NCBI GenBank assembly: GCA_043788365.1
Contig: JAYVTZ010000013.1
Coordinates: forward strand, 11,071-75,070
Reading direction: 5' to 3'
DNA: 64,000 nucleotides
Source of the DNA: Burkholderiaceae bacterium
GTDB lineage: Bacteria; Patescibacteriota; Saccharimonadia; Saccharimonadales; AQU-01
This document shows, in pieces, positions 1 through 64,000 of the stretch. Position numbers and translations under genes: made by a program. The number at the start of each line of letters is the position of its first letter. Position 1 is the stretch's first letter. Under the pieces are notes generated by a model, which saw nothing but the letters and a program-made list of their open reading frames with translations, did not search any database and had not been told where the DNA came from.

Positions 1-379
1 AGAGTTCACTGGCGAAAAGACTAGCTTCGTCACCACCAGCGGCAGCCCGGATTTCGATAATCGCATCCTTCTCATCGTTCGGGTCTTTGGGGGTGAGGGC
101 CTCTTCGAGTTTGCTTATCGTCTCGGCGAGTTTTGGCGTGACTTCATCGAGTTCCATAGCGGCTAGGTCGGCCATATCGGGGTCAGATAAATGAGCTTTG
201 GCGAATTCAATAGCTTCTTGTTGCGATTTCTTATCTATAAAAAGTTGTAATATTTTTTCTAACTGGTCTTTACGCTTGGCCAGTTTAGGATAATCTTTGC
301 TACTAAAAATAGCCGAATCTTGAAGCTTAACTTCAAGCTCTTGGTATTCGGTTCGTAGGTTTTGTTCTTTAGCTTCCAT
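1..379 (-). CDS. prfA: peptide chain release factor 1, N-terminal ~126 codons (gene runs off the left edge)
   Basis: Not in the ORF track because no stop lies in the window. The minus-strand ATG at 379-377 opens a frame down to position 2: [22 protein letters not shown]...[20 protein letters not shown]. This matches the RF1 N-domain and its EIRAGxGGDEAxLFAxDL box. Confidence 0.85.
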
Positions 380-395
380 AATTAACGTCCTTAGT

Positions 396-437
396 ATATA
401 AAAAACACCGAAAAATAGATATTCTTCGGTGTTTATT
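396..437 (-). terminator. intrinsic terminator after rpmE (possibly bidirectional)
   Basis: The hairpin ACACCGAA (405-412) / TTCGGTGT (425-432) is followed by a T-run on the minus strand (complement of 397-404). The plus-strand side is also T-rich. Confidence 0.6.
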
Positions 438-446
438 TAAAATTCG

Positions 447-797
447 CTATTGTTCAGTTTTTGGAGCTGACTTTTCAGCTTTCTTTTCGTCTTGAGCTTC
501 TTTGCGGGTGCTAACTTTCTTAGCTGCCGCTGTACGCTTATCGCGGGCGGCTTGACCAGCAGCGGCGCGGGCCTTGAACTTGTCAACACGGCCTTCGATG
601 TCAACGATGCGCTCTTCACCAGTAAAGAATGGATGGCTTGAGCTAGTGATGTGGACTTTAACTAGTGGATATTCAACACCCTCAAGCTTAATTGTCTGGT
701 CAGTCGCAACTGTTGAACGAGTAAGCACAGTTGAGTTATTGTTGAGGTCTTGGAAGACTACCGGACGGTAATTATCGGGGTGAATATCTTTTTTCAT
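447..797 (-). CDS. rpmE: 50S ribosomal protein L31 (no CxxC, so type B-like, with a Lys/Ala-rich C-terminal tail)
   Basis: [17 protein letters not shown]...SSSHPFFTG is the L31 signature. I moved the start to the internal ATG at 797 (M22 of the track ORF 447..860). Confidence 0.9.
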
Positions 798-973
798 ATC
801 TCGAGTAGTATACACATCTGTTGCTATCTGGTCAAGTGCTATTGCTAAGAAGACGCTCATCTGTTAGAATAAAAGTACAATTAATTAATCAGTTTGGGGC
901 GGTAATCCTCCTGAATCATCCTATGTAGGGACGTTCGGGTATAGACCCTTTACGAAGAGAAAGGATTTACGAG

Positions 974-1756
974 ATGGCGAATGCTGTTGAAGTAGATATT
1001 AAAAAATTATTAGAAGCCGGAGCTCACTTCGGTCACAAAACTAGTCGTTGGCACCCAAAAATGGCGCCCTATATTCACTCTAAGCGTAACGGCAGTCACA
1101 TTATCGATCTAACTCAGACGGTCGTCGGGCTTGATAACGCTCTAGAATTTATTACTCAAACGGTGGCTCAGGGTCGACAGATCCTGTTTGTTGGTACCAA
1201 GCGTCAGTCTAAGGACATCGTTAAGGCTCTGGCCGAAGCGACCAACATGCCCTATGTCAACGAACGTTGGCTCGGTGGACTACTGACCAACCAAAAGACA
1301 ATTGGTGGACGCATCAAGCATCTTAAAGATCTTGAAGTTAACATGGCTTCAGGCGCCTTAGCCGCTAAGTATAACAAGCTAGAAATCCAGCGCTACCAAG
1401 AAGAAATCGACCACATGAACTACCTTTACGGTGGTGTCAAAGAGATGAATTCACGCGTTGGTGCCGTCTTTATGTTCGATATTACGCACGAGTTTAACGC
1501 CCTTAAAGAGGCTACTAAACTCGGAATTAAGACCGTCGGTATTGTCGATACTAACGCCGATCCGTCACTAGTTGATTACCCAATTCCATCAAACGATGAT
1601 GCTATCAAGGCTCTGCAACTTATTGCTGATTACGTTCAGCAGGCGGTTGAGCTTGGTCGTTCGAAAGTCAAAGCACCCGCTGTCGATAAGACCGAAGCCA
1701 AGGCTGAAGTCGAAAAAGAGAAAAAGGCTCCAGTAGCCGAAAAAGAGGAGAAATAA
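974..1756 (+). CDS. rpsB: 30S ribosomal protein S2
   Basis: LLEAGAHFGHKTSRWHPKMAPYI... and VDTNADPSLVDYPIPSNDDAIKA are typical S2. An AAAGGA lies upstream of the ATG. Confidence 0.95.
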   Translation: MANAVEVDIKKLLEAGAHFGHKTSRWHPKMAPYIHSKRNGSHIIDLTQTVVGLDNALEFITQTVAQGRQILFVGTKRQSKDIVKALAEATNMPYVNERWLGGLLTNQKTIGGRIKHLKDLEVNMASGALAAKYNKLEIQRYQEEIDHMNYLYGGVKEMNSRVGAVFMFDITHEFNALKEATKLGIKTVGIVDTNADPSLVDYPIPSNDDAIKALQLIADYVQQAVELGRSKVKAPAVDKTEAKAEVEKEKKAPVAEKEEK

Positions 1757-2004
1757 TGACTTTTCTTTCATCATCTGAACCACTGTCAACAAATAATCTA
1801 TCTGCCTGGCGTGTCAGGGGCGTGGTTGGTGACGAAAATCCATACCCTGTTTTAGCACAGAATACTGAGTACTTAAGACGACAGTATCCTGAACTTGATG
1901 CTGTTTATCAAGATAGACTACAGAGACTAATGACTGAAGCAACAGTTCAAATTACAGCTGTTGACCTGACTGGTCTAGGTTCAGAACACGGCCCGCACGC
2001 TTAA
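1756..2004 (+). CDS. hypothetical 82-aa protein inserted between rpsB and tsf
   Basis: Its ATG overlaps the rpsB stop (TAATG), suggesting translational coupling. I recognise no motif. Confidence 0.3.
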   Translation: MTFLSSSEPLSTNNLSAWRVRGVVGDENPYPVLAQNTEYLRRQYPELDAVYQDRLQRLMTEATVQITAVDLTGLGSEHGPHA

Positions 2005-2036
2005 CAAGCCAAGAACAACTAAAGTAGGAGATCAAA

Positions 2037-2627
2037 GTGAATATAGATGACATTAAAAGATTAAAAGCTCTAACCGGTGTTGGTCTAACTGACGCCAAGG
2101 CAGCGCTTGAAGAAGCCAAGTGGAACTTTGATAAGGCCCTAGCGGCGATGCGTAAGAAAGGTCTGACCAAAGCCGAGAAGCGTGGTGAGCGCGAAGCTCG
2201 AGCTGGTGTGGTTGGTACCTACAACCACGACGGTCGTATCGGCGTATTGGTAGAAGTTAATTGCGAGACCGATTTTGTCGCCCGTAATGAAATTTTTGCT
2301 GAACTCGTCAAAGATATTGCTATGCATATCGCTGCCAGCAATCCTGAATTTGTGAGTACTGAGGCAATTCCAGCTGATGTAAAAGCCAAGGCCGAAGCTG
2401 AATTTAGCGAAAAAGTTAAATCAGAAGGCAAGCCAGAGGCCATGGTGCCACAAATCGTTGAAGGCATGCTTAAGAAGTATTTTGCCGAAAAATGTCTACT
2501 CGACCAGCAGTTCATTAAAAATCCAGACCAAACTGTTGACGCCCGCATCAAAGAATCAATCGCTGTCCTCGGTGAGAACATCATCGTTCGTCGCTTCAAC
2601 CGGATTGCTCTCGGCGAATTAGCCTGA
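2037..2627 (+). CDS. tsf: translation elongation factor Ts (short ~196-aa form)
   Basis: N-terminal UBA-like LKALTGVGLTDAKAALEEA and VEVNCETDFVARNE. GTG start preceded by GTAGGAG. Confidence 0.9.
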   Translation: MNIDDIKRLKALTGVGLTDAKAALEEAKWNFDKALAAMRKKGLTKAEKRGEREARAGVVGTYNHDGRIGVLVEVNCETDFVARNEIFAELVKDIAMHIAASNPEFVSTEAIPADVKAKAEAEFSEKVKSEGKPEAMVPQIVEGMLKKYFAEKCLLDQQFIKNPDQTVDARIKESIAVLGENIIVRRFNRIALGELA

Positions 2628-2679
2628 AGCAGTCAACCCCTAGTGGTATAATCAAAGAGTTATTAATAGTAACCAATTA

Positions 2680-3255
2680 TTGAAAGTGAATATGACACCA
2701 CAGCAAACAGTTGATAGCGCCAAAACCAAAATGAAGGCGGCCGTTGCCCATTTTCAGGAAGAAATTAAGAAATTACGCACAGGTCGCGCTCACGCCTCAA
2801 TGTTAGACGGGGTTATCGTTACAGCCTACGGAACACCAATGCCAATTATTCAGGTTGCAACTGTATCGGCACCCGAGGCCCAACTTTTGCAAATTACACC
2901 CTTTGATCCGGGCAATATTCAGGCGATATCGACTGCTATCCGCGATAATCCTAGTCTAGGTATGAATCCTAGCGACGACGGGCGAGTCGTGCGCGTGCCA
3001 GTCCCACCACTAACAACTGAGCGTCGTCAGCAAATCACCAAGCAACTTGGCGAAAAGGTAGAAGACTGCATGATTAGCATGCGCGGTATTCGTCATGAGG
3101 CCTTAAAAGAGGTCGACCAGATGAAAAAAGACAAAGTTGTCGGTGAAGATGACGCCAAGCGACTCGAAAAGCAGGTCGATGATGCTATGAACGCCAGCAA
3201 AACTGAAGTTGATAGTCTGTCAAAGGCCAAAGAACAAGAAATCATGACGGTCTAG
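2680..3255 (+). CDS. frr: ribosome recycling factor
   Basis: LRTGRAHASMLDGV...PLTTERRQQITKQ. The true start may be the ATG at 2692 rather than the TTG at 2680. Confidence 0.9.
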   Translation: MKVNMTPQQTVDSAKTKMKAAVAHFQEEIKKLRTGRAHASMLDGVIVTAYGTPMPIIQVATVSAPEAQLLQITPFDPGNIQAISTAIRDNPSLGMNPSDDGRVVRVPVPPLTTERRQQITKQLGEKVEDCMISMRGIRHEALKEVDQMKKDKVVGEDDAKRLEKQVDDAMNASKTEVDSLSKAKEQEIMTV

Positions 3256-3399
3256 GTGGTATCTAGTAGTTAGTTTCTGGTTTTCTTGCATGGAAGAGAC
3301 TTGTTGACGCTGCCACCGAGTAGCTACTAGTTCCAGAGTCTTAATACTAGCTACTAGAAACGAGCGACGAGATACTAAAGACAGTGTATAATTAATCAG
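3256..3399 (+). repeat. CTAG-rich intergenic element, copy A (MITE-like)
   Basis: Starts 4 nt after the frr stop with GTATCTAGTAG (3259-3269). It ends with CTAGCTACTAGAAACGAGCGACGAGATACT (3347-3376). Related to copies at 23842, 27896 and 62669. Confidence 0.55.
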
Positions 3400-4617
3400 A
3401 TGTCGCTATTGCTTTTGATTTTGGGTCTAGTCCTGTTCGTCGCTCTCGTAGTCGTCCACGAGTTTGGCCATTTTATTATGGCTAAAAGAAGTGGTGTAGA
3501 GGTTGAAGAGTTTGGAGTCGGCTTCCCACCACGCGCCAAGGTGCTAACTCGCCATAATGGAACTGTTTACACGCTAAATTGGTTACCGCTCGGTGGCTTT
3601 GTCCGCCTCAAAGGTGAGCACGACGCCGATAAGTCCGAGGGTAGTTATGGCAGCGCTAGGTTACGAGATAAGATTAAGATTATGTTGGCAGGTGTATTCA
3701 TGAACCTAGCCACAGCATTTGTGCTGCTAACGTTACTCGCTCTGATTGGTCTACCGAAGTTAATTGACAATCAATTTACTATAAAATCGGATACAAAAAT
3801 TGTTCGCAATGATGTTCTAATTGGCGATGTTGAACCGGGGTCACCAGCCACAAAGACGGTTTCAGAACAGCTCGTAACTAAGAAGGTTAACTCAACTTCC
3901 AACAAAACTTACACTCTCGTTAATCAAGTTGCTAATCCAATTCGACAACGCGATCAAATTGTAAGTATGTCAGTTGCCGCTGGTAGCGAGAATCAAGCGG
4001 TTACGCAGATAAAAACAAACAATGACTTATCGCACTTCACGAGTACGCACCCCGACCAGTCGATAACCATAATTATTAAAAGAGACAATAGGTTAATAAA
4101 GTTAGGCACCAAGATCCGTAGTCGTGCAGAGATTGAAGCCAGTATTGAAGCCAACAACCAGAAAGGTTACCTCGGTGTCATACCGACCGAATACACTTTA
4201 CAGCGCTCAACTTGGTCGGCGCCAATAGTTGCAGCTGGGCTAATCAAGCAGTTTACCGTTTTGACGTTCCAAGGGCTAGGTAAGGCGATTGGTGGCCTAG
4301 CTAGCGGCAACACTGCTCAGGCGAGTGCTCAAGTATCTGGTCCGGTCGGTATATTTGTTTTGCTTAACGACGGCAGTAGTCTCGGTTACCAATTTATTTT
4401 AATGATAATTGCGATAATTTCGCTAACACTGGCAATTATGAACGGCTTGCCGATACCGGCACTCGATGGTGGCCGTCTATTTGTGACTTTATTATTCAGG
4501 GTCTTCAAAAAACCTCTAACTCGTCGACGTGAAGATGTAATTCATGGCACCGGTTTCGCTCTGTTAATGGTGTTATTTGTACTGGTCACAATCGTTGATG
4601 TGAAGCGGAACTTCTAG
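3400..4617 (+). CDS. rseP: RIP (site-2) zinc metalloprotease, M50 family
   Basis: HEFGHF zinc motif in TM1, a central PDZ-like region and a C-terminal NGLPIPALDGG motif. Confidence 0.85.
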   Translation: MSLLLLILGLVLFVALVVVHEFGHFIMAKRSGVEVEEFGVGFPPRAKVLTRHNGTVYTLNWLPLGGFVRLKGEHDADKSEGSYGSARLRDKIKIMLAGVFMNLATAFVLLTLLALIGLPKLIDNQFTIKSDTKIVRNDVLIGDVEPGSPATKTVSEQLVTKKVNSTSNKTYTLVNQVANPIRQRDQIVSMSVAAGSENQAVTQIKTNNDLSHFTSTHPDQSITIIIKRDNRLIKLGTKIRSRAEIEASIEANNQKGYLGVIPTEYTLQRSTWSAPIVAAGLIKQFTVLTFQGLGKAIGGLASGNTAQASAQVSGPVGIFVLLNDGSSLGYQFILMIIAIISLTLAIMNGLPIPALDGGRLFVTLLFRVFKKPLTRRREDVIHGTGFALLMVLFVLVTIVDVKRNF

Positions 4618-5441
4618 TGAACCTTAACTGGTCAATGCCACTCTACGCTCTCGCTATTTACGGAATTATTAGGTATTTCCACCGGCCGAAAGAGATTAGT
4701 CAAAAAATCCAGTGGACGCCAATAGAGTCTGTCGGGGTCACTTTAGCGATTTATTTTGGTGCTCAGTTAGTCGGGGCATTAACAGCGTTTATGATTCCGT
4801 TGCTTATGGGTAAGAGCAAGTCTGATGCAATCGACTGGCTTGATAAAAACACCTATGGGCAATTCATATTTATTGTTCTTATAGAAGTGTTAACAATCTG
4901 GGCGATCCACATTTTTCTTAAAAGACGTAAGGCTAATTTTGATACGATTGGACTTCGGCGTCGACCCAAATGGAGTGACCTAGCTTATTTGGTTATAGCT
5001 TTTGTCTGTTATGTCGTAACTTTTATTGCTATCACCACTATCGTTAAAAATTTGGCGCCAAGCCTGAATGTCAACCAGAAGCAACAGCTTGGTTTTGACA
5101 ACTATACTCAATTACAACTACCTTTTATCTTTGCTAGCCTGGTACTGCTACCACCGATTGCAGAGGAGTTATTGGTACGAGGTTTGCTTTATACTGGGCT
5201 TAAGAACGGTATGAAGCGCTGGTTAGCAGTTATAGTTGCGAGTGGACTATTTGGAATTGCACACCTGCAGGCTGGTAGTGGTGAACCGTTGTTATGGATT
5301 GCCGCTATTGATACTTTTACCCTGTCACTATTCCTGATTTATCTGCGTGAAAAAACTGGCAGCCTATGGGCCTCAATCGGACTACATATGCTCAAGAACC
5401 TAATAGCATTTCTTAGTCTTTTTGTTTTTCGTCTCGGATGA
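4617..5441 (+). CDS. CPBP (CAAX/Abi) family intramembrane glutamic endopeptidase
   Basis: Polytopic membrane protein carrying AEELLVRG, FGIAH and HMLKN, the three CPBP motifs. Confidence 0.75.
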   Translation: MNLNWSMPLYALAIYGIIRYFHRPKEISQKIQWTPIESVGVTLAIYFGAQLVGALTAFMIPLLMGKSKSDAIDWLDKNTYGQFIFIVLIEVLTIWAIHIFLKRRKANFDTIGLRRRPKWSDLAYLVIAFVCYVVTFIAITTIVKNLAPSLNVNQKQQLGFDNYTQLQLPFIFASLVLLPPIAEELLVRGLLYTGLKNGMKRWLAVIVASGLFGIAHLQAGSGEPLLWIAAIDTFTLSLFLIYLREKTGSLWASIGLHMLKNLIAFLSLFVFRLG

Positions 5442-5458
5442 TGCGATAATAATCAGCT

Positions 5459-6712
5459 ATGAGAGTATCACAATTATTTACTAAAACTCAAAAACAGGCT
5501 CCGGCCGACGAAGTTAGCAAGAATGCCCAGCTACTAATAAGGGCGGGTTATATTCACAAAGAAATGGCCGGTGTCTACACCTTTCTACCACTTGGACTTA
5601 AGGTACTAGATAACATCTGTCAGGTAATTCGTGAAGAGATGAATGCTATAGGTGGTCAAGAGCTTAAACTTACGGCCCTACAGGATCCAGCCATCTGGCA
5701 AATAACAGATAGATGGGATGATGATAAAGTTGATGTTTGGTTCAAGACAAGACTTAAGAACGGTAGCGAGATTGGTCTTGGCCCAACTCACGAAGAGCCC
5801 CTAATCAGAGCCGTTCGACCATTCGTAAAATCCTATAAAGATTTACCGTTTTTGGCTTATCAAATTCAGACTAAGTTTAGAAATGAAGTCCGCGCCAAGA
5901 GCGGTGTTATGCGTGGCCGTGAGTTCTTAATGAAAGATCTCTATAGTTTTGCTCGTAACGAAGACGAGCACGACGAACTCTATGCCAAAATTACCGAAGC
6001 GTACCATAAAGTTTATAAGCGTTTAGGTGTTGGTGAGCAGACGTTCCTGACATTTGCCAGTGGTGGCATGTTTAGCCAGTTTAGTCACGAGTTCCAGACG
6101 GTTTGTGAAGCTGGCGAAGACATAATTTATCTCGACCGAAAAAAGGCGATTGCCGTTAATGAAGAGGTGAATGATGACAAGGTGCTCTTGGACTTAGGGC
6201 TAAAGCGTGAAGACCTCGAGGAAGTAAAGGCCGCAGAAGTTGGTAATATATTCACTCTTAAGGATAAATATTCTAAACCGCTCGGCCTGACTTTTGTTGA
6301 TGAAAATGATAAAGAAATGAACGTTATGATGGGTTGTTATGGTATTGGTCCGTCACGACTCTTAGGTGTAATCGCCGAACTACTTGGTGATGACAAAGGG
6401 CTAGTCTGGCCCTATAATATAGCACCCTACAAAGCATATATTGTCCGGATTGGTGAATCTGAGGCTGTTATTAAGGCTACTGATGAGCTATACGACGAAC
6501 TAACTCAGGCAGGAATCGATTGTTTATATGACGACCGTGATGCCCGCCCAGGTGAAAAATTTGCTGATGCCGATTTACTCGGTATTCCTTATCGAGCTAT
6601 AGTTAGTGAAAAGACATTGACCTCAGGTGAGCTTGAACTCAAGTCACGGACATCGAATGAAGTTGAAATGATAAAACGTAGCACAATAATCGATTATTTC
6701 ACAGCAAAATGA
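5459..6712 (+). CDS. proS: prolyl-tRNA synthetase (short form without an INS editing domain)
   Basis: Class II aaRS motifs (FRNEVRAKSGVMRGREF, GCYGIGPSRL) and an anticodon-binding C-terminus. TGcGATAAT ends 8 nt before the ATG. Confidence 0.85.
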   Translation: MRVSQLFTKTQKQAPADEVSKNAQLLIRAGYIHKEMAGVYTFLPLGLKVLDNICQVIREEMNAIGGQELKLTALQDPAIWQITDRWDDDKVDVWFKTRLKNGSEIGLGPTHEEPLIRAVRPFVKSYKDLPFLAYQIQTKFRNEVRAKSGVMRGREFLMKDLYSFARNEDEHDELYAKITEAYHKVYKRLGVGEQTFLTFASGGMFSQFSHEFQTVCEAGEDIIYLDRKKAIAVNEEVNDDKVLLDLGLKREDLEEVKAAEVGNIFTLKDKYSKPLGLTFVDENDKEMNVMMGCYGIGPSRLLGVIAELLGDDKGLVWPYNIAPYKAYIVRIGESEAVIKATDELYDELTQAGIDCLYDDRDARPGEKFADADLLGIPYRAIVSEKTLTSGELELKSRTSNEVEMIKRSTIIDYFTAK

Positions 6713-6720
6713 GCCGGCTA

Positions 6721-6748
6721 TTGACGTCGTAGGGTATGACTGTATAAT
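6721..6748 (+). promoter_or_regulatory. sigma-70-like promoter (TTGACG-16-TATAAT), about 200 nt upstream of greA
   Basis: TTGACG 6721-6726, TG at 6741-6742, TATAAT 6743-6748. Confidence 0.5.
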
Positions 6749-6946
6749 TATAAATCCGAGCAGTACTAACTGATTGACAATGTCAACATTAGACATGAAG
6801 CTGCCGACATACGAAGAATCTACTAGCCATAGCTAAATAAGTTTGCTAGCATAGTCGTTGCGGATGACAATAGAGCAGAGAACAAAAATTGAAAGGCTCT
6901 ATCAGCCGTTTTTATTTTTACCAAGTTAAATAACAGAGAACAACTA

Positions 6947-7408
6947 ATGAAAAAATTATTCCGACTTACTGCCGAAGGTGTGACCAAGCTTGAAGAGGAG
7001 TTGGTACGTCTTAATGCCGAACGTAGTCCAATTGCTGAGAGAATAAAATCTGCTCGTGAGTTTGGTGATTTGGCCGAAAACGCTGAGTACAGCTCAGCCC
7101 GCCAAGAACAAGACCAGAACGAGATTCGGATCGGCGAGATTGAGCATATTCTAGCTAATGTAGAAGTCATCAAGAAGCCAAAGGGCGATAATAAGGTCCA
7201 GATTGGCAATAGTGTTAAGTTGAAAAGCGATGACGGTAAGACCAAAGAATTCCAAGTTGTCGGCACAGTTGAAGCTGACCCGCTAAACGGCAAAATCAGT
7301 GACGAATCACCAATTGGTAAGGCACTTATCGGTAAATCAGTCGGCGACCATGTTGAAATTATAACTCCAGCTGAGACAACTTCTTACAAAGTCACAAACA
7401 TCTCCTAG
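6947..7408 (+). CDS. greA: transcription elongation factor GreA
   Basis: Coiled-coil N-terminus with REFGDLAENAEYSSARQEQ, and a C-terminal ISDESPIGKALIGKSVGD. Confidence 0.9.
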   Translation: MKKLFRLTAEGVTKLEEELVRLNAERSPIAERIKSAREFGDLAENAEYSSARQEQDQNEIRIGEIEHILANVEVIKKPKGDNKVQIGNSVKLKSDDGKTKEFQVVGTVEADPLNGKISDESPIGKALIGKSVGDHVEIITPAETTSYKVTNIS

Positions 7409-7445
7409 CTTGCTGCTATTCAACCTCTAGCTGGTATAAGCCATA

Positions 7446-7484
7446 TTGCAAGGTTTCTCCTTGTAGCGAGGAGAAACCTTGCAA
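7446..7484 (+). other. perfect 15-bp stem hairpin downstream of greA
   Basis: TTGCAAGGTTTCTCC (7446-7460), 9-nt loop, GGAGAAACCTTGCAA (7470-7484). No T-run follows. TGgTATAAG at 7432-7440 lies just upstream. Confidence 0.7.
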
Positions 7485-7614
7485 AGTCTTGCACGACTTA
7501 CTTGTGGTGTGATAACCTACCTCAGTAATGATAAAATCCATCCAACAGACAAATAATAATACTAATCCCTCGGCGGCTGCCTAGCGTTATTTGTTAATTT
7601 AAGAAAACATCAAA

Positions 7615-7643
7615 CCCTCGGCAGTAAAAAGCCGAGGGTTTTT
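7615..7643 (+). terminator. intrinsic terminator
   Basis: CCCTCGGC (7615-7622), 8-nt loop, GCCGAGGG (7631-7638), then TTTTT (7639-7643). Confidence 0.75.
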
Positions 7644-7726
7644 AATTTGCAGACATTTTAAGGAGAGAATCATGAATACAAAGTCTAAATAGAATCAATA
7701 AGAAATAATTAACAAGGAGAAGAGAA

Positions 7727-8035
7727 ATGATTGAAGTAAGTATTTTGGGTGAACCAAGCCCCAAAGATATAAGTATAGAGTTATCTGGCATGACAGGCCC
7801 AGTCCAAATGGTTGACCGTTACCCGGGAGAACTTCGAGACATATATCGGCTAGGCTATTACATGGGTGCCAATATATTTTATGAGACTGAAGCCGTCGTT
7901 AAAGATGTCATCGATAAAACACTTGGGCTGTATTTTCCTGAGCAAGGCGACCTAATCGGTCCAAGTGTCGATGAGTCAGGTCTTGTGACTAGGGGTCTAG
8001 CAGTTTGGCACAAGCGAACCCGCCAACCTAGTTGA
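7727..8035 (+). CDS. hypothetical 102-aa protein
   Basis: A strong AAGGAGAAG precedes the ATG. No recognised motif. Confidence 0.5.
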   Translation: MIEVSILGEPSPKDISIELSGMTGPVQMVDRYPGELRDIYRLGYYMGANIFYETEAVVKDVIDKTLGLYFPEQGDLIGPSVDESGLVTRGLAVWHKRTRQPS

Positions 8036-8092
8036 ACGTTTAGCATCAGACTAAACTTAAGGTATAATGACTGCAAATAATAAAGGATATAA

Positions 8093-9625
8093 ATGCGTTG
8101 GTTAAGTAGTTTAGTGGATCAAGTTTTAGCCGAGCACCCCGAGGGTGAGATTCTGATTGAGTCGGGGGCTTCGCCTTCGGGCACCTATCATATGGGCCAC
8201 CTGCGGGAAATATTGACATGTGACGCGGTACTATTAGAGATAAGAAGTCGTGGTCGCGAAGCTAGACATGTACAATTTGCTGATGATTTAGACGCATTAC
8301 GAAAGGTACCGGTTAACGTTTCGGCTGAATATGAAAAGTATTTAGGTAAGCCGCTCTGTGATATACCGGCACCGGACGGCTCAACTAAGTCATATGCTGA
8401 CTATTTCCTAGACGACTTTATTGATAGTGCCAAGGCTTTGGGCGTCGAAATGGAAGTCATTAACAGTCATAGCAAGTATCGATCTGGTTATTTTGTACCA
8501 GCTATCGAGAAAGTTTTATCAAAACTGCCCGAGGCGAAACATGCCCTCGAAACAATTTCAAGTCGTAAGCTAGACGACCACTGGTCGCCAATCCAAGTTA
8601 TGGAAGATGGCTATTTGAAGAACCGTAAGTTCATAAGCATTGACATTGGCGCCAAGCAGGTTGAGTACGAAGACAACGAAGGGACTAGAAGTAGCGTCAA
8701 CTACAGCGATGGCAACGTAAAACTAGACTGGCGACTTGATTGGCCGGGTCGCTGGTGGTTAATGCGGGTTGCGGTTGAGCCTTTTGGCCGTGACCATGCC
8801 AGTGCTGGTGGTTCGTTCGATACTGGTAAGGAAATTATGAAGGTTGTCTACGACGCGCCAGCGCCGACGCCAGTCCCGTATGATTTTATTAACAGGGCTG
8901 GTGATACCAAAAAAATGAGCGCCAGTAAGGGTACGGGCATTGCCGCCGCTGAAGCCGTGAAGGTCCTACCGCCAGAAGTTCTAAGATACTTTGTCTTGTC
9001 ATTTCCGCCCGAAAAGCGACTGTATTTCGACCAAATTGATGGGGCCGTTCGCCTAGTCGACGAATATGCAGCTCTTAGCGCTAAGACTGACTTGACCGAA
9101 GATGAAAAGCACACATTATTTATCTGTACCCGCGGTTCGAATGATCGCACAGTTAGTCGTGTGCCATTTTCACACCTTGTCGCTAGTTATCAAGCCGCTC
9201 TTAAAGACGTTGATGCAACTCTCGAAATTATTAAGCGCACCGAACACGGCGACATTGTCGAAGCCGACAAAGATATCATCAAAAATGAACTAAAGTTTAT
9301 TAAGCAGTGGCTGGATAAGTGGGCACCAGATGAAGTTAAATTTACGATTAAAGAATCGGTAAATAAATCAGAGTTCAGTGAGCTAGAAGTAAACTACTTT
9401 AGTTCACTGGCTGATAAAATTGCTTTAGCCCCAAAAGATGCCGATGGAGAATGGTTTCACAAAGCTATTTATGAGTTTAAAGATACAAGTCATTTAGAAC
9501 CAAAAGTTTTATTTACAAGTCTATATCGTTTACTAATCGGCAAAGAAGCTGGTCCACGAGCTGGCTGGTTTTTGAGTCTTTTGCCGAGAGATTGGCTGCT
9601 TGACAGGCTAAGGCTGCATAAATAA
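8093..9625 (+). CDS. lysK: lysyl-tRNA synthetase, class I type
   Basis: Class I signatures: PSGTYHMGHLRE (HIGH-like) and KMSASKG (KMSKS). The 510-aa length fits class I LysRS. Confidence 0.85.
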   Translation: MRWLSSLVDQVLAEHPEGEILIESGASPSGTYHMGHLREILTCDAVLLEIRSRGREARHVQFADDLDALRKVPVNVSAEYEKYLGKPLCDIPAPDGSTKSYADYFLDDFIDSAKALGVEMEVINSHSKYRSGYFVPAIEKVLSKLPEAKHALETISSRKLDDHWSPIQVMEDGYLKNRKFISIDIGAKQVEYEDNEGTRSSVNYSDGNVKLDWRLDWPGRWWLMRVAVEPFGRDHASAGGSFDTGKEIMKVVYDAPAPTPVPYDFINRAGDTKKMSASKGTGIAAAEAVKVLPPEVLRYFVLSFPPEKRLYFDQIDGAVRLVDEYAALSAKTDLTEDEKHTLFICTRGSNDRTVSRVPFSHLVASYQAALKDVDATLEIIKRTEHGDIVEADKDIIKNELKFIKQWLDKWAPDEVKFTIKESVNKSEFSELEVNYFSSLADKIALAPKDADGEWFHKAIYEFKDTSHLEPKVLFTSLYRLLIGKEAGPRAGWFLSLLPRDWLLDRLRLHK

Positions 9626-9627
9626 AA

Positions 9628-10842
9628 ATGGATCAAAAGTTATTGGAGAAGAAATACCTCCAATCACGTGTCTTTGGGTCACTATGGTTTATGGGCGCCA
9701 TAGGGCTATTCTTCTATAGATTTTTTATGACAGATTACAGTGTTGGTATTTTGGATGCAATATCTTTTGGAATAGGCCTTTTAGCAGAAATTCCAACTGG
9801 TGCACTTGCTGACCACTTTGGCAGAAAAAAACTTGTAATTATAGGAATCGTGATAGCAGGGCTTGGGATGTCCGCTCAAGGTTTAGCAAGAGGCTACTGG
9901 TTAATTCTAGTAGGGCAAGTTGCCGTAACCGTAGGTTGGGCCTTCAGGTCTGGAGCCGATGACGCGTTGTTTTATGATTCTCTCAAATACGATGAATCAA
10001 GTAGTAGCTGGAAGAAGCTCGTATCAAAAGGTAATCAGATTGGACTTGCGACTACTTTGATTGCGAACGTTATCGGTGGTTTTTTGTATACGCTTTCGCC
10101 AAGATTACCTTTTCTAGCTGCGATACTAACCATTGGTGGAGCCTTAGTAATTATAGATATCCCAGAAATCAGAAACAAACGTAGTGCTCAAAAGAAAAAA
10201 CTAAAAGCACATCTTGATACCGTCAGAATTGGGTTAACTCAACTGCTCAACAAGCAGATCATCGGCTATATCCCGATAATACTAGTGTTAGAAGGGCTAT
10301 TTTATTCATTTGGCTATGGCTTACTACGGCCAATATTACAATCTAGGTTTAATTTCGGTGCTAGTGCTAGCGGTATAGTTCTATTGATTTGCGGATTAGT
10401 TGCCTTAATATTTCAAAAAATCCAGAACGATAATGTTGATAAGATATCAGAGAGAAATAGTATATTCGGAATTGGTATTATTGCCACAGCAGCACTAATT
10501 CTTGGCTCGTTTTCGATCGGCCATCTTGGGTTTGTAGTCATCTTAATAATTTATGTATCTGAATATTTATTAGATCCAATTATTAGCGCTGGGCTAAATA
10601 CTCATATGAAGTCAGACAATAGGGCGACTGGCTTATCTGCCGCCTCATTCTTAAAATCCTTGCCTTATGTCATAACCGCACCAGTCATCGGGTACTTAAA
10701 TTCCAGAGGCGAACTAAATATATATTTGCTAACCATTGCTGTATTAAATATTTTTGCAGTTACATTTTATTTATTAAATATTAGAGATCAAAAACAACTT
10801 AGCAATTTTAGTAATATTTTCGACGAGGAAAGACAGCAATAA
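9628..10842 (+). CDS. MFS-type transporter
   Basis: About 12 hydrophobic segments and a GALADHFGRKK loop 2-3 motif. Confidence 0.7.
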   Translation: MDQKLLEKKYLQSRVFGSLWFMGAIGLFFYRFFMTDYSVGILDAISFGIGLLAEIPTGALADHFGRKKLVIIGIVIAGLGMSAQGLARGYWLILVGQVAVTVGWAFRSGADDALFYDSLKYDESSSSWKKLVSKGNQIGLATTLIANVIGGFLYTLSPRLPFLAAILTIGGALVIIDIPEIRNKRSAQKKKLKAHLDTVRIGLTQLLNKQIIGYIPIILVLEGLFYSFGYGLLRPILQSRFNFGASASGIVLLICGLVALIFQKIQNDNVDKISERNSIFGIGIIATAALILGSFSIGHLGFVVILIIYVSEYLLDPIISAGLNTHMKSDNRATGLSAASFLKSLPYVITAPVIGYLNSRGELNIYLLTIAVLNIFAVTFYLLNIRDQKQLSNFSNIFDEERQQ

Positions 10843-10872
10843 CATGGTGCCAGTAATGACCTTGATGTATAC

Positions 10873-11616
10873 TTGTATTCAATGATTGAGGTTAACAAGC
10901 TTACAAAAGTCTACGGCAAAAAACAGAACAAATTTGTTGCTCTAAAAAATATTAATTTTAATATTCCAAAAGGCGCGACAGTTGCGATCATTGGTAAAAG
11001 TGGCTCGGGTAAATCGACACTGATGCATATTATGAGCGGGCTTGATCATCCTGATGAGGGCAGTGTGGTGATTGGTGGCCATACCTTACATAAACTCAAG
11101 GGCAAGGCGATGGACAATTTCCGCGCCAAGCAGATGGGTTTTATTTTTCAAGCTTTCTTTGTTGAGGGCAATCAAACTTGTTTCGAAAATGTCATGTTGC
11201 CGCTTGAAATTGCCAAGATTCCACGTGGTGAGAGGCGTAAGCGTGTCGAAACCGCCCTTAAAGCAGTAGAACTAGCGGATAAAATTGACGTTAAGGCTAA
11301 GAATTTGTCAGGTGGTCAGAAGCAGCGCCTTGCTATTGCTCGGGCAATCGTTAATAAGCCCAACCTAATTTTCGCCGATGAACCAACCGGTAACCTAGAC
11401 AGTACAACCGGCAATAAAATAATGGAGTTATTGTTTGGGCTTAACCGAACGCTTGGTAGTACGCTTTGCATCGTTACTCATGACCATGAGCTGGCTAGCA
11501 AATGCCAATACCAAATTAGGTTAAAAGACGGAGCGGTAGAATCAATTGTTGAGAGCGATCACCCACTGCTGGCAGCAAATATAAAGACTACTAAAGGGAC
11601 AAAAGGCAAGGCTTAA
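10873..11616 (+). CDS. ABC transporter ATP-binding protein (MacB/LolD-like)
   Basis: Walker A GKSGSGKST, signature LSGGQKQR, Walker B LIFADEPT. The likely true start is the ATG at 10882 (MIEVNKL), 8 nt after TATACT at 10868-10873. Confidence 0.9.
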   Translation: MYSMIEVNKLTKVYGKKQNKFVALKNINFNIPKGATVAIIGKSGSGKSTLMHIMSGLDHPDEGSVVIGGHTLHKLKGKAMDNFRAKQMGFIFQAFFVEGNQTCFENVMLPLEIAKIPRGERRKRVETALKAVELADKIDVKAKNLSGGQKQRLAIARAIVNKPNLIFADEPTGNLDSTTGNKIMELLFGLNRTLGSTLCIVTHDHELASKCQYQIRLKDGAVESIVESDHPLLAANIKTTKGTKGKA

Positions 11617-11620
11617 ACTT

Positions 11621-12985
11621 ATGTATTTGCGAGATACGATTAGACGCAGCGGTCGCAGCCTAAAAAGCGCTAAAGGCCGGACTATTTTAACCGCTCTTGC
11701 TATCGCCGTTGGCGGCTTTACGCTGACCATTACTCTTGCCGCCGGCAACGGCATAAGTGACTATACTAACAAGTTTGTAGCTAGCAACCTTGACCCAGCC
11801 GAGCTAATCGTAACGAGAGATAAAGATGCTTTTGCACTCGGTGGTGGCGATAATAAACCAAAAGAATTTGAAGATAGTGTCGCCTCGCTTAACTTTGGCG
11901 GTGGTGGTGCAACTGTCCAGTTTAAACAGGTTACCGACAAAGATGTGGCAGAAATTAGGGGACTAAGTTTTGCCGAGCAGGTTAGAGAACGATACACCTT
12001 ATCGGTTCGTTATGTCACTAGGCCTGGCATCAAAAAATATACAGCCAGTGCTGAGGCTTATAATCCGGCCCAAAAACCAGACCTAGCGGCGGGTAACCTC
12101 CCGTCTGGCAGCGATTTAAACAAGGGTGAAATAGTTTTACCGGAAGATTATGCCACTATTCTTGGCTTCAAGGATGACGCTGATATGTTGGGCAAAACAG
12201 TCACCGTTAACATTCAAAAATCATTTTCGACCGAGTCGATTATTGCCCAGTTCCAAAGTGGCGGTTTGACGAAGCTTGACCCGACAAAATTAGCCCCTAG
12301 CACTACCGACCAGACCTACACGGTTGCGGCAGTTAGTAAAAAATCAACTACAGCACTTGCACCTGGACCGTTGTCGATAATTTTTAGCTCCAAAGATTCT
12401 AGAGCGATATACGACTACGAAGCTAAGGATACGGCTAATTATGGCAAGTATTTCACGGTCTTTGTCCACGTTCAAGACGGCAAAGATGATGCTAAACTGA
12501 CGGCTGCACGTCTTGAGCTGGAGAAAAGAGGCTACTTCGTAAAAACTAGTAAAGACTTGCAGGCCACCATCAATAAAATTGTTCAAATCTTTACGGCTTT
12601 AGTTGGGGTCTTCAGCATCATTACCTTAATAGCCTCAGTTTTTGGAATAGTCAACACGCAGTATATTTCAGTGCTTGAGCGGACCCGTGAGATTGGATTA
12701 ATGAAGTCGCTGGGCATGCGTAGTCGTGACATCAGGCGCTTATTTATGCTTGAAGCTGGCTGGATTGGCTTTATCGGCGGCTTAATCGGCACGGTCGCCG
12801 GTGTTATCATGGCCATCATACTCAACCCATGGATAGACAAGCAGCTCGGCGTTCACTTTATTTTTAGGCCAGTTCAAGTAGTGGCTTTAATAATCGCCTT
12901 AATTTTGATTGCAATTTTAGCTGGTTTCTTCCCAGCTCGCAAAGCCGCACGGCTTGATCCGATTGAAGCGCTGCGCACCGAATAG
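11621..12985 (+). CDS. ABC transporter permease, FtsX/MacB-type with a large extracytoplasmic domain
   Basis: One N-terminal TM, a long loop, and a C-terminal FtsX-like 3-TM bundle (REIGLMKSLGMRSRDI, ARKAARLDPIEALR). Confidence 0.85.
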   Translation: MYLRDTIRRSGRSLKSAKGRTILTALAIAVGGFTLTITLAAGNGISDYTNKFVASNLDPAELIVTRDKDAFALGGGDNKPKEFEDSVASLNFGGGGATVQFKQVTDKDVAEIRGLSFAEQVRERYTLSVRYVTRPGIKKYTASAEAYNPAQKPDLAAGNLPSGSDLNKGEIVLPEDYATILGFKDDADMLGKTVTVNIQKSFSTESIIAQFQSGGLTKLDPTKLAPSTTDQTYTVAAVSKKSTTALAPGPLSIIFSSKDSRAIYDYEAKDTANYGKYFTVFVHVQDGKDDAKLTAARLELEKRGYFVKTSKDLQATINKIVQIFTALVGVFSIITLIASVFGIVNTQYISVLERTREIGLMKSLGMRSRDIRRLFMLEAGWIGFIGGLIGTVAGVIMAIILNPWIDKQLGVHFIFRPVQVVALIIALILIAILAGFFPARKAARLDPIEALRTE

Positions 12986-13099
12986 TTTGTGATCTAAGCA
13001 CTAGCGTAATAACTAAGATTTCTTTATAGTATTAACAGATTAATTAGTTGAGGTATTATGTAGCCGAGTGGAGACAGATCAGTAGTTATAAGTTTTCGA

Positions 13100-14467
13100 T
13101 TGGAACACCTACTAGGCTGGGGTGTCACTATTGGCTTGTGTGCGGTACCATTGGTTCTATGGCTGAATCTACATCCTCTGTCGACCGTCCAGGGTTTCCC
13201 GGCCATTATGCTGGCAATTGGTCGTGTGACTGGGCTAATTGGCATGGTAATGTATGCCTTAAACTTAGTTTTTGCCACTAGACTTCGTTTCTTGGAAAAC
13301 TTTTTTGGTGGTCTCAACCGTGTCTATATCGCCCATCACATGCTTGGTGGCTTTGCACTGATATTTCTGTCACTACACCCACTATTTTTGGCACTACGCT
13401 ACATAAAAGTCTCTTTACTGCAGGCGGCACTGTTATTAATTCCTAACGGACTAACTCCTATCGGGGCACTATTTAATACCAACTCTCCATATCACAGCCT
13501 GGTCTTGGCGCAGTGGGCGACCTTCTTTGGTATCATTGCGCTTTGGGGCATGGTAGTGCTGCTGCTGGTAACTTTCTTTATCAAAATCCCATATCGTATT
13601 TGGCTATTCACTCATCAATTCCTTGGCTATGCCTTTTTTATTGCCGGCCTACACGTATTATTCATTTCATCTGATACTTCGAGAAGTAGTGCTTTGAAGT
13701 ATTACATCTTGGTGATGTCGGCTATTGGCATCATTGCCTTTATCTATCGTAGTATAGTTGGCAAGATTCTAATTCGTCATTACAAATATACCGTCGATCG
13801 GGTGATTGGTTCACCGACGGGTGTCACGCAGTTGCTTATGACCCACCAGAAACTAAAGATGAGCTATCGTTCAGGCCAGTTTGTATTTGTCAGGTTTCTG
13901 GGTGATGGTAGTGATGGTATTAGCCGCGAGTGGCACCCGTTCTCAATCTCGTCGTCACCAAAAGATACACAACTACGTCTTAGTGTTAAGGCGCTTGGTG
14001 ACTACACGACTATTTTGGGTAACTTGAAAGCAGGCACCACAGCCGAAGTTGAAGGTGCTTACGGTCGGTTTGGCTACACTAACTTCAATAATAAAAACCA
14101 GGTTTGGATAGCTGGTGGCATCGGCATTACGCCTTTTATTTCTATGGCTAGGGATTTAAGGCCCGATGACGGGTTGCGAATCGACCTGTACTACTCAGTC
14201 AAAACCGCCAGTGAGTTAATTAATTGGGAGGAATTGACGGGTATCGTTGCATTGAAGAACGGCTGGTTTAGATTAATTCCATATGTAGGCGACCAGCAGC
14301 CAGGGCACTTAAATGCTGATTTCATCGAAAAAAACAGTAGTGGCACCAAAGGTAAGGACTTTTATATCTGTGGTCCACCGGGAATGATGAAGTCACTACG
14401 CGAACAATTGCGCCAGAAGCATGTGCCAGGTACGAGTATTCATAGTGAAGAATTTGCAATGTCGTAA
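13100..14467 (+). CDS. NOX/ferric-reductase-family flavocytochrome (6-TM bis-heme domain plus FAD and NAD(P)H domains)
   Basis: Two His pairs 13 residues apart sit in TM segments (IAHHMLGGFALIFLSLH; THQFLGYAFFIAGLH). These are followed by HPFSISS (FAD), GGIGITPF (NAD(P)H) and CGPPGM. Confidence 0.8.
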   Translation: MEHLLGWGVTIGLCAVPLVLWLNLHPLSTVQGFPAIMLAIGRVTGLIGMVMYALNLVFATRLRFLENFFGGLNRVYIAHHMLGGFALIFLSLHPLFLALRYIKVSLLQAALLLIPNGLTPIGALFNTNSPYHSLVLAQWATFFGIIALWGMVVLLLVTFFIKIPYRIWLFTHQFLGYAFFIAGLHVLFISSDTSRSSALKYYILVMSAIGIIAFIYRSIVGKILIRHYKYTVDRVIGSPTGVTQLLMTHQKLKMSYRSGQFVFVRFLGDGSDGISREWHPFSISSSPKDTQLRLSVKALGDYTTILGNLKAGTTAEVEGAYGRFGYTNFNNKNQVWIAGGIGITPFISMARDLRPDDGLRIDLYYSVKTASELINWEELTGIVALKNGWFRLIPYVGDQQPGHLNADFIEKNSSGTKGKDFYICGPPGMMKSLREQLRQKHVPGTSIHSEEFAMS

Positions 14468-14535
14468 GTAAGGGAAGTCAAAATGAAAGATATAGCTGAA
14501 CACAAAATTTGCTCTAATAACAAGAAGGTTGCCAT

Positions 14536-15288
14536 ATGTGGTTAAAGCGACTGGTTGGATTGACTATGATAATCACCTTAGTTGGTATGAATGCACTGGT
14601 TGTTTTTGGACTGCTCGCACCTCCGAAGAAAAAAGAGGTTTTCATTGAGCCAGCAGTTGTGGCTGTCGTTCCAGTACCGACAGTAACATTAGCGATAGAA
14701 CCAGCCGTCGTTCCGGCCCAAACTACCTCAGGTCTAAAATGGTCGACGACTGGTAATCCAACTGATTGTAAGGCGACGGGCGCTTGGTCTGGTGCCAAAA
14801 CACCATTTGGTTCGGAGAGTACTGGACGTCTAGCTACCCCAGGCAACTTTACCTATACACTGAATTGCACCAATGCCAGTGGTAGTGCTGTTGCAGCAGC
14901 GACAGTAACAGTTGGTAACGCCATTCCACCCAAGAAAAGTGTTGTTAGCTCGAGTACGGCTAATGCCGGCGGAGCAACCTATTGTGGTGGCAGGGCACCA
15001 TGCTACGGCAAAAAAGACATTGCCTCGCATTCATCACAAGGTAACTGTTGGGGTTGGAATGGTGATAGGGTCATAAACGTTGGTAGTTTTGATAGCGCCT
15101 ATCATCAGGCTAAGTCTGGTATTAGTAGTATTCAAATCGGTGGTGTCTGTGGCACCGACCTTGGGCCGTCACTCGGTGGTTCGGTGTCTGCCGGCGGCCA
15201 AACCCGTAATCATAATCCAACTTCCAAAGCTAACTTAGACAAAAATATGACGCCGTATTTTGTCGGTTATTTTGACGCCACTAAGTAA
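14536..15288 (+). CDS. membrane-anchored surface protein: one two-Cys Ig-like repeat plus a Cys-rich cytochrome-b5-like C-terminal domain
   Basis: N-terminal TM, then the repeat LKWSTTGNPTDCKATGAWSGAK...YTLNCTNASGS. The C-terminus reads YCGGRAPCYGKKDIASHSSQGNCWGWNGDRVINVGSF and is paralogous to the C-terminus of 16428..18929. Confidence 0.7.
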   Translation: MWLKRLVGLTMIITLVGMNALVVFGLLAPPKKKEVFIEPAVVAVVPVPTVTLAIEPAVVPAQTTSGLKWSTTGNPTDCKATGAWSGAKTPFGSESTGRLATPGNFTYTLNCTNASGSAVAAATVTVGNAIPPKKSVVSSSTANAGGATYCGGRAPCYGKKDIASHSSQGNCWGWNGDRVINVGSFDSAYHQAKSGISSIQIGGVCGTDLGPSLGGSVSAGGQTRNHNPTSKANLDKNMTPYFVGYFDATK

Positions 15289-15302
15289 TAAGAAAGAATA
15301 AT

Positions 15303-15845
15303 ATGATTGCCAAAAAATCACCGAGTAACAGCGTAAATTTAACCCGTCAGCAAGCAAAAAATCTGTTGGTTATTGTTGGTGGGATCTTGCTCCTGTCGGT
15401 TATATTACTTTTAATGGCATTCAGGGTCGAACACCGCGAGGTGAATAGACTAAGTGCAATACCAACAAAGTCAATTGAGCTAGGTAAACCGATTACGATG
15501 GGTGCCGTCGAGGTGACAATTGATAAGGTTGCTTATGGGACTGGTCAACCGCCATTTATCGCTCCTAAAGGTAAACGTTACGCTATTGTCAGCTTTAATA
15601 TAATGAATAGAACAGACGCGCCGATTCAAGTCTTGCCAGCTAATGACCTATATCTTAAGAATAGCGCCGGCGATGTTGCTTATATCAGCCCTTATTCATT
15701 GGAGCAACCGTTTCGTGCCGGTGAGTTATCACCTGGTGAGCGTCAAAAAGGCGACCTAAGCTTTCTAGTTAGTGACTCGGGCGACTATAAGCTTTATGTT
15801 GATGCTATTTGGAGTGGCGGCGTAATTACTTTCGCAACTAAGTAA
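15303..15845 (+). CDS. membrane-anchored DUF4352-like beta-sandwich protein
   Basis: N-terminal TM, then the pattern RYAIVSFNIMNRTDAPIQV...LKNSAGDVAY...LSPGERQKGDLSFLV, typical of DUF4352. Confidence 0.6.
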   Translation: MIAKKSPSNSVNLTRQQAKNLLVIVGGILLLSVILLLMAFRVEHREVNRLSAIPTKSIELGKPITMGAVEVTIDKVAYGTGQPPFIAPKGKRYAIVSFNIMNRTDAPIQVLPANDLYLKNSAGDVAYISPYSLEQPFRAGELSPGERQKGDLSFLVSDSGDYKLYVDAIWSGGVITFATK

Positions 15846-15918
15846 CGATGTGACTAAGACGGTTGTATAAGAGGGGTCGAGTCTTATATAATACGCTTAA
15901 GCTAAATGTGGAGAATTA

Positions 15919-16431
15919 ATGATTACGCTAGGCATTGGCATCAAGATACGACAAGCACTGGGTTCAATAATGATTGTTTTTGGACTAAGCCTTATCCTTA
16001 TTGGCGCAAACCAAACTTTAATTAGACATCAGGACGAGCTAGCTTCTAAGCAACTCATAAATCAGAATCAAGTTTTAGGTGCAACATATATTGCCAAAGA
16101 TTACTCAGTCTATGTTAATAAAGTCGTCTCTCATCCAACAGATATTGCTAATAGTGGGCGGCGTTATTCGGCAGATGTAACACTAGTTAACACCTCAAAC
16201 CTAGCCCTAGATTATTCACCTGGTCTACAGCTGAGTTTGGTAGATGGAACTGGGCAAATCTATGCACCGACTGCAAAATATCTGGCTGATGGTCAGACGC
16301 TAGGTGGTAGCCTTGCCCCAGGTCAAAACACGACATCGACTATCGACTTTGATTTGCCTCAGGCGTCTCAACCAACCGAACTACAGTTTCAAGAAGATTT
16401 AACCAGCAAAGTAACCAAAATCAAATTATGA
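15919..16431 (+). CDS. membrane-anchored DUF4352-like protein
   Basis: N-terminal TM, then YSADVTLVNTSNLALDYSP...LVDGTGQIY...LAPGQNTTSTIDFDLP. Confidence 0.55.
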   Translation: MITLGIGIKIRQALGSIMIVFGLSLILIGANQTLIRHQDELASKQLINQNQVLGATYIAKDYSVYVNKVVSHPTDIANSGRRYSADVTLVNTSNLALDYSPGLQLSLVDGTGQIYAPTAKYLADGQTLGGSLAPGQNTTSTIDFDLPQASQPTELQFQEDLTSKVTKIKL

Positions 16432-18929
16432 GCCTTGACCCGATAGTTTTTACTCTACCTACGCCACCTCCACCACCGGTCAAGCTGCAGCGCCCCAAAT
16501 TTATTCCTGACTCAACCAAGCAAACCAAGATAATCGCTTCAATATCGGCAATTGTAATTGCGCTTAGTATGATTAGTTTTGCACTATTTACAGCCCTTAC
16601 TAACAACCAGACTTTTAAACAAAGCCATGGCATTAAAACCGCTGTTGAAGAGGCCACGCCTGGCGCATCGCTTAGTTCGGACAAGAGTTCAGCAGCATTG
16701 CCTGGTGGTGGAGTTGCAGTAGGTACTGGCGGAACTTCTGGAGGTGTAAATAGCCCAGTCGTGACTCTAACTGCTGAACCAGCCTCGGTACTACTCGGTG
16801 GCACAACTCAAATTAAATGGAAGGTTACAAATAATCCAACAAGCTGTCTGGCAACTGAAGACTGGGCAGGCAATAAAAATGTTGCCGGCGGTAGTGAAAC
16901 CACAGCACCACTGACCAAAGCACAGACCTATATTTTTACACTTACCTGTAAGACTGCAACAGACACAGGCTACGCAACGGTTACTGTTGGTGTCATCGAA
17001 CAATCAGTCAACACGAGCCCAACAACTAAGCCGACCGTAACACTGGCGGCGACACCGTCGGGTGTTTATGTTGGTCAAAGCTCAATCCTAAGCTGGAGCG
17101 TATCCAATAATCCAACCTCATGCACCGCAAGTGGTGACTGGTCAGGTGCCAAGCCAACCGGCGGTTCGGCTGACACCGGTGTACTGAACACCGCTAGACA
17201 GTATAACTACACACTGACATGTTCTAATGGCGCCGGCAGTAACAGTTCGACTACACATGTCTCGGCCATTAATATCCCTCCGAATACGCCGATAGTTGGG
17301 CTATCTAGCAATCCTTCGGGCCCGGTAGCACCCGGTGCAACTGCGACTCTAACCTGGACTTTCCTGGGTGGTGCACCAACCTCGTGTACGGCCAGTGGCG
17401 ACTGGACGGGCGCCAAGAGTACGGCTGGTGGCTCGGCAGTTGTAGGCCCGATGAATACAATTCGTACCTATAGCTATACTTTGACATGCTCTAATGTCAG
17501 CGGTTCATCCTTTGACACGGCCTCAATTCTGGTGATTCCAAATCCACCAGCTATATCTCTAACGGTTAGCCCCAGTGCGATATTTGTCGGTAGCTCGGCG
17601 ACTATAAGCTGGTCGGCAACAAATAGCCCGACAACCTGCACAGCTAGCGGTGATTGGGCGGGCGCCAAGGCTGCCAGTGGTACGGCTTCGACCGGCTCGT
17701 TAGCCGTCGCCAGAACCTATTTGTATAGCTTGTCTTGTGCGAATAGCGGCGGTACTACCACTGTCAGTAATATTCCGCTGACAGTAACTTTGCCGCCGGC
17801 TCCGGTGGTGACTATAAACGCGAACCCTATTTCGACAACTGTCGGTAGTTCGTCGACGTTATCATGGTCGGCAACAAATAGCCCGACAACCTGCACAGCT
17901 AGCGGTGATTGGGCGGGCGCCAAGGCTGCCAGTGGTACGGCTTCGACCGGTGCGCTAACCCTTGCCAAGACATATACTTTTACTCTGACGTGTTCAAATG
18001 CTGGTGGCTCAGGAGTTGGGTCGACCAGTGTAACTGTTTCCGTTGGTGGTGGAGCGGTCATAGCACCAGTCGTGACTATCACCGTTAGCCCAGCCAGTAT
18101 CGGTACGGGTAGTTCAGCGACGATTAGTTGGTCGGCAACAAATAGTCCAACGACATGTACGGCTAGTGGCTCGTGGACTGGCGCGAAAGGGACGAGTGGT
18201 ACGACCAGTACTGGAGTAATGAACGCCGCCGGAACCTTCACATACACTCTAACTTGTTCAAACACCGCAGGTAGTGACGTTAAGTCGGCAGTTTTAACTG
18301 TTATTGCAATTCCAGTCGTCACGATTTCGGTCGCGCCGACCTCAATAATTGCCGGCGCAAGTGCCAATATCTCCTGGAGCGTTACCAATACGCCGACAAC
18401 TTGTACGGCTGGCGGTAGCTGGACGGGCTCCAAGGCCGCCGCCGGTGGTCCGGTAACTACTGGTGTTATGTTAACTGCTGGCTCGTTTATTTACTCGCTA
18501 AGCTGTACCAACTCGGGCGGCACCGGTTCTGGCTCGGCGACCCTAACCGTCACCAGTGCCTCACCAGTTTTCTGTACTGGACTGGTGCCATGTTATGGCA
18601 TTAGCGAGATGGCGACTCGTGCCACTGTCGGTAATTGTTGGGGTTGGAACGATCCAGCCAACGGCACCGTGCCATGGGTGATTAATGTTACCAACTTTAG
18701 ACCAAGCCATCTCGGCGGCACGTCGCTTGGCTCACTTGAAACCGTCGGTTCGACCTGTAATAAGAATATGTTTGCTATTTTAGCTGGTACGGCGGCGATA
18801 CCGGGCTATAAGGATGCGAGCGGCGCCACGACCCATGCGCACGTTGCTGCCACCAAGAATAATACCGCCAGCTCAGGCCTTAAATCAGCCAGCTTCCATG
18901 TTGGCTATTATGATCCGACTAAACCATAG
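16428..18929 (+). CDS. large surface protein: seven tandem two-Cys Ig-like repeats plus a cytochrome-b5-like C-terminal domain
   Basis: A proline-rich N-terminus and TM anchor are followed by 7 repeats of about 86 aa (consensus ...SWSxTNxPTxCTASGDWxGAK...G...TYxYTLTCSNxxGS...). The last 120 aa read FCTGLVPCYG...GNCWGWN...VINVTNFRPSHLGG. Confidence 0.8.
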   Translation: MSLDPIVFTLPTPPPPPVKLQRPKFIPDSTKQTKIIASISAIVIALSMISFALFTALTNNQTFKQSHGIKTAVEEATPGASLSSDKSSAALPGGGVAVGTGGTSGGVNSPVVTLTAEPASVLLGGTTQIKWKVTNNPTSCLATEDWAGNKNVAGGSETTAPLTKAQTYIFTLTCKTATDTGYATVTVGVIEQSVNTSPTTKPTVTLAATPSGVYVGQSSILSWSVSNNPTSCTASGDWSGAKPTGGSADTGVLNTARQYNYTLTCSNGAGSNSSTTHVSAINIPPNTPIVGLSSNPSGPVAPGATATLTWTFLGGAPTSCTASGDWTGAKSTAGGSAVVGPMNTIRTYSYTLTCSNVSGSSFDTASILVIPNPPAISLTVSPSAIFVGSSATISWSATNSPTTCTASGDWAGAKAASGTASTGSLAVARTYLYSLSCANSGGTTTVSNIPLTVTLPPAPVVTINANPISTTVGSSSTLSWSATNSPTTCTASGDWAGAKAASGTASTGALTLAKTYTFTLTCSNAGGSGVGSTSVTVSVGGGAVIAPVVTITVSPASIGTGSSATISWSATNSPTTCTASGSWTGAKGTSGTTSTGVMNAAGTFTYTLTCSNTAGSDVKSAVLTVIAIPVVTISVAPTSIIAGASANISWSVTNTPTTCTAGGSWTGSKAAAGGPVTTGVMLTAGSFIYSLSCTNSGGTGSGSATLTVTSASPVFCTGLVPCYGISEMATRATVGNCWGWNDPANGTVPWVINVTNFRPSHLGGTSLGSLETVGSTCNKNMFAILAGTAAIPGYKDASGATTHAHVAATKNNTASSGLKSASFHVGYYDPTKP
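16758..18566 (+). repeat. intragenic tandem array of seven ~255-260-bp coding repeats
   Basis: Repeat boundaries were read from the protein. It includes an 86-bp perfect direct repeat at 17610-17695 and 17865-17950. Confidence 0.85.
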
Positions 18930-18951
18930 CAAACTAATAAGGAGATAAATC

Positions 18952-19575
18952 ATGCGTAGGAAAAAGAAGCAAGAAACGGCACTCGACCAACTCGAAGACA
19001 CCATCAAAAGAGAATATAAAATTCTAAAAATGTTTAAGGAAAAGAATGAAGATAAACTGTTGTTGGCCGCTTTTTTGGTCGTGCTAACAAGCCTAGTCGT
19101 TATCAATACTATTTACTTTATTGACCATCAGTCAGGCAAGAGCAATCTCATTGGGTCATTAATCTCACCGCCGAATCCGAACCGCGTCCTAACATCACTC
19201 CAAAAAGCCAAGAACGGAGCATACGAGACTAAAGTCTCAAATGTTACAGAGATGAACAAAGATGACAAAGCCTTCACGCTCGCTCCAACCGACACACTGC
19301 TAGTCATGGACATATCGATAACCAATAGCTCCTCGAACATGCAGCAACTAGTGCCGGCATCGCAATTTTACGTACGTGACCGTGAGGGTGGCTTCTATAT
19401 GATGCATCCGTCGTCGTACCTGACTTCGCCATTGGTTCTCGGGACGCTAGCTCCAGGCAAGACTGTTACTGGGCAGTTGTCGTTTGCTGTGCCAAAAATT
19501 TTAGCTCACCCACTGCTTTATATTGATCTTGGCTGGGAAGATACTGCGCCAGTCGTCATCGACGTAATGAAATAG
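18952..19575 (+). CDS. membrane-anchored DUF4352-like protein
   Basis: AAGGAG SD and one TM, then LLVMDISITNSSSNMQQLVP...VRDREGGFY...LAPGKTVTGQLSFAVP. Confidence 0.55.
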   Translation: MRRKKKQETALDQLEDTIKREYKILKMFKEKNEDKLLLAAFLVVLTSLVVINTIYFIDHQSGKSNLIGSLISPPNPNRVLTSLQKAKNGAYETKVSNVTEMNKDDKAFTLAPTDTLLVMDISITNSSSNMQQLVPASQFYVRDREGGFYMMHPSSYLTSPLVLGTLAPGKTVTGQLSFAVPKILAHPLLYIDLGWEDTAPVVIDVMK

Positions 19576-19609
19576 TTTTAGTTACCATTTAAGCACATTA
19601 TCTGTCGCC

Positions 19610-19671
19610 CTGAACTTGTTTCAGGGTCCATTTCAAACTATTCAGATCAATAGATACTGAAACAAGTTCAG
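19610..19671. promoter_or_regulatory. paired 15-bp inverted repeat (each arm itself CTGAA-N5-TTCAG) between the surface-protein cluster and msrA
   Basis: CTGAACTTGTTTCAG at 19610-19624 and its exact reverse complement CTGAAACAAGTTCAG at 19657-19671. Confidence 0.5.
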
Positions 19672-19797
19672 TATGACGGTGATGGATTTATAAACTGTCA
19701 CGAAAAAGTTAGTTACTTCGGCATAAGTATCAGTAATGATATTAGTGGGGCCATCTCCAAACTAGCCTAGGTGTGGAATTATTGCTATTCTAGATTT

Positions 19798-20295
19798 ATG
19801 GATAAATCACAAAAAGCCGTTTTTGCTGCTGGTTGTTTCTGGGGAGTGCAGTTTTATTTTGACCAAGTCCCGGGCGTCCTCAAAACGACTGTCGGTTATA
19901 CCGGTGGTCGTACCAAAAATCCGACCTACGAAGAGGTTTGTACGCACACAACAGGGCACGCTGAGGCGACATTAATCGAATTTGACCCCGTAATTATTAG
20001 TTACAAACAGTTACTGATGCATTTTTTCAGGATTCACGACCCAACCCAACTCAACCGCCAAGGCCCTGATATTGGCGATAGTTACCGCTCGGCGATATTT
20101 TATCTAGACGATAGCCAACAGCTAGAAGCCGAAGGATATATAAGTGAACTTGGCATGAATATCGAATATAAGGAGCAAATAGTCACGGAAGTTACGAAGC
20201 TAGATGAATTCTATCCGGCCGAAGACTATCACCAAAAATTCTCTGAGCGCACGGGCCGTGGCATGTGCCACGTGGCTTACGCACCAGTCGGTTGA
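19798..20295 (+). CDS. msrA: peptide-methionine (S)-S-oxide reductase
   Basis: AVFAAGCFWGVQFYF catalytic motif and GYTGG. I moved the start to the ATG at 19798, 6 nt after TGcTATTCT (19783-19791). Confidence 0.9.
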   Translation: MDKSQKAVFAAGCFWGVQFYFDQVPGVLKTTVGYTGGRTKNPTYEEVCTHTTGHAEATLIEFDPVIISYKQLLMHFFRIHDPTQLNRQGPDIGDSYRSAIFYLDDSQQLEAEGYISELGMNIEYKEQIVTEVTKLDEFYPAEDYHQKFSERTGRGMCHVAYAPVG

Positions 20296-20337
20296 TAGTA
20301 GTAGGCAATTGAACAGGGCAAATGGTATATTATTGGC

Positions 20338-21234
20338 ATGGCAAAAAAGTCTAAAAAAGCACAGAAGATAAAAGTTACTAAACTTTCAGTTGTCGATGAG
20401 CAGCTCAGAAAAACGCCAACACCAAAAAAAGCAAAAGTCGAAGAAGCGCCTCAACCGACAGAAGAACTAGGCAACAAACAGTTTAGACATTGGAACTTTT
20501 TTGTGTCACTAGTTTTAATTGCCCAGGCCATAACTCTGACTATCTATGCACAATCTCAGAGCTTGGCGATAACTAGTAATTTTTTGAACACTGATAGTTT
20601 AGCCTCACAGAGTTCCAAGCGGGTTGTCTTAGCACCAGCTGTGCGCCGAGTCTTTGAGCTCGATCTTAAAGTAGTCGTAATTATATTTTTGCTGTCCTCG
20701 GCCTTCTTTCATCTACTAATTGCCACTTATTCTCGTAAAAAAACCGACGATGATATAAAACACGGCGTAAACCGACTACGATGGATAGATTATGGCCTGA
20801 CGTCTGGGCTGATGTTTGTCGCCATCAGTCTAATTAACGGTGTATATGACCTCGCAACCATGGTACTGATTTTTGCCTTAGTACTCTCGCTGCATTTATA
20901 CGGTTATCAGCTCGAAATGCAAAAACTATCCGGCGTAAAGGTTACCTACCATAATCTAGTCGGTCTACTTGGCTCTGGTGGTGCGATTTGGCTAGCTATT
21001 GCAATCTACCTAAAGAACTCAATTATTTATGGTCACGTTGCCGGCAATTACGTTTACTATATCGATGGCTCGATTTTTATTGTTACTTTGGCGCTGGCGA
21101 CCAACGCCTATTTGTCATACAAAAGTCATGGTCCGTGGCAGCGCTATTTTTTCACCGAGAAAGTCTACATCTTACTTAGTCTAGTCGCTAAATCGGCGCT
21201 GGCTTGGCAAATATATTACGGTCTGCTCAGGTAG
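20338..21234 (+). CDS. heliorhodopsin (7-TM retinal protein)
   Basis: Seven hydrophobic segments. The C-terminal helix YILLSLVAKSALAWQIYYG matches, from memory, the TM7 Schiff-base-lysine motif SLVAKSALAWQIF of heliorhodopsin 48C12. NRLRWIDYGLTS aligns with its TM3 RWVEYSLSS. Confidence 0.85.
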   Translation: MAKKSKKAQKIKVTKLSVVDEQLRKTPTPKKAKVEEAPQPTEELGNKQFRHWNFFVSLVLIAQAITLTIYAQSQSLAITSNFLNTDSLASQSSKRVVLAPAVRRVFELDLKVVVIIFLLSSAFFHLLIATYSRKKTDDDIKHGVNRLRWIDYGLTSGLMFVAISLINGVYDLATMVLIFALVLSLHLYGYQLEMQKLSGVKVTYHNLVGLLGSGGAIWLAIAIYLKNSIIYGHVAGNYVYYIDGSIFIVTLALATNAYLSYKSHGPWQRYFFTEKVYILLSLVAKSALAWQIYYGLLR

Positions 21235-21256
21235 TTGCTGTTACAATATAGCCATA

Positions 21257-22075
21257 GTGGCAAACAATTATTTTCGGGAACGCTCAAAGCCTTATAGTCC
21301 TGGTCAAAAGGAAGTCTTTAAGTTGTCGCGTAGTAAAATTGAGCTTTTTACTCAGTGTCCACGTTGTTTTTGGCTCGATGCGCGGCTCAAAATTACTCGT
21401 CCTAACACGCCGCCGTTCAATATCAACAAAACCATCGACGAATTATTCAAAAAAGAGTTTGACCATTACCGTGCCCTTGGACAACCGCACCCAATGATGA
21501 CCGATAATCAGATCAAGGCAGTGCCGATGCAACATAAAGACCTCGATAAGTGGCGTTACAACTTTACCGGAGTTACAGCTCTGCACGAACCAACTAACTT
21601 GCACATTTTTGGCGCAATCGATGACGTCTGGATTGATGACGACGGTCAGGCAATTGTGGTTGACTACAAGGCTACAAGTAAGAATAAAGAAATTGATATT
21701 GATGCTGACTGGCAAATGAGCTATAAGCGCCAGATGGAAGTTTATCAATGGCTACTACGGCGTAATGACCTACTAGTTAGCGACACTGGTTATTTTGTTT
21801 ATACTAACGCCCGAATCGATTTAGATGGCTTTAACGACAAGCTCGAATTTGTCACCAAAGTTATTCCGTACACTGGCGACGACAGTTGGGTCGAGCCAAC
21901 AATTGTTAAAATGAAACAGTGTATAGATGGTGATATGCCAGCCGTCGGCATGGCGGCTATGGGTGGAGCTTGTGACTACTGTGCTTACGCCGAAGCCCGC
22001 ACTCGTTTAACTCTCGAACACCCAGCCACTTACAAAGCCTTGCACGCCCGCGTCAGCAAAAAATCAACTAAATAA
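21257..22075 (+). CDS. PD-(D/E)XK nuclease family protein (Cas4/RecB-like, Cys-rich)
   Basis: N-terminal CPRCFW, a core IDDVW...AIVVDYKAT (D...D/ExK), and a C-terminal CDYCAY consistent with an Fe-S cluster. GTG start 9 nt after TGtTACAAT. Confidence 0.65.
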   Translation: MANNYFRERSKPYSPGQKEVFKLSRSKIELFTQCPRCFWLDARLKITRPNTPPFNINKTIDELFKKEFDHYRALGQPHPMMTDNQIKAVPMQHKDLDKWRYNFTGVTALHEPTNLHIFGAIDDVWIDDDGQAIVVDYKATSKNKEIDIDADWQMSYKRQMEVYQWLLRRNDLLVSDTGYFVYTNARIDLDGFNDKLEFVTKVIPYTGDDSWVEPTIVKMKQCIDGDMPAVGMAAMGGACDYCAYAEARTRLTLEHPATYKALHARVSKKSTK

Positions 22076-22126
22076 TTTAATTTTTACAGTGAACTGATTG
22101 CGCTTTAGCTGTATAATATAAAGTAT

Positions 22127-23482
22127 ATGATTGATATTCAGTATATTCGCGATAACGCCGATTTAGTTGCCGAAAAATCAAAACAAAAAGGCTACCCAGT
22201 CGACGTTCAAACCTTGCTTCAGAAGGACAATCAACGGCGTTCGCTCTTGGCTAACGTAGAGACATTGCGCCAACAACGCAATGAACTAAGTGCTGCTAAT
22301 AAGGGCGAAAAGCCAAGTCCGGCAGCGATTCAGGCCGGCAAAACGATTAAAGAGAAAATTTCAATGCTCGAGGTAGAACTCGAAACCACCGAAGCCGACT
22401 ACCAGAAACTTATCAAACAAGTCCCAAATATGCCGAGTGCTGACGTGCCGGTTGGTGCCAGTGAAGACGAAAATCAAGAAGTCTACAAGCGGGGTGAACC
22501 ACCTAAATTTGATTTTGAGCCCAAAAATCACGCAGATCTTGCAGAAACTTTGGGTTGGCTAGATAAAGAACGGGCGACTAAAGTTTCAGGTTCTCGCTTT
22601 GCCTACATTAAGGGCGACATGGTCAGGCTACAAATGGCCCTGATATTTTGGATAATGGACGTCGTCACTAACGAAAAAATTTTGCGCGAAATCGCCGACT
22701 ACGCCGGGCTGACTAAAGTATCGAGCAAACCATTTACTCCAATTTTGCCGCCACTGATGCTCAAAACCGAGATGTATGATGCGATGGATCGCTTAGAACC
22801 GCGCGACGACCGCTACAAAATTGAGGGCGAGGAGTTGTGGCTACAGGGTAGTGCCGAACACGTGCTCGGTAGTATGCACGCTGACGAAATTTTTGATGAG
22901 TCAGAGCTGCCGGTCAGATATCTCGGTTACGCTACCAGTTTTCGTAAAGAGGCTGGCACCTATGGTAAGGACATGGAAGGCATTATTCGTATGCACCAGT
23001 TCGACAAACTCGAGATGGAAAGTTTCACATCACCAGAAATGGGCGCCGACGAGCACTTATTCATTATAGCAATTCAGGAGTACATCTTAAGTCAGCTACA
23101 AATCCCGTATCGCAAACTACTGAAGTGCACTTTTGATATCGGTAAGCCTAATGCTCGCGGCGTTGACCTCGAAGCCTGGCTGCCATCTCAGAATAAGTAC
23201 CGCGAGACCCACACCGCCGACTATATGACCGATTATCAGGCGCGCCGTTTGCAGACCCGTTACCGGCATTTTATACCAGCTGTGGAAACAACTGGTGGTG
23301 TTGACCCAGGTCTCGCGAGTAAAGCGGGAAGTAAAATTGACCTAATCCACACCAATGATGCAACTGCCTTGGCACTCGGCCGGGGTATGGTCGCAATCCT
23401 CGAGAATTATCAAACAAAAGAAGGCCGGGTACGTGTACCAGAAGTCTTAAAGCCATATTTAGGAGGCAAAGAAGTTCTATGA
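22127..23482 (+). CDS. serS: seryl-tRNA synthetase
   Basis: N-terminal coiled-coil arm and class II motifs (FRKEAGTYGKD, RMHQFDKLEM, LENYQ). Confidence 0.9.
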   Translation: MIDIQYIRDNADLVAEKSKQKGYPVDVQTLLQKDNQRRSLLANVETLRQQRNELSAANKGEKPSPAAIQAGKTIKEKISMLEVELETTEADYQKLIKQVPNMPSADVPVGASEDENQEVYKRGEPPKFDFEPKNHADLAETLGWLDKERATKVSGSRFAYIKGDMVRLQMALIFWIMDVVTNEKILREIADYAGLTKVSSKPFTPILPPLMLKTEMYDAMDRLEPRDDRYKIEGEELWLQGSAEHVLGSMHADEIFDESELPVRYLGYATSFRKEAGTYGKDMEGIIRMHQFDKLEMESFTSPEMGADEHLFIIAIQEYILSQLQIPYRKLLKCTFDIGKPNARGVDLEAWLPSQNKYRETHTADYMTDYQARRLQTRYRHFIPAVETTGGVDPGLASKAGSKIDLIHTNDATALALGRGMVAILENYQTKEGRVRVPEVLKPYLGGKEVL

Positions 23483-23841
23483 TCGAAAAACTAGAGATTA
23501 ACCCAGTCCACACCAAAGTCGACGACGATTTACGCAAATATGTTAACAAGAAAATTGGTCGCTTGGATCAATATTTGTCGCGGCACAGTCGCCAGTCAGC
23601 CCACGCCGAGGTTAAGCTCAAGGAGTCAAACGCTAAGGACAAAAAGCAATTTACCTGCGAAGTGATTTTGCACTTGCCGCACGATGTTATTTCGACCAAA
23701 GAGACGACGATTAATATGTATGCCGCCGTCGATATTGTCGAGGCCAAACTCAAGAATCAGCTGAAAAAATACAAAGAAAAGCACGATAGTTCCAAGCTCC
23801 GCCGCCGCGTCTTGGCCCGCCTCCGCCGTAATAGTATTTAG
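23479..23841 (+). CDS. hpf: ribosome hibernation/associated factor (HPF/RaiA family)
   Basis: YVNKKIGRLDQYL...AEVKL...AAVDIVEAKLKNQLKKYKEK. ATGA overlap with the serS stop. Confidence 0.8.
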   Translation: MIEKLEINPVHTKVDDDLRKYVNKKIGRLDQYLSRHSRQSAHAEVKLKESNAKDKKQFTCEVILHLPHDVISTKETTINMYAAVDIVEAKLKNQLKKYKEKHDSSKLRRRVLARLRRNSI

Positions 23842-23993
23842 TTTCTCGTTTCTTGTAACTAGTATTTGAATGTCCATTTTAAAGAAAAGCATATTCTACT
23901 ACATAAAATACCAGAAACTAGCTCCTAGCTACTAGATACGAATATCTGAATAGGTTACAATATATAGAACTGCTAAGAGAGGTTACTATTCTT
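23842..23993 (+). repeat. CTAG-rich intergenic element, copy B
   Basis: TAGTTTCTCGTTTCTTG resembles TAGTTTCTGGTTTTCTTG of copy A. It contains CCAGAAACTAGCTCCTAGCTACTAGATACGAATATCT (23911-23947). Confidence 0.55.
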
Positions 23994-26600
23994 ATGAAAA
24001 AGATTTTTAAACGAGTTTTGGGCGACCCACAGGCCAAGACGATAAAGCGACTTAAAAAGCGGGTGATTGAAGTCAACGCTCTCGCCGACAAGTACAAGAA
24101 ATTATCAGATGAAAAACTAAAAGACCAAACTGAGGTGCTCAAAAAGCGCCTAGAAACCGAGTCGCTCGACAAAATCCTGCCTGACGCCTTTGCCGTCACT
24201 CGCGAAGCCGCCACCCGCACCCTCGGTCAGCGCCACTTTGACGTCCAATTAATCGGTGGCATGGTCTTGCACGAAGGCAATGTCTCAGAGATGAAAACTG
24301 GTGAAGGTAAGACCCTAGTCGCCACACTGCCAGTTTATCTAAATGCCCTAACCGGCAAAGGCGTCCACGTCGTTTCGGTTAACGACTATCTTGTCCAGCG
24401 TGACGCTGGCTGGATGGGCCAAATTTATAACTTCCTAGGCCTATCAACCGCTGTTATTATCGCCGATGAATCATTTATTTTTGATGCTAGCTTCGTAAAC
24501 AAAAAGCACGATGACGAGCGCTTTAGACATTTAAAGCCTTGTACTCGTCAGGAGGCCTATGCCGCCGACATCACTTACGGCACCAACAACGAATTTGGTT
24601 TCGACTACCTACGCGACAACATGGTCCGCGAAATCGACCAATTGCGCCAGCGCGACCTGCATTACGCCATCGTCGACGAAGTTGACTCAATCTTAATCGA
24701 CGAAGCCCGCACGCCGCTGATTATCTCAGCCCCGGCTGTCACTAGTGGTAACGCCTATGCCCAGTTCTCGAAAATTGCCCGTCAGTTAAAGATTGACGTT
24801 GACTATGAAGTCGACGAAAAGCAGCGCTCAGTCATTCTAACTGATGCTGGTGTCGAACACGTCGAGAAAATCCTTGGCCTGACAAGTTTATACGGTACCG
24901 AAAACATCCGCACGATTTATCACCTCGAACAAGCCCTCAAAGCTCAGGCTATTTTCAAGCGCGACAAAGATTACGTCGTAACCAGCGACGGCGAAGTTGT
25001 GATTGTCGACGAGTTTACCGGTCGACTTCTAAAGGGCAGGCGCTATAGTGAAGGCCTCCATCAAGGTATTGAAGCTAAGGAAGGCGTCGAAGTCCAAGAA
25101 GAATCAATGACGCTGGCCACGATTACTTTCCAAAACTACTTCCGTCTATTCGACAAATTAGCTGGCATGACCGGTACGGCCATGACCGAATCAGAAGAGT
25201 TTCACGAAATCTACAAACTCGATGTCGTCGAGATTCCACCAAACCGCAAAATCACCCGTATCGACCGTCCCGACCGAATTTACCGATCAGAGGATGCTAA
25301 ATTCCGTGCCATCGTTAAAGAGGTCAAAGTGCTACATACCCGAGGCCAGCCAGTTCTACTCGGCACCGCCTCAATTGAGAAGAACGAACAGCTCGGCCGG
25401 ATGTTAATCAAGGCCAAAATCCCGCACCAAGTATTGAACGCCAAGAATAATGAGCGTGAAGCTAAGATTGTATCTGGCGCTGGTCAAGTTGGGGCCGTTA
25501 CACTGGCCACCAACATCGCCGGTCGTGGTACCGACATTGTCTTGTCGGAAGAAGTCAAAAAGCTCGGTGGTCTGTTTGTACTCGGGTCTGAGCGCCACGA
25601 GTCACGCCGCATTGATAACCAATTACGCGGTCGTTCTGGTCGTCAAGGTGACCCTGGTGTCACCCAGTTCTTTGTTAGTACCGAAGACGATTTGATGCGT
25701 ATTTTCGGTGGTGAGCGTATCGCCTCAATCATGGATAGGCTCAATGTCGACGACGAAACGCCGATAGAGAACAGGATTATTTCTAAGAGTCTCGAAGCCG
25801 CCCAAAAGAAAGTCGAAGGCTTCAACTTTGACCAGCGTAAAAATGTTGTTCAATACGACGACGTCATGAACCGTCACCGCAAGGCGACTTACGCCATGCG
25901 CCGTGAGATATTAAATCAACCCGATATCAGCAAGCGCATCAAGATGTATATCGACGAAGAAGCCCGTATTTTGGCCGCTTCGCCACAAATTACCTCTGAT
26001 GATTTCCAAGACGTCGTCCAGTCAGTCTTCCCGTTTGACGACAAAGTCCTCGATCGTTTGTTTGACTCAACCACCGATACTTTCGGCAAAGTCCTAGTCA
26101 CCGAGGCCAAGGAACTATACGACGCTCGTACTGTCGCTTTTGGTGAAGAGGTCATGAACAAAGTCGAGCGCGACGTTTACTTACAGATTCTCGACAACCT
26201 TTGGATGCAACACCTCGAGAATATGTCACACCTTAAGGAAGGTATTCACTGGATTTCAGTCGGTCAGCGTGACCCATTGGTCGAATATCGCCGCCAAGGT
26301 CAGATTTTGTTTGAAACGATGCAGGGTACATTGCGTCAAGAGGTGATTCAGGCGCTATTTAACGCCGAGCCAGTCACCGAGGACGAGTTGTATCGTCCAG
26401 TCGAGACCGAGTTGACCCGTGCCGCTCGTGGTTCGGTCGACAACGCTGACCGCATCATCGAAGCCGAGGAATTCCACGAGGAAGATTTCGTCACCACGGC
26501 CGAAGCCAAGGCGACACATAAGAAGGTGACCCATAACGACCGCAAAAAAGCCCACAAAGCCGAGCGCAAACGCCGCGCTAAGGGCAAAAAGCGCAAATAA
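23994..26600 (+). CDS. secA: preprotein translocase ATPase SecA
   Basis: MKTGEGKTLVATLP, DEVDSILIDEARTPLIIS, TNIAGRGTDI, and a basic C-terminal tail. Confidence 0.95.
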   Translation: MKKIFKRVLGDPQAKTIKRLKKRVIEVNALADKYKKLSDEKLKDQTEVLKKRLETESLDKILPDAFAVTREAATRTLGQRHFDVQLIGGMVLHEGNVSEMKTGEGKTLVATLPVYLNALTGKGVHVVSVNDYLVQRDAGWMGQIYNFLGLSTAVIIADESFIFDASFVNKKHDDERFRHLKPCTRQEAYAADITYGTNNEFGFDYLRDNMVREIDQLRQRDLHYAIVDEVDSILIDEARTPLIISAPAVTSGNAYAQFSKIARQLKIDVDYEVDEKQRSVILTDAGVEHVEKILGLTSLYGTENIRTIYHLEQALKAQAIFKRDKDYVVTSDGEVVIVDEFTGRLLKGRRYSEGLHQGIEAKEGVEVQEESMTLATITFQNYFRLFDKLAGMTGTAMTESEEFHEIYKLDVVEIPPNRKITRIDRPDRIYRSEDAKFRAIVKEVKVLHTRGQPVLLGTASIEKNEQLGRMLIKAKIPHQVLNAKNNEREAKIVSGAGQVGAVTLATNIAGRGTDIVLSEEVKKLGGLFVLGSERHESRRIDNQLRGRSGRQGDPGVTQFFVSTEDDLMRIFGGERIASIMDRLNVDDETPIENRIISKSLEAAQKKVEGFNFDQRKNVVQYDDVMNRHRKATYAMRREILNQPDISKRIKMYIDEEARILAASPQITSDDFQDVVQSVFPFDDKVLDRLFDSTTDTFGKVLVTEAKELYDARTVAFGEEVMNKVERDVYLQILDNLWMQHLENMSHLKEGIHWISVGQRDPLVEYRRQGQILFETMQGTLRQEVIQALFNAEPVTEDELYRPVETELTRAARGSVDNADRIIEAEEFHEEDFVTTAEAKATHKKVTHNDRKKAHKAERKRRAKGKKRK

Positions 26601-26608
26601 GCTCATAT

Positions 26609-27895
26609 ATGAAGCATACCGTCCACGAAATTAAGCTTAAAAACGGCGCTAAAGGTCTGATAATTAACGTCCCCGAGGCGAGTGTTGTCACATATGATAT
26701 AAATTTTCGAGCCGGTGACTATTTAACCAAGGCCGGCAAGTGGGAGACGGCTCACATTATGGAGCACGTTTTACTCGGTGCCAACCAGCTGATTCCTAAA
26801 GCTCGCACTTTCCAAGCCGAGTTTGAGAAAAACGGTGCCTACTCCAACGCCAGTACTAGCAGCTACGATATTATTTACGAAGCTGAGTGCGCCGAATTTG
26901 AGTGGAACCGCATTCTTGACCTTCTACTCACCGCCGTCACCAAGCCATTATTCTTAAAAGAAGAGTTTGAAGCCGAATTCGGCAACGTCAGGGAAGAGTT
27001 AACAGCCAGGTCAAATAATCATTTCCGACATTTGAGCCTAGCGCTCAGGCAATCATACGGCTTTATGATGAAGACCGACCAAGAGCGTTTGAGGTTAATG
27101 GACAACGTCGTACTTAAAGACATCCGCGAGCACTACAAGGCTACTCACACTACTAGTAATATGCGTTTTGTGATTGCCGGCCACTTGCCACCGGAGCGCC
27201 GAGCCCTAATCAAGAAAACTTTTGAGGCGATTGATTTACCGGTGGGTGACGGTCGTATTCCATTGCCAGACGAATTACCGGCACCACTCGAAAAGCCGTT
27301 ATATATTGAGAACAAAACCATCGACAACATGTATCTCTACGTCGACTCGTTTATGAGTCGCCGGATGCGTGAGCCCGAAGTCGACGCTCTCGGCCTGATT
27401 AATACGATGTTAACTGAGACGCTATATTCACGCATTTTCGGTGCCGCCCGCGAAAAGGGCCTAATTTACGGCATGAGCTCGGGCTTTGGCCAGACCAAAG
27501 ACAGCTCAGGCTGGTGGTTTGGTGCTCAGGTTATGCCGGGGAACGCGCCAGCACTGTTTGACATCGTCGTCCGTGAACTAACGGCCGTTTTTAAGGGCAA
27601 GATTAATGAAGAAGACATCGCCGCCGCCAAACAATACGCGATTGGTCGCTATCAGCGTAGTGGTCAAACCGTTGGTGGTACGGCTGCCGGCTACACTTAC
27701 CACTATTTCTTTGACGACACCATCGATGATTATTATAAAATCCCTGAGCGCATCAAAGCTGTTACTCGCAACCGTGTCGTTAAGATAACTAAAGAGATGT
27801 TTGCCGAGAAAATCTGGGGCATCGGCGTCCTCGGTAACGTCGGCGAAGACTACGTCAAAGAACTCCAAGATAAACTGAAGCCCCTCTGGAAATGA
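26609..27895 (+). CDS. M16 (pitrilysin/insulinase) family zinc peptidase
   Basis: HxxEH zinc motif as AHIMEHV, and a two-domain M16-like length of 428 aa. Confidence 0.7.
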   Translation: MKHTVHEIKLKNGAKGLIINVPEASVVTYDINFRAGDYLTKAGKWETAHIMEHVLLGANQLIPKARTFQAEFEKNGAYSNASTSSYDIIYEAECAEFEWNRILDLLLTAVTKPLFLKEEFEAEFGNVREELTARSNNHFRHLSLALRQSYGFMMKTDQERLRLMDNVVLKDIREHYKATHTTSNMRFVIAGHLPPERRALIKKTFEAIDLPVGDGRIPLPDELPAPLEKPLYIENKTIDNMYLYVDSFMSRRMREPEVDALGLINTMLTETLYSRIFGAAREKGLIYGMSSGFGQTKDSSGWWFGAQVMPGNAPALFDIVVRELTAVFKGKINEEDIAAAKQYAIGRYQRSGQTVGGTAAGYTYHYFFDDTIDDYYKIPERIKAVTRNRVVKITKEMFAEKIWGIGVLGNVGEDYVKELQDKLKPLWK

Positions 27896-28039
27896 TGAGC
27901 AGTATCTAGTAGCAGCGGCTAGTGTCTTGTATAACCGCCCTCGACTTTACTAGCTGCTTTTTATATGAGCGACTAGGCACTAGCTACCGTATACTGCCTT
28001 ATACGAGCAACTAGAAACTAGATACGATATACTAATACC
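27896..28039 (+). repeat. CTAG-rich intergenic element, copy C
   Basis: GTATCTAGTAG at 27902-27912 (7 nt after the stop) and CAACTAGAAACTAGATACGATATACT at 28009-28033. The two ends are inverted copies of each other. Confidence 0.6.
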
Positions 28040-29125
28040 GTGGAAGACCTCGATAAATCCCTACATGCTCTAGACAAAGCCGTCCAAGACGCTGCCAAGC
28101 GTCTCAAGCTTGATACCCTTGAATCAGAGCTGTTAGGCTTAAACGAAGACAGCGAGGCCAGTGACTTCTGGGCCGATAATTTGCGCGCCCAAACTGTCGT
28201 CAAGCGTCAATCGCAGCTTCAAACTCGCATCGAGCCGTGGCAAAAGCTTTTGAGCGACCTGGCCGATGCCAAAGAGTTAGCCGAGCTAAAAGACGACACT
28301 ATGACCGACGAGCTAGCCACCCAGCTAGACGACCTACAAAAGTGTTTTGACGGCTTAAAAGACGAATTAAAACTCGCCGGCCCATATGACGACCACGACG
28401 TTGTGCTCAGTATTTTTGCTGGCGCTGGCGGCACCGACGCCCAAGACTGGGCCCAGATGTTACTGCGCATGTATGTTCGTTACTGCGAAAAATCAGGCTT
28501 CGAAATCAAGACAATTGACGAGTCCGGTGGCGACGAAGCCGGTATAAAATCTGTACTCTTAGAAATTAGCGGTAATTTCGCTTATGGCAAGCTAAAAGGT
28601 GAGCACGGCGTCCATCGTTTGGTGCGATTAAGCCCGTTTAATGCCGATAGCCTGCGTCAAACCAGCTTCGCCAAAGTCGACGTCATTCCCAAGGTCGCCG
28701 GCCAGGCAGAGGTGTTAATCGACGACAAAGACCTCAAAATCGACGTTTATCGTAGTGGCGGCAAGGGCGGCCAGTCGGTCAACACGACCGATTCGGCCGT
28801 GCGCATCACACACCTGCCAACCAACATCGTCGTCGCCATTCAAAACGAGCGTTCCCAGCTCCAAAATCGCGAAACTGCCATGACAATATTGCGCTCAAAA
28901 CTTGCTCAATTAATGCTCGAGCAACACAAGGAGCAGTTAAGTGAACTAAAGGGTCCAAATGAGCAGGCCAGCTGGGGCAACCAAATCCGCTCTTACGTTT
29001 TGCACCCTTACAAGATGGTCAAGGACTTGCGCACCCTCTACGAAACCTCCGACACAGAAGGTGTCCTAGACGGCAGCCTCGAACCCTTCATCGAAGCCTA
29101 TTTAGAATATTCTCTTGGCAAGTAA
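28040..29125 (+). CDS. prfB: peptide chain release factor 2 (single uninterrupted frame, GTG start)
   Basis: RLSPFNA (SPF), GGKGGQSVN (GGQ), WGNQIRSYVLHPY. Confidence 0.9.
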   Translation: MEDLDKSLHALDKAVQDAAKRLKLDTLESELLGLNEDSEASDFWADNLRAQTVVKRQSQLQTRIEPWQKLLSDLADAKELAELKDDTMTDELATQLDDLQKCFDGLKDELKLAGPYDDHDVVLSIFAGAGGTDAQDWAQMLLRMYVRYCEKSGFEIKTIDESGGDEAGIKSVLLEISGNFAYGKLKGEHGVHRLVRLSPFNADSLRQTSFAKVDVIPKVAGQAEVLIDDKDLKIDVYRSGGKGGQSVNTTDSAVRITHLPTNIVVAIQNERSQLQNRETAMTILRSKLAQLMLEQHKEQLSELKGPNEQASWGNQIRSYVLHPYKMVKDLRTLYETSDTEGVLDGSLEPFIEAYLEYSLGK

Positions 29126-29127
29126 TT

Positions 29128-29190
29128 TTGCCCCACTTTTGTCTCGGCAAAAAGTTACCACCAAGCCCCCTAAAATGCTATGGATGCATA
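29128..29190 (+). repeat. mini copy of the structured repeat (both ends, no core)
   Basis: TTGCCCCACTTTTGTCTCGGCAAAAAG plus CCAAGCCCCCTAAAATGCTATGGATGC match the two ends of copy 38080-38294. Confidence 0.6.
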
Positions 29191-29320
29191 CGTATCAGTG
29201 AGTGTAATTTGGATTTTTGAGCTGTTACTTTAGGGACATAGTATCGCATATTAGTATCTTATAAGGTAATCATAAGAGAAGACATATATTTAAAAATCCA
29301 ACCGACCATTGATATCTACT

Positions 29321-30397
29321 TTAGTCTGTAAAGACCTTATCACGATGGTATTGTAAATAATTTTTTCTTTCTTGGTTTAGTAAAAATTCATCTATTCTAT
29401 ATACGCTTAGATGATCTTTAAGTCTTTTCGATAAGTTTCTTGTTTGAGAAATTACTATGGTGCCATCATCAGAGAAGCTAATATATCCTTGGTCAAAAAG
29501 CTGATCTATGTTTCTACTTAATAACAGACCATTATTCTCATCAAAGGCTTCTTCCTCAGTTGAATGAGAATAGGGTTTTATGTGGCTAGCTATTAAGACA
29601 GGGTAGTCTAACTTTTCAACCATACAAACAACAGCATCGTAATATTTGTTTGACTCTGATATTAGCTGATTTTTATAAAGCCTCTGTAAGTAACTGTCTC
29701 TTAGTCCACTTACGGATTTGCCATCTGTTAGTATGGACTTTGATCTTGAGTCGCTACTGAAATATACGGCATCTTGCCTTACAGCAAGATCATCCAGTTG
29801 ATCTAAGAGGTTCCACAAATATCTTATTTGATTGTACTTTCTTTCAACAAATCCAATTGATCGTATATATGTGACTCCGGAATCTATCATTTCTCTTGTG
29901 GCAAAATCTTGTTTTGCTAACGAAACATTAATAGTCATTAGCGCGACAGCTTCTTCTTTTGTCAGTCTGCCGTCAGCAGCCGTTAGAGTGTTAACAAAAA
30001 AATTTATTTCGTTAACGTCTGAATCATTAGTAAATGATCGTCCAAAACTAGAGTTCGAATATACTATCTTAGAGAATATAGTACCTTTTTCCGATGGATC
30101 TGACGTAGATAGAAAATCCTTAGTATGTTTATGGTATCCTGCTAAGGCAGAATTCACGAAGCCTAGCTTGATAAATTGATTGATAGCTTTACGCGTTGAA
30201 ATAAGTTGAATAGGGTAATTCTTAACTAGTTCATGTTGTAGTTTATCATATGCATTACCAGCATTTGAAGATATTTCTTGTCTATTATCGTCAATGAAAT
30301 TAACAATTATTCCTAGACTACCGTTAAACCCATCTCCTGTTATGTCTGAGTAAGCTAGAGTAAGTTTCCAGTATGATTCGTACGTTTGGTCTGTCAT
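29321..30397 (-). CDS. restriction endonuclease candidate with a C-terminal HNH (HNH_2-like) nuclease domain
   Basis: The C-terminus reads VLIASHIKPYSHS...ENNGLLLSRNIDQLFDQGYISF. It is the last gene of the operon, 2 nt after the adenine methyltransferase. Confidence 0.6.
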   Translation of the reverse strand: MTDQTYESYWKLTLAYSDITGDGFNGSLGIIVNFIDDNRQEISSNAGNAYDKLQHELVKNYPIQLISTRKAINQFIKLGFVNSALAGYHKHTKDFLSTSDPSEKGTIFSKIVYSNSSFGRSFTNDSDVNEINFFVNTLTAADGRLTKEEAVALMTINVSLAKQDFATREMIDSGVTYIRSIGFVERKYNQIRYLWNLLDQLDDLAVRQDAVYFSSDSRSKSILTDGKSVSGLRDSYLQRLYKNQLISESNKYYDAVVCMVEKLDYPVLIASHIKPYSHSTEEEAFDENNGLLLSRNIDQLFDQGYISFSDDGTIVISQTRNLSKRLKDHLSVYRIDEFLLNQERKNYLQYHRDKVFTD

Positions 30398-30399
30398 AA

Positions 30400-31431
30400 C
30401 TAAGATCTCTCGGCGATAAACAAATATTCAGAATTCTTGTGCTTGTTTAATTTCCCTGTAATTTTATATGTGTGTTTCACTTCTACTACTTTAACACTTT
30501 TAGCGTGTTTACTTATAATGTCTATCAAAACATCCTTAGATGGAAAAGAAGACGTATTGTAACTAAGCATCCAATATTTGAAATTCCCAAGACTTGAAAA
30601 AAGTTTTTCGAATAGCTCGATGGAAGCGTCTTTATTGATGAAGTTGTTATTAAAGGGAGGAATAACCTCCCCTTGAATATAGTTATCCAAAAAGCTATAG
30701 AACTCATAATAGTTATTCATAGTGCCGGTATAGGGTGGATCAATATACACAAGGTCTGCAGACAATTCTTTTATTGCATCGAATGCATCCATATTTACTG
30801 AAACGTTTTCTTGACCATTATCAAAAACAGCCTTATTATACTGCTGAATATTAGATTTGAAGTGGTGTTCGAACGATTCATTATGATATGCCCTGCGTCT
30901 TTTATACTTAGCGTAGCTATACTCCTCGTCTCTTAATTGCTCTACCTTTTCCCATTTAATATTGAACCTAGAATAGGGCATTTTTCTAATCAACGACCTT
31001 CGCATTAATATTAGGGCAAGCGACTTTTTATACTCAGAACTCAAGTGTCGAATGTTTTCTCTGTATAGGTCGAGCTGTTCGCATTCATTGGGATAGAATA
31101 ATTTCCCAGCGTAATTACTATACACAAAGCCCCTAAATGGCTTACCTTTAAATATTAAATCTACGTCACTATCGGTAAGAGTTTCTCTATCGTTTTCAAT
31201 CAGCGCCCTACCTATCTCGTAGTTAATCCTCATGATATCGTTAGATATAACTGACATACCGCGCCTCTTATAGGCGTATGCAACTGAGGCTCCACCCGAG
31301 AATAAGTCAAGTACGGTATTAACCCCTGAAGGGGTGTTGTCGCATATCCAGTCAGTAATTTTTTCTTTATTTCCGATGAAGTTTACTGTCGGGTACTTGA
31401 TTCTACTTGCAGGATGATTTTTACTTATCAT
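30400..31431 (-). CDS. DNA N6-adenine methyltransferase (Dam/D12-class-like)
   Basis: DLFSGGASV (motif I) and VYIDPPYTG (motif IV, DPPY). Confidence 0.8.
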   Translation of the reverse strand: MISKNHPASRIKYPTVNFIGNKEKITDWICDNTPSGVNTVLDLFSGGASVAYAYKRRGMSVISNDIMRINYEIGRALIENDRETLTDSDVDLIFKGKPFRGFVYSNYAGKLFYPNECEQLDLYRENIRHLSSEYKKSLALILMRRSLIRKMPYSRFNIKWEKVEQLRDEEYSYAKYKRRRAYHNESFEHHFKSNIQQYNKAVFDNGQENVSVNMDAFDAIKELSADLVYIDPPYTGTMNNYYEFYSFLDNYIQGEVIPPFNNNFINKDASIELFEKLFSSLGNFKYWMLSYNTSSFPSKDVLIDIISKHAKSVKVVEVKHTYKITGKLNKHKNSEYLFIAERS

Positions 31432-32425
31432 GAACTGAACCGGTGCTCATCATATGTCTAATATTTTTCGCTAAATGATAACCAAGGAGCGGTGGGACTG
31501 AGTTACCTACTTGTTGCTGCTGGGAGATTACCGAGCCTTCAAAAATAAAATTATCTGGATACGTTTGTAAGCGAGCAAGTTCTCTGACTGTGAGCGCTCG
31601 ATTATCTCGGTAGTGAAAAACTTTACGCATGTCCCCGGTAATGCAAACTGAGGGCTCTGCACTCGAGTACCGTATGTACTTTCTTATATCGCCAGAAGTT
31701 GGTCTAATTGCTTTAGGAATATCATTGCGAGTACCTCCATCTGTGACAAAACTCATTTTATGTAGCATTTGGTCCGTATGATTCATGGCAACATGATTAG
31801 GAATGCATGAATTTTCTCCAGATTTCAATCTGGGCAAGTCGTCGATTGCATCTTTTACAGAGACAGGTTTTGAACCTAATGGTTTAGGGAATATTATATT
31901 GACATCAAGTTTTGTTCCAATAAATATAGTTCTTCTGCGTTGTTGAGGCACACCATAATCAGCGGTATTTATGACTTTAACTTTTACGTTATAACCGATT
32001 TTTTTAAATGTTTCTAATATCTCGGCGCGTGTTTTCCCCTGGTTATGCGTATATAGTCTAGCTACATTTTCCATTATGAAGAAGTCTGGACTTACGGCAT
32101 CAACTACTCTAGCAAACTCCTTAAACAAATAGTTTCTGGGGTCGTCCACAAACTTTCGACCAATACTCCCAGCCATGCTGAACCCCTGGCATGGTGGACC
32201 GCCAACAACCACATCAATCTTTTGTTTCTTAATCAATGTGCGAATCTCTTCAGTGGTTAATTCAGTTATATTCTTCTTGATGAGTGTGTGAGATGGAAAA
32301 TTACGTGAGTATGTCTTATTGAACGTCTGATCAAAATCCACCGAAAAAACATTAGCAAAGGCTGCTTGCTCGAAACCGAGAGTTAACCCTCCCGAACCAC
32401 TAAATAGATCTATAAATGTTGGCAT
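31421..32425 (-). CDS. DNA cytosine-5 methyltransferase
   Basis: DLFSGSGG, GGPPCQGFS, ENV, QRRRT and GNSVPP are the canonical m5C motifs I, IV, VI, VIII and X. Confidence 0.9.
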   Translation of the reverse strand: MPTFIDLFSGSGGLTLGFEQAAFANVFSVDFDQTFNKTYSRNFPSHTLIKKNITELTTEEIRTLIKKQKIDVVVGGPPCQGFSMAGSIGRKFVDDPRNYLFKEFARVVDAVSPDFFIMENVARLYTHNQGKTRAEILETFKKIGYNVKVKVINTADYGVPQQRRRTIFIGTKLDVNIIFPKPLGSKPVSVKDAIDDLPRLKSGENSCIPNHVAMNHTDQMLHKMSFVTDGGTRNDIPKAIRPTSGDIRKYIRYSSAEPSVCITGDMRKVFHYRDNRALTVRELARLQTYPDNFIFEGSVISQQQQVGNSVPPLLGYHLAKNIRHMMSTGSVHDK

Positions 32426-32656
32426 AACTTACTCTGATTTTAGCACAGATTATGATGGTCAGGCACGTTGTTATGAAGAATTCATTTAATTGTAATGTTC
32501 GAAATAACCACACGCATTTGAGCGAAAAAATAGAGTGCCTTACTTTATTTACATCTGGTGTTGAAGCTGTAAAATACCATATGCCACAACAGTAATATTA
32601 GACATAAGTATTCAGAATTATGCTATATATTAATTAATCACAAGAGCTATCATAAA

Positions 32657-33097
32657 ATGATGAATATTTACTTAGACATTGATGGGGTGTTGGTGGCAAA
32701 TGATTATAATGCCGCTAATTATTCTGCGGAGTTTATTGAGTACGTATTGACCAAGTTCCCAGATACAACCTACTGACTGACCACTCACTGCCAAGGGGAT
32801 GCTAGTCGACCGATTAAGGATATTGGCCACTTGTTTGATGCGAAAACTATTGATTATATGAAGATGATTAAGCCAACAACGTGGCTAGAATCACCAAATA
32901 AAACATCGGCCATAGATTTTAGTCAGCCCTTTTTATGGTTTGATGATGATTCTTTTTACGGCGAGAGGCAAGAGTTAATCAAGAACAATGTACTAGATAA
33001 TTGGATAGAAGTTGACCTGCGCAAAGATCCAGACCAACTACTAAAATTCATTACCAGTTTCCCGATTGCTTCTGAAATGGTGCAAGAAGGCAATTAA
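32657..33097 (+). pseudogene. HAD-like hydrolase gene interrupted by one in-frame TGA
   Basis: The frame from ATG 32657 reads MMNIYLDIDGVLVAN...PDTTY, then TGA (32774-32776), then LTTHCQGD... and continues into track ORF 32831..33097. DIDGVL is HAD motif I. Confidence 0.55.
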
Positions 33098-33105
33098 AAA
33101 AAATA

Positions 33106-33343
33106 GCCCGCTTCCAGCGGGCATACATGGTCTTTGGTGGGGCTTGGCTGCTTCCTGATACGGACTCGTCAAACTGACAACTATTGGAGCGGACTCCGCC
33201 ATCAAACTCTATTATGAATCTTTGCTGGCCGACTGAAAGGAGTCGTCTGCTCTTGTTGTCAGGCTTGACTGGAGAACAGTACCCAAGAAGTAGACACCGC
33301 CCCTCGGCTTTTGCGCTATCTTTTGCCGAAACAAAAGTGTCAG
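33106..33343 (-). repeat. structured repeat, copy 1 (candidate ~240-nt ncRNA or mobile-element end)
   Basis: GC hairpin GCCCGC-TTCCA-GCGGGC (33106-33122), nested helices, and a terminal hairpin CTTTTG-CCGAAA-CAAAAG. On the minus strand, TGaATAATT lies just outside the outer end and the GC hairpin is followed by T8. Confidence 0.6.
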
Positions 33344-33387
33344 AAATTATTCATTTTTCTTTGCTAAATTAGTGCTAAAATATGACT

Positions 33388-33651
33388 ATGAACGACTACC
33401 AAATAGATGATCTCAAACAATTTATTCTAGCCACTTCATCACAAACTGAAGCGCGCATAATGCAAAACCTCGGCGGTGAAATTAGCCAATTTAGAACTGA
33501 ATTAAAAGGTGAAATAAACGAATTAAGAACCGAAATGAGGGGCGGGTTTGAAGGTGTAGCCGTGGCTTTTGAAGAAACCCACCGGATTATTGAAGAAAAT
33601 AAAGTCGAAACTGACGTACGCTTAACTAGACTCGAAAGTCACTTTATTTAG
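33388..33651 (+). CDS. hypothetical small coiled-coil protein
   Basis: Heptad-like EISQFRTELKGEINELRTEM. I chose the second ATG (33388) because TGcTAAAAT ends at 33381, 6 nt upstream. Confidence 0.45.
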   Translation: MNDYQIDDLKQFILATSSQTEARIMQNLGGEISQFRTELKGEINELRTEMRGGFEGVAVAFEETHRIIEENKVETDVRLTRLESHFI

Positions 33652-33733
33652 CCCGGGGCTGAAAAGTCTTAATGTAACTTTTGCGTGCGCAGGTGGAAGT
33701 AGCATAAGAGATTTGCTGGTATAATAGAAACAC

Positions 33734-34417
33734 ATGATTCTATTAGACAGGGTAACCAAAACATATAGCCGCGAAACAGGCGCAGCTCTCGAGCGCATCA
33801 GCCTACACGTTGAGCCTAAAGAGTTCGTTATCATTATTGGCTCGAGTGGCGCTGGTAAGTCGACACTCCTAAAACTTTTGACCAGAGAAGAGAAACCGAC
33901 CAGCGGCAAAATCGTTGTTGGTGGTATCGACTACAGTAAGCTAAAAGACAAAGACATCCCATTGCTGCGCCGTAAAATTGGCACGGTATTTCAGGACTTT
34001 AAGTTACTGCCGGGCAAGAACGTGTTTGAAAACGTCGCTTTTGCACTGGAAATTGTCGGCATGAGCAATAAAGAGATTAATCACACTGTACCAAGGGTCC
34101 TTGATATTGTCGGCCTAAAAGGCAAAGAAAAACGGATGCCAATGGAACTGTCTGGTGGTGAGCGTCAACGTGTCGCCATCGCCCGGGCAATCGTTCGGCA
34201 GCCGAAAATTTTGATCGCCGACGAGCCAACTGGCAACCTCGACCCCAAGCACGCTTGGGACGTTATTAAGGTTCTAGAAAAAATTAATCGTTTCGGTACA
34301 ACCGTGATATTGACCACACACAACCAAGAAATCGTTAACAAACTAAAGCGCCGCGTGATTACAATTAGCGATGGCAAAATTGTTAGCGACAGAGCCAACG
34401 CGGAGTACCACGCATGA
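33734..34417 (+). CDS. ftsE: cell-division ABC ATPase FtsE
   Basis: GSSGAGKST, LSGGERQR, ILIADEPTGNLD. Followed by ftsX with an ATGA overlap. Confidence 0.9.
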   Translation: MILLDRVTKTYSRETGAALERISLHVEPKEFVIIIGSSGAGKSTLLKLLTREEKPTSGKIVVGGIDYSKLKDKDIPLLRRKIGTVFQDFKLLPGKNVFENVAFALEIVGMSNKEINHTVPRVLDIVGLKGKEKRMPMELSGGERQRVAIARAIVRQPKILIADEPTGNLDPKHAWDVIKVLEKINRFGTTVILTTHNQEIVNKLKRRVITISDGKIVSDRANAEYHA

Positions 34418-35376
34418 GCAGCGGCGAACGATTCAAGCGCTGGCTGATTACGCTGTGGCGGATATTCCGCACCGGCTGCACCAACTTTGTCCGCAATGCC
34501 TGGCTAAGTATCGCCGCCATGGCGGTAATGTTAATTACGCTGACAATCGTATTATTTTCGGTGATTGCCAACGCTACTTTTACCCATACTATTCAGCAAA
34601 TCACCGACAAAATCGACATCTCGGTCTACTTAAAAGATACCGTCACCAAAGATCAGCGCGACAAACTACTAAGTGATGTTAAGGGACTGGCCAACGTAAA
34701 GTCGGTTAATTACCTCAGCAAAGACGACGCTTTGACAGCCTACAAAGCCCAAAATGCTGGCAACGTCAATCTGTTATTAGCAATTTCTCAGACCGACAAC
34801 CCTCTACCGGCCAGCCTGCAAATTAAGCCTAGAGACGTTAACAAAATCGGCGACATCAAGACCTACCTCGATAAAAAAGATATTAAGGCTATGCAGTCGG
34901 ACGAGACGTCGTATTCCGGCGACCGCAAAGAAGCCGTCGACAAAATTACTCACGCCACCAACTTTATGCGCAAGGCCGGCATCATTGGTGTGCTAGTTTT
35001 TGCATTTATATCAATGCTGATAATCTTTAACACTATTCAAATGGCAATCTTCAACCGCCGTGACGAACTGACAATCATGCGACTACTTGGCGCTAGTACT
35101 TCGTTCATCCGCGGGCCGTTTGTGGTCGAATCGGTACTGTATGGAATTATCTCAGGCATGATATCAATTGTACTGCTTAATGGTTTGTTTGCAGTCTCAT
35201 CGTCGACTCTGCAGGCCAGCAGTTTAGGACTTTTGGATATTAATTATGCCAACGAATATTTTGCTTCTAAGTTCTGGCTGTTTTTGACATTACAGCTGGC
35301 AACCGGTATATTTATAGGTGCCGCATCATCGATAATTGCCACGCGGCGCTACCTCAAATTCAAGACCAGCAAATAA
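34414..35376 (+). CDS. ftsX: cell-division permease-like protein FtsX
   Basis: TM1, a large extracellular loop, and 3 C-terminal TMs with RRDELTIMRLLGAS. Confidence 0.85.
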   Translation: MSSGERFKRWLITLWRIFRTGCTNFVRNAWLSIAAMAVMLITLTIVLFSVIANATFTHTIQQITDKIDISVYLKDTVTKDQRDKLLSDVKGLANVKSVNYLSKDDALTAYKAQNAGNVNLLLAISQTDNPLPASLQIKPRDVNKIGDIKTYLDKKDIKAMQSDETSYSGDRKEAVDKITHATNFMRKAGIIGVLVFAFISMLIIFNTIQMAIFNRRDELTIMRLLGASTSFIRGPFVVESVLYGIISGMISIVLLNGLFAVSSSTLQASSLGLLDINYANEYFASKFWLFLTLQLATGIFIGAASSIIATRRYLKFKTSK

Positions 35377-35459
35377 AACTCTATATTGAAAACAAACGTG
35401 CGTAAAAAGCCTTTATTTAGCAAGGTTTTTTAAACTCCGAAGAAGTAGGTGAGCGTAGC

Positions 35460-36695
35460 ATGAAAAATCATCGAAATACACCGTTAAATAGACAGGCAGT
35501 AGCCTTGCGTAAGTTTGCACAAAGTGCTACATTTATGGTGGTTATGCTAAAACAAAAATTCATAAATAAAATCAGTCATGTTATTAAGAGCACGCCGACG
35601 CTGATTATTACCCTTGTCGTTGCTAGCGGCGCCCTCATTGCACCAAGGGTTCAGGCCGATCAATTCGACGCCAAAATTCAGGCCCTGCAGCAAGCTAATG
35701 CCGCCAAACAACAGGCTAAATCACAACTCGGCGCCGAAGCTTCATCCTTAGCCGATGCCCTAAATAAGCTTCAAGTTCAGATTAACGCACTCCAAGCCCA
35801 AATTGATGCCAACAAAGCCAAGGTTGCCGACCTAGAAAAACAGATTAGTGATGCCGAAATTGAGCTAGCCAAGCAAAAGCTAGTACTCGGCGAAAATATC
35901 AAGGCGATGTACTTAGAAGGCCAGATAACTACATTAGAGATGTTGGCTTCGAGTAATGATTTAAGCGAGTTTGTCGACAAGCAACAATATCGAAATACCG
36001 TCCAGAACAAGATTAAAAGCATGGTTGATGCGATTACGGCCCTAAAACTACAGCTAAAAGAACAAAAAATATCTGTCGAACAAACATTGAGCGACCAAAC
36101 CATTTTGCAAGGCCAACTTGACGGTCAACGCGCCGAGCAACAAAGAATTCTATCACTCAACCAGTCTCAGCAAGATGCTCTTAATCAGCAAATCAGACAA
36201 AACAGCCAAGCTGTCGCGGCCTTAAGAGCCGAACAAGCGGCGGCCAATGCCAGGTTATTCAACGGTGCTAACGTCGTTCTTGGCACGGCCCGCGACACCG
36301 CTCACGGTGACACTTATCCGAGCCCTTGGTGTTCGTCAACCCAAGACAGCATGCTCGATAGCTGGGGTATGTTTAACCGCGAGTGTGTCAGCTACACGGC
36401 TTGGCGGGTGTCCGAGAGTGGTCGTTATATGCCACCATGGGGCTGGCAGGGACTTGGCAACGCTAACCAGTGGAACGATGACGCCATCGCCTCCGGTATC
36501 CCAGTCGACACGCATCCTCGGGCCGGCGATGTCGCTATCAAAAACAGCCTACCATTTGGCCACGCCATGTACGTCGAGAGCGTCAATGCTGACGGCACGA
36601 TTAACATCAGTCAATACAACGCCAGTCTTGATGGCCGCTTCTCGCTAGCCTACAACGTTCAGGCCGGTGGCTTACTATTCATCCATTTTCGATAG
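35460..36695 (+). CDS. secreted coiled-coil plus CHAP-domain peptidoglycan hydrolase (PcsB/CwlO-like FtsEX partner)
   Basis: Signal peptide, about 200 aa of Q/A/L-rich coiled coil, and a C-terminal CHAP domain (NRECVSYTAWRV Cys; GHAMYVESV His). Confidence 0.75.
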   Translation: MKNHRNTPLNRQAVALRKFAQSATFMVVMLKQKFINKISHVIKSTPTLIITLVVASGALIAPRVQADQFDAKIQALQQANAAKQQAKSQLGAEASSLADALNKLQVQINALQAQIDANKAKVADLEKQISDAEIELAKQKLVLGENIKAMYLEGQITTLEMLASSNDLSEFVDKQQYRNTVQNKIKSMVDAITALKLQLKEQKISVEQTLSDQTILQGQLDGQRAEQQRILSLNQSQQDALNQQIRQNSQAVAALRAEQAAANARLFNGANVVLGTARDTAHGDTYPSPWCSSTQDSMLDSWGMFNRECVSYTAWRVSESGRYMPPWGWQGLGNANQWNDDAIASGIPVDTHPRAGDVAIKNSLPFGHAMYVESVNADGTINISQYNASLDGRFSLAYNVQAGGLLFIHFR

Positions 36696-36800
36696 ACTCG
36701 GATATTCGCCTTAGCAAGTTTTCAATTTAGTAGCGTAGCCATAAGCATGTATGCGATAATGCTTGGGAGTCAAAATAAATAGAGATTTTTTGGAGGCTAT

Positions 36801-38048
36801 ATCAAGACACTGCCACTTCCACCACAAGATGGTGCCCAACCGAAGCGACGTAAAAGATGGTTTAGATTTGTTGAAACGGCCAAGTTACTAGTTTTTGGCA
36901 TAGTAGTTTTTTGGTTTGGGCTAACCGTCGGACAGGGAAAGATTGTCTTTGGCCGCGACGCAATCCTACATAAGCCAGTCGCTAAAGGCCTGCCCAATAA
37001 TCTCGACTACACGGCTGTCGAGCAGGTCTATGACAGCCTGAAAGATAACTACGACGGTCAATTAGACAGTGCCAAGCTACTTGATGGTCTCAAAGAGGGC
37101 CTAGCTAAATCAACTGGCGACCCATACACTCAGTACTTTAATCCAAAAGCCGCCAAAGACTTTAAAGAGCAATTAACAGGCACATTCACTGGTATCGGTG
37201 CCGAACTGAGCAAGGACACGACCAATAATGTCATTGTTGTCGTCTCGCCGATTGCTGGTTTCCCAGCCGATAAAGCAGGACTAAGGCCAAAAGATGTTAT
37301 TGCCCAAATCGACGGTAAGTCGGCGGTTGATTTGTCGATTAATGACGCAGTCAGTAAGATCCGCGGCGCTAAAGGCACTACCGTCAAACTCACGATTATT
37401 CGAGACGGTAAGCAACAAATTGAAATGAGCATTGTTCGAGATGAAATAACGATTCCAAGCGTGACCTCAAAAGTTTTGGACGGCAACATTGGCTACATCA
37501 AGATAGTTAGATTCGCCGAAGACACGGCACTATTATCTAGCCAGGCGGCAGATAAGTTGAAATCACAAAATGTAAAAGGCATTGTACTCGATTTGCGGTC
37601 TGACCCAGGCGGTCTACTCGATGCTGCGGTATCGGTCTCAAGCTTGTGGCTAGACAATCAAACCGTTTTGACAGAACGCCGCGGTGGAGTCATCATCCGC
37701 ACCTATGCCTCCAAGGGCATCCCGACTCTAAAAGGCATACCAACGATTGTGCTAATTGATGCTGGTAGCGCCTCGGCTAGTGAAATCACTGCCGGAGCCT
37801 TGCACGACAATAAGGTCGCAACTCTAGTCGGCGTTAAGAGTTTTGGTAAGGGCAGTGTCCAGCAAATCGTTAACTTTAACGACGATAGCTTCTTAAAGGT
37901 TACGATTGCCCGTTGGTACACGCCAGATGGCAAGAATATCGATAAGGAGGGCATTAGCCCTGATACCGAGATTAAGCGGACTGATGATGACTACAAAACT
38001 GGTAACGATCCTCAGCTCGACTTTGCTACCGCACAACTCAAGAAATAG
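36801..38048 (+). CDS. ctpA: C-terminal processing (S41) peptidase; start codon non-canonical or uncertain
   Basis: The frame is open from 36783. It encodes a TM segment, TGDPYTQYFNP, FTGIGAEL, a PDZ domain (AGLRPKDVIAQIDG), GSASASEI (Ser) and SFGKGSVQ (Lys). The track shows only 37332..38048 because no ATG, GTG or TTG occurs in frame upstream. GGAGG (36792-36796) precedes ATC at 36801. Confidence 0.8.
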   Translation: MKTLPLPPQDGAQPKRRKRWFRFVETAKLLVFGIVVFWFGLTVGQGKIVFGRDAILHKPVAKGLPNNLDYTAVEQVYDSLKDNYDGQLDSAKLLDGLKEGLAKSTGDPYTQYFNPKAAKDFKEQLTGTFTGIGAELSKDTTNNVIVVVSPIAGFPADKAGLRPKDVIAQIDGKSAVDLSINDAVSKIRGAKGTTVKLTIIRDGKQQIEMSIVRDEITIPSVTSKVLDGNIGYIKIVRFAEDTALLSSQAADKLKSQNVKGIVLDLRSDPGGLLDAAVSVSSLWLDNQTVLTERRGGVIIRTYASKGIPTLKGIPTIVLIDAGSASASEITAGALHDNKVATLVGVKSFGKGSVQQIVNFNDDSFLKVTIARWYTPDGKNIDKEGISPDTEIKRTDDDYKTGNDPQLDFATAQLKK

Positions 38049-38079
38049 TTTTCTTTAGTCCGCTAAAGCGGACTTTAAT

Positions 38080-38294
38080 TTGCCACTTTTGTCTCGGCAA
38101 AAGATGGCGCAAAACCGAGGGGCGGTGTCGACAACTCGATATAGCTTCCAAACAAAAAGACAACACACCCTCCGGAACTCATCCTAACGGATTTCAAACA
38201 GTCCTCGGGAATTAGTTTGTTGTCTTTTTGATTGAATCTATTTCGGGTCGCCGTCAAGCCCCCATAAGACCATGGATGCCCGCTGGAGGCGGGC
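38080..38294 (+). repeat. structured repeat, copy 2 (same ends, different core)
   Basis: TTGCCACTTTTGTCTCGGCAAAAG...GGGGCGGTGTC...CAAAAAGACAACA/TGTTGTCTTTTTG...CAAGCCCCC...GCCCGC-TGGAG-GCGGGC. Confidence 0.6.
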
Positions 38295-38375
38295 GATTAC
38301 ATAACAGCTAAAACTACCAATTCACATAATCCCCATCTGTTTGGGGACGAACCCCAACCCACATAATAAATATGA

Positions 38376-38597
38376 TTAATGATTGGCTGCGGACTTGTAT
38401 AACACTCTGATCACGTACCTAACGCCTTTGTATAGTTGTAAGTAGAAAAGTACGGGTAGCGAATACGTTAGTAGGCCTAAGATAAGAGAGAACCGATTAT
38501 GTCTGTCTGGTAATATATTCCGCTCATCAAGCATGCGATACGACTCTTTAAAGCTCTCATAAGTCTTAGCTGGTAATTCTTTATAATTAATCGACAT
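38376..38597 (-). CDS. hypothetical 73-aa single-TM protein (cassette cargo)
   Basis: Hydrophobic stretch FSLILGLLTYSLPVLFYLQL. On the minus strand, TGgTATCAT ends 6 nt before the ATG. Confidence 0.45.
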   Translation of the reverse strand: MSINYKELPAKTYESFKESYRMLDERNILPDRHNRFSLILGLLTYSLPVLFYLQLYKGVRYVIRVLYKSAANH

Positions 38598-38710
38598 AAG
38601 TGTATGATACCATCTAAATAATAAAACTAGCCCATGACTCCTGGTCTGCTATCCCACCCTACGCACTTGTTGCCAGGGGATATTCACCTATATTTTTAAT
38701 TTATAAAATT

Positions 38711-38968
38711 GCCCGCCTCCAGCGGGCATCCTTGGTATTAGAGGGGGCTTGGCTGCTTCCTGATACATGTCTCGTCAAACTGACAACTTCTGCAGTGGAC
38801 TCAGCCATCAAACTCTATTTTGAAACTTTGATGGCCGACTGTAAGGAGTCGTCCACTGCGTTGTCAGGCTTGACAGGAGACTGTATCAAGAAGCAGACAC
38901 CGCCCCGAGTTTTTGCGCCATCTTTTGGCGGTCCAAAAGTGGCAAAGAGTAGTCTGCTTTAGCGGACT
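38711..38968 (-). repeat. structured repeat, copy 3
   Basis: By eye, roughly four-fifths identical to copy 1, with compensatory changes in helices. GC hairpin at 38711-38727. Confidence 0.6.
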
Positions 38969-39109
38969 AAAATAGACCTATCTTAAATTATAATTGAGGT
39001 TTATATCAGAGAACCAGTTTGCAGAGTTGCATATTTTACACTTGCCATAAGCGTTGCATCTAGGGTAGTATCTATAATGTAAAGTTCAAAACGAGGGGTT
39101 GTATAAGAG

Positions 39110-40714
39110 GTGGCAAAGCCTACTAAGTATATTTTTGTAACTGGTGGGGTGCTTTCCGGATTAGGAAAGGGTATTACCGCCGCTTCAATTGGCAATCTCT
39201 TAAAGGCCCGCGGCCTAAAAGTAAACATTCAAAAGTGTGACCCGTATCTTAACGTCGATGCGGGTCTTTTAAATCCTAGAGAGCACGGTGAGTGTTTTGT
39301 GACTAAAGACGGCGCCGAAACTGACCTCGATCTTGGGCATTATGAGAGATTTTTAGACCAAGAATTAACATCGTCCAGCAGCCTAATGAGTGGACGTGTT
39401 TTATTACAAGTTATTCAAGACGAACGGGCCGGTAAATACGACGGCGAAGACGTACAAATTATTCCACATTTAACTGCTGCAATTCAGAAATATATTGTTA
39501 AGGCTGGCGAAGGCTTTGACGTCCATATAGTGGAAATCGGTGGTACTGTCGGAGACTACGAATCACTCAGCTTTATCGAAGCAATCCGCGAAATGAGTCT
39601 GAAAGTGGGTCAGGAAAATTGTTTGTACGTCCATGTGGTTTATTTGCCATTCCTCGGCGCTAGTCAAGAGACTAAAACTAAGCCAGCCCAGAACTCTGTT
39701 CGTGAACTACGTGGCCTTGGCATTGCACCTGATATTTTGGTAGGACGTAGCGAAAAGAAGGCTAATAACGGTGTTAAAAATAAGTTAAGTCTGTTTTGTG
39801 GTGTGCCAGAAGAAGCGATCGCATTGTTACCAAACGCGTCGTCGATTTATGAAGTCCCTTTGACGCTAGAAGATACCGGCATTGCCGACGTGATTTGTAA
39901 GAAGTTAAGGTTACGCCATAAGAAACCAGACCTAAAAACTTGGCGCTCGGTCGTCAAGAAGGCGACTACCTCGCACAAGAATAAGGTCACGGTTGGAGTA
40001 GTTGCTAAGTATATGGATAACACCGATACCTACATGTCGGTTTTTGAAGCGCTGCGCTCAGCCGCACTATGGAATGATGTCGAACTCAAAATAAAATGGA
40101 TCGACGCCGAAAAACTTAAAAAAGAAAAAGATGTCGAAAAAGCCCTGACAAATATTGATGGTATTGTTGTGCCCGGTGGCTTTGGTACCCGTGGTCTAGA
40201 GGGTAAAATCTTGGCCGCCCAATACTCACTAAATAAGAAATTGCCATATCTTGGTCTGTGCTTGGGCCTACAAATGGGAGTAATCGCTGCCGCTCGTAAT
40301 GCTGGTATCAAGGACGCTACTTCCGAAGAGATGAATCCTGGCGGCAAAGACATGGTCATAAACACCATGGTTGATCAAAAGGGCAAAGAAAACACTGGTG
40401 GCACTATGCGTCTTGGTAATTATCCATGCGTGATTGAAAAGGGTAGCTTGGCGGCTAAAGTTTATAAATCAACAAATATTGTCGAACGCCATCGCCATCG
40501 CTACGAGTGCAATAACGACTATCGTGACCAATACGAGTCTTGGGGCATCCGCCCAGTCGGCAAGTCACCAGATGGCCACCTAGTAGAGATAATTGAAGGT
40601 ATCGACCACCCATTCTTCTTAGCTAGTCAATTCCACCCAGAGTTTTTGTCACGACCGAACCGTCAGCACCCGATGTTTGATGGCTTCATCCAGGCCAGCA
40701 AGCACAAGTCGTGA
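39110..40714 (+). CDS. pyrG: CTP synthase
   Basis: KYIFVTGGVLSGLGKG, and a GATase domain with GLCLGLQ and HRHRYE. Confidence 0.95.
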   Translation: MAKPTKYIFVTGGVLSGLGKGITAASIGNLLKARGLKVNIQKCDPYLNVDAGLLNPREHGECFVTKDGAETDLDLGHYERFLDQELTSSSSLMSGRVLLQVIQDERAGKYDGEDVQIIPHLTAAIQKYIVKAGEGFDVHIVEIGGTVGDYESLSFIEAIREMSLKVGQENCLYVHVVYLPFLGASQETKTKPAQNSVRELRGLGIAPDILVGRSEKKANNGVKNKLSLFCGVPEEAIALLPNASSIYEVPLTLEDTGIADVICKKLRLRHKKPDLKTWRSVVKKATTSHKNKVTVGVVAKYMDNTDTYMSVFEALRSAALWNDVELKIKWIDAEKLKKEKDVEKALTNIDGIVVPGGFGTRGLEGKILAAQYSLNKKLPYLGLCLGLQMGVIAAARNAGIKDATSEEMNPGGKDMVINTMVDQKGKENTGGTMRLGNYPCVIEKGSLAAKVYKSTNIVERHRHRYECNNDYRDQYESWGIRPVGKSPDGHLVEIIEGIDHPFFLASQFHPEFLSRPNRQHPMFDGFIQASKHKS

Positions 40715-40751
40715 CGTTGATAATTAAATTATAGTAGGGTAGTATTTAGAT

Positions 40752-41162
40752 ATGGACGAACAAACCCCCGCTGCAGCGCCAGCACAACCAAATAACAAGA
40801 AAATATTATTAGTCGAGGATGACGAAGCTCTAGCAACAGTCTATATGGCTCGACTCGAGGCCGAAGGCTTTACCCTTAAGCGTGTGCCAAATGGTGAAGA
40901 TGCTCTAGCTGCTGCACTGGCTTTCCATCCTGATTTAATTTTGCTCGATGTCATGATGCCAAGAATCAACGGCTTTGACGTACTAGATATTTTACGTAAC
41001 ACTCCAGAAACCGCCAATGTCCGCATTATTATGCTGACTGCTCTAAGTCAAGATGCCGACGTTCAACGTGCTCGCTCGCTTGGTGTCGATGATTATCTTG
41101 TTAAGTCTCAAGTTGTTATCGCCGACGTCGTTACTCGTATCAAGCAACACCTTGGGCTCTAA
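40752..41162 (+). CDS. stand-alone response-regulator receiver domain (canonical Asp)
   Basis: LLVEDDE, LILLDVMMP (Asp), MLTA, LVKS. Confidence 0.8.
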   Translation: MDEQTPAAAPAQPNNKKILLVEDDEALATVYMARLEAEGFTLKRVPNGEDALAAALAFHPDLILLDVMMPRINGFDVLDILRNTPETANVRIIMLTALSQDADVQRARSLGVDDYLVKSQVVIADVVTRIKQHLGL

Positions 41163-41243
41163 GATAAAGACCCCCTACATTGACATTACTTAGTTCTTAT
41201 GCTAATATATATTTAGTTTAATCTAAAACAAAAAGGATAAGCA

Positions 41244-41546
41244 ATGGAACGAATATTAAATCAAGGAAAACAAGAAATGGTTGGCGGCATGGCACCCGAA
41301 GCTGCACTACAACCGATTATGGATAGCGTACCAGGCGTCGAAAGAGTACCGGATATCGCAGCGTTACCAGACACTATTGAGCCAGCATTAGGTGAAAGGG
41401 GTAACCCGGTCGTAGTTGAAAACAGTGGTTTTATGGGAGACCCATCGCGAGTTATTGGTCATCCTTCAAATCCAAATAGCGCCATGACGCAGGCTATAGC
41501 CGAGTCATTGACATCCGTTCAAACTCCGCCCTCAGCTGGACAATAA
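41244..41546 (+). CDS. hypothetical 100-aa protein
   Basis: ORF with AAAGGA upstream. No recognised motif. Confidence 0.4.
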   Translation: MERILNQGKQEMVGGMAPEAALQPIMDSVPGVERVPDIAALPDTIEPALGERGNPVVVENSGFMGDPSRVIGHPSNPNSAMTQAIAESLTSVQTPPSAGQ

Positions 41547-41560
41547 GTTAAACAAGAAAT

Positions 41561-41597
41561 AAATAAACCACCGCCATAATGTCGGTGGTTTATTTAT
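41561..41597. terminator. bidirectional intrinsic terminator between convergent genes
   Basis: AACCACCG (41566-41573) / CGGTGGTT (41583-41590), flanked by an A-run and a T-run. Confidence 0.7.
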
Positions 41598-41612
41598 AAT
41601 AAATCGCTATTT

Positions 41613-41885
41613 TTAGACTACAGTTACTTCAGTACGACCAGTGCTGGCGCCAGTGAAGCGCTTAACGCGGCGAACTTTGTATTCAACGACACCGTCGCGG
41701 TTAGCAAAAATCGTGTAGTCACGACCAAGGCTAGTGCCGACACCAGAACGCTTAGTTAGACCAACTTGGCGAATGATAACTTGACCGGTTTTAACTTTTT
41801 GGCCACCAGATACTTTAACGCCTAGTCTTTGACCGGGACTGTCTCTATTATTTTTACTGGTTCCACCAGCTTTGACATGTGACAT
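41613..41885 (-). CDS. rpmA: 50S ribosomal protein L27
   Basis: MSHVKAGGTSKNNRDSPGQRLGVK matches the L27 N-terminus. There is no Prp-type propeptide. Confidence 0.95.
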   Translation of the reverse strand: MSHVKAGGTSKNNRDSPGQRLGVKVSGGQKVKTGQVIIRQVGLTKRSGVGTSLGRDYTIFANRDGVVEYKVRRVKRFTGASTGRTEVTVV

Positions 41886-42051
41886 CTAATTTATTCCTTA
41901 CTGCGGCCTGTCTCAGGCGACGCATTACTTCGTTGCCGACTCCGGTTCGCGCTCACCGTACGTTCCTGTACGGCTCACTTGCGGTCCTCGTCGTCGCCTA
42001 GTACTGCATTCACCTGAGACAGGCCTTAACAGTGTTAGGCAGAAGGGCAAC
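41886..42051 (-). promoter_or_regulatory. 165-nt structured leader upstream of rpmA (candidate r-protein autoregulatory element or small ncRNA)
   Basis: A 13-bp long-range stem (GGCCTGTCTCAGG 41905-41917 with CCTGAGACAGGCC 42013-42025) encloses GGCGACG/CGTCGCC and the hairpin CCGTAC-N6-GTACGG (41956-41973). Confidence 0.5.
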
Positions 42052-43263
42052 TCACTTTTTCTGTAAAACTACTAGTTCACGGGCGACGATTTGGCCATCA
42101 CGGTGATAAACCAGATCTTTATTGTCGACGTGCACAAAACTCAATCGATTGTACCCTATATCTGTTAAAGAATCAAGTAGGGGCAGGTGTTTTATGGTGC
42201 CACGGACCGACCAGGCCGGCACTGCTAGGCATAATCTAAAACCTGATTCAATTTGAGGAGCCAGGTTTTGTAAAAACTTTTTATGGATGTAGTTACAGTC
42301 GGTAATTATCTCTTTTAGGTCGTTATCTGACGGACTAGAGGATAGCGCTCGACCCAAATATGTCTCGCCAGCGACAACCTCAAACTTTTGTGACCACGCG
42401 GTTTGCATGGCATCACCAACTTCTGTCCGCCACGATACTTCTGGGATTGCAAAATTTTTACCTAGCCAAGTCATATTTTCGTCGCTGTATTCGATCATGC
42501 GTGGTTCTAGGTCGGTTCCGTAGGCGTCATAACCCTGGAGCAGGGCTTCTTGGAGCATGACTCCGGTGCCGCAAAATGGATCGAGCACAGTTTTATGTTT
42601 TGGCTCGTGTGGGCCGCAAACGTCGCCAGCTGGTTCGGCTGGCCCGACCGCTAGATTCAAGATTGTTTGAGCCAGTTTTGGTGGCAGCATGCCGACACGG
42701 GCATCGCGCATCGGCCGACCTTGGTCACGCTTGGCATAGGCTTCGATATTTTGTTCGGCGATGTTTTGGGCTAAGATAGTTTTGTTGCCGTCACGGACAA
42801 AAATAAGTTCCCAACCCAGCGCGCTAGTTAGCTGATTGTGTAGGACTTGGGCGCTGTTGAGAGCCGACTCATTATTTGGAATAACCCGAATCGAGCGACC
42901 ACTTTTTTTGATAATCTTTTTTAGCGACAGAGCAGTGTAGTTTATCTGCTTAACACCTGGGTTTAGGCCATAAACACTCAGACCTAGCTTCATTTTGCCT
43001 TCGGGCAAATCGGTGGCGTGGGGTACGACGTTATCTTCTAGAAACTTTTGCAGCTTTGACCACTCGGTAGTCTCTAAAATAGTTAAAACCTTGCAAAACT
43101 TAACCGTGCCGCCGAGCCGGCTAAAGTCGATGTCTTTTGGCTCAAGATTAAGCAGGGCAGCGTAACTAGCAATCGGACGTAAATTAGTGGCGCCGTATAA
43201 ACTTTCTAGCTCAGCCAGACCTAGCGCTGGTTGGCGCCCCAAGATACATAGTGTTTGAATCAT
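42052..43263 (-). CDS. class I SAM-dependent methyltransferase (UPF0020/Trm11-like, probably RNA)
   Basis: Motif I is VLDPFCGTGVMLQEA followed by YGTDLEP. Motif IV is atypical (GETYLG rather than D/NPPY). Confidence 0.5.
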   Translation of the reverse strand: MIQTLCILGRQPALGLAELESLYGATNLRPIASYAALLNLEPKDIDFSRLGGTVKFCKVLTILETTEWSKLQKFLEDNVVPHATDLPEGKMKLGLSVYGLNPGVKQINYTALSLKKIIKKSGRSIRVIPNNESALNSAQVLHNQLTSALGWELIFVRDGNKTILAQNIAEQNIEAYAKRDQGRPMRDARVGMLPPKLAQTILNLAVGPAEPAGDVCGPHEPKHKTVLDPFCGTGVMLQEALLQGYDAYGTDLEPRMIEYSDENMTWLGKNFAIPEVSWRTEVGDAMQTAWSQKFEVVAGETYLGRALSSSPSDNDLKEIITDCNYIHKKFLQNLAPQIESGFRLCLAVPAWSVRGTIKHLPLLDSLTDIGYNRLSFVHVDNKDLVYHRDGQIVARELVVLQKK

Positions 43264-43270
43264 TGGCTAT

Positions 43271-43295
43271 ATTATACCCTGTAATGCGTTATAAT
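43271..43295. promoter_or_regulatory. back-to-back -10 boxes for divergent leaderless genes
   Basis: ATTATA (43271-43276, TATAAT on the minus strand) lies 7 nt from the minus-strand ATG at 43263. TATAAT (43290-43295) lies 8 nt from the ATG at 43304. Confidence 0.5.
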
Positions 43296-43303
43296 GTAGA
43301 GCA

Positions 43304-44353
43304 ATGAGCGAAACCCACTTCTTAAGACGTAACTGGAAAATGATATTTAATATCATTACGATTGGCGCCATGATTGGCCTAGGCGTAGCGCTAAGGCACC
43401 AGATACTCACGACGATTGAAAATTTTGGCAAAGTTAATGCTTGGGCAATTCTACTGATGATTCCGCTCGAAGCCTGGAATTATGATGCCTATGCTAGGAT
43501 GTACCGGTCGTTCTTTAAAACTCTAGGTAACGAGACTACCTACCGCGAAATGTATAAAGTGTCGCTAGAGTTAAATTTAATTAACCATCTTTTCCCAAGC
43601 GGTGGAGTGTCAGGTTTTTCGTACTTTAGTCTAAGACTTAAGAAGCTTGGAATTTCGACGGGCAAGGCAACACTGGTCCAAACCATGCGTTTTGTATTTT
43701 TGTTTTTGTCATTTGAGATTTTATTATTCTTCGGTATCATTGCTCTCGCCATTGGTGGTCACGTCAATAGCTTCACAATTTTGGTGGCTGGCTCAATTGC
43801 GACATTCTTGATAATGAGTACAATCGGTCTGGCGTTCATAGTCAGTAGTTTGAACCGTATCAATACTTTCTTTGCCGCTATTACCAAATTCTTTAACCGA
43901 ATTATTCACATCGTTAGACCTAAGCACCCCGAGACAATTAATGTCGCCAAAGTTAAGCATATGTTTACCGACCTGCACGAAAACTACTTAATCTTGCGTG
44001 CTGATTATCGTCAGCTACTAAAACCGTTTTGGTTCGCACTGATTGCCAACTTTACCGAACTAGTGACCGTCTACATGGTTTATATCGCATTTGGTCATTG
44101 GATAAATCCTGGTGCCTTGGTGCTCGCTTACGCCGTAGCCAACATCGCCGGACTAATATCGGTACTACCTGGCGGTATTGGTATCTATGAAGCCATTATG
44201 ACGGCCGTTTTAGCTGCGGCCGGGATATCACCAGCCATTAGTTTGCCAGTAACTGTTATGTACCGCGTGATTAACATCGCCATTCAAGTCATCCCGGGCT
44301 ACTATTTTTATCACCGCGCTTTTCGGGGTAAGCCAACCAGTGGACGACAATAG
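43304..44353 (+). CDS. UPF0104 / lysylphosphatidylglycerol-synthase-TM-like flippase-type membrane protein
   Basis: Polytopic membrane protein with GLISVLPGGIGIYEAIMTAVL, typical of the family. Confidence 0.6.
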   Translation: MSETHFLRRNWKMIFNIITIGAMIGLGVALRHQILTTIENFGKVNAWAILLMIPLEAWNYDAYARMYRSFFKTLGNETTYREMYKVSLELNLINHLFPSGGVSGFSYFSLRLKKLGISTGKATLVQTMRFVFLFLSFEILLFFGIIALAIGGHVNSFTILVAGSIATFLIMSTIGLAFIVSSLNRINTFFAAITKFFNRIIHIVRPKHPETINVAKVKHMFTDLHENYLILRADYRQLLKPFWFALIANFTELVTVYMVYIAFGHWINPGALVLAYAVANIAGLISVLPGGIGIYEAIMTAVLAAAGISPAISLPVTVMYRVINIAIQVIPGYYFYHRAFRGKPTSGRQ

Positions 44354-45464
44354 TCTCGTATTCAGTGTTAGTGACTTCGTGGCCGTTTTTAATCAAACGC
44401 TGGAGTACGCATACCCTAGTGTAACGATTGTTGGCGAGTTGGCTAATTTTAGAGTTAGTAAAAATCGCTGGGTTTATTTTGACCTCAAAGACGAAGAGTC
44501 GAGTGTTAAGTTTTTTGGTACTGTCTATAATTTACCAGGCCCACTAGAAGATGGATTAAGGCTAGAAGTCAAAGGTTCGCCGAGACTACATTCACTATTT
44601 GGATTTAGCATTAACGTCATAAATATGAAGCCGGTTGGCGAGGGGTCGATCAAAAAAGCCGCCTCGTTACTAGAATCCAAATTACGCCATGAAGGTTTGT
44701 TTGATCCAGAGCGCAAGCGCTCGCTGCCATATCCGCCCAAGACAATCGGCCTGATAACATCATCGGAATCCGCTGCCTACCATGACTTTATTAAGATAAT
44801 AAATGAGCGCTGGGTTGGTATTGATATCCGTCTTTATGATGTTTTGGTCCAGGGCGAGCAGGCAACAGAACAAGTAGTTCAAGCGATTAATTATTTTAGT
44901 CAGCACGCCGACGCACCAGAGGTTATAGTTATGACCCGCGGCGGTGGTAGTGCCGATGATTTAGCCGTCTTTAGTGGCGAACAGGTAACCAGGGCTGTGG
45001 CCGGTAGTCGTGTGCCAACACTGGTCGCAATTGGTCACGAAGTTGATGTTTCACTAGCTGAACTAGCCGCCGATCGAAGAGCCAGTACACCGTCCAATGC
45101 CGCTGAGCTACTGACACCAGATAAAAATGCATCGACCAGGCAGCTCGTCCAAATGTCGATGCAGCTTAGCAACCTAATTACAGCGGTTGTTGGTAGAGCC
45201 GAAGACAGCTTAAGCACGACAGTAACAAGTTACCAAGCTGCAATTAATCAGTTAATACTGAAGTACGAAACCGACCTTGGCCAAAGCCATAGTCTACTAG
45301 TGGCACTTAGCCCACGCGCGGTACTTGGTCGGGGTTACGCAATCGTAAGACAAAGTGGCAGCGTAATCAAATCGGGCAAACATCTAAAAGTACATGATGA
45401 ACTGAGCATTGAATTAAAAGATAGTAATATCACGGTTATAACTAAGGAAGTTAAGGTAAAATAA
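44340..45464 (+). CDS. xseA: exodeoxyribonuclease VII large subunit
   Basis: N-terminal OB fold (VTIVGELANFRVSKNRWVYFDLKD), TRGGGSADDL, IGHEVD. Confidence 0.9.
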   Translation: MDDNSLVFSVSDFVAVFNQTLEYAYPSVTIVGELANFRVSKNRWVYFDLKDEESSVKFFGTVYNLPGPLEDGLRLEVKGSPRLHSLFGFSINVINMKPVGEGSIKKAASLLESKLRHEGLFDPERKRSLPYPPKTIGLITSSESAAYHDFIKIINERWVGIDIRLYDVLVQGEQATEQVVQAINYFSQHADAPEVIVMTRGGGSADDLAVFSGEQVTRAVAGSRVPTLVAIGHEVDVSLAELAADRRASTPSNAAELLTPDKNASTRQLVQMSMQLSNLITAVVGRAEDSLSTTVTSYQAAINQLILKYETDLGQSHSLLVALSPRAVLGRGYAIVRQSGSVIKSGKHLKVHDELSIELKDSNITVITKEVKVK

Positions 45465-45468
45465 GACT

Positions 45469-45657
45469 ATGGCAACAAAAAAAGAATTTGACTATCGCAA
45501 ACTAAACGAAGAGCTAGACAGTATTTTACACGTGCTTCAGTCTGGCGAAGTCGACGTTGAAGTGGCCATTACCAAATATGAACGTGGCATGGCGATAGTC
45601 GAAGAACTGAAAAAGTACCTGAGCACTGCAAAAAACCAAATTAGTCGCGCAAAATAA
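45469..45657 (+). CDS. xseB: exodeoxyribonuclease VII small subunit
   Basis: A 62-aa helical protein immediately after xseA, with LEELDSIL...YERGMAIVEELKKYL. Confidence 0.85.
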   Translation: MATKKEFDYRKLNEELDSILHVLQSGEVDVEVAITKYERGMAIVEELKKYLSTAKNQISRAK

Positions 45658-45705
45658 CCAGCCAGCCACTTGCTACAATCAAGACCATAAGTTACCATAA
45701 ACAGT

Positions 45706-46383
45706 ATGAAGCGATTAAATAACGACGGTGCCTTAAACAGCTTAGCAATCATCTTCTTTTTAACAATCGTACTTTTGATTGGGTCGCTAGTCTTTGGTTT
45801 TTGGGCGTTCATGGGTCGTCAAGACTTCAAGTCTCAATCAGATAAAAAAATTGCTATTGCGGTTGCCGCCGCCGAGAAAAAAACTGCCGCCGCCAAAGAT
45901 GCTGAATATGCTGACAAAGAAAAAAATCAACTAAAAACCTATCTTGGCCCCGTAGCCTATGGTTCAATGAGTTTTAAATATCCAAGAGCCTGGAGTGCGC
46001 TAATTACAGAGGCCGTTTCTGGTACCAATGTGGTTGACGGCTACTTTTATCCAAATTACTTACCGGGCGGTCCGGGCAATGGTACGGTGTCACAAGCGAT
46101 ATCCTATTCGCTCCGTGTGCAAATAATTTCATCAGCATATAGTGACGCCTTGAGGCCGTTTGTACCTGGTGTAACTTCCGGCAAACTCAAAGCTAGACCG
46201 ATTAAGGCGACACTGGCATCAAACACGGTCGGTACTCGTTATGATGGCGAGATATTCCTTGGCAAGCAGGGTAGTATGGCCGTGTTCCCGCTAAGAGACA
46301 AGACGATTCTGGTCTGGACAGAGTCAACTAACTTTTCTTCTGAATTTGAAAATACACTCGCCAGCCTGTCATTTGTGCCGTAA
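45706..46383 (+). CDS. hypothetical membrane-anchored extracytoplasmic protein
   Basis: One N-terminal TM (LAIIFFLTIVLLIGSLVFGFWAF). No recognised domain. Confidence 0.5.
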   Translation: MKRLNNDGALNSLAIIFFLTIVLLIGSLVFGFWAFMGRQDFKSQSDKKIAIAVAAAEKKTAAAKDAEYADKEKNQLKTYLGPVAYGSMSFKYPRAWSALITEAVSGTNVVDGYFYPNYLPGGPGNGTVSQAISYSLRVQIISSAYSDALRPFVPGVTSGKLKARPIKATLASNTVGTRYDGEIFLGKQGSMAVFPLRDKTILVWTESTNFSSEFENTLASLSFVP

Positions 46384-46433
46384 ATACAACACCAAAGTCA
46401 AAGTTAGTTTGATATACTAGAATTTAATAAGTA

Positions 46434-47189
46434 TTGGTATTTGTTTTCGAGAGGGGTTTAATGTCAATGAACCGACATTCGTCTAATTCTAACGTCGATG
46501 GGCGTTTGCTCCAGGCGGTCGTAGAACAGATGAAACTACCCTTAATTCAGATGGCGCGTCAAGCAGAACTAGGGCGCTTAAACGGCAGTCTATTGTCGTC
46601 ACTCGACAACATAGAGCTCGCTGCCGACAGCGCCCTAAGGTTGCTTGATAGTTATTTATTAAGCGCCCGCCTAGCAGAGCAATCACACGTAATCGAGCTT
46701 GAGCCGGTCTCTGTTTCGGCGGTTCTAAATGACATCGCCCACCAGCTAGCGAGAATCGCAAAAGAGGAGCAGTGTGAGCTCCAACTCCATTTGTCGGGCA
46801 GATATGAGCCAGTTGTGGCCCATCGAGCCGCCCTTGAGGCGGCGCTGATTAGTCTTGGTTATAGCATGATTGAGGCCAGAGCTGCGCAGCCAGAATCCGA
46901 CTCTAAACGAATCATCAAACTAGCGGCTCATCGTGGCAAAAGTGGCATTGTGGCCGGTATTTATACTGACACAGAGACTTTATCGGGCGAAGTATTTAGA
47001 CGTGGCCAACAGCTTTACGGCAATAGTCGCCAGTCTTTACCAGAGTTTATAGCAGGTAGTGGGGCAGGCGTCTTTGTGGCTAACGCCTTGTTTGAGTCGA
47101 TGTCGGCAAAGCTCAGGGTCGCTCACCACCAGAGCTTCAGTGGCCTAGCGGCGACTCTATTATCAAGTCAACAACTAAGCCTAATCTAA
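46434..47189 (+). CDS. soluble histidine-kinase-like protein lacking the phospho-acceptor His
   Basis: The DHp-like helix VVEQMKLPLIQMARQ aligns with the H-box xSHELRTPL, placing Glu where His belongs. The degenerate HATPase part ends in GSGAGVFVANALFESM. The start is uncertain (TTG 46434 or ATG 46461/46467). Confidence 0.45.
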   Translation: MVFVFERGLMSMNRHSSNSNVDGRLLQAVVEQMKLPLIQMARQAELGRLNGSLLSSLDNIELAADSALRLLDSYLLSARLAEQSHVIELEPVSVSAVLNDIAHQLARIAKEEQCELQLHLSGRYEPVVAHRAALEAALISLGYSMIEARAAQPESDSKRIIKLAAHRGKSGIVAGIYTDTETLSGEVFRRGQQLYGNSRQSLPEFIAGSGAGVFVANALFESMSAKLRVAHHQSFSGLAATLLSSQQLSLI

Positions 47190-47582
47190 ATGGCTCTGAT
47201 TCTAATAATTGAACCAGACAGGACTCTGGGTAAGATTTATCGTCAAGCGCTAGAAGCCGATGGTCACAAAGTAAGTTTATGTCAGAACGCTCAATCGGCG
47301 ATTAACGCTGTCGACGAAAATCCCCCTAGACTTATAATTCTCGAGCTCGAGCTAGCCACACACAATGGTATCGAATTTCTTTATGAGCTTAGATCGTACA
47401 GCGAATGGCAGACAATTCCAGTACTTATTTTAAGCCACGTTACTCCAGCTAGGTCGGCCCGGCAACCAAGAGCTTGGGGTGACCTGAACATTGTCGGCTA
47501 TATGTACAAGCCCACCACTAAACTCAGTAAGTTAATTTCAAAAGTTAATCTGATACTGGGTGATGAGTTGGCCCATGAATAA
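47190..47582 (+). CDS. receiver-domain protein with Glu at the phospho-acceptor position
   Basis: ILIIEPD, RLIILELELATHNG (E52 where Asp is expected), VLILSH, YMYKP. Confidence 0.65.
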   Translation: MALILIIEPDRTLGKIYRQALEADGHKVSLCQNAQSAINAVDENPPRLIILELELATHNGIEFLYELRSYSEWQTIPVLILSHVTPARSARQPRAWGDLNIVGYMYKPTTKLSKLISKVNLILGDELAHE

Positions 47583-48261
47583 AATAGTCACCCAGGCAAT
47601 CATTCTATCGCGCACAAACTATGGCGAGGCTGATAGAATTATCACAATTTTGACACCCGATAACGGCAAGGTCACGTTGATGTCTAAGGGTGTAAGGCGA
47701 ATTAATAGTAAATTAGCTGGCGGCATCGAACTTTTTTGTTTGAGTGAGATAAGTTATCTGGTCGGCAGGGGCGATATGGGACGACTAATCTCTTCTAGGC
47801 TAGTCAGATACTTTGATAATATTGTCCGTAATATTGATCGCACGATGTACGGCTACGACGTTATCAAGCTGATAAATAAAATTACTGAAGACTTAGCCGG
47901 CAATGAGTACTTCAACCTCCTAAGACAGATGTTGGCGGCAATCAATGACGACACTATAAGCCTTGAGATTCTAAAACTATGGTTTGGCCTGCAACTTTTA
48001 AAACTAACAGGGCATACGCCCAATTTAGTAACTGATAGTAATGATAATAAATTAGATAGTGAGTCGAGTTATGGTTTTAGCGTTCAGGAAATGACTTTTG
48101 AGACGGGTAAGCAGTTTAGTGCCAAACACATTAAGTTACTAAGATTAGGAATCAGCCTTGAGTCGCCAACGGCACTAAGTAAAGTGAACGATATCGATCA
48201 AGTGCTGGCTGATTGCTTAGTCCTGGTCAAGGACATGACCGCCCAGTATCTACGTGTCTGA
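47575..48261 (+). CDS. recO: DNA repair protein RecO
   Basis: The N-terminal OB fold reads TQAIILSRTNYGEADRIITILTPDNGKVTLMSKGVRR. The start was set to ATG 47575, which overlaps the upstream gene by 8 nt. Confidence 0.8.
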   Translation: MNKIVTQAIILSRTNYGEADRIITILTPDNGKVTLMSKGVRRINSKLAGGIELFCLSEISYLVGRGDMGRLISSRLVRYFDNIVRNIDRTMYGYDVIKLINKITEDLAGNEYFNLLRQMLAAINDDTISLEILKLWFGLQLLKLTGHTPNLVTDSNDNKLDSESSYGFSVQEMTFETGKQFSAKHIKLLRLGISLESPTALSKVNDIDQVLADCLVLVKDMTAQYLRV

Positions 48262-48305
48262 AAACACTATCGCTGTAGGCTCTGTTATGAGTTACAATAT
48301 AGCTT

Positions 48306-48677
48306 ATGTTACTTGAGTTTCTGTATTGGTGGTACGGACCAGGTTGGTTAGGTACAGTAAAGCGCATTGGTCACAGGGTAGTGGCGATTATGCAGATTTT
48401 TTCGGTGCCAATTTTACTGGCGACACTATTCTCCCCTTGGAAGAGGATTATTTCTGAGTCAGATGGTTCGTTAGATATGATGGTAAGGAGTGTAGTCGAT
48501 AATGCTGTATCGCGCACTGTCGGTTTTGTCGTCCGAATAATTGTCATATCGACAGCCTTACTATTTACCTCAGTAGCATCGATAGTCGGCTTTTTAATCG
48601 CAGTGTTATGGCCGCTCTTACCAGTTACTGCCATGGCTAGTTTACTTATGGCTATATTCGGAGGACTGGTAAAATGA
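48306..48677 (+). CDS. hypothetical small membrane protein (about 3 TM)
   Basis: Hydrophobic segments. Its stop overlaps the start of the Clp-like gene (ATGA). Confidence 0.5.
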   Translation: MLLEFLYWWYGPGWLGTVKRIGHRVVAIMQIFSVPILLATLFSPWKRIISESDGSLDMMVRSVVDNAVSRTVGFVVRIIVISTALLFTSVASIVGFLIAVLWPLLPVTAMASLLMAIFGGLVK

Positions 48678-51046
48678 CCACAGACCTGAACCTAGCTAGC
48701 CTGCGATCAAAGCGGGCAAGACTTGGACAGCGAGTCGGTAGTCGGGGTATTAACATGCTTTGGCTCGGTTTCTTTATCCTCAGTTTCTTAGGCGCATATT
48801 TGTTTTACGCCTATAGGCTCAATAGTTTTACGTACCTAACGTTTGGTTTATTACAGCTTACAATTATTGCCATCTGTTGGCAGCGTTATGACCTGAGTAT
48901 CGATCCAATTAAACCAAACCCCAGTCGACTTGACGACGTAGTCGCACCAAATTTACTCGGCATACTCAAGTCGCCAATTAGTCCGAGGTCATTATGGAGT
49001 GCGGCTATGAAAACTAAAGAAGGTATGTTTTTTGTTAATCGTTTACTTATCTCACCCGAAGACATTGCAAATTTACTAAGCGACAAACCCGAAGACGCGG
49101 CGGTCATTTTGCAAGCTGCAGAAGCTTTGCGAGAACAAGAAACGGTAAAAACCAAGGAGTTACATGGTGGCATGATAGCCACAGTTCTACTGACTTCAAC
49201 TGAACCCGTCAAAGCCTATTTGGCCGAACACAACTTTCGTGACGAAGATATCTTGGAGATTCATGAATGGCTTGACCGACTACTAGTATATTCAACTATG
49301 CCCAAACCGTATTTTGGTGGCATGGGTCGAGATTGGGCGATGGGCTTTACGCCAACACTTGGTAAATTTAGCCAGAATGTCAGTCAAGTAGTCGAATACG
49401 ATAATGTTCATTTCCACTTTTTGGCCCAAGGCGCTTCTGTCGACACCGTAATCAACAATTTACAGCAAGGTTCAGGCGGGGTCGCGATTGTCGGTCAAAC
49501 TGGGACTGGAAAGACTGGTTTGGTACACGCTGTAGCCGAGCGACTACTACTCGGCAAGGACGAAGGATTGAAGCACTATCAGGTGATAAGCTTAAATGCC
49601 GCCCAGATTTTATCATCTAAAAAAGACGAACTCGAAAAACTAATGTTGAAAATTTTCTACGAAGCCGTGGCAGCTGGCAATATTATATTGTTTCTAGATG
49701 AAGCTCAATTATTCTTTGGCGAGGGCGTTGGCGCCTTCGACATATCTCAGTTACTCCTGCCGGTGCTACAGACTAGGCGTGTCAAAATCGTCGCCGCCTT
49801 TACGCCTAATGATTTCCAGCGACTTAGGACCAAGAACGAAAGTTTATCGACAAACTTTTCGGTCGTAACTTTGAACGAGCCACCAGAGGCCAGTACTTTT
49901 AAGGTGCTTGAAGATACGGCGCTAACGTTCGGTGCTCGCAGTGGTGTTTTGATTACCTATGAAGCAATTCGTGAGGCCTATCGTCTGAGCGGTCAGTACA
50001 TGAGTGAGTTAGCTTACCCAGGCAAGGCGATTAGTTTGCTCGATCAATCACTAGTCTATAGCGACAATAAAGTCATGACCGCCAAGTCAATCCAGCAATC
50101 AATCGAGAAAACCATGGGCATTAAAGTTGGTGCGGCTGGTGCCGAAGAAGTTGATACGCTCCTTAATCTCGAAGACAAAATCCACGAGCGCATGATTAAC
50201 CAAACCCAGGCTGTTTCAGCAATTGCCGCAGCGCTTCGCCGCGTCCGTGCAGGTGTCACTAGCCCAAACCGACCGGCAGGCAGCTTTTTGTTCTTAGGCC
50301 CAACTGGTGTTGGTAAGACCGAGCTAGCCAAATCTCTAGCCGCTACCTATTACGGCAATGAGTCAAACATGATTAGGCTTGATATGAGTGAATACCAACA
50401 GGCCAGCGATGTTTCGAGGTTATTAGCCGACGGCGCCGACAGTGCGCAAAGTTTAATCTTGGCTATACGCAAGCAACCTTTCTCGGTCGTATTACTGGAC
50501 GAAATTGAAAAAGCTCACCCCAACGTCTTGAACCTATTACTACAATTACTAGACGAGGGTATGTTGACCGACAGCCGAGGCCGGCCAGCGTCGTTTAGAA
50601 GCGCTATTATCATTACCACTTCAAATGCCGGCGCAATCGATATCATTGGACGGATTGAATCTGGCCAGCCGCTAGATGGCTTTAAGCGACCGCTACTCGA
50701 TAAGTTGATTGCCAGTGGTCAGTTTAGACCAGAACTGATTAATCGCTACGATGAAGTTGTCCTATTTAGACCTCTTAATGAAACCGAAATGCTTCAAGTC
50801 GCTAAACTCATGATTGCCGGTGTCAACAAAAACTTGTCTAAGCAAAACGTTAGCGTCGAATTAACCGACGCAGCCCTAGCCAAAATCACCAAAGCCGGTT
50901 ACGACCCAGAGTTTGGTGCTCGTCCGATGCGCCATATTGTCCAGCAGACGGTCGAAGATTATGTTGCTCCGCTGATACTGCAGGGTAAGGCAAAATACGG
51001 CTCAGTTATCAAGCTGGACGAAAAAGACGTAATTTTACCTGAGTAG
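48674..51046 (+). CDS. Clp/Hsp100-family double AAA+ ATPase with an N-terminal membrane anchor
   Basis: Two N-terminal TM segments and a Clp_N-like region. AAA-1 has GQTGTGKTG and LFLDEAQ. AAA-2 has GPTGVGKTELAK, VLLDEIEKAH and a sensor-2 region. I see no obvious M-domain. Confidence 0.75.
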   Translation: MTTDLNLASLRSKRARLGQRVGSRGINMLWLGFFILSFLGAYLFYAYRLNSFTYLTFGLLQLTIIAICWQRYDLSIDPIKPNPSRLDDVVAPNLLGILKSPISPRSLWSAAMKTKEGMFFVNRLLISPEDIANLLSDKPEDAAVILQAAEALREQETVKTKELHGGMIATVLLTSTEPVKAYLAEHNFRDEDILEIHEWLDRLLVYSTMPKPYFGGMGRDWAMGFTPTLGKFSQNVSQVVEYDNVHFHFLAQGASVDTVINNLQQGSGGVAIVGQTGTGKTGLVHAVAERLLLGKDEGLKHYQVISLNAAQILSSKKDELEKLMLKIFYEAVAAGNIILFLDEAQLFFGEGVGAFDISQLLLPVLQTRRVKIVAAFTPNDFQRLRTKNESLSTNFSVVTLNEPPEASTFKVLEDTALTFGARSGVLITYEAIREAYRLSGQYMSELAYPGKAISLLDQSLVYSDNKVMTAKSIQQSIEKTMGIKVGAAGAEEVDTLLNLEDKIHERMINQTQAVSAIAAALRRVRAGVTSPNRPAGSFLFLGPTGVGKTELAKSLAATYYGNESNMIRLDMSEYQQASDVSRLLADGADSAQSLILAIRKQPFSVVLLDEIEKAHPNVLNLLLQLLDEGMLTDSRGRPASFRSAIIITTSNAGAIDIIGRIESGQPLDGFKRPLLDKLIASGQFRPELINRYDEVVLFRPLNETEMLQVAKLMIAGVNKNLSKQNVSVELTDAALAKITKAGYDPEFGARPMRHIVQQTVEDYVAPLILQGKAKYGSVIKLDEKDVILPE

Positions 51047-51059
51047 TTCTGAAACAACA

Positions 51060-51088
51060 TTGACAGATACGCTTATGTTTGCTATAGT
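51060..51088 (+). promoter_or_regulatory. near-consensus sigma-70 promoter for a leaderless gene
   Basis: TTGACA (51060-51065), a 17-nt spacer including TGc at its 3' end, then TATAGT (51083-51088). The ATG at 51095 lies 6 nt downstream. Confidence 0.6.
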
Positions 51089-51094
51089 ATTTTT

Positions 51095-51556
51095 ATGTCA
51101 TCAACACAAGATTCTTTTGAACAACAAAAATCAATACCGGCCGGCGCTCGCATTTTTGACTGGCAGCACGATGATTCTGATTTAAAAATTCGACCGGTAA
51201 CTCATATTAATCCTGAAGGCCACCTAGCGCACGATTTAGGTCAGGGTATTATAGAGTCAGGCCCGGCTAACCCGAGGGGAACTGCCAGACCAGTTGAAAC
51301 TGGAGAAGGCTTTGCTGGTAATGTTACTCCGATTAGGCAACTTGGTGAGGCTGCATCTGGAAAAAACGTAAAAGTCGTTCACATCTCGTCTGCGCCGAGT
51401 CTTATGAATCAGGCGCCTATGCCTAACATTAAGGCTGCAGTTGAACGTAGGGGTAAAACTAACCCTGCTCAAGGTTTTGTCGCCCGAAGAAGATATGAAA
51501 AAGATGTGTGGGGCAAAACTGGTTCTGCCCACCAAAATCCGCTCAGAGACAGATAA
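51095..51556 (+). CDS. hypothetical 153-aa protein
   Basis: ORF with the promoter described above. No recognised motif. Confidence 0.45.
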   Translation: MSSTQDSFEQQKSIPAGARIFDWQHDDSDLKIRPVTHINPEGHLAHDLGQGIIESGPANPRGTARPVETGEGFAGNVTPIRQLGEAASGKNVKVVHISSAPSLMNQAPMPNIKAAVERRGKTNPAQGFVARRRYEKDVWGKTGSAHQNPLRDR

Positions 51557-51669
51557 AAGTTACAAGTTAGGCAATTAATATTGAAGTCTATTTTCGGCGT
51601 CATTATTTACTATAACTATACGATGAAGGCGAGGCTAGTAGTCTCAACCACCTAGTTATAGAAATGGTC

Positions 51670-52488
51670 TTACAACCCGTCAGGATGCAGGAATAATCTT
51701 CTAGTCGCAATTCTAATACCAGTTGCTGGCTGATCTATAAGCCCAAAAGTTGTTTGTTCTATCGTGTCGTGGTTTAGCTCGACGGTAGTATCATCGACTA
51801 GAATATTACCAGTATGACGCTGAGTGACGTCGTTTAGGCTTTTAGGCCAGCTGCGGCCAACTACATCATCTAATCTGAGAGCGATTGTTTCTAGCACTTC
51901 ATCTTTAAGTGCTATTGTTTCTTCCATTGATCGTGTAGAACCTAGAGGGCGCAAGGCCCAGCCTAGAGTTTTTCCTGGCAAACGGTCCATGACAATGGTT
52001 TCATGGCCAGACCTTGATGACTTAAATTTAGCGTACTGTCTAGGTGATGTTAGCCCCGGATCGTGTGGCGATTGATCAATAGCGCCACGTAGAGCGTTCA
52101 TAGTTTCGAACTGTACTTTTCCTTCTACTTTACGGCGTTTATCTAAGTCAAACGCTTTGAACATCAATCCTCCAGATTTATAGAGCGATGAAGTGTGATA
52201 CTTATTGTAGCTTGGGGCGATACAAGCCGGCCTGACAAGTTCAATTGGAAGTGTTGATTTGTTAACGACTTCCGCGGGCTGAAGGCCGCCGTGCCTAACT
52301 ATAAAGTCTGCTAACTGTAGTAACTCGTGAGCAAATCCAGGTTCATAGGCGACCTTGTTCTTACCATCTTGGCTAAGAGTTAGCGCAAGATTGTCGGGAC
52401 CTCGTAGAACTGTCAGGGGTTGGCCCAAAGCTTCATAATCCTTGACTGGTTTAAAACCTTCTAGGTCCGGTGAATATATTTTTTGCAT
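51670..52488 (-). CDS. hypothetical protein (weak kinase-fold hints)
   Basis: HTGNILVDD and LIDQP faintly resemble kinase catalytic and DFG-type segments. This is not a firm call. Confidence 0.4.
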   Translation of the reverse strand: MQKIYSPDLEGFKPVKDYEALGQPLTVLRGPDNLALTLSQDGKNKVAYEPGFAHELLQLADFIVRHGGLQPAEVVNKSTLPIELVRPACIAPSYNKYHTSSLYKSGGLMFKAFDLDKRRKVEGKVQFETMNALRGAIDQSPHDPGLTSPRQYAKFKSSRSGHETIVMDRLPGKTLGWALRPLGSTRSMEETIALKDEVLETIALRLDDVVGRSWPKSLNDVTQRHTGNILVDDTTVELNHDTIEQTTFGLIDQPATGIRIATRRLFLHPDGL

Positions 52489-52603
52489 AATTAGAACGAC
52501 TAAAACTCAACAGTTAGCACATTATATAACAATTTTTACTAAAATACAACGATTGGTAAATTCTAGATATTTCGAAGTCTGAGGTACAATATTAGTTATA
52601 AAT

Positions 52604-53965
52604 ATGAACGAAAATACTGTTTCTTTGGACGATATTGTTAGCCTGGCCAAACGCCGCGGCTTTGTTTTTGGCAGTAGCGAAATATACGGCGGCTATGGCG
52701 GTGTTTACGATTACGGTCCACATGGTGTTGAACTGGCCAACAATCTCAAAAACGCCTGGTGGAAGTATATGGTCCAGCTGCGCGAAGACATAGTCGGGCT
52801 TGATAGTGGTATTTTTATGCATCCGGCAATCTGGAAGGCCAGTGGTCATGTTGACGGTTTTAGCGACCCATTAGCAGAGTGCAAAAATTGTCATACGCGA
52901 ATTCGTGCCGATCATGTTCTTGAGGAACTCGGCGAACAAGCTGACGAGAAAATGACCGTTGATGATTTAAACACTTTATTTGATAAACATCGGGCAGAAA
53001 TTAAATGTCCAAATTGTGGCAAAAAAGAATTTGGCGAAGTTAAAGCCTTCAATCTGTTAGTAAAAGCTAATTTAGGTAACTTTAGCGATGATTTCGACGA
53101 CAATCCGGCCTATTTACGCGGTGAGACTTGCCAAGGGATTTACGTTAACTTTCCAAACGTTTTGGATAGTTCACGTGTCAAAGTACCTTTTGGTATTGCC
53201 CAAATCGGTAAAGCATTCCGTAACGAAATTAGCCCACGCCAATTTATTTTCCGTACTCGTGAATTCGAGCAGATGGAAATGCAGTTTTTTACAAATCCTG
53301 AATCTGAATTAGAAGAGTATGAAAAACTTCGGCAATACCGCTGGGATTTTTATAAGACTATTGGACTCCGTGATGAGAACTTACAGTGGCACAAGCATGA
53401 AAATCTAGTTTTCTATGCTAAAGAAGCATATGATATTGAGTACAAATTCCCATTTGGTTTCAAAGAGCTTGAAGGTGTGCATGCCCGCGGTGACTACGAC
53501 CTTACTCAGCACCAAAAAAGTAGCGGCAAAGACCTGACTTATTTTGACCCAGCCACGAACCAGCGTTACTTGCCACATATTATTGAAAGTTCGGTAGGTG
53601 TTGGCAGGATGTTCTTAGCTGTTTTAAGTGACGCTTATACGGTTGAAACCATGCCAAACGGGGAAGAGCGGACAGTACTAAAACTTGACCCGAGTATCGC
53701 GCCGATAAAATTTGCTGTTTCACCATTACTTCGCAATAAGCCGGAACTTGTCGCCAAAGCTCATGAAGTTTACGACATGCTTAGCAAAAACCATATGTGC
53801 GAATTCGACGACAACGGTAACATCGGTAAGCGCTACCGCCGTCAGGACGAGATTGGAACGCCAAAATGTATTACGATTGATTTCCAGACACTGGAAGACG
53901 GCACGGTAACCGTACGTGACCGTGACACCACCGAGCAGACGCGAATAAAAATTGAGGACTTATAA
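52604..53965 (+). CDS. glyQS: glycyl-tRNA synthetase (alpha2 dimeric type)
   Basis: RGFVFGSSEIYGG, FRNEISPRQFIFRTREFEQMEMQFF, SVGVGRM. Confidence 0.9.
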   Translation: MNENTVSLDDIVSLAKRRGFVFGSSEIYGGYGGVYDYGPHGVELANNLKNAWWKYMVQLREDIVGLDSGIFMHPAIWKASGHVDGFSDPLAECKNCHTRIRADHVLEELGEQADEKMTVDDLNTLFDKHRAEIKCPNCGKKEFGEVKAFNLLVKANLGNFSDDFDDNPAYLRGETCQGIYVNFPNVLDSSRVKVPFGIAQIGKAFRNEISPRQFIFRTREFEQMEMQFFTNPESELEEYEKLRQYRWDFYKTIGLRDENLQWHKHENLVFYAKEAYDIEYKFPFGFKELEGVHARGDYDLTQHQKSSGKDLTYFDPATNQRYLPHIIESSVGVGRMFLAVLSDAYTVETMPNGEERTVLKLDPSIAPIKFAVSPLLRNKPELVAKAHEVYDMLSKNHMCEFDDNGNIGKRYRRQDEIGTPKCITIDFQTLEDGTVTVRDRDTTEQTRIKIEDL

Positions 53966-54050
53966 ATTACTACAAAACCATGCAATTTAGTTGCATAATA
54001 ATTAATTATTTGTAAACTTATAGTTAAGTATTAAAAACAAAAATATATAG

Positions 54051-55250
54051 ATGGAAGATCCAGCAGCAGTTAACCCAGTAGAAAGAACACACCGCTTTGG
54101 TATTGGACGGCGGGCGCTTATAAGTGGTGCAGCTCTAGGCATGTCGATGAGCGGTACTATGCCGGGAGTCAATGAGGTTTTAGCCGAAAAGGCACCTGTT
54201 GTTGCGGTTGGGGTTGAGCAAGGTCCACTACTAGGCAATGATAATGGTACGAAACCCGCGATTGTCGAACATCATGTTAGAGAGTTTCATGATGAAGTAG
54301 TTATAACTCCAGAAGAGCAGATCGTTCAATCCCAGAATATCCAAATGGAGTGGGCAAGACTGTTTTCAGCCGACCCTAACGCCGAGAAGCCGACAAATCC
54401 TACCGAAATTACTGACATCGTTGAACGTATCAAAGAGTTAGAAAAGCAAGGTTATAGCATCAGCACCATCGAACTTCAGGGCTGGGCATCAATGGAACAA
54501 GACAGCGTTACCGTCGGCCCAGATGGCCGGAATCCTGGATTTGGCGTGCCTAGTGAAAAGAATCAACAGCTAGCAGACGAACGCGAACGCGCTGTTGAGA
54601 ATATTATCGGGCCGCTTCTGGTTGACGAAGCTGGTGTCAAAATTCCGATTACTAGAGTTCCTGGTCTGGAGATGGAAGACCCGTCACTAGCTCAAGACAT
54701 TATGAACTATGCTAAAGATCATGGTACGGACGCGGTCACGCTGGTCAGGGCTTACAATCGTCATCCCGACACACTTTCAGAGGATGCCCGTAAGTTACTT
54801 GATGGTTTGAAATATCAGAGAGTAGTTAATGTATCGGTAATCGCTACAAAACCGGCTAGTTCTAAAATTGTTACGGTTGAAGAAGACAAGACAATATTTG
54901 AAACCACAGGCGTCAATCAACAAGATGACATTGATATGATAAGATTTAATATGATAGTCCCAATTGATATATTTAGTGACCCAGGCGACACGACATCTGT
55001 TCCTGAGCCCGAAAAGGCAGTCTTGCCGGAGCCAGTTGCAGTAGAACCATTAAAGCCGAGTCATAATGGTCCGAAAGATGCAATGTTTAAGGCCAAATCC
55101 AGAGAAGTGTCTAGTAAGTTCATTGATAATTCAAGAAATAAGCCTCGGATTCAGCCAAGGGAGTATAACATGTCTAGGCGACCAAGCTACGCTATACCAG
55201 GATCTCCACGAGGTAAGATGCCTAGAAGTGTCGGCGGTAATCGCAGCTAG
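54051..55250 (+). CDS. hypothetical exported protein
   Basis: The N-terminal GRRALISGAALGMSMSG looks signal-like. The rest is unassigned. Confidence 0.45.
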   Translation: MEDPAAVNPVERTHRFGIGRRALISGAALGMSMSGTMPGVNEVLAEKAPVVAVGVEQGPLLGNDNGTKPAIVEHHVREFHDEVVITPEEQIVQSQNIQMEWARLFSADPNAEKPTNPTEITDIVERIKELEKQGYSISTIELQGWASMEQDSVTVGPDGRNPGFGVPSEKNQQLADERERAVENIIGPLLVDEAGVKIPITRVPGLEMEDPSLAQDIMNYAKDHGTDAVTLVRAYNRHPDTLSEDARKLLDGLKYQRVVNVSVIATKPASSKIVTVEEDKTIFETTGVNQQDDIDMIRFNMIVPIDIFSDPGDTTSVPEPEKAVLPEPVAVEPLKPSHNGPKDAMFKAKSREVSSKFIDNSRNKPRIQPREYNMSRRPSYAIPGSPRGKMPRSVGGNRS

Positions 55251-55298
55251 TTAAAAATTGAGACGATAAATAACAAACAAGTTTGCTATTATATATCG

Positions 55299-56015
55299 AT
55301 GAAAACAGTCGGTATCATAGGTTTTGGCAGTTTCGGTAGGTTTGTGGCAGAAAAGCTGCCCAGCCAGTATAAAATTTTCGCAGTCGATAATAGCGTCAAA
55401 ATTCCTGCCAAATATAAGGCGTCGTGGCGTGAAGTTTGTTCGGCTGACTACATAATTATTGCAGTGCCATTATCATCGTACCCTCAGGTTTTGGCAAAGA
55501 TAAGGCCGATACTTGGCACGAAGTCCGTCATTGTTGATATATCGTCAGTTAAGGTTGAGCCAATTAAGCTTATTGAGGCCGTTCTAGGGTCTCATCAGCC
55601 ATTCATCGCATTTCATCCGCTGTTTGGTCCGGAATCGGCCGCTGAGAGCTTAAAAGGGCACACCGTTATCTTCTGTGAGTCTAACCTAGTTAATAAACGA
55701 ATATTAACGATAAAGAAGTTTTTGAAGACTCTAGGCCTTGAGGTCGTTAGTATGACAGCCGATGAACACGATAAACAGATGGCGACTGTGCAGGCTTTGA
55801 CATTTTTCTTAGCTCGTTCGTTGAACGAATTTGGTCTTCACGAAATGAAGCTAAGAACACCATCGTTTCAACGATTACTTGATTTAGCAGAACTCGATAA
55901 GCGTCATTCTACTGACCTACTGTGGACAATCTGGCAGGGCAATAAATATGCCGCAAAAGTCAGGCAGAAGTTCATGAAAGATATCGAGAATCTTGACCGG
56001 AAAATTAGTGAGTAA
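55299..56015 (+). CDS. tyrA: prephenate/arogenate dehydrogenase family protein
   Basis: GIIGFGSFG (Rossmann fold), DISSVK, FHPLFGPE, ADEHDKQMATVQALTFF. Confidence 0.65.
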   Translation: MKTVGIIGFGSFGRFVAEKLPSQYKIFAVDNSVKIPAKYKASWREVCSADYIIIAVPLSSYPQVLAKIRPILGTKSVIVDISSVKVEPIKLIEAVLGSHQPFIAFHPLFGPESAAESLKGHTVIFCESNLVNKRILTIKKFLKTLGLEVVSMTADEHDKQMATVQALTFFLARSLNEFGLHEMKLRTPSFQRLLDLAELDKRHSTDLLWTIWQGNKYAAKVRQKFMKDIENLDRKISE

Positions 56016-56607
56016 TCTCGTCGGTTCTAGCTTTATCAAGGCTGTCGACTAAGTTATCCCAAGCTGCCGGCAATAGCTCATGTACTCCAAACAAAGTAAT
56101 TAGTTTTCGATTGGCGTGAATTTCGCTTGGACTTACGTCACCGGCGAATGGTGAAGACTGCTTTAGTCGCTGCATGGTTTCGGCCGCCAACCTAGCACCA
56201 CTAAAACTGAAAGTTAGTTCGTGAGCGTAGAGCGATTCGACATAACTATCAATCACCGATAGTGGATCTTCGGTTCCAGTAACGGGATTTATGATTAGCA
56301 TCGGTTGTTGTGTTCTTTCGACACTAGAAATTAGGCCATCATTATTAGCCTCTCTACCATTAGGGGTTCTTGTCGTCGACCTATAGATGCCGTTCTTAGA
56401 ACTGTAGGTCAGCTGATTGCCACCTACGTTGCCACTATTTCTGTAGCCAGATTCATTCGTTGGGCCAGGGGCCATAAGTATTTGGGCTCCAGCCACCGAC
56501 AGCATGCCGTTATGGGCCCGTGTGGTGTAACCATTAACCCTAACCACCAAGGGCTCGTCTAATCCTTCTGCGGCCATTTTTCTTTTTCCCCTCAAGCTTA
56601 GAATCAT
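56005..56607 (-). CDS. hypothetical protein
   Basis: ORF convergent with tyrA-like and overlapping it by 11 nt. No motif recognised. Confidence 0.35.
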   Translation of the reverse strand: MILSLRGKRKMAAEGLDEPLVVRVNGYTTRAHNGMLSVAGAQILMAPGPTNESGYRNSGNVGGNQLTYSSKNGIYRSTTRTPNGREANNDGLISSVERTQQPMLIINPVTGTEDPLSVIDSYVESLYAHELTFSFSGARLAAETMQRLKQSSPFAGDVSPSEIHANRKLITLFGVHELLPAAWDNLVDSLDKARTDEITH

Positions 56608-56748
56608 ATTTAAATACTTATCATGCTTAAAATCAAGTAAATACTGCTGTAATTTTTATGCTTATTTTAGATCACGCTAACTAGACCTGTTTTTGTTTGG
56701 CCCGTTAAGATATACTTGTGCCAATACCGTTAAACTAGAAATTTGAAA

Positions 56749-57168
56749 ATGATTATTTATTATACTGATGGTAGTTGTGAACCAAACCCGGGCAAGGGTG
56801 GCTTCGCTGTCATACGCGACATGAAACCGGCCGTGCTTGGAGCTGAGCCTGAGACTACTAATATTAGGATGGAAGGCCTGGCTATAATTGCCGCGCTTAA
56901 TGATGCTAATAATGAGCACTGTGAGATTTATACTGATAGCGAATTTTGGATCAATGTCATTACTAAATGGTCAATCGCCTGGGAGGCCAGTGGCTGGAAG
57001 AAAAAGGGCGGCCCAATTAAAAACCTAGATATTGTCCAAGAAGTTTGCCCTTTGTACCGTGAGTCAAAAGCTACCCTAGTTTGGGTGCGCGGTCATAATG
57101 ACGACCCCGGCAACGAACTGGCTGATGAATGGGCTAATAAAGCCCGTCTCGGCCAAAAGTTGGCCTAG
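56749..57168 (+). CDS. rnhA: ribonuclease HI
   Basis: IYYTDGSCEPNPGKGGFAV, TDSEF, VRGHNDDPGNELADEWA. ATG 56749 is preferred over the TTG at 56743. Confidence 0.85.
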   Translation: MIIYYTDGSCEPNPGKGGFAVIRDMKPAVLGAEPETTNIRMEGLAIIAALNDANNEHCEIYTDSEFWINVITKWSIAWEASGWKKKGGPIKNLDIVQEVCPLYRESKATLVWVRGHNDDPGNELADEWANKARLGQKLA

Positions 57169-57283
57169 AAACTGACAGAAAAATTACAAAGTACCTGAAA
57201 TATTAACTCAAAATGAATAACGTTTGACGCCCTAATCGCTATAGGTGCAGTATGAAAATACTATTAAATTTTAGGAGGGTAGT

Positions 57284-57862
57284 ATGAGTAAAAAAACAAT
57301 ATGGGTAGGGGCTATAATGCGAGCAGTCGGTGTGATAAGTGCCGTCGTTGTCGTCATGACAGGTGTAACTTATGCGGCGTTGCAAAGCCCACAAGCAATG
57401 CTGCTTAATAATTCAATTTCGAGCGCTACGGCTGATCTCCGAATTGGTACTTCAGCGACAAGTTTTGCGGCAACTAGGACGGGTTTTAGTTTTGCTGATA
57501 TTGTTCCTGGCGGTGCCGCAATGCCGGTTGATGGTAACTTGTTCTATTTAAAGAACTATGGCTCGGCTAATTTAGGGCTGCGTGTTTCAGTTGGGAGTAT
57601 ACCAATTAACACAAGCAATGTTGATCTTACAAAAGTCTCGTTTGTCTTAACTAGGGTCGATACCAATGCTAGTCAAACCTTCACGGTTCAGGCCCTAGTC
57701 GATGCTTATGTTAATGGTGGCTTAACTATGACCGACTCATTGTCAGGTGGCGTAATTGCACAATATAAACTGCAGGCTATCATGGGCACAGATGCTTTCA
57801 GCGGTCAGTCAGCCGCAATTAGTGACCTAGATATCGTGTTCACTGGTACTGGTTCAAACTAA
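57284..57862 (+). CDS. secreted protein with a SipW-type (TasA/camelysin-like) signal peptide
   Basis: AGGAGGG SD. The N-terminus VVVVMTGVTYAALQS resembles the SipW-cognate signal class. The body is beta-rich and the gene is adjacent to a sipW-like peptidase. Confidence 0.5.
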   Translation: MSKKTIWVGAIMRAVGVISAVVVVMTGVTYAALQSPQAMLLNNSISSATADLRIGTSATSFAATRTGFSFADIVPGGAAMPVDGNLFYLKNYGSANLGLRVSVGSIPINTSNVDLTKVSFVLTRVDTNASQTFTVQALVDAYVNGGLTMTDSLSGGVIAQYKLQAIMGTDAFSGQSAAISDLDIVFTGTGSN

Positions 57863-57871
57863 TTTACAGCT

Positions 57872-58402
57872 ATGAAAACTAGATTACTACGTACCATGTT
57901 TAAAACTCTGAGGCTCATAATGATCGTCAGCCTGATAGCATCAGCCAGTCTGTTAGCGATCGCAGAACTCAAGGGCGTCAAGTTTATGACAATTAAATCT
58001 GGTAGTATGGGACCAAAGCTTCATAAGTCTGATCTTGTTGTAGTCACGCCCTTGGTCGATTGGCCAAGGGTTGGTGAGATTGTTAGTTTTTCAAGTAGGG
58101 TTACCTCCGGTGAGCTAGTAACTCATAGGGTTGAAAGAGTGGATACAGTGCATGGCTATATTGTAACAAAAGGAGATAATCTGGAGCTTACTGACCCGCC
58201 TTTACGTCGACAGCAAATTATTGGTAAGGTTGTTTGGCATTCAAGTATTGCCGGCCAAGTTGAAGAAAAGTTAAGGCAGCCCATGGGATTGGTCATAGCC
58301 ATATACTTACCAGGAATAGTCATTATTGTACTAGAGCTTAAGAGGTTGTTAAGGCGGCGTAGTGGTCATCAACACTATTCATTGTTAGCATCCAGACGTT
58401 GA
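57872..58402 (+). CDS. sipW: signal peptidase I, SipW/archaeal-ER type (S26B)
   Basis: IKSGSMGPKL (catalytic Ser), VTHRV (His), KGDNL, and a C-terminal TM. Confidence 0.7.
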   Translation: MKTRLLRTMFKTLRLIMIVSLIASASLLAIAELKGVKFMTIKSGSMGPKLHKSDLVVVTPLVDWPRVGEIVSFSSRVTSGELVTHRVERVDTVHGYIVTKGDNLELTDPPLRRQQIIGKVVWHSSIAGQVEEKLRQPMGLVIAIYLPGIVIIVLELKRLLRRRSGHQHYSLLASRR

Positions 58403-58455
58403 AATAGGACTAGTTTCGTAGCGTCGGCAGTCGCTTGGCGTGGTATGATTGAACT

Positions 58456-59010
58456 ATGAAGCCAAAGGGGAATTACGCATTTATAGATAGTCAAAATCTA
58501 AATCTAGGTACCCAGAAAATGGGTTGGAAGATGGACTGGCGCAAATTTCGGATTATGTTACGTGAAAAGTACGGAGTCACTAAAGCATATATGTTCATTG
58601 GTCATATGCCAGAATTTGAGGACATGTATATGCAAATGCACGACCTCGGTTATTTGGTAGTTTTAAAGCCAACCCAAAATCTAAATAAGCCGATAGTTGA
58701 AAAGCCAGTAGTTGCCGGTGCCGAGCCAGAAGAGAAGAAGCCGATTAAGGGAAACATCGATGCCGATCTAGTGCTTTGGACTATGCGTGAAATCAATGAT
58801 TATGATAAGGCTATTATCGTGTCTGGTGATGGTGATTTTTACGGTCTAATTGAGTACTTAGTTGAGCAAAAAAAGCTATTGCATATTATGGCACCGAACT
58901 GGCAATACTCTAGTTTGCTTAAGAATTTTGAAGATTACATCGTCAGAATTGACCAGCTGAAGCGCGAGCTTGCATATTTTTCGCACAAGCGAAGTGTTCA
59001 GAAAAAATAG
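58456..59010 (+). CDS. NYN/LabA-like domain protein
   Basis: YAFIDSQNLNLG and IIVSGDGDFYGLIEYL. Confidence 0.7.
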   Translation: MKPKGNYAFIDSQNLNLGTQKMGWKMDWRKFRIMLREKYGVTKAYMFIGHMPEFEDMYMQMHDLGYLVVLKPTQNLNKPIVEKPVVAGAEPEEKKPIKGNIDADLVLWTMREINDYDKAIIVSGDGDFYGLIEYLVEQKKLLHIMAPNWQYSSLLKNFEDYIVRIDQLKRELAYFSHKRSVQKK

Positions 59011-59150
59011 CTTCAAAAGCTAATTTTGACCGAACATCTGCCCTAAGGTTGCGCAATGGTCTGCTCGTTTATGATAAAATAGTAGGCCATAGCAAAGTTT
59101 GAATTGATAATCCAAGAAGTTTGTGGAAACAGGGAAGAGTAAACGAATAA

Positions 59151-60701
59151 ATGACTCAAGACGAAGCCTTAGCAATATTAGAGTCGGGCACTTCTGTACT
59201 ATTAACTGGCGCAGCTGGCGCAGGTAAAACACATACCCTGAATAAGTTTATTCAGCGTTCCAAGCGGGCCGGCAAGAATGTTGCAGTTACGGCCACAACC
59301 GGCCTGGCCGCTACTCATCTGAATGGCACGACACTGCATGCCTGGTCTGGCATAGGTGTTCACGACGAATTACCACACGAGTTTTTCAAGCGTATGAGTA
59401 AACAGCGACGTGATCTAATCACAAAGGCTGATATTTTGGTAATTGACGAGATTAGTATGCTCCACGATTTTCGTCTGGATATTGTTGAAGAAGTTACTCG
59501 GCGGATTCGTGAAATTGACCAGCCATTTGGTGGCCTACAGGTTGTCATGAGTGGTGACTTCTATCAGCTACCGCCAATAAACCGTGGCGACTCACGTCAA
59601 GGTGGTTTTGTTACGTTTTCAAAAGCATGGCACAACGAAATATTTGAAGTTTGCTACTTGTTGGAGCAGCATCGTCAAAAAACTGATCAAGAATACACTG
59701 ATATTTTAAACGGTATTCGAGTGGGGGTATTGCGCCAAAGCCAGATTGATAGATTGAAGTCAAGCAGCGACACAATACATGATCCGTGGCTTTCCATGAC
59801 TAGATTGCTAACGACTAATGCCGACGTCGACACCATAAACTTACGTCAATTAGCTAAGCTTGAAGGCGACTCAAAGCAATTTGTGATGTCGTCGTCAGGT
59901 GGCAAAAAGTATGTTGAACAGTTGAAGCGATCGTGTTTAGCGCCGGAGCTGCTCGAACTTAAAGTCGGCGCTATCATAATGTGTATCAAAAACAGCCAAG
60001 ACAAAAAATATGTTAACGGTAGTTTGGGTGTTGTTGAAGATTTCGACGGCGATAGCGGCTATCCAGTCGTAAAACTAATCAATGGCCGTACGCTAACAAT
60101 TAAGCCTGATACTTGGGAGCTTATTGATGGTGATAAGCGCCGGGCCCAGATTACCCAACTACCGCTCAGATTGGCATGGGCGATAACGGTCCACAAAAGT
60201 CAGGGTATGACACTTGATGCGGCCAGAATTGATCTTAGCAATGCGTTTGTAGAAGGCATGGGCTATGTAGCTTTATCACGGGTCCGCGGACTCGAACATC
60301 TGATACTCGATGGCCTTAATGGTATGGCTCTGCGAGTTAGTCCTGTGGCTAGGCGGATCGATGAGGAGTTGCGTAGTAAAAGTGAAGAGGCACTTGAAAG
60401 ACACAAGAGTCTGATAAATATCTGGAGAGAGGCCGAAAAATCGAGACCCAAAATTAGCGCTCGGCCTAAATCTAAACCCGAGCCAGCTGCAGGTGCCTGG
60501 ACAGAAAAACTCGAAAAAATGCGTGAAGTTTACCCCAATGCCTATCGCCCTTGGACCGAGAAAGATGATGCTAAACTCAGACAGCAGTTTGACGCAGGTG
60601 CAGGTCTATCGACCCTTACTTCTAGTTTTGGTCGCCACCCAGGCTCTATCAAATCACGGTTGAAGAAGCACTATGGTGACGATTTTAGCTTTAAAGCTTA
60701 A
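59151..60701 (+). CDS. Pif1/RecD-like SF1 helicase with a C-terminal helical (HTH-like) tail
   Basis: TGAAGAGKTH (Walker A), VIDEISML, SGDFYQLPPI, AITVHKSQG. Confidence 0.8.
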   Translation: MTQDEALAILESGTSVLLTGAAGAGKTHTLNKFIQRSKRAGKNVAVTATTGLAATHLNGTTLHAWSGIGVHDELPHEFFKRMSKQRRDLITKADILVIDEISMLHDFRLDIVEEVTRRIREIDQPFGGLQVVMSGDFYQLPPINRGDSRQGGFVTFSKAWHNEIFEVCYLLEQHRQKTDQEYTDILNGIRVGVLRQSQIDRLKSSSDTIHDPWLSMTRLLTTNADVDTINLRQLAKLEGDSKQFVMSSSGGKKYVEQLKRSCLAPELLELKVGAIIMCIKNSQDKKYVNGSLGVVEDFDGDSGYPVVKLINGRTLTIKPDTWELIDGDKRRAQITQLPLRLAWAITVHKSQGMTLDAARIDLSNAFVEGMGYVALSRVRGLEHLILDGLNGMALRVSPVARRIDEELRSKSEEALERHKSLINIWREAEKSRPKISARPKSKPEPAAGAWTEKLEKMREVYPNAYRPWTEKDDAKLRQQFDAGAGLSTLTSSFGRHPGSIKSRLKKHYGDDFSFKA

Positions 60702-60720
60702 TCGTATACAATTAATAGTG

Positions 60721-61980
60721 ATGGAATCCAAAAAACAAAGAAAAACAATCTTCCCGAAAGACTTCCTTTGGGGTGCAAGCACGGCTAGCCATCAAGTCGA
60801 AGGCGGCAATTATAATCAGTGGACTGTTTGGGAATTAGAGAATGCTAAACGACTGGCGAGTACTGCACAAAAAAGACTTGGCTGGATGCCGTCGTGGGAC
60901 TTAGTCGAGAAAAGAGCCACCAGCCCGAGTAATTACGTGTCAGGTGAGGGTATTGATCATTATCATCGCTATGAGCATGATTTTGATATAGCCGAGAAGC
61001 TGAACATTAATTCATTACGCTTCGGTATTGAATGGTCGCGCCTAGAGCCAGAAATGGGTAAATGGGATAACGAACAAATCATCCATTACAAAAAGTATAT
61101 TAAAGCCATGACTACCAAGGGTATGACACCAGTGCTTAATCTTTGGCACTGGACGCTACCAACTTGGTTTAGCGATAATGGCGGCTTCAAGAACCGTGCT
61201 AATTTGGTCTACTGGCAGGGCTTTGTCCAAAAAGTTGCCGATGAACTATTGACTGACATCGACTACGTGATTACGCTGAACGAGCCTAATGTTTATGCTA
61301 GCTTTGGCTATCTCAACGGCGAGTGGCCACCTCAGGAAAAGAATCTCATCAGCATGGCCCGGGTCTATTGGAATTTAACCCGCGCCCATAAGCAAGCCTA
61401 TGCCATCGTCAAAGCTAAAAATCCAAAAATCCAAATTGGTATCGCTGCCCAACTAGCTAATATTCAAGCCAAGCGGCCACACAATATGATTGATTCAGTC
61501 GTGACTAAAATAATGCGGTATGTATGGAACTGGTGGTTTTTGCATCGTATTAACAATCAGCAAGACTTCGTCGGCTTTAACTATTATTTTACCGATTATT
61601 ACAAAGGCTTTAAACGGGCTAATCCGGCCGTCCCGGTCAATGATCTCGGCTGGTACATGGAACCAGAAGGAATTTATCCTTTGTTGCTAAGAGTTTGGTC
61701 CAGATTTAAAAAACCGATTATGATTGCCGAGAATGGCACGGCTGACGAAGGCGACGAATACAGGCAGTGGTGGATCGGCGAAACCATCGTTGCCATGGAG
61801 CGGGCGATTAGTGAAGGTGTCGATGTTATTGGCTATTTCCACTGGAGTCTACTTGATAATTTTGAGTGGGCCTATGGTTGGTGGCCAAAATTTGGTCTAA
61901 TTGCAGTTGATAGAAATACAATGAAGCGACAAGTTCGTAAAAGTGCGCTTTGGTATGCCGAGCAGATAATTAAAAGATAA
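60721..61980 (+). CDS. GH1 family beta-glucosidase
   Basis: FLWGASTASHQVEGG, TLNEPN (acid/base Glu), IAENG (nucleophile Glu). ATG 60721 lies 8 nt after TACAAT (60707-60712). Confidence 0.85.
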   Translation: MESKKQRKTIFPKDFLWGASTASHQVEGGNYNQWTVWELENAKRLASTAQKRLGWMPSWDLVEKRATSPSNYVSGEGIDHYHRYEHDFDIAEKLNINSLRFGIEWSRLEPEMGKWDNEQIIHYKKYIKAMTTKGMTPVLNLWHWTLPTWFSDNGGFKNRANLVYWQGFVQKVADELLTDIDYVITLNEPNVYASFGYLNGEWPPQEKNLISMARVYWNLTRAHKQAYAIVKAKNPKIQIGIAAQLANIQAKRPHNMIDSVVTKIMRYVWNWWFLHRINNQQDFVGFNYYFTDYYKGFKRANPAVPVNDLGWYMEPEGIYPLLLRVWSRFKKPIMIAENGTADEGDEYRQWWIGETIVAMERAISEGVDVIGYFHWSLLDNFEWAYGWWPKFGLIAVDRNTMKRQVRKSALWYAEQIIKR

Positions 61981-62192
61981 TTGGTTGAGATAAGCACTTC
62001 TAGTACTGTAGTATTTGTTATTTTCGCAAATCCGTGACCAACGGTTGCCGCTCAAATTCCTAACATTGTCTAAAGTAATATAGCGTTATACAAGAAGTAG
62101 TTCACACCATATATTGTGTTTTTAGTGCATAATTATCAAACTGTGGATAAGTAATTACAGAATGGGTAATTTCTATCAATAAAGTACTTGTA

Positions 62193-62229
62193 GTGGGTGC
62201 ACGTGGGTAGTATATTCATGTTAGTGGGT
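62193..62229 (+). promoter_or_regulatory. candidate MraZ operator overlapping the mraZ promoter
   Basis: GTGGGT at 62193, 62203 and 62224 (10- and 21-bp spacing) flank TAGTATATT (62208-62216). Confidence 0.55.
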
Positions 62230-62302
62230 CAACGTAGAAAGACCAAAATAGTCTGACTACTACAAAAATAAAAACCACTAGTACACGGGGCAAGAGGGAT
62301 CA

Positions 62303-62668
62303 ATGGCCAATTTAGATTACTTCGAACGCAAGTTAGATGACAAACGTCGTCTGACTGTGCCGACCGAACTTCGATCGGTATTTGCAGACGGAGCAGTCAT
62401 GACCAGAGGATTCGGTAACTACCTCCACCTTTATCCCAAAAAGGTCTGGGACACACTGGTTGAGCCAAAGCTCGAAGGAGATATCCTTGATGAGCGCATA
62501 GCTGACCTGAATGTTCAATTCCGAATGGGTAAAGTCGAGTCAAATCTAGACGGCAAGCAAGGCCGTATCACAATAGAGCAACACCTTCTTGATTACGCTA
62601 ACATCGATCGTGATGTTGTAGCAGTCGGTGTTGGTAGGTATTGGCGTATCATGGCCGCCGAGAAATAG
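62303..62668 (+). CDS. mraZ: transcriptional regulator MraZ (short form)
   Basis: LDDKRRLTVPTELR and LDGKQGRITIEQHL give two SpoVT/AbrB-like DxxxR repeats. Confidence 0.8.
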   Translation: MANLDYFERKLDDKRRLTVPTELRSVFADGAVMTRGFGNYLHLYPKKVWDTLVEPKLEGDILDERIADLNVQFRMGKVESNLDGKQGRITIEQHLLDYANIDRDVVAVGVGRYWRIMAAEK

Positions 62669-62800
62669 TTTCGGTGAAGGTCCAAGTTCATTAACAAATT
62701 AGTAGCTCGTAGTTAGAAACTCGTAGCTAGTATATAAGCAGTTGTCAAAAGTAGTGACTCGTTAGACGAGTAACTAGTAGCTAGATACGAAATACTATCA
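62669..62800 (+). repeat. CTAG-rich intergenic element, copy D
   Basis: AGTAGCTCGTAGTTAGAAACTCGTAGCTAG and TAACTAGTAGCTAGATACGAAATACT (62771-62796). Confidence 0.5.
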
Positions 62801-63079
62801 GAGGTCAGCTATTTGGCAGTCAACAAGTGGCAATAAAAAGGCACCACTCTAAAAACCTTCGCACCTTACTTAAAAAAACACCTCCCAAAACTCCACCTCA
62901 CACAAAAAGTCTCTCAAAACTTTTGACACTAACCAGTAAAGGAAATTCTAAGGGTTCTACCCGCAGAACGTCTCTTACATACAAGTGCTAGTGTCATACA
63001 ACAAAAACAAAAACAACAAAAAAACAAAAATGTTGGCTGCTGATTAGGTGACCTTGCAAAAATAAAAACAAAAACAAAA

Positions 63080-64000
63080 ATGCAAACAAGTACACCAAAA
63101 AACCAAACCATGACTGATGAATCATACGACGAGTCAGTTTTACCCGTATCTCCGTTAGGAGGGCCGGGTGATCATACCCCAGTTCTACTGAAGGAAGTTC
63201 TTTATTACCTGGACCCGAAATCTGGAGATAGCTATCTAGATTTGACGGCTGGTTATGGAGGACATGCCGAAGTAGTGCTAGGTCGCACCTTAAATGGTCC
63301 AGCGGTATTAGTAGATCGTGATATAAATGCGGTTGAACATCTCATGGCAAGATTTAAGCAGGACAGTGTGTCGATTAGACACGCCGATTTCTTAAGTGTA
63401 AGCATTGATTTAATTAAACAAAATCAAGCTTTTGATCTAATTTTGGCAGACCTAGGCGTATCGTCACCGCACCTTAACATTGGAAGCCGAGGATTCTCCA
63501 TTAGCAGCAATGGACCGCTTGATATGCGGATGAATCAAAGTCAAAAACTGACAGCTGATATGATCGTAAATGGTTATAAGGAGTCAGAATTGGCCAAGAT
63601 AATTTTGCGCTACGGCGAAGAACCAAAAGCTTTCAAAATAGCACGTAAAATCGTGCAAAACCGGCCACTGCACACAACCCATGATCTAGCAGCGGTTGTT
63701 GCAAGGGCAGTGACCAGTAAGAGCAAAGTTCATCCGGCAACAAGAGTCTTCCAGGCTCTGCGCATAGCGGTAAATGACGAACTCGAACAAATCGAGCAAG
63801 CCATACCAATATGGGTGGAACTACTTAAGCCCGGTGGCCGACTGGTTATTATCAGTTTTCATAGTTTAGAAGATCGCTTAGTCAAGCGGAAGTTTTCTGA
63901 ACTCGGTGATAACACCTATGACGCAACGCTCAAGATCCTGACCAAAAAACCGGTTGTTGCGGATAGTAAAGAATTAGTTTTCAATCCACGTGCGCGAAGT
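63080..64000 (+). CDS. rsmH: 16S rRNA m4C1402 methyltransferase RsmH (3' end beyond the window)
   Basis: Not in the ORF track because no stop lies in the window. HTPVLLKEVLYYL, DLTAGYGGH, LADLGVSSPHL, ISFHSLEDR, NPRARS. The start is ATG 63080 or the in-frame ATG 63110. Confidence 0.85.
   Translation, partial: MQTSTPKNQTMTDESYDESVLPVSPLGGPGDHTPVLLKEVLYYLDPKSGDSYLDLTAGYGGHAEVVLGRTLNGPAVLVDRDINAVEHLMARFKQDSVSIRHADFLSVSIDLIKQNQAFDLILADLGVSSPHLNIGSRGFSISSNGPLDMRMNQSQKLTADMIVNGYKESELAKIILRYGEEPKAFKIARKIVQNRPLHTTHDLAAVVARAVTSKSKVHPATRVFQALRIAVNDELEQIEQAIPIWVELLKPGGRLVIISFHSLEDRLVKRKFSELGDNTYDATLKILTKKPVVADSKELVFNPRARS

Follow-up and report, generated by a model that had tools for sequence, protein, structure and literature searches.

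Very few non-canonical starts are confirmed for bacteria. The AUU codon of infC, the gene for IF3, is conserved across many bacteria. In E. coli, infC and pcnB, both of which begin with AUU, are the sole confirmed cases (Hecht et al., bioRxiv 10.1101/063800). Initiation from AUA, AUC, AUU or CUG in this organism reaches about 1-2% of the AUG level, with a range of 0.02-3%, and a protein initiated at AUC has been shown to carry an N-terminal methionine (bioRxiv 10.1101/063800). A literature search returned few cases of AUC starts on bacterial chromosomes, and none that deals with the start codons used by Saccharibacteria in particular. The gene considered here is ctpA of an uncultured Saccharibacterium, carried on a 64-kb stretch of DNA, the whole of which is referred to as the window. 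It resembles infC and pcnB in being a bona fide gene without AUG, GUG or UUG and with a putative near-cognate AUN codon behind a Shine-Dalgarno (SD) sequence, and, by analogy with them, low initiation subject to discrimination by IF3 would be expected. Unlike the AUU of infC and pcnB, the codon would be AUC, and unlike that of infC it is limited to a small clade. In addition, the product is a cell-envelope protease and not a factor of translation or RNA metabolism, so that there is no obvious autoregulatory loop. The ctpA start would be a new example of a known rarity, involving no new kind of mechanism.

The closest solved structure to the product is that of CtpA from Pseudomonas aeruginosa (7rpq, E = 7e-63), and CtpB from Bacillus subtilis (4c2c) is also matched. 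P. aeruginosa CtpA degrades peptidoglycan hydrolases, which fits the genes for FtsEX and a CHAP hydrolase that adjoin ctpA in the window. In common with these enzymes of MEROPS family S41, the window protein has a PDZ and an S41 domain, the serine of GSASA and the lysine of FGKG, with about 35-40% identity over residues 72-395. It differs from the Pseudomonas and Bacillus proteins in having, at its N-terminus, a predicted single-pass membrane anchor whose cytoplasmic tail is basic. It is also without the Pseudomonas enzyme's dimerisation/adaptor region at the C-terminus, the aligned part ending at residue 394 of 415.

The open frame of ctpA and its product

A scripted codon walk bears out the initial annotation, which had described a frame open from the TAG at 36780-36782 with no ATG, GTG or TTG between 36783 and 37331: the walk found zero canonical codons in that interval, and the frame (frame 0, plus strand) then runs open to the stop TAG at 38046-38048 (Table 1). 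The first canonical codon, TTG 37332, is residue 178 counted from ATC 36801 and lies inside the PDZ domain, which Pfam places at residues 131-206, as expected from the statement that the ORF track begins in the middle of that domain. The spacings given there from GGAGG, namely 4 nt to ATC and 13 nt to CTG, are also correct, and the walk found no near-cognate codon other than these two upstream of the transmembrane (TM) helix, so that the view that they alone are plausible initiation points holds.

Table 1. Features in and around ctpA, in window coordinates
Feature	Position	Strand	Basis or remark
Extended -10-like element TGcGATAAT	36752..36760	+	Conserved block TGnNATAATGCT; inferred
In-frame TAG closing the frame upstream	36780..36782	+	Sequence
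Shine-Dalgarno GGAGG	36792..36796	+	GGAGG/GAGG-type motif conserved here in orthologues
ATC, likeliest initiation codon	36801..36803	+	'GGA GGN NNN start' geometry; ATT in L001
CTG, alternative near-cognate start	36810..36812	+	13 nt past GGAGG; likelier an internal Leu codon
Full-length ctpA CDS, proposed	36801..38048	+	415 codons and stop; homologue coverage
TM anchor LLVFGIVVFWFGLTV	36885..36929	+	Translation; preceded by basic KRRKRWFR; conserved in orthologues
PDZ domain	37191..37418	+	PF13180, PF17820 and PF00595, residues 131-206
TTG, first canonical in-frame codon	37332..37334	+	Start of the 238-aa public gene call
Peptidase S41 domain	37485..37973	+	PF03572, E = 1.4e-48, residues 229-391; GSASASE and SFGKG
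Terminator-like hairpin 3' of ctpA	38057..38074	+	Inferred from consensus

The absence of a start is specific to this gene. Of the 53 ORFs in the 64-kb window that measure 150 codons or more from stop to stop, 52 have a canonical start 40 codons or fewer from the upstream stop, the distance in ctpA being 183 codons, which shows that the oddity is gene-specific and that the assembly is free of widespread indels. Relaxed start usage in this genome and general damage to the assembly were both rejected, as the 52 other long ORFs are normal. Nevertheless, the 177-codon run without a canonical codon is unexceptional in length by itself, and it is its N-terminal position that is unusual. Internal runs of 229 and 174 codons without canonical codons occur elsewhere in window genes, and for this reason no depletion of ATG, GTG and TTG in the N-terminal half of ctpA is claimed (0/177 versus 10/238, Fisher p = 0.006; P = 3.6e-4 for 0/177 under a naive Bernoulli model).

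The protein itself appears to be an intact, membrane-anchored carboxy-terminal processing protease of the S41/CtpA type. The S41 profile is matched over its full length, and PF13180, PF17820 and PF00595 place a PDZ domain N-terminal to it. The basic N-terminus, TM helix and two motifs of the initial annotation are all present in the translation (KRRKRW, LLVFGIVVFWFGLTV, TGDPYTQYFNP and FTGIGAEL). Aligned to the structures, 7rpq (GSASAAE) and 7rqh (GSAAAAE) differ in one serine, and the window protein keeps that serine (GSASASE) together with the lysine of SFGKG. We take 7rpq to be the wild type and 7rqh the S302A catalytic mutant of P. aeruginosa CtpA, and the retained residues, from what is known of the family, to be the catalytic serine and the lysine of the dyad. 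The Ser-Lys dyad of the window CtpA is, by this alignment, kept. Homologues are plentiful in Saccharibacteria; nearly all are 405-420 aa long and cover 96-100% of the ATC-to-stop translation, which tells against the concern that orthologues might reveal a split or truncated gene.

The part of the frame that precedes TTG 37332 is conserved as protein. The nearest orthologue, P0001 (loci L001 and L002), is 86% identical, and in comparison with L001 the 177 codons before the TTG give pN 0.10 and pS 0.92 (saturated), and the remainder of ctpA gives pN 0.084 and pS 0.77. Since the protein is conserved while synonymous sites are saturated, the start-less N-terminal 177 codons are to all appearances translated and under strong purifying selection. 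The N-terminal frame-0 peptide LPL..QPKR..FVET.KLLVFG is likewise conserved in P0001. This conservation tells against rescue by a frameshift, whereby the +1-frame ATG 36829 would lead, through a 1-nt indel or a -1 slip at the neighbouring AAAA (36852-55), to MVPNRSDVK joined to RWFRF: the frame-0 peptide upstream, LPL.P...QPKR, is retained in P0001. Read-through of TAG 36780 from the ATGs at 36747 and 36759 was also rejected, because L001 does not share these ATGs, which overlap the conserved -10 element.

The intergenic region has otherwise diverged, and the sole block that the window shares with L001, L003 and L175 is TGcGATAATGCT (36752-36763). This block is similar to an extended -10 element, with a predicted transcription start near 36766-36768, and GATAAT/TATAAT-like elements are found upstream of many ctpA orthologues. 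A consensus promoter scan did not call the element at 36752..36760, for want of a -35 element. The leader (36766-36860) is less structured than its own shuffles (z = +1.56) and has no stable fold, and no Rfam family was matched anywhere in the window; a structured leader RNA element for ctpA was rejected on these two grounds.

Start sites in orthologues and in the immediate clade

The 5' ends of about 50 orthologous ctpA loci from Saccharibacteria were tabulated. Most have an SD-like motif followed a few nt later by GTG or, less often, by TTG or ATG. The initial annotation had proposed to look in orthologues for ATG at the equivalent position; what corresponds there to the window's ATC is a GTG start. 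Seven orthologues (L008, L009, L086, L087, L172, L017 and L169) combine a perfect GGAGG with a canonical start, at spacings of 4, 4, 4, 4, 5, 6 and 6 nt, and the GGAGG-4 nt-ATC of the window falls within this range of 4-6 nt. Four of them are arranged as GGAGG-gtta-GTG (L008), GGAGG-gtgt-GTG (L009), GGAGG-atac-GTG (L086) and GGAGG-gttt-GTG (L087). The TTT GGA GGC TAT ATC of the window is the same in-frame 'GGA GGN NNN start', in which ATC replaces the GTG of these four. The window is the sole locus of the set without any canonical start. Four short gene calls (P0005, P0025, P0123 and P0140) were considered as further start-less orthologues and rejected as caller errors, an SD-led GTG or TTG being present upstream in each.

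SD-led initiation is one of two arrangements in the family. In several more distant orthologues (e.g. L023, L033, L007, L024 and L025) no SD is present and the ATG follows a TATAAT-like hexamer by only about 8-10 nt; the ctpA mRNAs of these loci may be leaderless, and the family appears, from such sequences, to switch between leaderless and SD-led initiation. Use of SD sequences seems sparse in the window genome, where about 15 of 49 window genes have an SD-like motif of at least four bases 2-15 nt before the candidate start. A full GGAGG precedes only three other starts in the window (23479, 48674 and 57284). A survey of ribosomes of the candidate phyla radiation (CPR) reports less frequent detection of the anti-SD motif only in a subgroup of Parcubacteria (PMC9297842), from which Saccharibacteria are assumed to keep SD pairing.

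A neighbour-joining tree groups the window with its closest relatives as (P0002,(P0001,window)), with P0004 and P0005, which have GTG starts, as sister. Only in the clade of the window, P0001 and P0002 is the SD-proximal in-frame codon ATY (ATC or ATT). The window has GGAGG-4-ATC, L001 and L002 have GGAGG-4-ATT ATT, L003-6, L084 and L089 have GGAGG-6-ATC ATC, and L175, a diverged member of the P0002 cluster, has GGAGG-9-ATC. ATY persists in the clade despite the saturation of synonymous sites from one lineage to another. L003 and L175 have an identical SD block, ATGTGTTGGAGGGAA; of the 6 nt that precede the retained ATC, 3 are different in the two, as against only 2 of the next 27 nt. This pattern suggests that the ancestor of the clade already carried ATY ATY instead of GTG. 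The codon aligned to CTG 36810 is TTG in L001 and TTA in L003-6 and L175, so CTG 36810 looks like a synonymous internal leucine codon.

Each relative also keeps a canonical option. L001 has a TTG 13 nt past the SD, at which its gene is called, and in the P0002 lineage an ATG lying 8 nt upstream of GGAGG, the start used by NCBI, is conserved; the 15 listed members of the cluster all carry it, each being 419 aa long. On account of these options the ATY codons of the clade could be ordinary N-terminal isoleucine codons and the window a recent start-loss variant. The clade is thinly sampled, with one species only closer than 80% identity. Apart from L110, a C-terminal fragment with 93% identity, no orthologue between 86% and 100% identity turned up in two protein searches or in scans of genomes and metagenomes.

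Proposed initiation at AUC 36801 and the competing readings

That ctpA begins at a non-canonical codon, as had been proposed, is supported by the intact gene, the purifying selection, the reproduced sequence and the failure to find a rescuing frameshift. As to the codon used, the evidence tips in favour of AUC 36801 as the beginning of translation, by a modest measure of confidence. Two lines favour ATC over CTG: the position of GTG in orthologues together with ATT in the sister lineage, and the variation of the second codon between CTG, TTG and TTA, the last of which is unable to initiate. In the proposed sequence of events, an extended -10 promoter of its own would produce a ctpA mRNA with a leader of about 35-40 nt, GGAGG at 36792-96 would position the 30S subunit, and initiator tRNA would pair at the near-cognate AUC, 4 nt downstream, to give fMet-KTLPLPPQDGAQPKRRKRW... 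A start at AUC 36801 would yield the N-terminal peptide (f)MKTLPLPPQDGAQPK, and one at CUG 36810 would yield (f)MPLPPQDGAQPK. By analogy with E. coli, initiation would be a few percent of that at AUG, leading to low expression of ctpA that might respond to IF3. Part of the weakness of AUC would be made up for by the strong SD, a rarity in this genome, and some additional initiation at CUG 36810 is possible.

Several observations weigh against AUC 36801. At 4 nt the spacing is towards the lower limit of what is usual, and SD-led initiation is not general among the genes here, where even a four-base SD is the exception. Nor do the four lineages share ATY at any one aligned codon, the window having it in the first slot only and L175 in the second only. 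The canonical options kept by the relatives and the thin sampling of the clade count in the same direction.

Initiation at CUG 36810, the ancestor having used TTG and the window lineage having drifted to the weaker CTG, is an unlikely reading with some points in its favour. CTG 36810 aligns exactly with the TTG at which P0001 is called, with CCA next in both, and the distance from SD to YTG is 13 nt in the window and in L001 although only 4 of the 13 spacer positions are identical. CUG is, moreover, as good a near-cognate codon as AUC in E. coli (bioRxiv 10.1101/063800). Against this, 13 nt is outside the 4-6 nt seen in 7/7 GGAGG-led orthologues with canonical starts and is extreme for the family overall, the aligned TTA of the P0002 lineage is no start codon and fits an internal leucine, and the TTG of P0001 was picked by a gene caller limited to canonical codons.

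Recent loss of the start (ATC 36801 arising from ATG, or CTG 36810 from TTG), leaving a young pseudogene or a useless 238-aa fragment from TTG 37332, is improbable. The window does stand alone among about 50 orthologues in having no canonical start, and purifying selection measured against a distant relative is compatible with a very recent event. However, the 415-codon frame is intact with its presumed catalytic serine and SFGKG lysine, and it has kept its SD and promoter block as well as an unstructured leader. ATT occurs independently in the same slot of the sister lineage, which suggests that the SD-proximal canonical codon was probably already gone in the common ancestor, and both sister genes are intact while synonymous sites are saturated. 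The product from TTG 37332 would also have no membrane anchor and only half a PDZ domain.

A sequencing or assembly error, a single wrong base hiding ATG (36803, C for G) or TTG (36810, C for T), is very improbable: it would take the change of one base, at either site, to bring back a canonical start, but a different assembler applied to a public run gave an identical start region (Logan contig L170, run SRR23617268, 2 samples, equal to window 36280-38108 except for one SNP at 36291, and possibly from the same library as the deposited MAG), no other ORF in the 64 kb looks damaged, and L001 and L002, two separate assemblies, are also without a canonical SD-proximal codon. The sequence of the ctpA start region is probably real.

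Neighbourhood, annotation and biological meaning

In the window, ftsE (33734-34414) and ftsX (34414-35376) are followed by a coiled-coil/CHAP hydrolase gene (35460-36695), ctpA and pyrG (39110-40714). This synteny is conserved, and the four-gene part ftsE-ftsX-CHAP-ctpA recurs in many Saccharibacteria loci. The product of 35460-36695 begins with a coiled coil and has its CHAP domain at the C-terminus, an architecture like that of PcsB. The conserved order suggests that the S41 protease is functionally linked to the FtsEX-controlled hydrolase. It is plausible, as speculation, from the position of ctpA after FtsEX and the PcsB-like CHAP gene that the level of CtpA is low and tuned.

The gap of ~1 kb between ctpA and pyrG contains a segment of about 920 nt (38054-38971) bounded by imperfect 96-nt inverted repeats (38054-38149/38876-38971, 79% complementary). 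A nested 46-nt inverted pair (38259-38304/38701-38746, 85%) encloses a 73-aa ORF on the minus strand (38376-38597). As ctpA and pyrG are separated by only about 80-100 nt in L168 and L172, the segment looks like an inserted element, be it a MITE, an IS remnant or possibly an invertible segment. Elsewhere in the window, ARAGORN reported a 96-nt 'tRNA-???' at 61761-61856 with a four-base anticodon (ggag), inside the ORF 60673-61980; this call, for which there is no Rfam tRNA match, is probably a false positive.

The public gene call (P0121, NCBI and Logan) is a 238-aa protein, 100% identical to the translation of window 37332-38048, in which only the S41 domain is recognised. It is best read as a truncation artefact, the real product being, on the evidence of the frame and its homologues, a 415-aa membrane-anchored PDZ protease. 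As in other gene-caller truncations in MAGs (P0005, P0025, P0123 and P0140), the call begins too far downstream; unlike in those, no SD-led GTG or TTG lies upstream in the window. Callers limited to ATG, GTG and TTG mis-annotate such genes or label them as pseudogenes in MAGs.

A broader proposal, put forward tentatively and with little confidence, is that ctpA of the window, P0001 and P0002 has long been kept on an AUY start behind an unusually strong SD as a throttle responsive to IF3 and growth state, and that the throttled protease probably controls the adjoining FtsEX-CHAP (PcsB-like) module. If true, this would be a second independent use of an infC-like near-cognate start, and the first in the CPR. 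The clade gives a modest hint that a weak start has been maintained across a small group of relatives, in a gene by which the amount of a regulator of cell-wall hydrolase is plausibly set. A near-cognate start persisting in an ultra-small, host-dependent clade would, if true, provide a natural case of the trade-off between the strength of the start codon and that of the SD.

What the first reader, a model, noticed from the sequence alone, without database searches (positions are those of the whole stretch)
38058..38968. 0.9-kb foldback cassette: ~240-bp inverted structured repeats around a leaderless 73-aa membrane ORF
Directly after the ctpA stop come a small hairpin (GTCCGC-TAAA-GCGGAC, 38058-38073) and repeat copy 2. 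A 416-bp AT-rich centre follows, then repeat copy 3 inverted and an inverted copy of the small hairpin (38952-38967). The centre carries ORF 38376-38597 on the minus strand. It encodes one TM helix and has TGgTATCAT 6 nt upstream of the ATG, so it uses the host's leaderless promoter style and is probably expressed. Small single-TM proteins carried as mobile cargo are often toxins, holin-like proteins or phage-exclusion factors. That interpretation is speculative here.
Basis: partly seen in the sequence, partly recalled or inferred. Interest (0 to 1): 0.6.

Follow-up and report, generated by a model that had tools for sequence, protein, structure and literature searches.

The report
Convergent structured repeats bracketing variable DNA
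The 0.9-kb unit is a tail-to-tail pair of a roughly 250-base, hairpin-rich repeat found only in a small group of Saccharibacteria, where such pairs tend to bracket variable, probably acquired DNA; the small membrane-protein gene proposed in its centre has no relative anywhere and is doubtful.

Summary
The sequence features are real and at the stated coordinates. The two arms belong to a multi-copy family of about 235-260 nt. I found 3 full copies and 1 internally deleted copy in this window, and 16 full copies overall in three 'Ca. Saccharimonas'-like MAGs and related metagenome contigs.

Each copy has the same layout: 5' hairpin, linker, long imperfect hairpin, linker, terminator-like 3' hairpin. 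Pairing is kept through compensatory changes. No Rfam family matches.

Tail-to-tail pairs recur at orthologous sites. Two sister genomes have the pair between ctpA and pyrG with almost nothing between the tails. About 15 more distant relatives have only 60-140 nt there and no repeat.

The space between the tails varies:
- nearly empty in the sister genomes;
- a 164-aa P-loop gene in another lineage;
- in this window, about 0.4 kb of unique AT-rich DNA.

A second bracket in the window, made of a truncated copy and copy 1, encloses a three-gene restriction-modification island.

The 73-aa ORF has a host-style leaderless promoter motif. It has no homologue among 1.84 billion representative proteins and lacks host-like codon usage.

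So a bracket around variable cargo is supported, but a toxin or holin cargo is not. How the repeats move or act is unknown. My best guess is that they are mosaic intergenic repeats acting as inward-facing terminators and recombination substrates.

The parts
38058..38073 (+). HP0: small GC hairpin GTCCGC-TAAA-GCGGAC followed by TTTAATTT, terminator-like for ctpA. It lies 7-8 nt before the repeat's 5' hairpin.
   Evidence: terminator-like site 38057-38074. Equivalent small hairpins with other sequences sit at the same distance before copies in L003, L004 and L034.
38071..38312 (+). Repeat copy 2, type A long stem. Components: 5' hairpin 38082-38108; long hairpin 38119-38262; 3' hairpin GCCCGCTGGAGGCGGGC 38278-38294.
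   Evidence: Covariance model 232 bits, E 1.6e-68. Fold z -4.3. Alignments.
38295..38708 (.). AT-rich centre (39% GC). It is unique: no similarity to sister loci, phages or plasmids.
38376..38597 (-). Orphan 73-aa ORF with one hydrophobic stretch (FSLILGLLTYSLPVLFYLQLY). Its coding status is doubtful.
   Evidence: No homologue. Codon score -0.05 per codon against +0.2 to +0.46 for host genes, and an ORF of at least 73 aa in 2-4% of shuffles.
38604..38612 (-). TGGTATCAT, an extended -10-like motif 6 nt before the ORF's ATG (leaderless style).
   Evidence: The same arrangement precedes the genes starting near 19783, 20323, 33373, 33717 (ftsE), 51080, 55284 and 58441.
38693..38954 (-). Repeat copy 3, type B long stem. 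Components: 3' hairpin plus T-run 38710-38728; 5' hairpin 38917-38943.
   Evidence: Covariance model 215 bits. Fold z -11.1. Terminator-like site. A Logan contig of the same strain breaks inside it at 38915.
38952..38967 (-). Inverted copy of HP0 (GTCTGC-TTTA-GCGGAC on the plus strand).
   Evidence: arm I1 runs to 38971.
33088..33352 (-). Repeat copy 1, type B. 3' hairpin plus T8 at 33106-33122. It forms the right-hand bracket of the restriction-modification island.
   Evidence: Covariance model 196 bits..
29127..29190 (+). Repeat copy 4, internally deleted. The 5' hairpin CCACTTTTGTCTCGGCAAAAAGT is joined directly to the 3' linker CCAAGCCCCCTAAAATGCTATGGATGC. It starts 2 nt after the prfB stop and forms the left-hand bracket of the restriction-modification island.
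   Evidence: Covariance model 15.4 bits, E 0.006. nhmmer matches both halves: model positions 6-25 and 182-211. Sequence.
29321..32428 (-). Three-gene restriction-modification island lying between copies 4 and 1: HNH_2 endonuclease, D12 N6-adenine methyltransferase, C5 cytosine methyltransferase.
   Evidence: Pfam E-values 5.9e-12, 5.3e-31 and 9.8e-77. Relatives have prfB and ftsE 27-130 nt apart.

Best explanation
The unit is not one cassette. It is a tail-to-tail (convergent) pair of a clade-restricted, mosaic, structured intergenic repeat, with lineage-specific filler between the two tails.

Shown:
- Each repeat has the same layout: optional small hairpin, 5' hairpin, linker, long imperfect hairpin of about 145-165 nt, linker, terminator-like 3' hairpin.
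- The pair was gained between ctpA and pyrG in one sub-clade of Saccharibacteria.
- The gap between the tails differs between lineages.
- Modules are shuffled between copies.

Inferred:
- The repeats act as inward-facing intrinsic terminators or 3'-end structures. They would stop transcription from the flanking housekeeping genes at the edge of the slot.
- Because the repeats are long and conserved between loci and species, they act as recombination substrates. In naturally competent Saccharibacteria they could serve as portable homology arms. This would explain why DNA between two tails turns over: nearly empty, a P-loop gene, a restriction-modification island, or the 0.4-kb centre here.
- The 73-aa ORF is most likely a chance or very young ORF that happens to lie behind a promoter-like motif.
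For: Family and structure:
- There are 16 full copies at 196-278 bits, plus diverged copies in L098, L100 and L102.
- On the 16-copy alignment, 96.3% of cells are paired, against 35-49% when partners are slid.
- On that alignment, 18 pairs show changes on both sides, and 0 of 500 shuffles reach this.
- Compensatory variants occur in all three helices. The 5' hairpin is GCCAC/GAUGGC or GUUAC/GUAAC. The 3' hairpin is GCCCGC/GCGGGC or AUGAUUG/CAAUCAU.

Terminator role:
- Hairpin plus T-run sites are called for copies 1 and 3.
- All four single copies in relatives (L002, L004, L005, L034) lie 16-71 nt after a stop codon, on the same strand as that gene.
- Each of the four is followed by a -10-like motif (TGnTAnnnT, TATAAT or TAGTAT) upstream of the next gene.

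Pair conserved, centre not:
- L007 and L010 have ctpA, pair, pyrG with no centre.
- L006 and L009 have a pair at the comM/infC site, with only 13 nt between the two 3' hairpins.

Gain in one sub-clade:
- The ctpA-pyrG spacer is 60-140 nt, with no element, in L014, L016-L021, L023, L024, L101, L103-L105 and L109.

Variable slot:
- L098 and L100 have a pair enclosing a 164-aa P-loop ORF with TATAAT-N6-ATG.
- Its 64%-identical homologue in L102 is again followed by an inward-facing copy.
- In the window, copy 4 and copy 1 enclose the restriction-modification island.

Shuffling:
- Stem types A, B and B-hybrid, the two 3' hairpin types and the 5' hairpin variants occur in all combinations.
- Left and right modules are swapped between orthologous pairs.

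Competence:
- Natural competence with integration by flanking homology has been shown in cultured Saccharibacteria (PMC10633639).

ORF doubtful.
Against: - No transcription data exist. No conserved promoter precedes the repeats, so any RNA-level role for right-hand copies, which face away from any upstream gene, is unproven.
- G-U versus A-C mismatches in the long stem show no strand bias (38 versus 26, from copies that are not independent). The selected hairpin could therefore equally be DNA.
- Copy 2's 3' hairpin lacks a good T-run (GATTACAT).
- The strongly conserved apical motif GCGGAACU...CA(G/A)ACAGUCCUCGGC (L098, L102) suggests a specific ligand. A plain terminator does not need one.
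- The prfB-ftsE and ctpA-pyrG spacers also hold variable genes without any repeat. Examples are the 165-aa and 183-aa ORFs in L094 and the 153-aa ORF in L104. Variability at these junctions therefore does not depend on the repeats.
- The ORF is longer than 96-98% of shuffles and has a host-style promoter motif, so it may be real.
Confidence: 0.55

Rival explanations
1. The repeats are genes for a new class of trans-acting structured small RNA of about 230-250 nt. Each would have its own intrinsic terminator. Copies 2 and 3 would be two convergent paralogues, and the centre would be spacer.
For: - Covariation occurs in three helices, and G-U pairs are conserved on the terminator-bearing strand. 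For example, column pair 67-268 is U-G in all 16 copies.
- The 3' hairpin plus T-run lies on one strand only.
- The unpaired linkers are highly conserved.
- The apical motif GCGGAACU...CAGACAGUCCUCGGC is conserved around a hairpin tip that varies in sequence but stays paired. This looks like a ligand-binding site.
- No Rfam family matches, so it would be new.
Against: - No conserved promoter is present. Several copies begin 14-31 nt after the upstream stop codon, or 7 nt after a terminator-like hairpin, which leaves no room for one.
- Overall there is no strand bias in wobble versus A-C mismatches.
- Copies are gained and lost, truncated, carry nested insertions and exchange modules as repeats do.
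- Type B copies lack the apical motif.
- The family is restricted to a narrow clade.
Confidence: 0.22
2. One reading: a 0.9-kb foldback mobile element whose ~240-bp terminal inverted repeats carry an expressed single-pass membrane peptide as cargo. The peptide would be a toxin, a holin-like protein or an exclusion factor.
For: - The inverted arms and the insertion relative to most relatives are real.
- A host-style leaderless promoter motif sits before the ORF.
- The ORF is longer than 96-98% of shuffles.
- Other repeat pairs do bracket real genes.
Against: - The pair exists at the same site without the centre.
- No target-site duplication flanks any pair.
- No transposase, integrase or reverse transcriptase was found in the window ORFs scanned or in the annotated related loci.
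- The ORF has no homologue among 1.84 billion representatives.
- The ORF has no host-like codon bias.
- The element does not occur in the viral, phage or plasmid collections.
Confidence: 0.1
3. The repeats are non-autonomous derivatives of a hairpin-ended (IS200/IS605-like) transposon or its guide-RNA scaffold. They would insert next to a T-rich motif or just after terminator hairpins.
For: - There are no terminal inverted repeats and no target duplication at single copies.
- Imperfect hairpins lie at both ends.
- The conserved left flank is nTT(A/T)T immediately before the 5' hairpin.
- The left flank is variable DNA next to a conserved structured scaffold.
- The 5' hairpin lies a fixed 7 nt after a host terminator hairpin in at least 5 copies.
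- A possible loop-linker pseudoknot exists (CUCGG with CCGAG). This was read from the sequence and not tested.
Against: - No TnpA, TnpB or IscB-like gene is present in the window or in the loci fetched.
- Rfam's HEARO and other models give nothing even at E up to 10.
- The 5' and 3' hairpins are unlike each other.
- Tail-to-tail pairs overlap in a way that leaves no room for separate right ends.
- Copies sit at orthologous sites across species rather than at scattered new sites.
Confidence: 0.08
4. A type I toxin-antitoxin-like module. The ORF would encode a small hydrophobic toxin controlled by antisense or convergent transcripts from the repeats.
For: The ORF is small and has one hydrophobic helix. 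It lies between two inward-facing transcription-competent structures.
Against: - The repeats share no complementarity with the ORF or its 5' region.
- Both repeats end in terminator-like hairpins before reaching the ORF.
- The ORF is not conserved.
- The same repeat pairs occur with no ORF or with unrelated genes.
Confidence: 0.03

Closest known systems
Enterobacterial ERIC, REP/BIME and pneumococcal BOX elements (interspersed, structured, mosaic intergenic repeats)
   Same: - Multi-copy, non-coding and strictly intergenic.
- Usually lie just after a stop codon.
- Imperfect palindromes that fold into long stem-loops.
- Built from modules that occur in different combinations.
- Carry internal insertions and deletions at fixed points (for example the nested ~60-nt insert in L010, and the deleted copy 4).
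- Retained at orthologous sites in related species.
   Different: - About twice as long (235-260 nt).
- Carries its own terminator-like 3' hairpin and a separate conserved 5' hairpin.
- Occurs preferentially as tail-to-tail pairs whose junction holds variable DNA.
- No sequence similarity to these families was tested or is expected.
- Found in Saccharibacteria, where my literature search found no described repeat family.
MITE-bracketed composite elements and foldback-type elements (two copies of a small repeat flanking cargo)
   Same: - Two inverted copies of a non-coding repeat of a few hundred bases flank unrelated cargo genes.
- The same repeat also occurs alone or with nothing between the copies.
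   Different: - A single copy has no terminal inverted repeats.
- No target-site duplication flanks copies or pairs.
- No cognate transposase was found.
- Pairs sit at the same chromosomal sites in different species rather than at new sites.
Neisseria 'minimal mobile elements' (variable genes between conserved flanking genes, exchanged by natural transformation and homologous recombination). Recalled from my own knowledge, not checked here.
   Same: - Different small accessory genes, or none, occupy the same slot between conserved housekeeping genes in related genomes.
- The host group is naturally competent (PMC10633639).
   Different: - Here the slot is additionally framed by a dedicated pair of structured repeats, which could supply homology independent of locus.
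- Exchange has not been demonstrated.
Type I toxin-antitoxin loci
   Same: A small hydrophobic ORF in an intergenic region, near structured and possibly transcribed elements.
   Different: - No antisense complementarity.
- The ORF is not conserved.
- The repeats occur independently of the ORF.

Membership tests
MITE / foldback transposon | Terminal inverted repeats at the two ends of the mobile unit | tested here: not met
   In a single copy the 5' hairpin end and the 3' hairpin end are unrelated. Only the pair taken as a whole has inverted ends.
MITE / foldback transposon | Target-site duplication flanking the insertion | tested here: not met
   The flanks of pairs in the window, L006, L007 and L010, and of single copies, show no direct repeat.
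MITE / foldback transposon | Cognate autonomous element or transposase with the same ends | tested here: inconclusive
   None was found in 64 kb of window ORFs scanned with Pfam, nor in the gene annotations of L094-L109. Whole genomes could not be scanned.
REP/ERIC/BOX-type intergenic repeats | Multi-copy, intergenic, imperfect palindromes able to form stable stem-loops | tested here: met
   Copies were found in the window and in L002-L010, L034, L098, L100 and L102. All are intergenic. Fold z-scores range from -3.3 to -11.1.
REP/ERIC/BOX-type intergenic repeats | Mosaic or modular composition, with variants made by internal insertion or deletion | tested here: met
   A, B and B-hybrid stems, two 3' hairpin types and two 5' hairpin types occur in all combinations. 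L010 has a nested insertion and copy 4 an internal deletion.
REP/ERIC/BOX-type intergenic repeats | Lies within transcription units and is co-transcribed with the neighbouring gene | not testable with these tools
   Position is consistent: 14-71 nt after stop codons, on the same strand, for all single copies and for one member of each pair. No expression data are available.
Intrinsic (Rho-independent) terminator | GC-rich hairpin followed directly by a T-run on the transcribed strand | tested here: met
   Copy 1 (33122-33106, T8) and copy 3 (38728-38710) are called by the scan. The small hairpin at 38057-38074 is also called. Copy 2's hairpin has no T-run.
Any described RNA family (Rfam 15) | Match to a curated covariance model | tested here: not met
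   There are no gathering-score hits in the window. Only chance-level hairpin hits appear at E up to 1-10 on the window, L006 and L098 copies.
Type I toxin-antitoxin | Antisense RNA complementary to the toxin mRNA | tested here: not met
   No inverted or direct repeat links the ORF region to the repeat arms or to anything else nearby.
Type I toxin-antitoxin | Conserved small hydrophobic toxin | tested here: not met
   No homologue was found. One hydrophobic stretch is present.
Integron cassette / attC | Cassettes in direct orientation, each ending in an attC site, next to an integrase with attI | tested here: not met
   The repeats are convergent rather than direct, form no array, and no integrase was found in the window ORFs scanned.
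IS200/IS605-type element or IscB/TnpB guide-RNA scaffold | Associated Y1 transposase or RuvC-type nuclease gene, or a match to the known scaffold RNA models | tested here: not met
   No such gene is present in the window or the fetched loci. No Rfam match appears even at E up to 10.

The most novel reading that the evidence does not exclude
Convergent pairs of this ~250-nt structured repeat form dedicated docking slots for small accessory or defence genes in a group of Saccharibacteria. The repeats would serve two roles. They would insulate the slot as inward-facing terminators. They would also act as locus-independent homology arms, or as sites for an unidentified recombinase, so that cassettes can be swapped between slots, strains and species by natural transformation. 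Cassettes seen or proposed so far are a restriction-modification system, a P-loop kinase-like gene, and possibly the orphan membrane peptide. This would be a cassette-exchange system of a kind not described before, in a phylum with very few known mobile elements.
Probability: 0.2. Interest if true: 0.7.

Novelty: new variant of a known kind. Interest (0 to 1): 0.5.

Why it matters
Saccharibacteria and other Patescibacteria have tiny genomes with very little non-coding DNA and few recognised mobile elements. A 250-nt structured repeat kept in several copies is therefore unlikely to be neutral.

If the repeat pairs really frame exchangeable gene slots, they would explain how these epibionts acquire defence genes without classical transposons or integrons. 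They would also mark natural 'neutral sites' for engineering these organisms, which are now genetically tractable.

If the repeats turn out to be discrete RNAs, they would be a new structured RNA class with a clearly conserved apical motif.

For the scan itself, the practical lesson is that the proposed toxin-like ORF should not be annotated as a gene on present evidence.

Tried and rejected
- Rfam, at gathering and permissive thresholds, on the window, L006 and L098: only chance hairpin hits such as plant miRNA precursors and RyhB at 19 bits.
- Phage and plasmid BLAST of the whole unit: no match.
- Viral-contig pattern scans: three hits, all inside a phage coding sequence with no further similarity, so chance.
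- Genome-contig pattern hits in Undibacterium and Comamonas: chance matches with no hairpin context.
- SRP RNA resemblance. I noticed that the 13-mer GGAAGCAGCCAAG in the type B stem is identical to part of E. coli 4.5S RNA. I rejected it because the segment lies in a plain helix at the stem base, there are several copies per genome, and no SRP model matches.
- Hammerhead-like CUGAUAC on the antisense strand: rejected, because the core is incomplete and Rfam gives no hit.
- Strand assignment from G-U versus A-C mismatches: inconclusive.
- Simple inversion of the whole pair interior (an invertible switch). The L006/L009 alignment rejects this: the centre stays collinear while only the long-stem modules are exchanged.
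- Search for the centre or the ORF in sister loci by blastn, tblastn and tblastx: nothing.
- Exact-protein look-up of L27: it returned only the same strain, on a contig that breaks inside copy 3.
Full report
**1. What is in the sequence**

- ctpA ends at TAG 38046-38048.
- The hairpin GTCCGC-TAAA-GCGGAC occupies 38058-38073. Its inverted copy GTCTGC-TTTA-GCGGAC occupies 38952-38967.
- The inverted repeats are 38054-38149 / 38876-38971 (96 nt, 79%) and 38259-38304 / 38701-38746 (46 nt, 85%).

The two arms are therefore alike at their outer and inner ends, but they carry different sequences in the middle. A third copy lies at 33088-33352.

Each copy folds the same way:
- a 5' hairpin (GCCACUUUUG...CAAAAGAUGGC);
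- a linker (GCAAAACCGAG);
- a long imperfect hairpin closed by GGGGC/GCCCC;
- a second linker (..AGACCAUGGAU);
- a GC hairpin followed by a T-run.

Fold energies are far below shuffles, with z = -4.3, -11.1 and -3.3. The hairpin plus T-run sits on one strand only. This gives each copy a 'sense' strand: plus for copy 2, minus for copies 1 and 3. Copies 2 and 3 are thus convergent and tail-to-tail.

The centre (38295-38708) is 39% GC, against 44.5% for the window.

**2. The arms belong to a family**

A pattern taken from the conserved 5' part found the element in three Saccharibacteria / 'Ca. Saccharimonas' MAGs and nowhere else among 185,579 species genomes. Two further hits were chance. Viral, phage and plasmid collections hold nothing.

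Profile and covariance-model searches gave 16 full copies at 196-278 bits. They also found more diverged copies in L098, L100 and L102.

On the 16-copy alignment:
- 96.3% of cells form standard pairs, against 35-49% when partners are slid;
- 18 of 49 pairs show changes on both sides;
- no shuffle out of 500 reaches the observed values.

All three helices have compensatory variants:
- the 5' hairpin is GCCAC/GAUGGC or GUUAC/GUAAC;
- the 3' hairpin is GCCCGC/GCGGGC or AUGAUUG/CAAUCAU;
- the long stem comes in types A, B and a B-outer/A-apex hybrid.

The apical tip hairpin changes completely in sequence while staying paired. It is framed by the conserved motif GCGGAACU...UCA(G/A)ACAGUCCUCGGC.

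No Rfam family matches.

Counts of G-U versus A-C mismatches in the long stem show no strand bias. The selected structure could therefore be RNA or single-stranded DNA.

**3. Comparison with relatives at the same site**

State of the ctpA-pyrG spacer:

| Loci | ctpA identity to the window | Content of the spacer |
|---|---|---|
| L007, L010 | 78-79% | Repeat pair, almost nothing between the tails |
| L034 | 93% | One copy after a small hairpin, then unrelated genes |
| L098, L100 | 65% | Diverged pair enclosing a 164-aa P-loop (weak AAA_18) ORF that starts 6 nt after TATAAT |
| L094-L097 | 73% | Unrelated 165-aa ORF, no repeat |
| L014, L016-L021, L023, L024, L101, L103-L105, L109 | about 53-66% where measured | 60-140 nt, no repeat |

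The pair is therefore a gain within one sub-clade, and the 0.4-kb centre is private to this strain.

A second orthologous site lies between comM and infC. It carries a pair in two species (L006, L009) and a single copy in a third (L005).

In compact pairs the two 3' hairpins are only 13 AT-rich bases apart.

**4. A second bracket in the window**

The covariance model and nhmmer found a fourth copy at 29127-29190, two bases after the prfB stop. Its 5' hairpin is joined directly to the 3' linker, and the long stem is deleted.

It faces copy 1. Between them lie three minus-strand genes for an HNH_2 endonuclease, a D12 adenine methyltransferase and a C5 cytosine methyltransferase. In relatives, prfB and ftsE are 27-130 nt apart.

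The homologue of the L098 cargo gene in a different genome (64% identity, L102) is again followed by an inward-facing copy.

Three independent cases thus show two inward-facing copies, or at least one, framing lineage-specific genes.

**5. Shuffling**

Between orthologous pairs the long-stem modules are exchanged left for right. This is seen for L006 versus L009, and for the window versus L007 and L010. In L006/L009 the flanks, the 5' hairpins and the centre all stay collinear.

Module types, 3' hairpin types and 5' hairpin types occur in all combinations. This indicates frequent recombination or gene conversion between copies at the conserved junctions. It argues against a simple invertible switch.

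**6. The ORF**

For:
- TGGTATCAT lies 6 nt before its ATG. The same TGnTAnnnT-N6-8-ATG arrangement precedes at least seven real genes here, including ftsE.
- An ORF this long arises in only 2-4% of shuffles of the centre.

Against:
- No word-index homologue.
- No phmmer hit among 1.84 billion cluster representatives.
- No trace in any related locus.
- A codon-usage score of -0.05 per codon, equal to its own off-frames. Host genes, including 88-90-aa ones, score +0.23 to +0.46.

I put the chance that it is a functional gene at roughly one in three. Nothing bears on toxicity.

**7. How it most likely works**

Shown:
- a structured, mosaic repeat family;
- gain of a convergent pair at this site;
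- a variable inter-tail slot;
- module exchange between copies.

Inferred:
- The repeats sit where terminators belong. All four single copies in relatives, and one member of each pair, lie 14-95 nt after a stop codon on the same strand. Where a gene follows, it has a -10-like motif of its own just beyond the repeat. The simplest role is as 3'-end or terminator modules, which in a pair shield the slot from both sides.
- The repeats are long and 80-100% conserved between loci and species. Saccharibacteria take up DNA and integrate it by flanking homology (PMC10633639). The repeats are therefore plausible recombination substrates, which would explain the turnover of slot contents.

Problems for this view:
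- There is no promoter or expression evidence.
- The right-hand copies have no upstream gene.
- The conserved apical motif is more than a terminator needs.
- These junctions also vary without repeats, as in L094 and L104.

**8. Comparison with known systems**

The closest known kinds are ERIC, REP/BIME and BOX repeats. The shared traits are intergenic position, palindromic folding, mosaic build, and location after genes. MITE-bracketed composite elements are also close, since they too have two copies around cargo.

The defining MITE features, terminal inverted repeats on the unit and target duplications, were tested and not met. No transposase, integrase, reverse transcriptase or TnpB/IscB-like gene was seen.

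The type I toxin-antitoxin analogy fails on complementarity and on conservation.

I found no paper describing a repeat family in Saccharibacteria.

**9. Verdict**

I class this as a new variant of a known kind, namely bacterial structured interspersed repeats. It has an unusual tail-to-tail 'slot' arrangement that deserves a genome-wide census.

Interest is 0.5.

Noticed in passing
window 29127-33352: A three-gene restriction-modification island (HNH_2 endonuclease, D12 adenine methyltransferase, C5 cytosine methyltransferase, plus an 88-aa ORF) sits between prfB and ftsE. It is framed by an internally deleted repeat copy (29127-29190, plus strand) and copy 1 (minus strand). Relatives have prfB and ftsE 27-130 nt apart.
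   Followed up: partly
window 36783-38048: The ctpA reading frame is open and aligns with relatives over about 420 codons. It contains no ATG, GTG or TTG in its first ~180 codons, and the ORF lister starts it at 37332. It may use a non-canonical start codon, or there may be a sequence error.
   Followed up: no
window 19783, 20323, 33373, 33717, 51080, 55284, 58441 (plus strand): At least seven genes, including ftsE, msrA-like and heliorhodopsin genes, have TGnTAnnnT 6-8 nt before the ATG. This implies leaderless mRNAs. pyrG, by contrast, has a ~40-nt leader with a GAGG motif.
   Followed up: partly
window 3326-3377, 23904-23941, 27990-28027, 62699-62733 (inverted): A short repeated intergenic motif (…CTAGCTACTAGAAACGAG… / ACTAGATACGA) recurs in four intergenic spacers. 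It is unrelated to the 250-nt repeat. It could be a regulatory site or a second small repeat family.
   Followed up: no
window 14758-18434: Eight copies of a coding repeat (period about 246-276 nt, motif PTxCTASGDWxGAK) lie mostly inside an 858-aa ORF (16353-18929, weak DUF5979 match). The ORF is flanked by three DUF4352 proteins and is probably a surface-protein cluster.
   Followed up: no
window 61761-61856: ARAGORN calls a 'tRNA-???' with a four-base anticodon inside the glycosyl hydrolase family 1 ORF (60664-61980). This is probably a false positive.
   Followed up: no
window 20305-21234: A heliorhodopsin gene (Pfam E 7e-52) is present. The relative L098 has one as well.
   Followed up: no
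L010 3183-3488: The right-hand repeat copy carries a nested ~60-nt palindromic insertion (GACATGGTCTCTTTTGGCTAAGG...CCTTAAGTCAAAAGGCCACGATC) in the apical part of the long stem.
   Followed up: no
L003 56-345: The small hairpin just upstream of this copy (GCCCCGCC-ATGG-GGCGGGGC) has the same stem as the copy's own apical tip hairpin (GCCCCGCC-ATTG-GCGGGGC). This may be coincidence or module exchange.
   Followed up: no
L093 (Logan SRR23617268), corresponding to window 38915-44201: A public assembly of the same strain (100% identical over 5,287 nt) ends inside copy 3. Short-read assemblies evidently break at these repeats, so the repeats and their slot contents are probably under-represented in MAGs.
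   Followed up: partly
L098 9880-9960 and 14690-14750 / 15740-15800: In this lineage the inverted repeat extends about 60 nt beyond the 5' hairpin (…GCAAGAGATATCAC.TTTGAT…). A solo 5'-hairpin remnant with the same outer segment lies in the prfB-ftsE spacer.
   Followed up: partly
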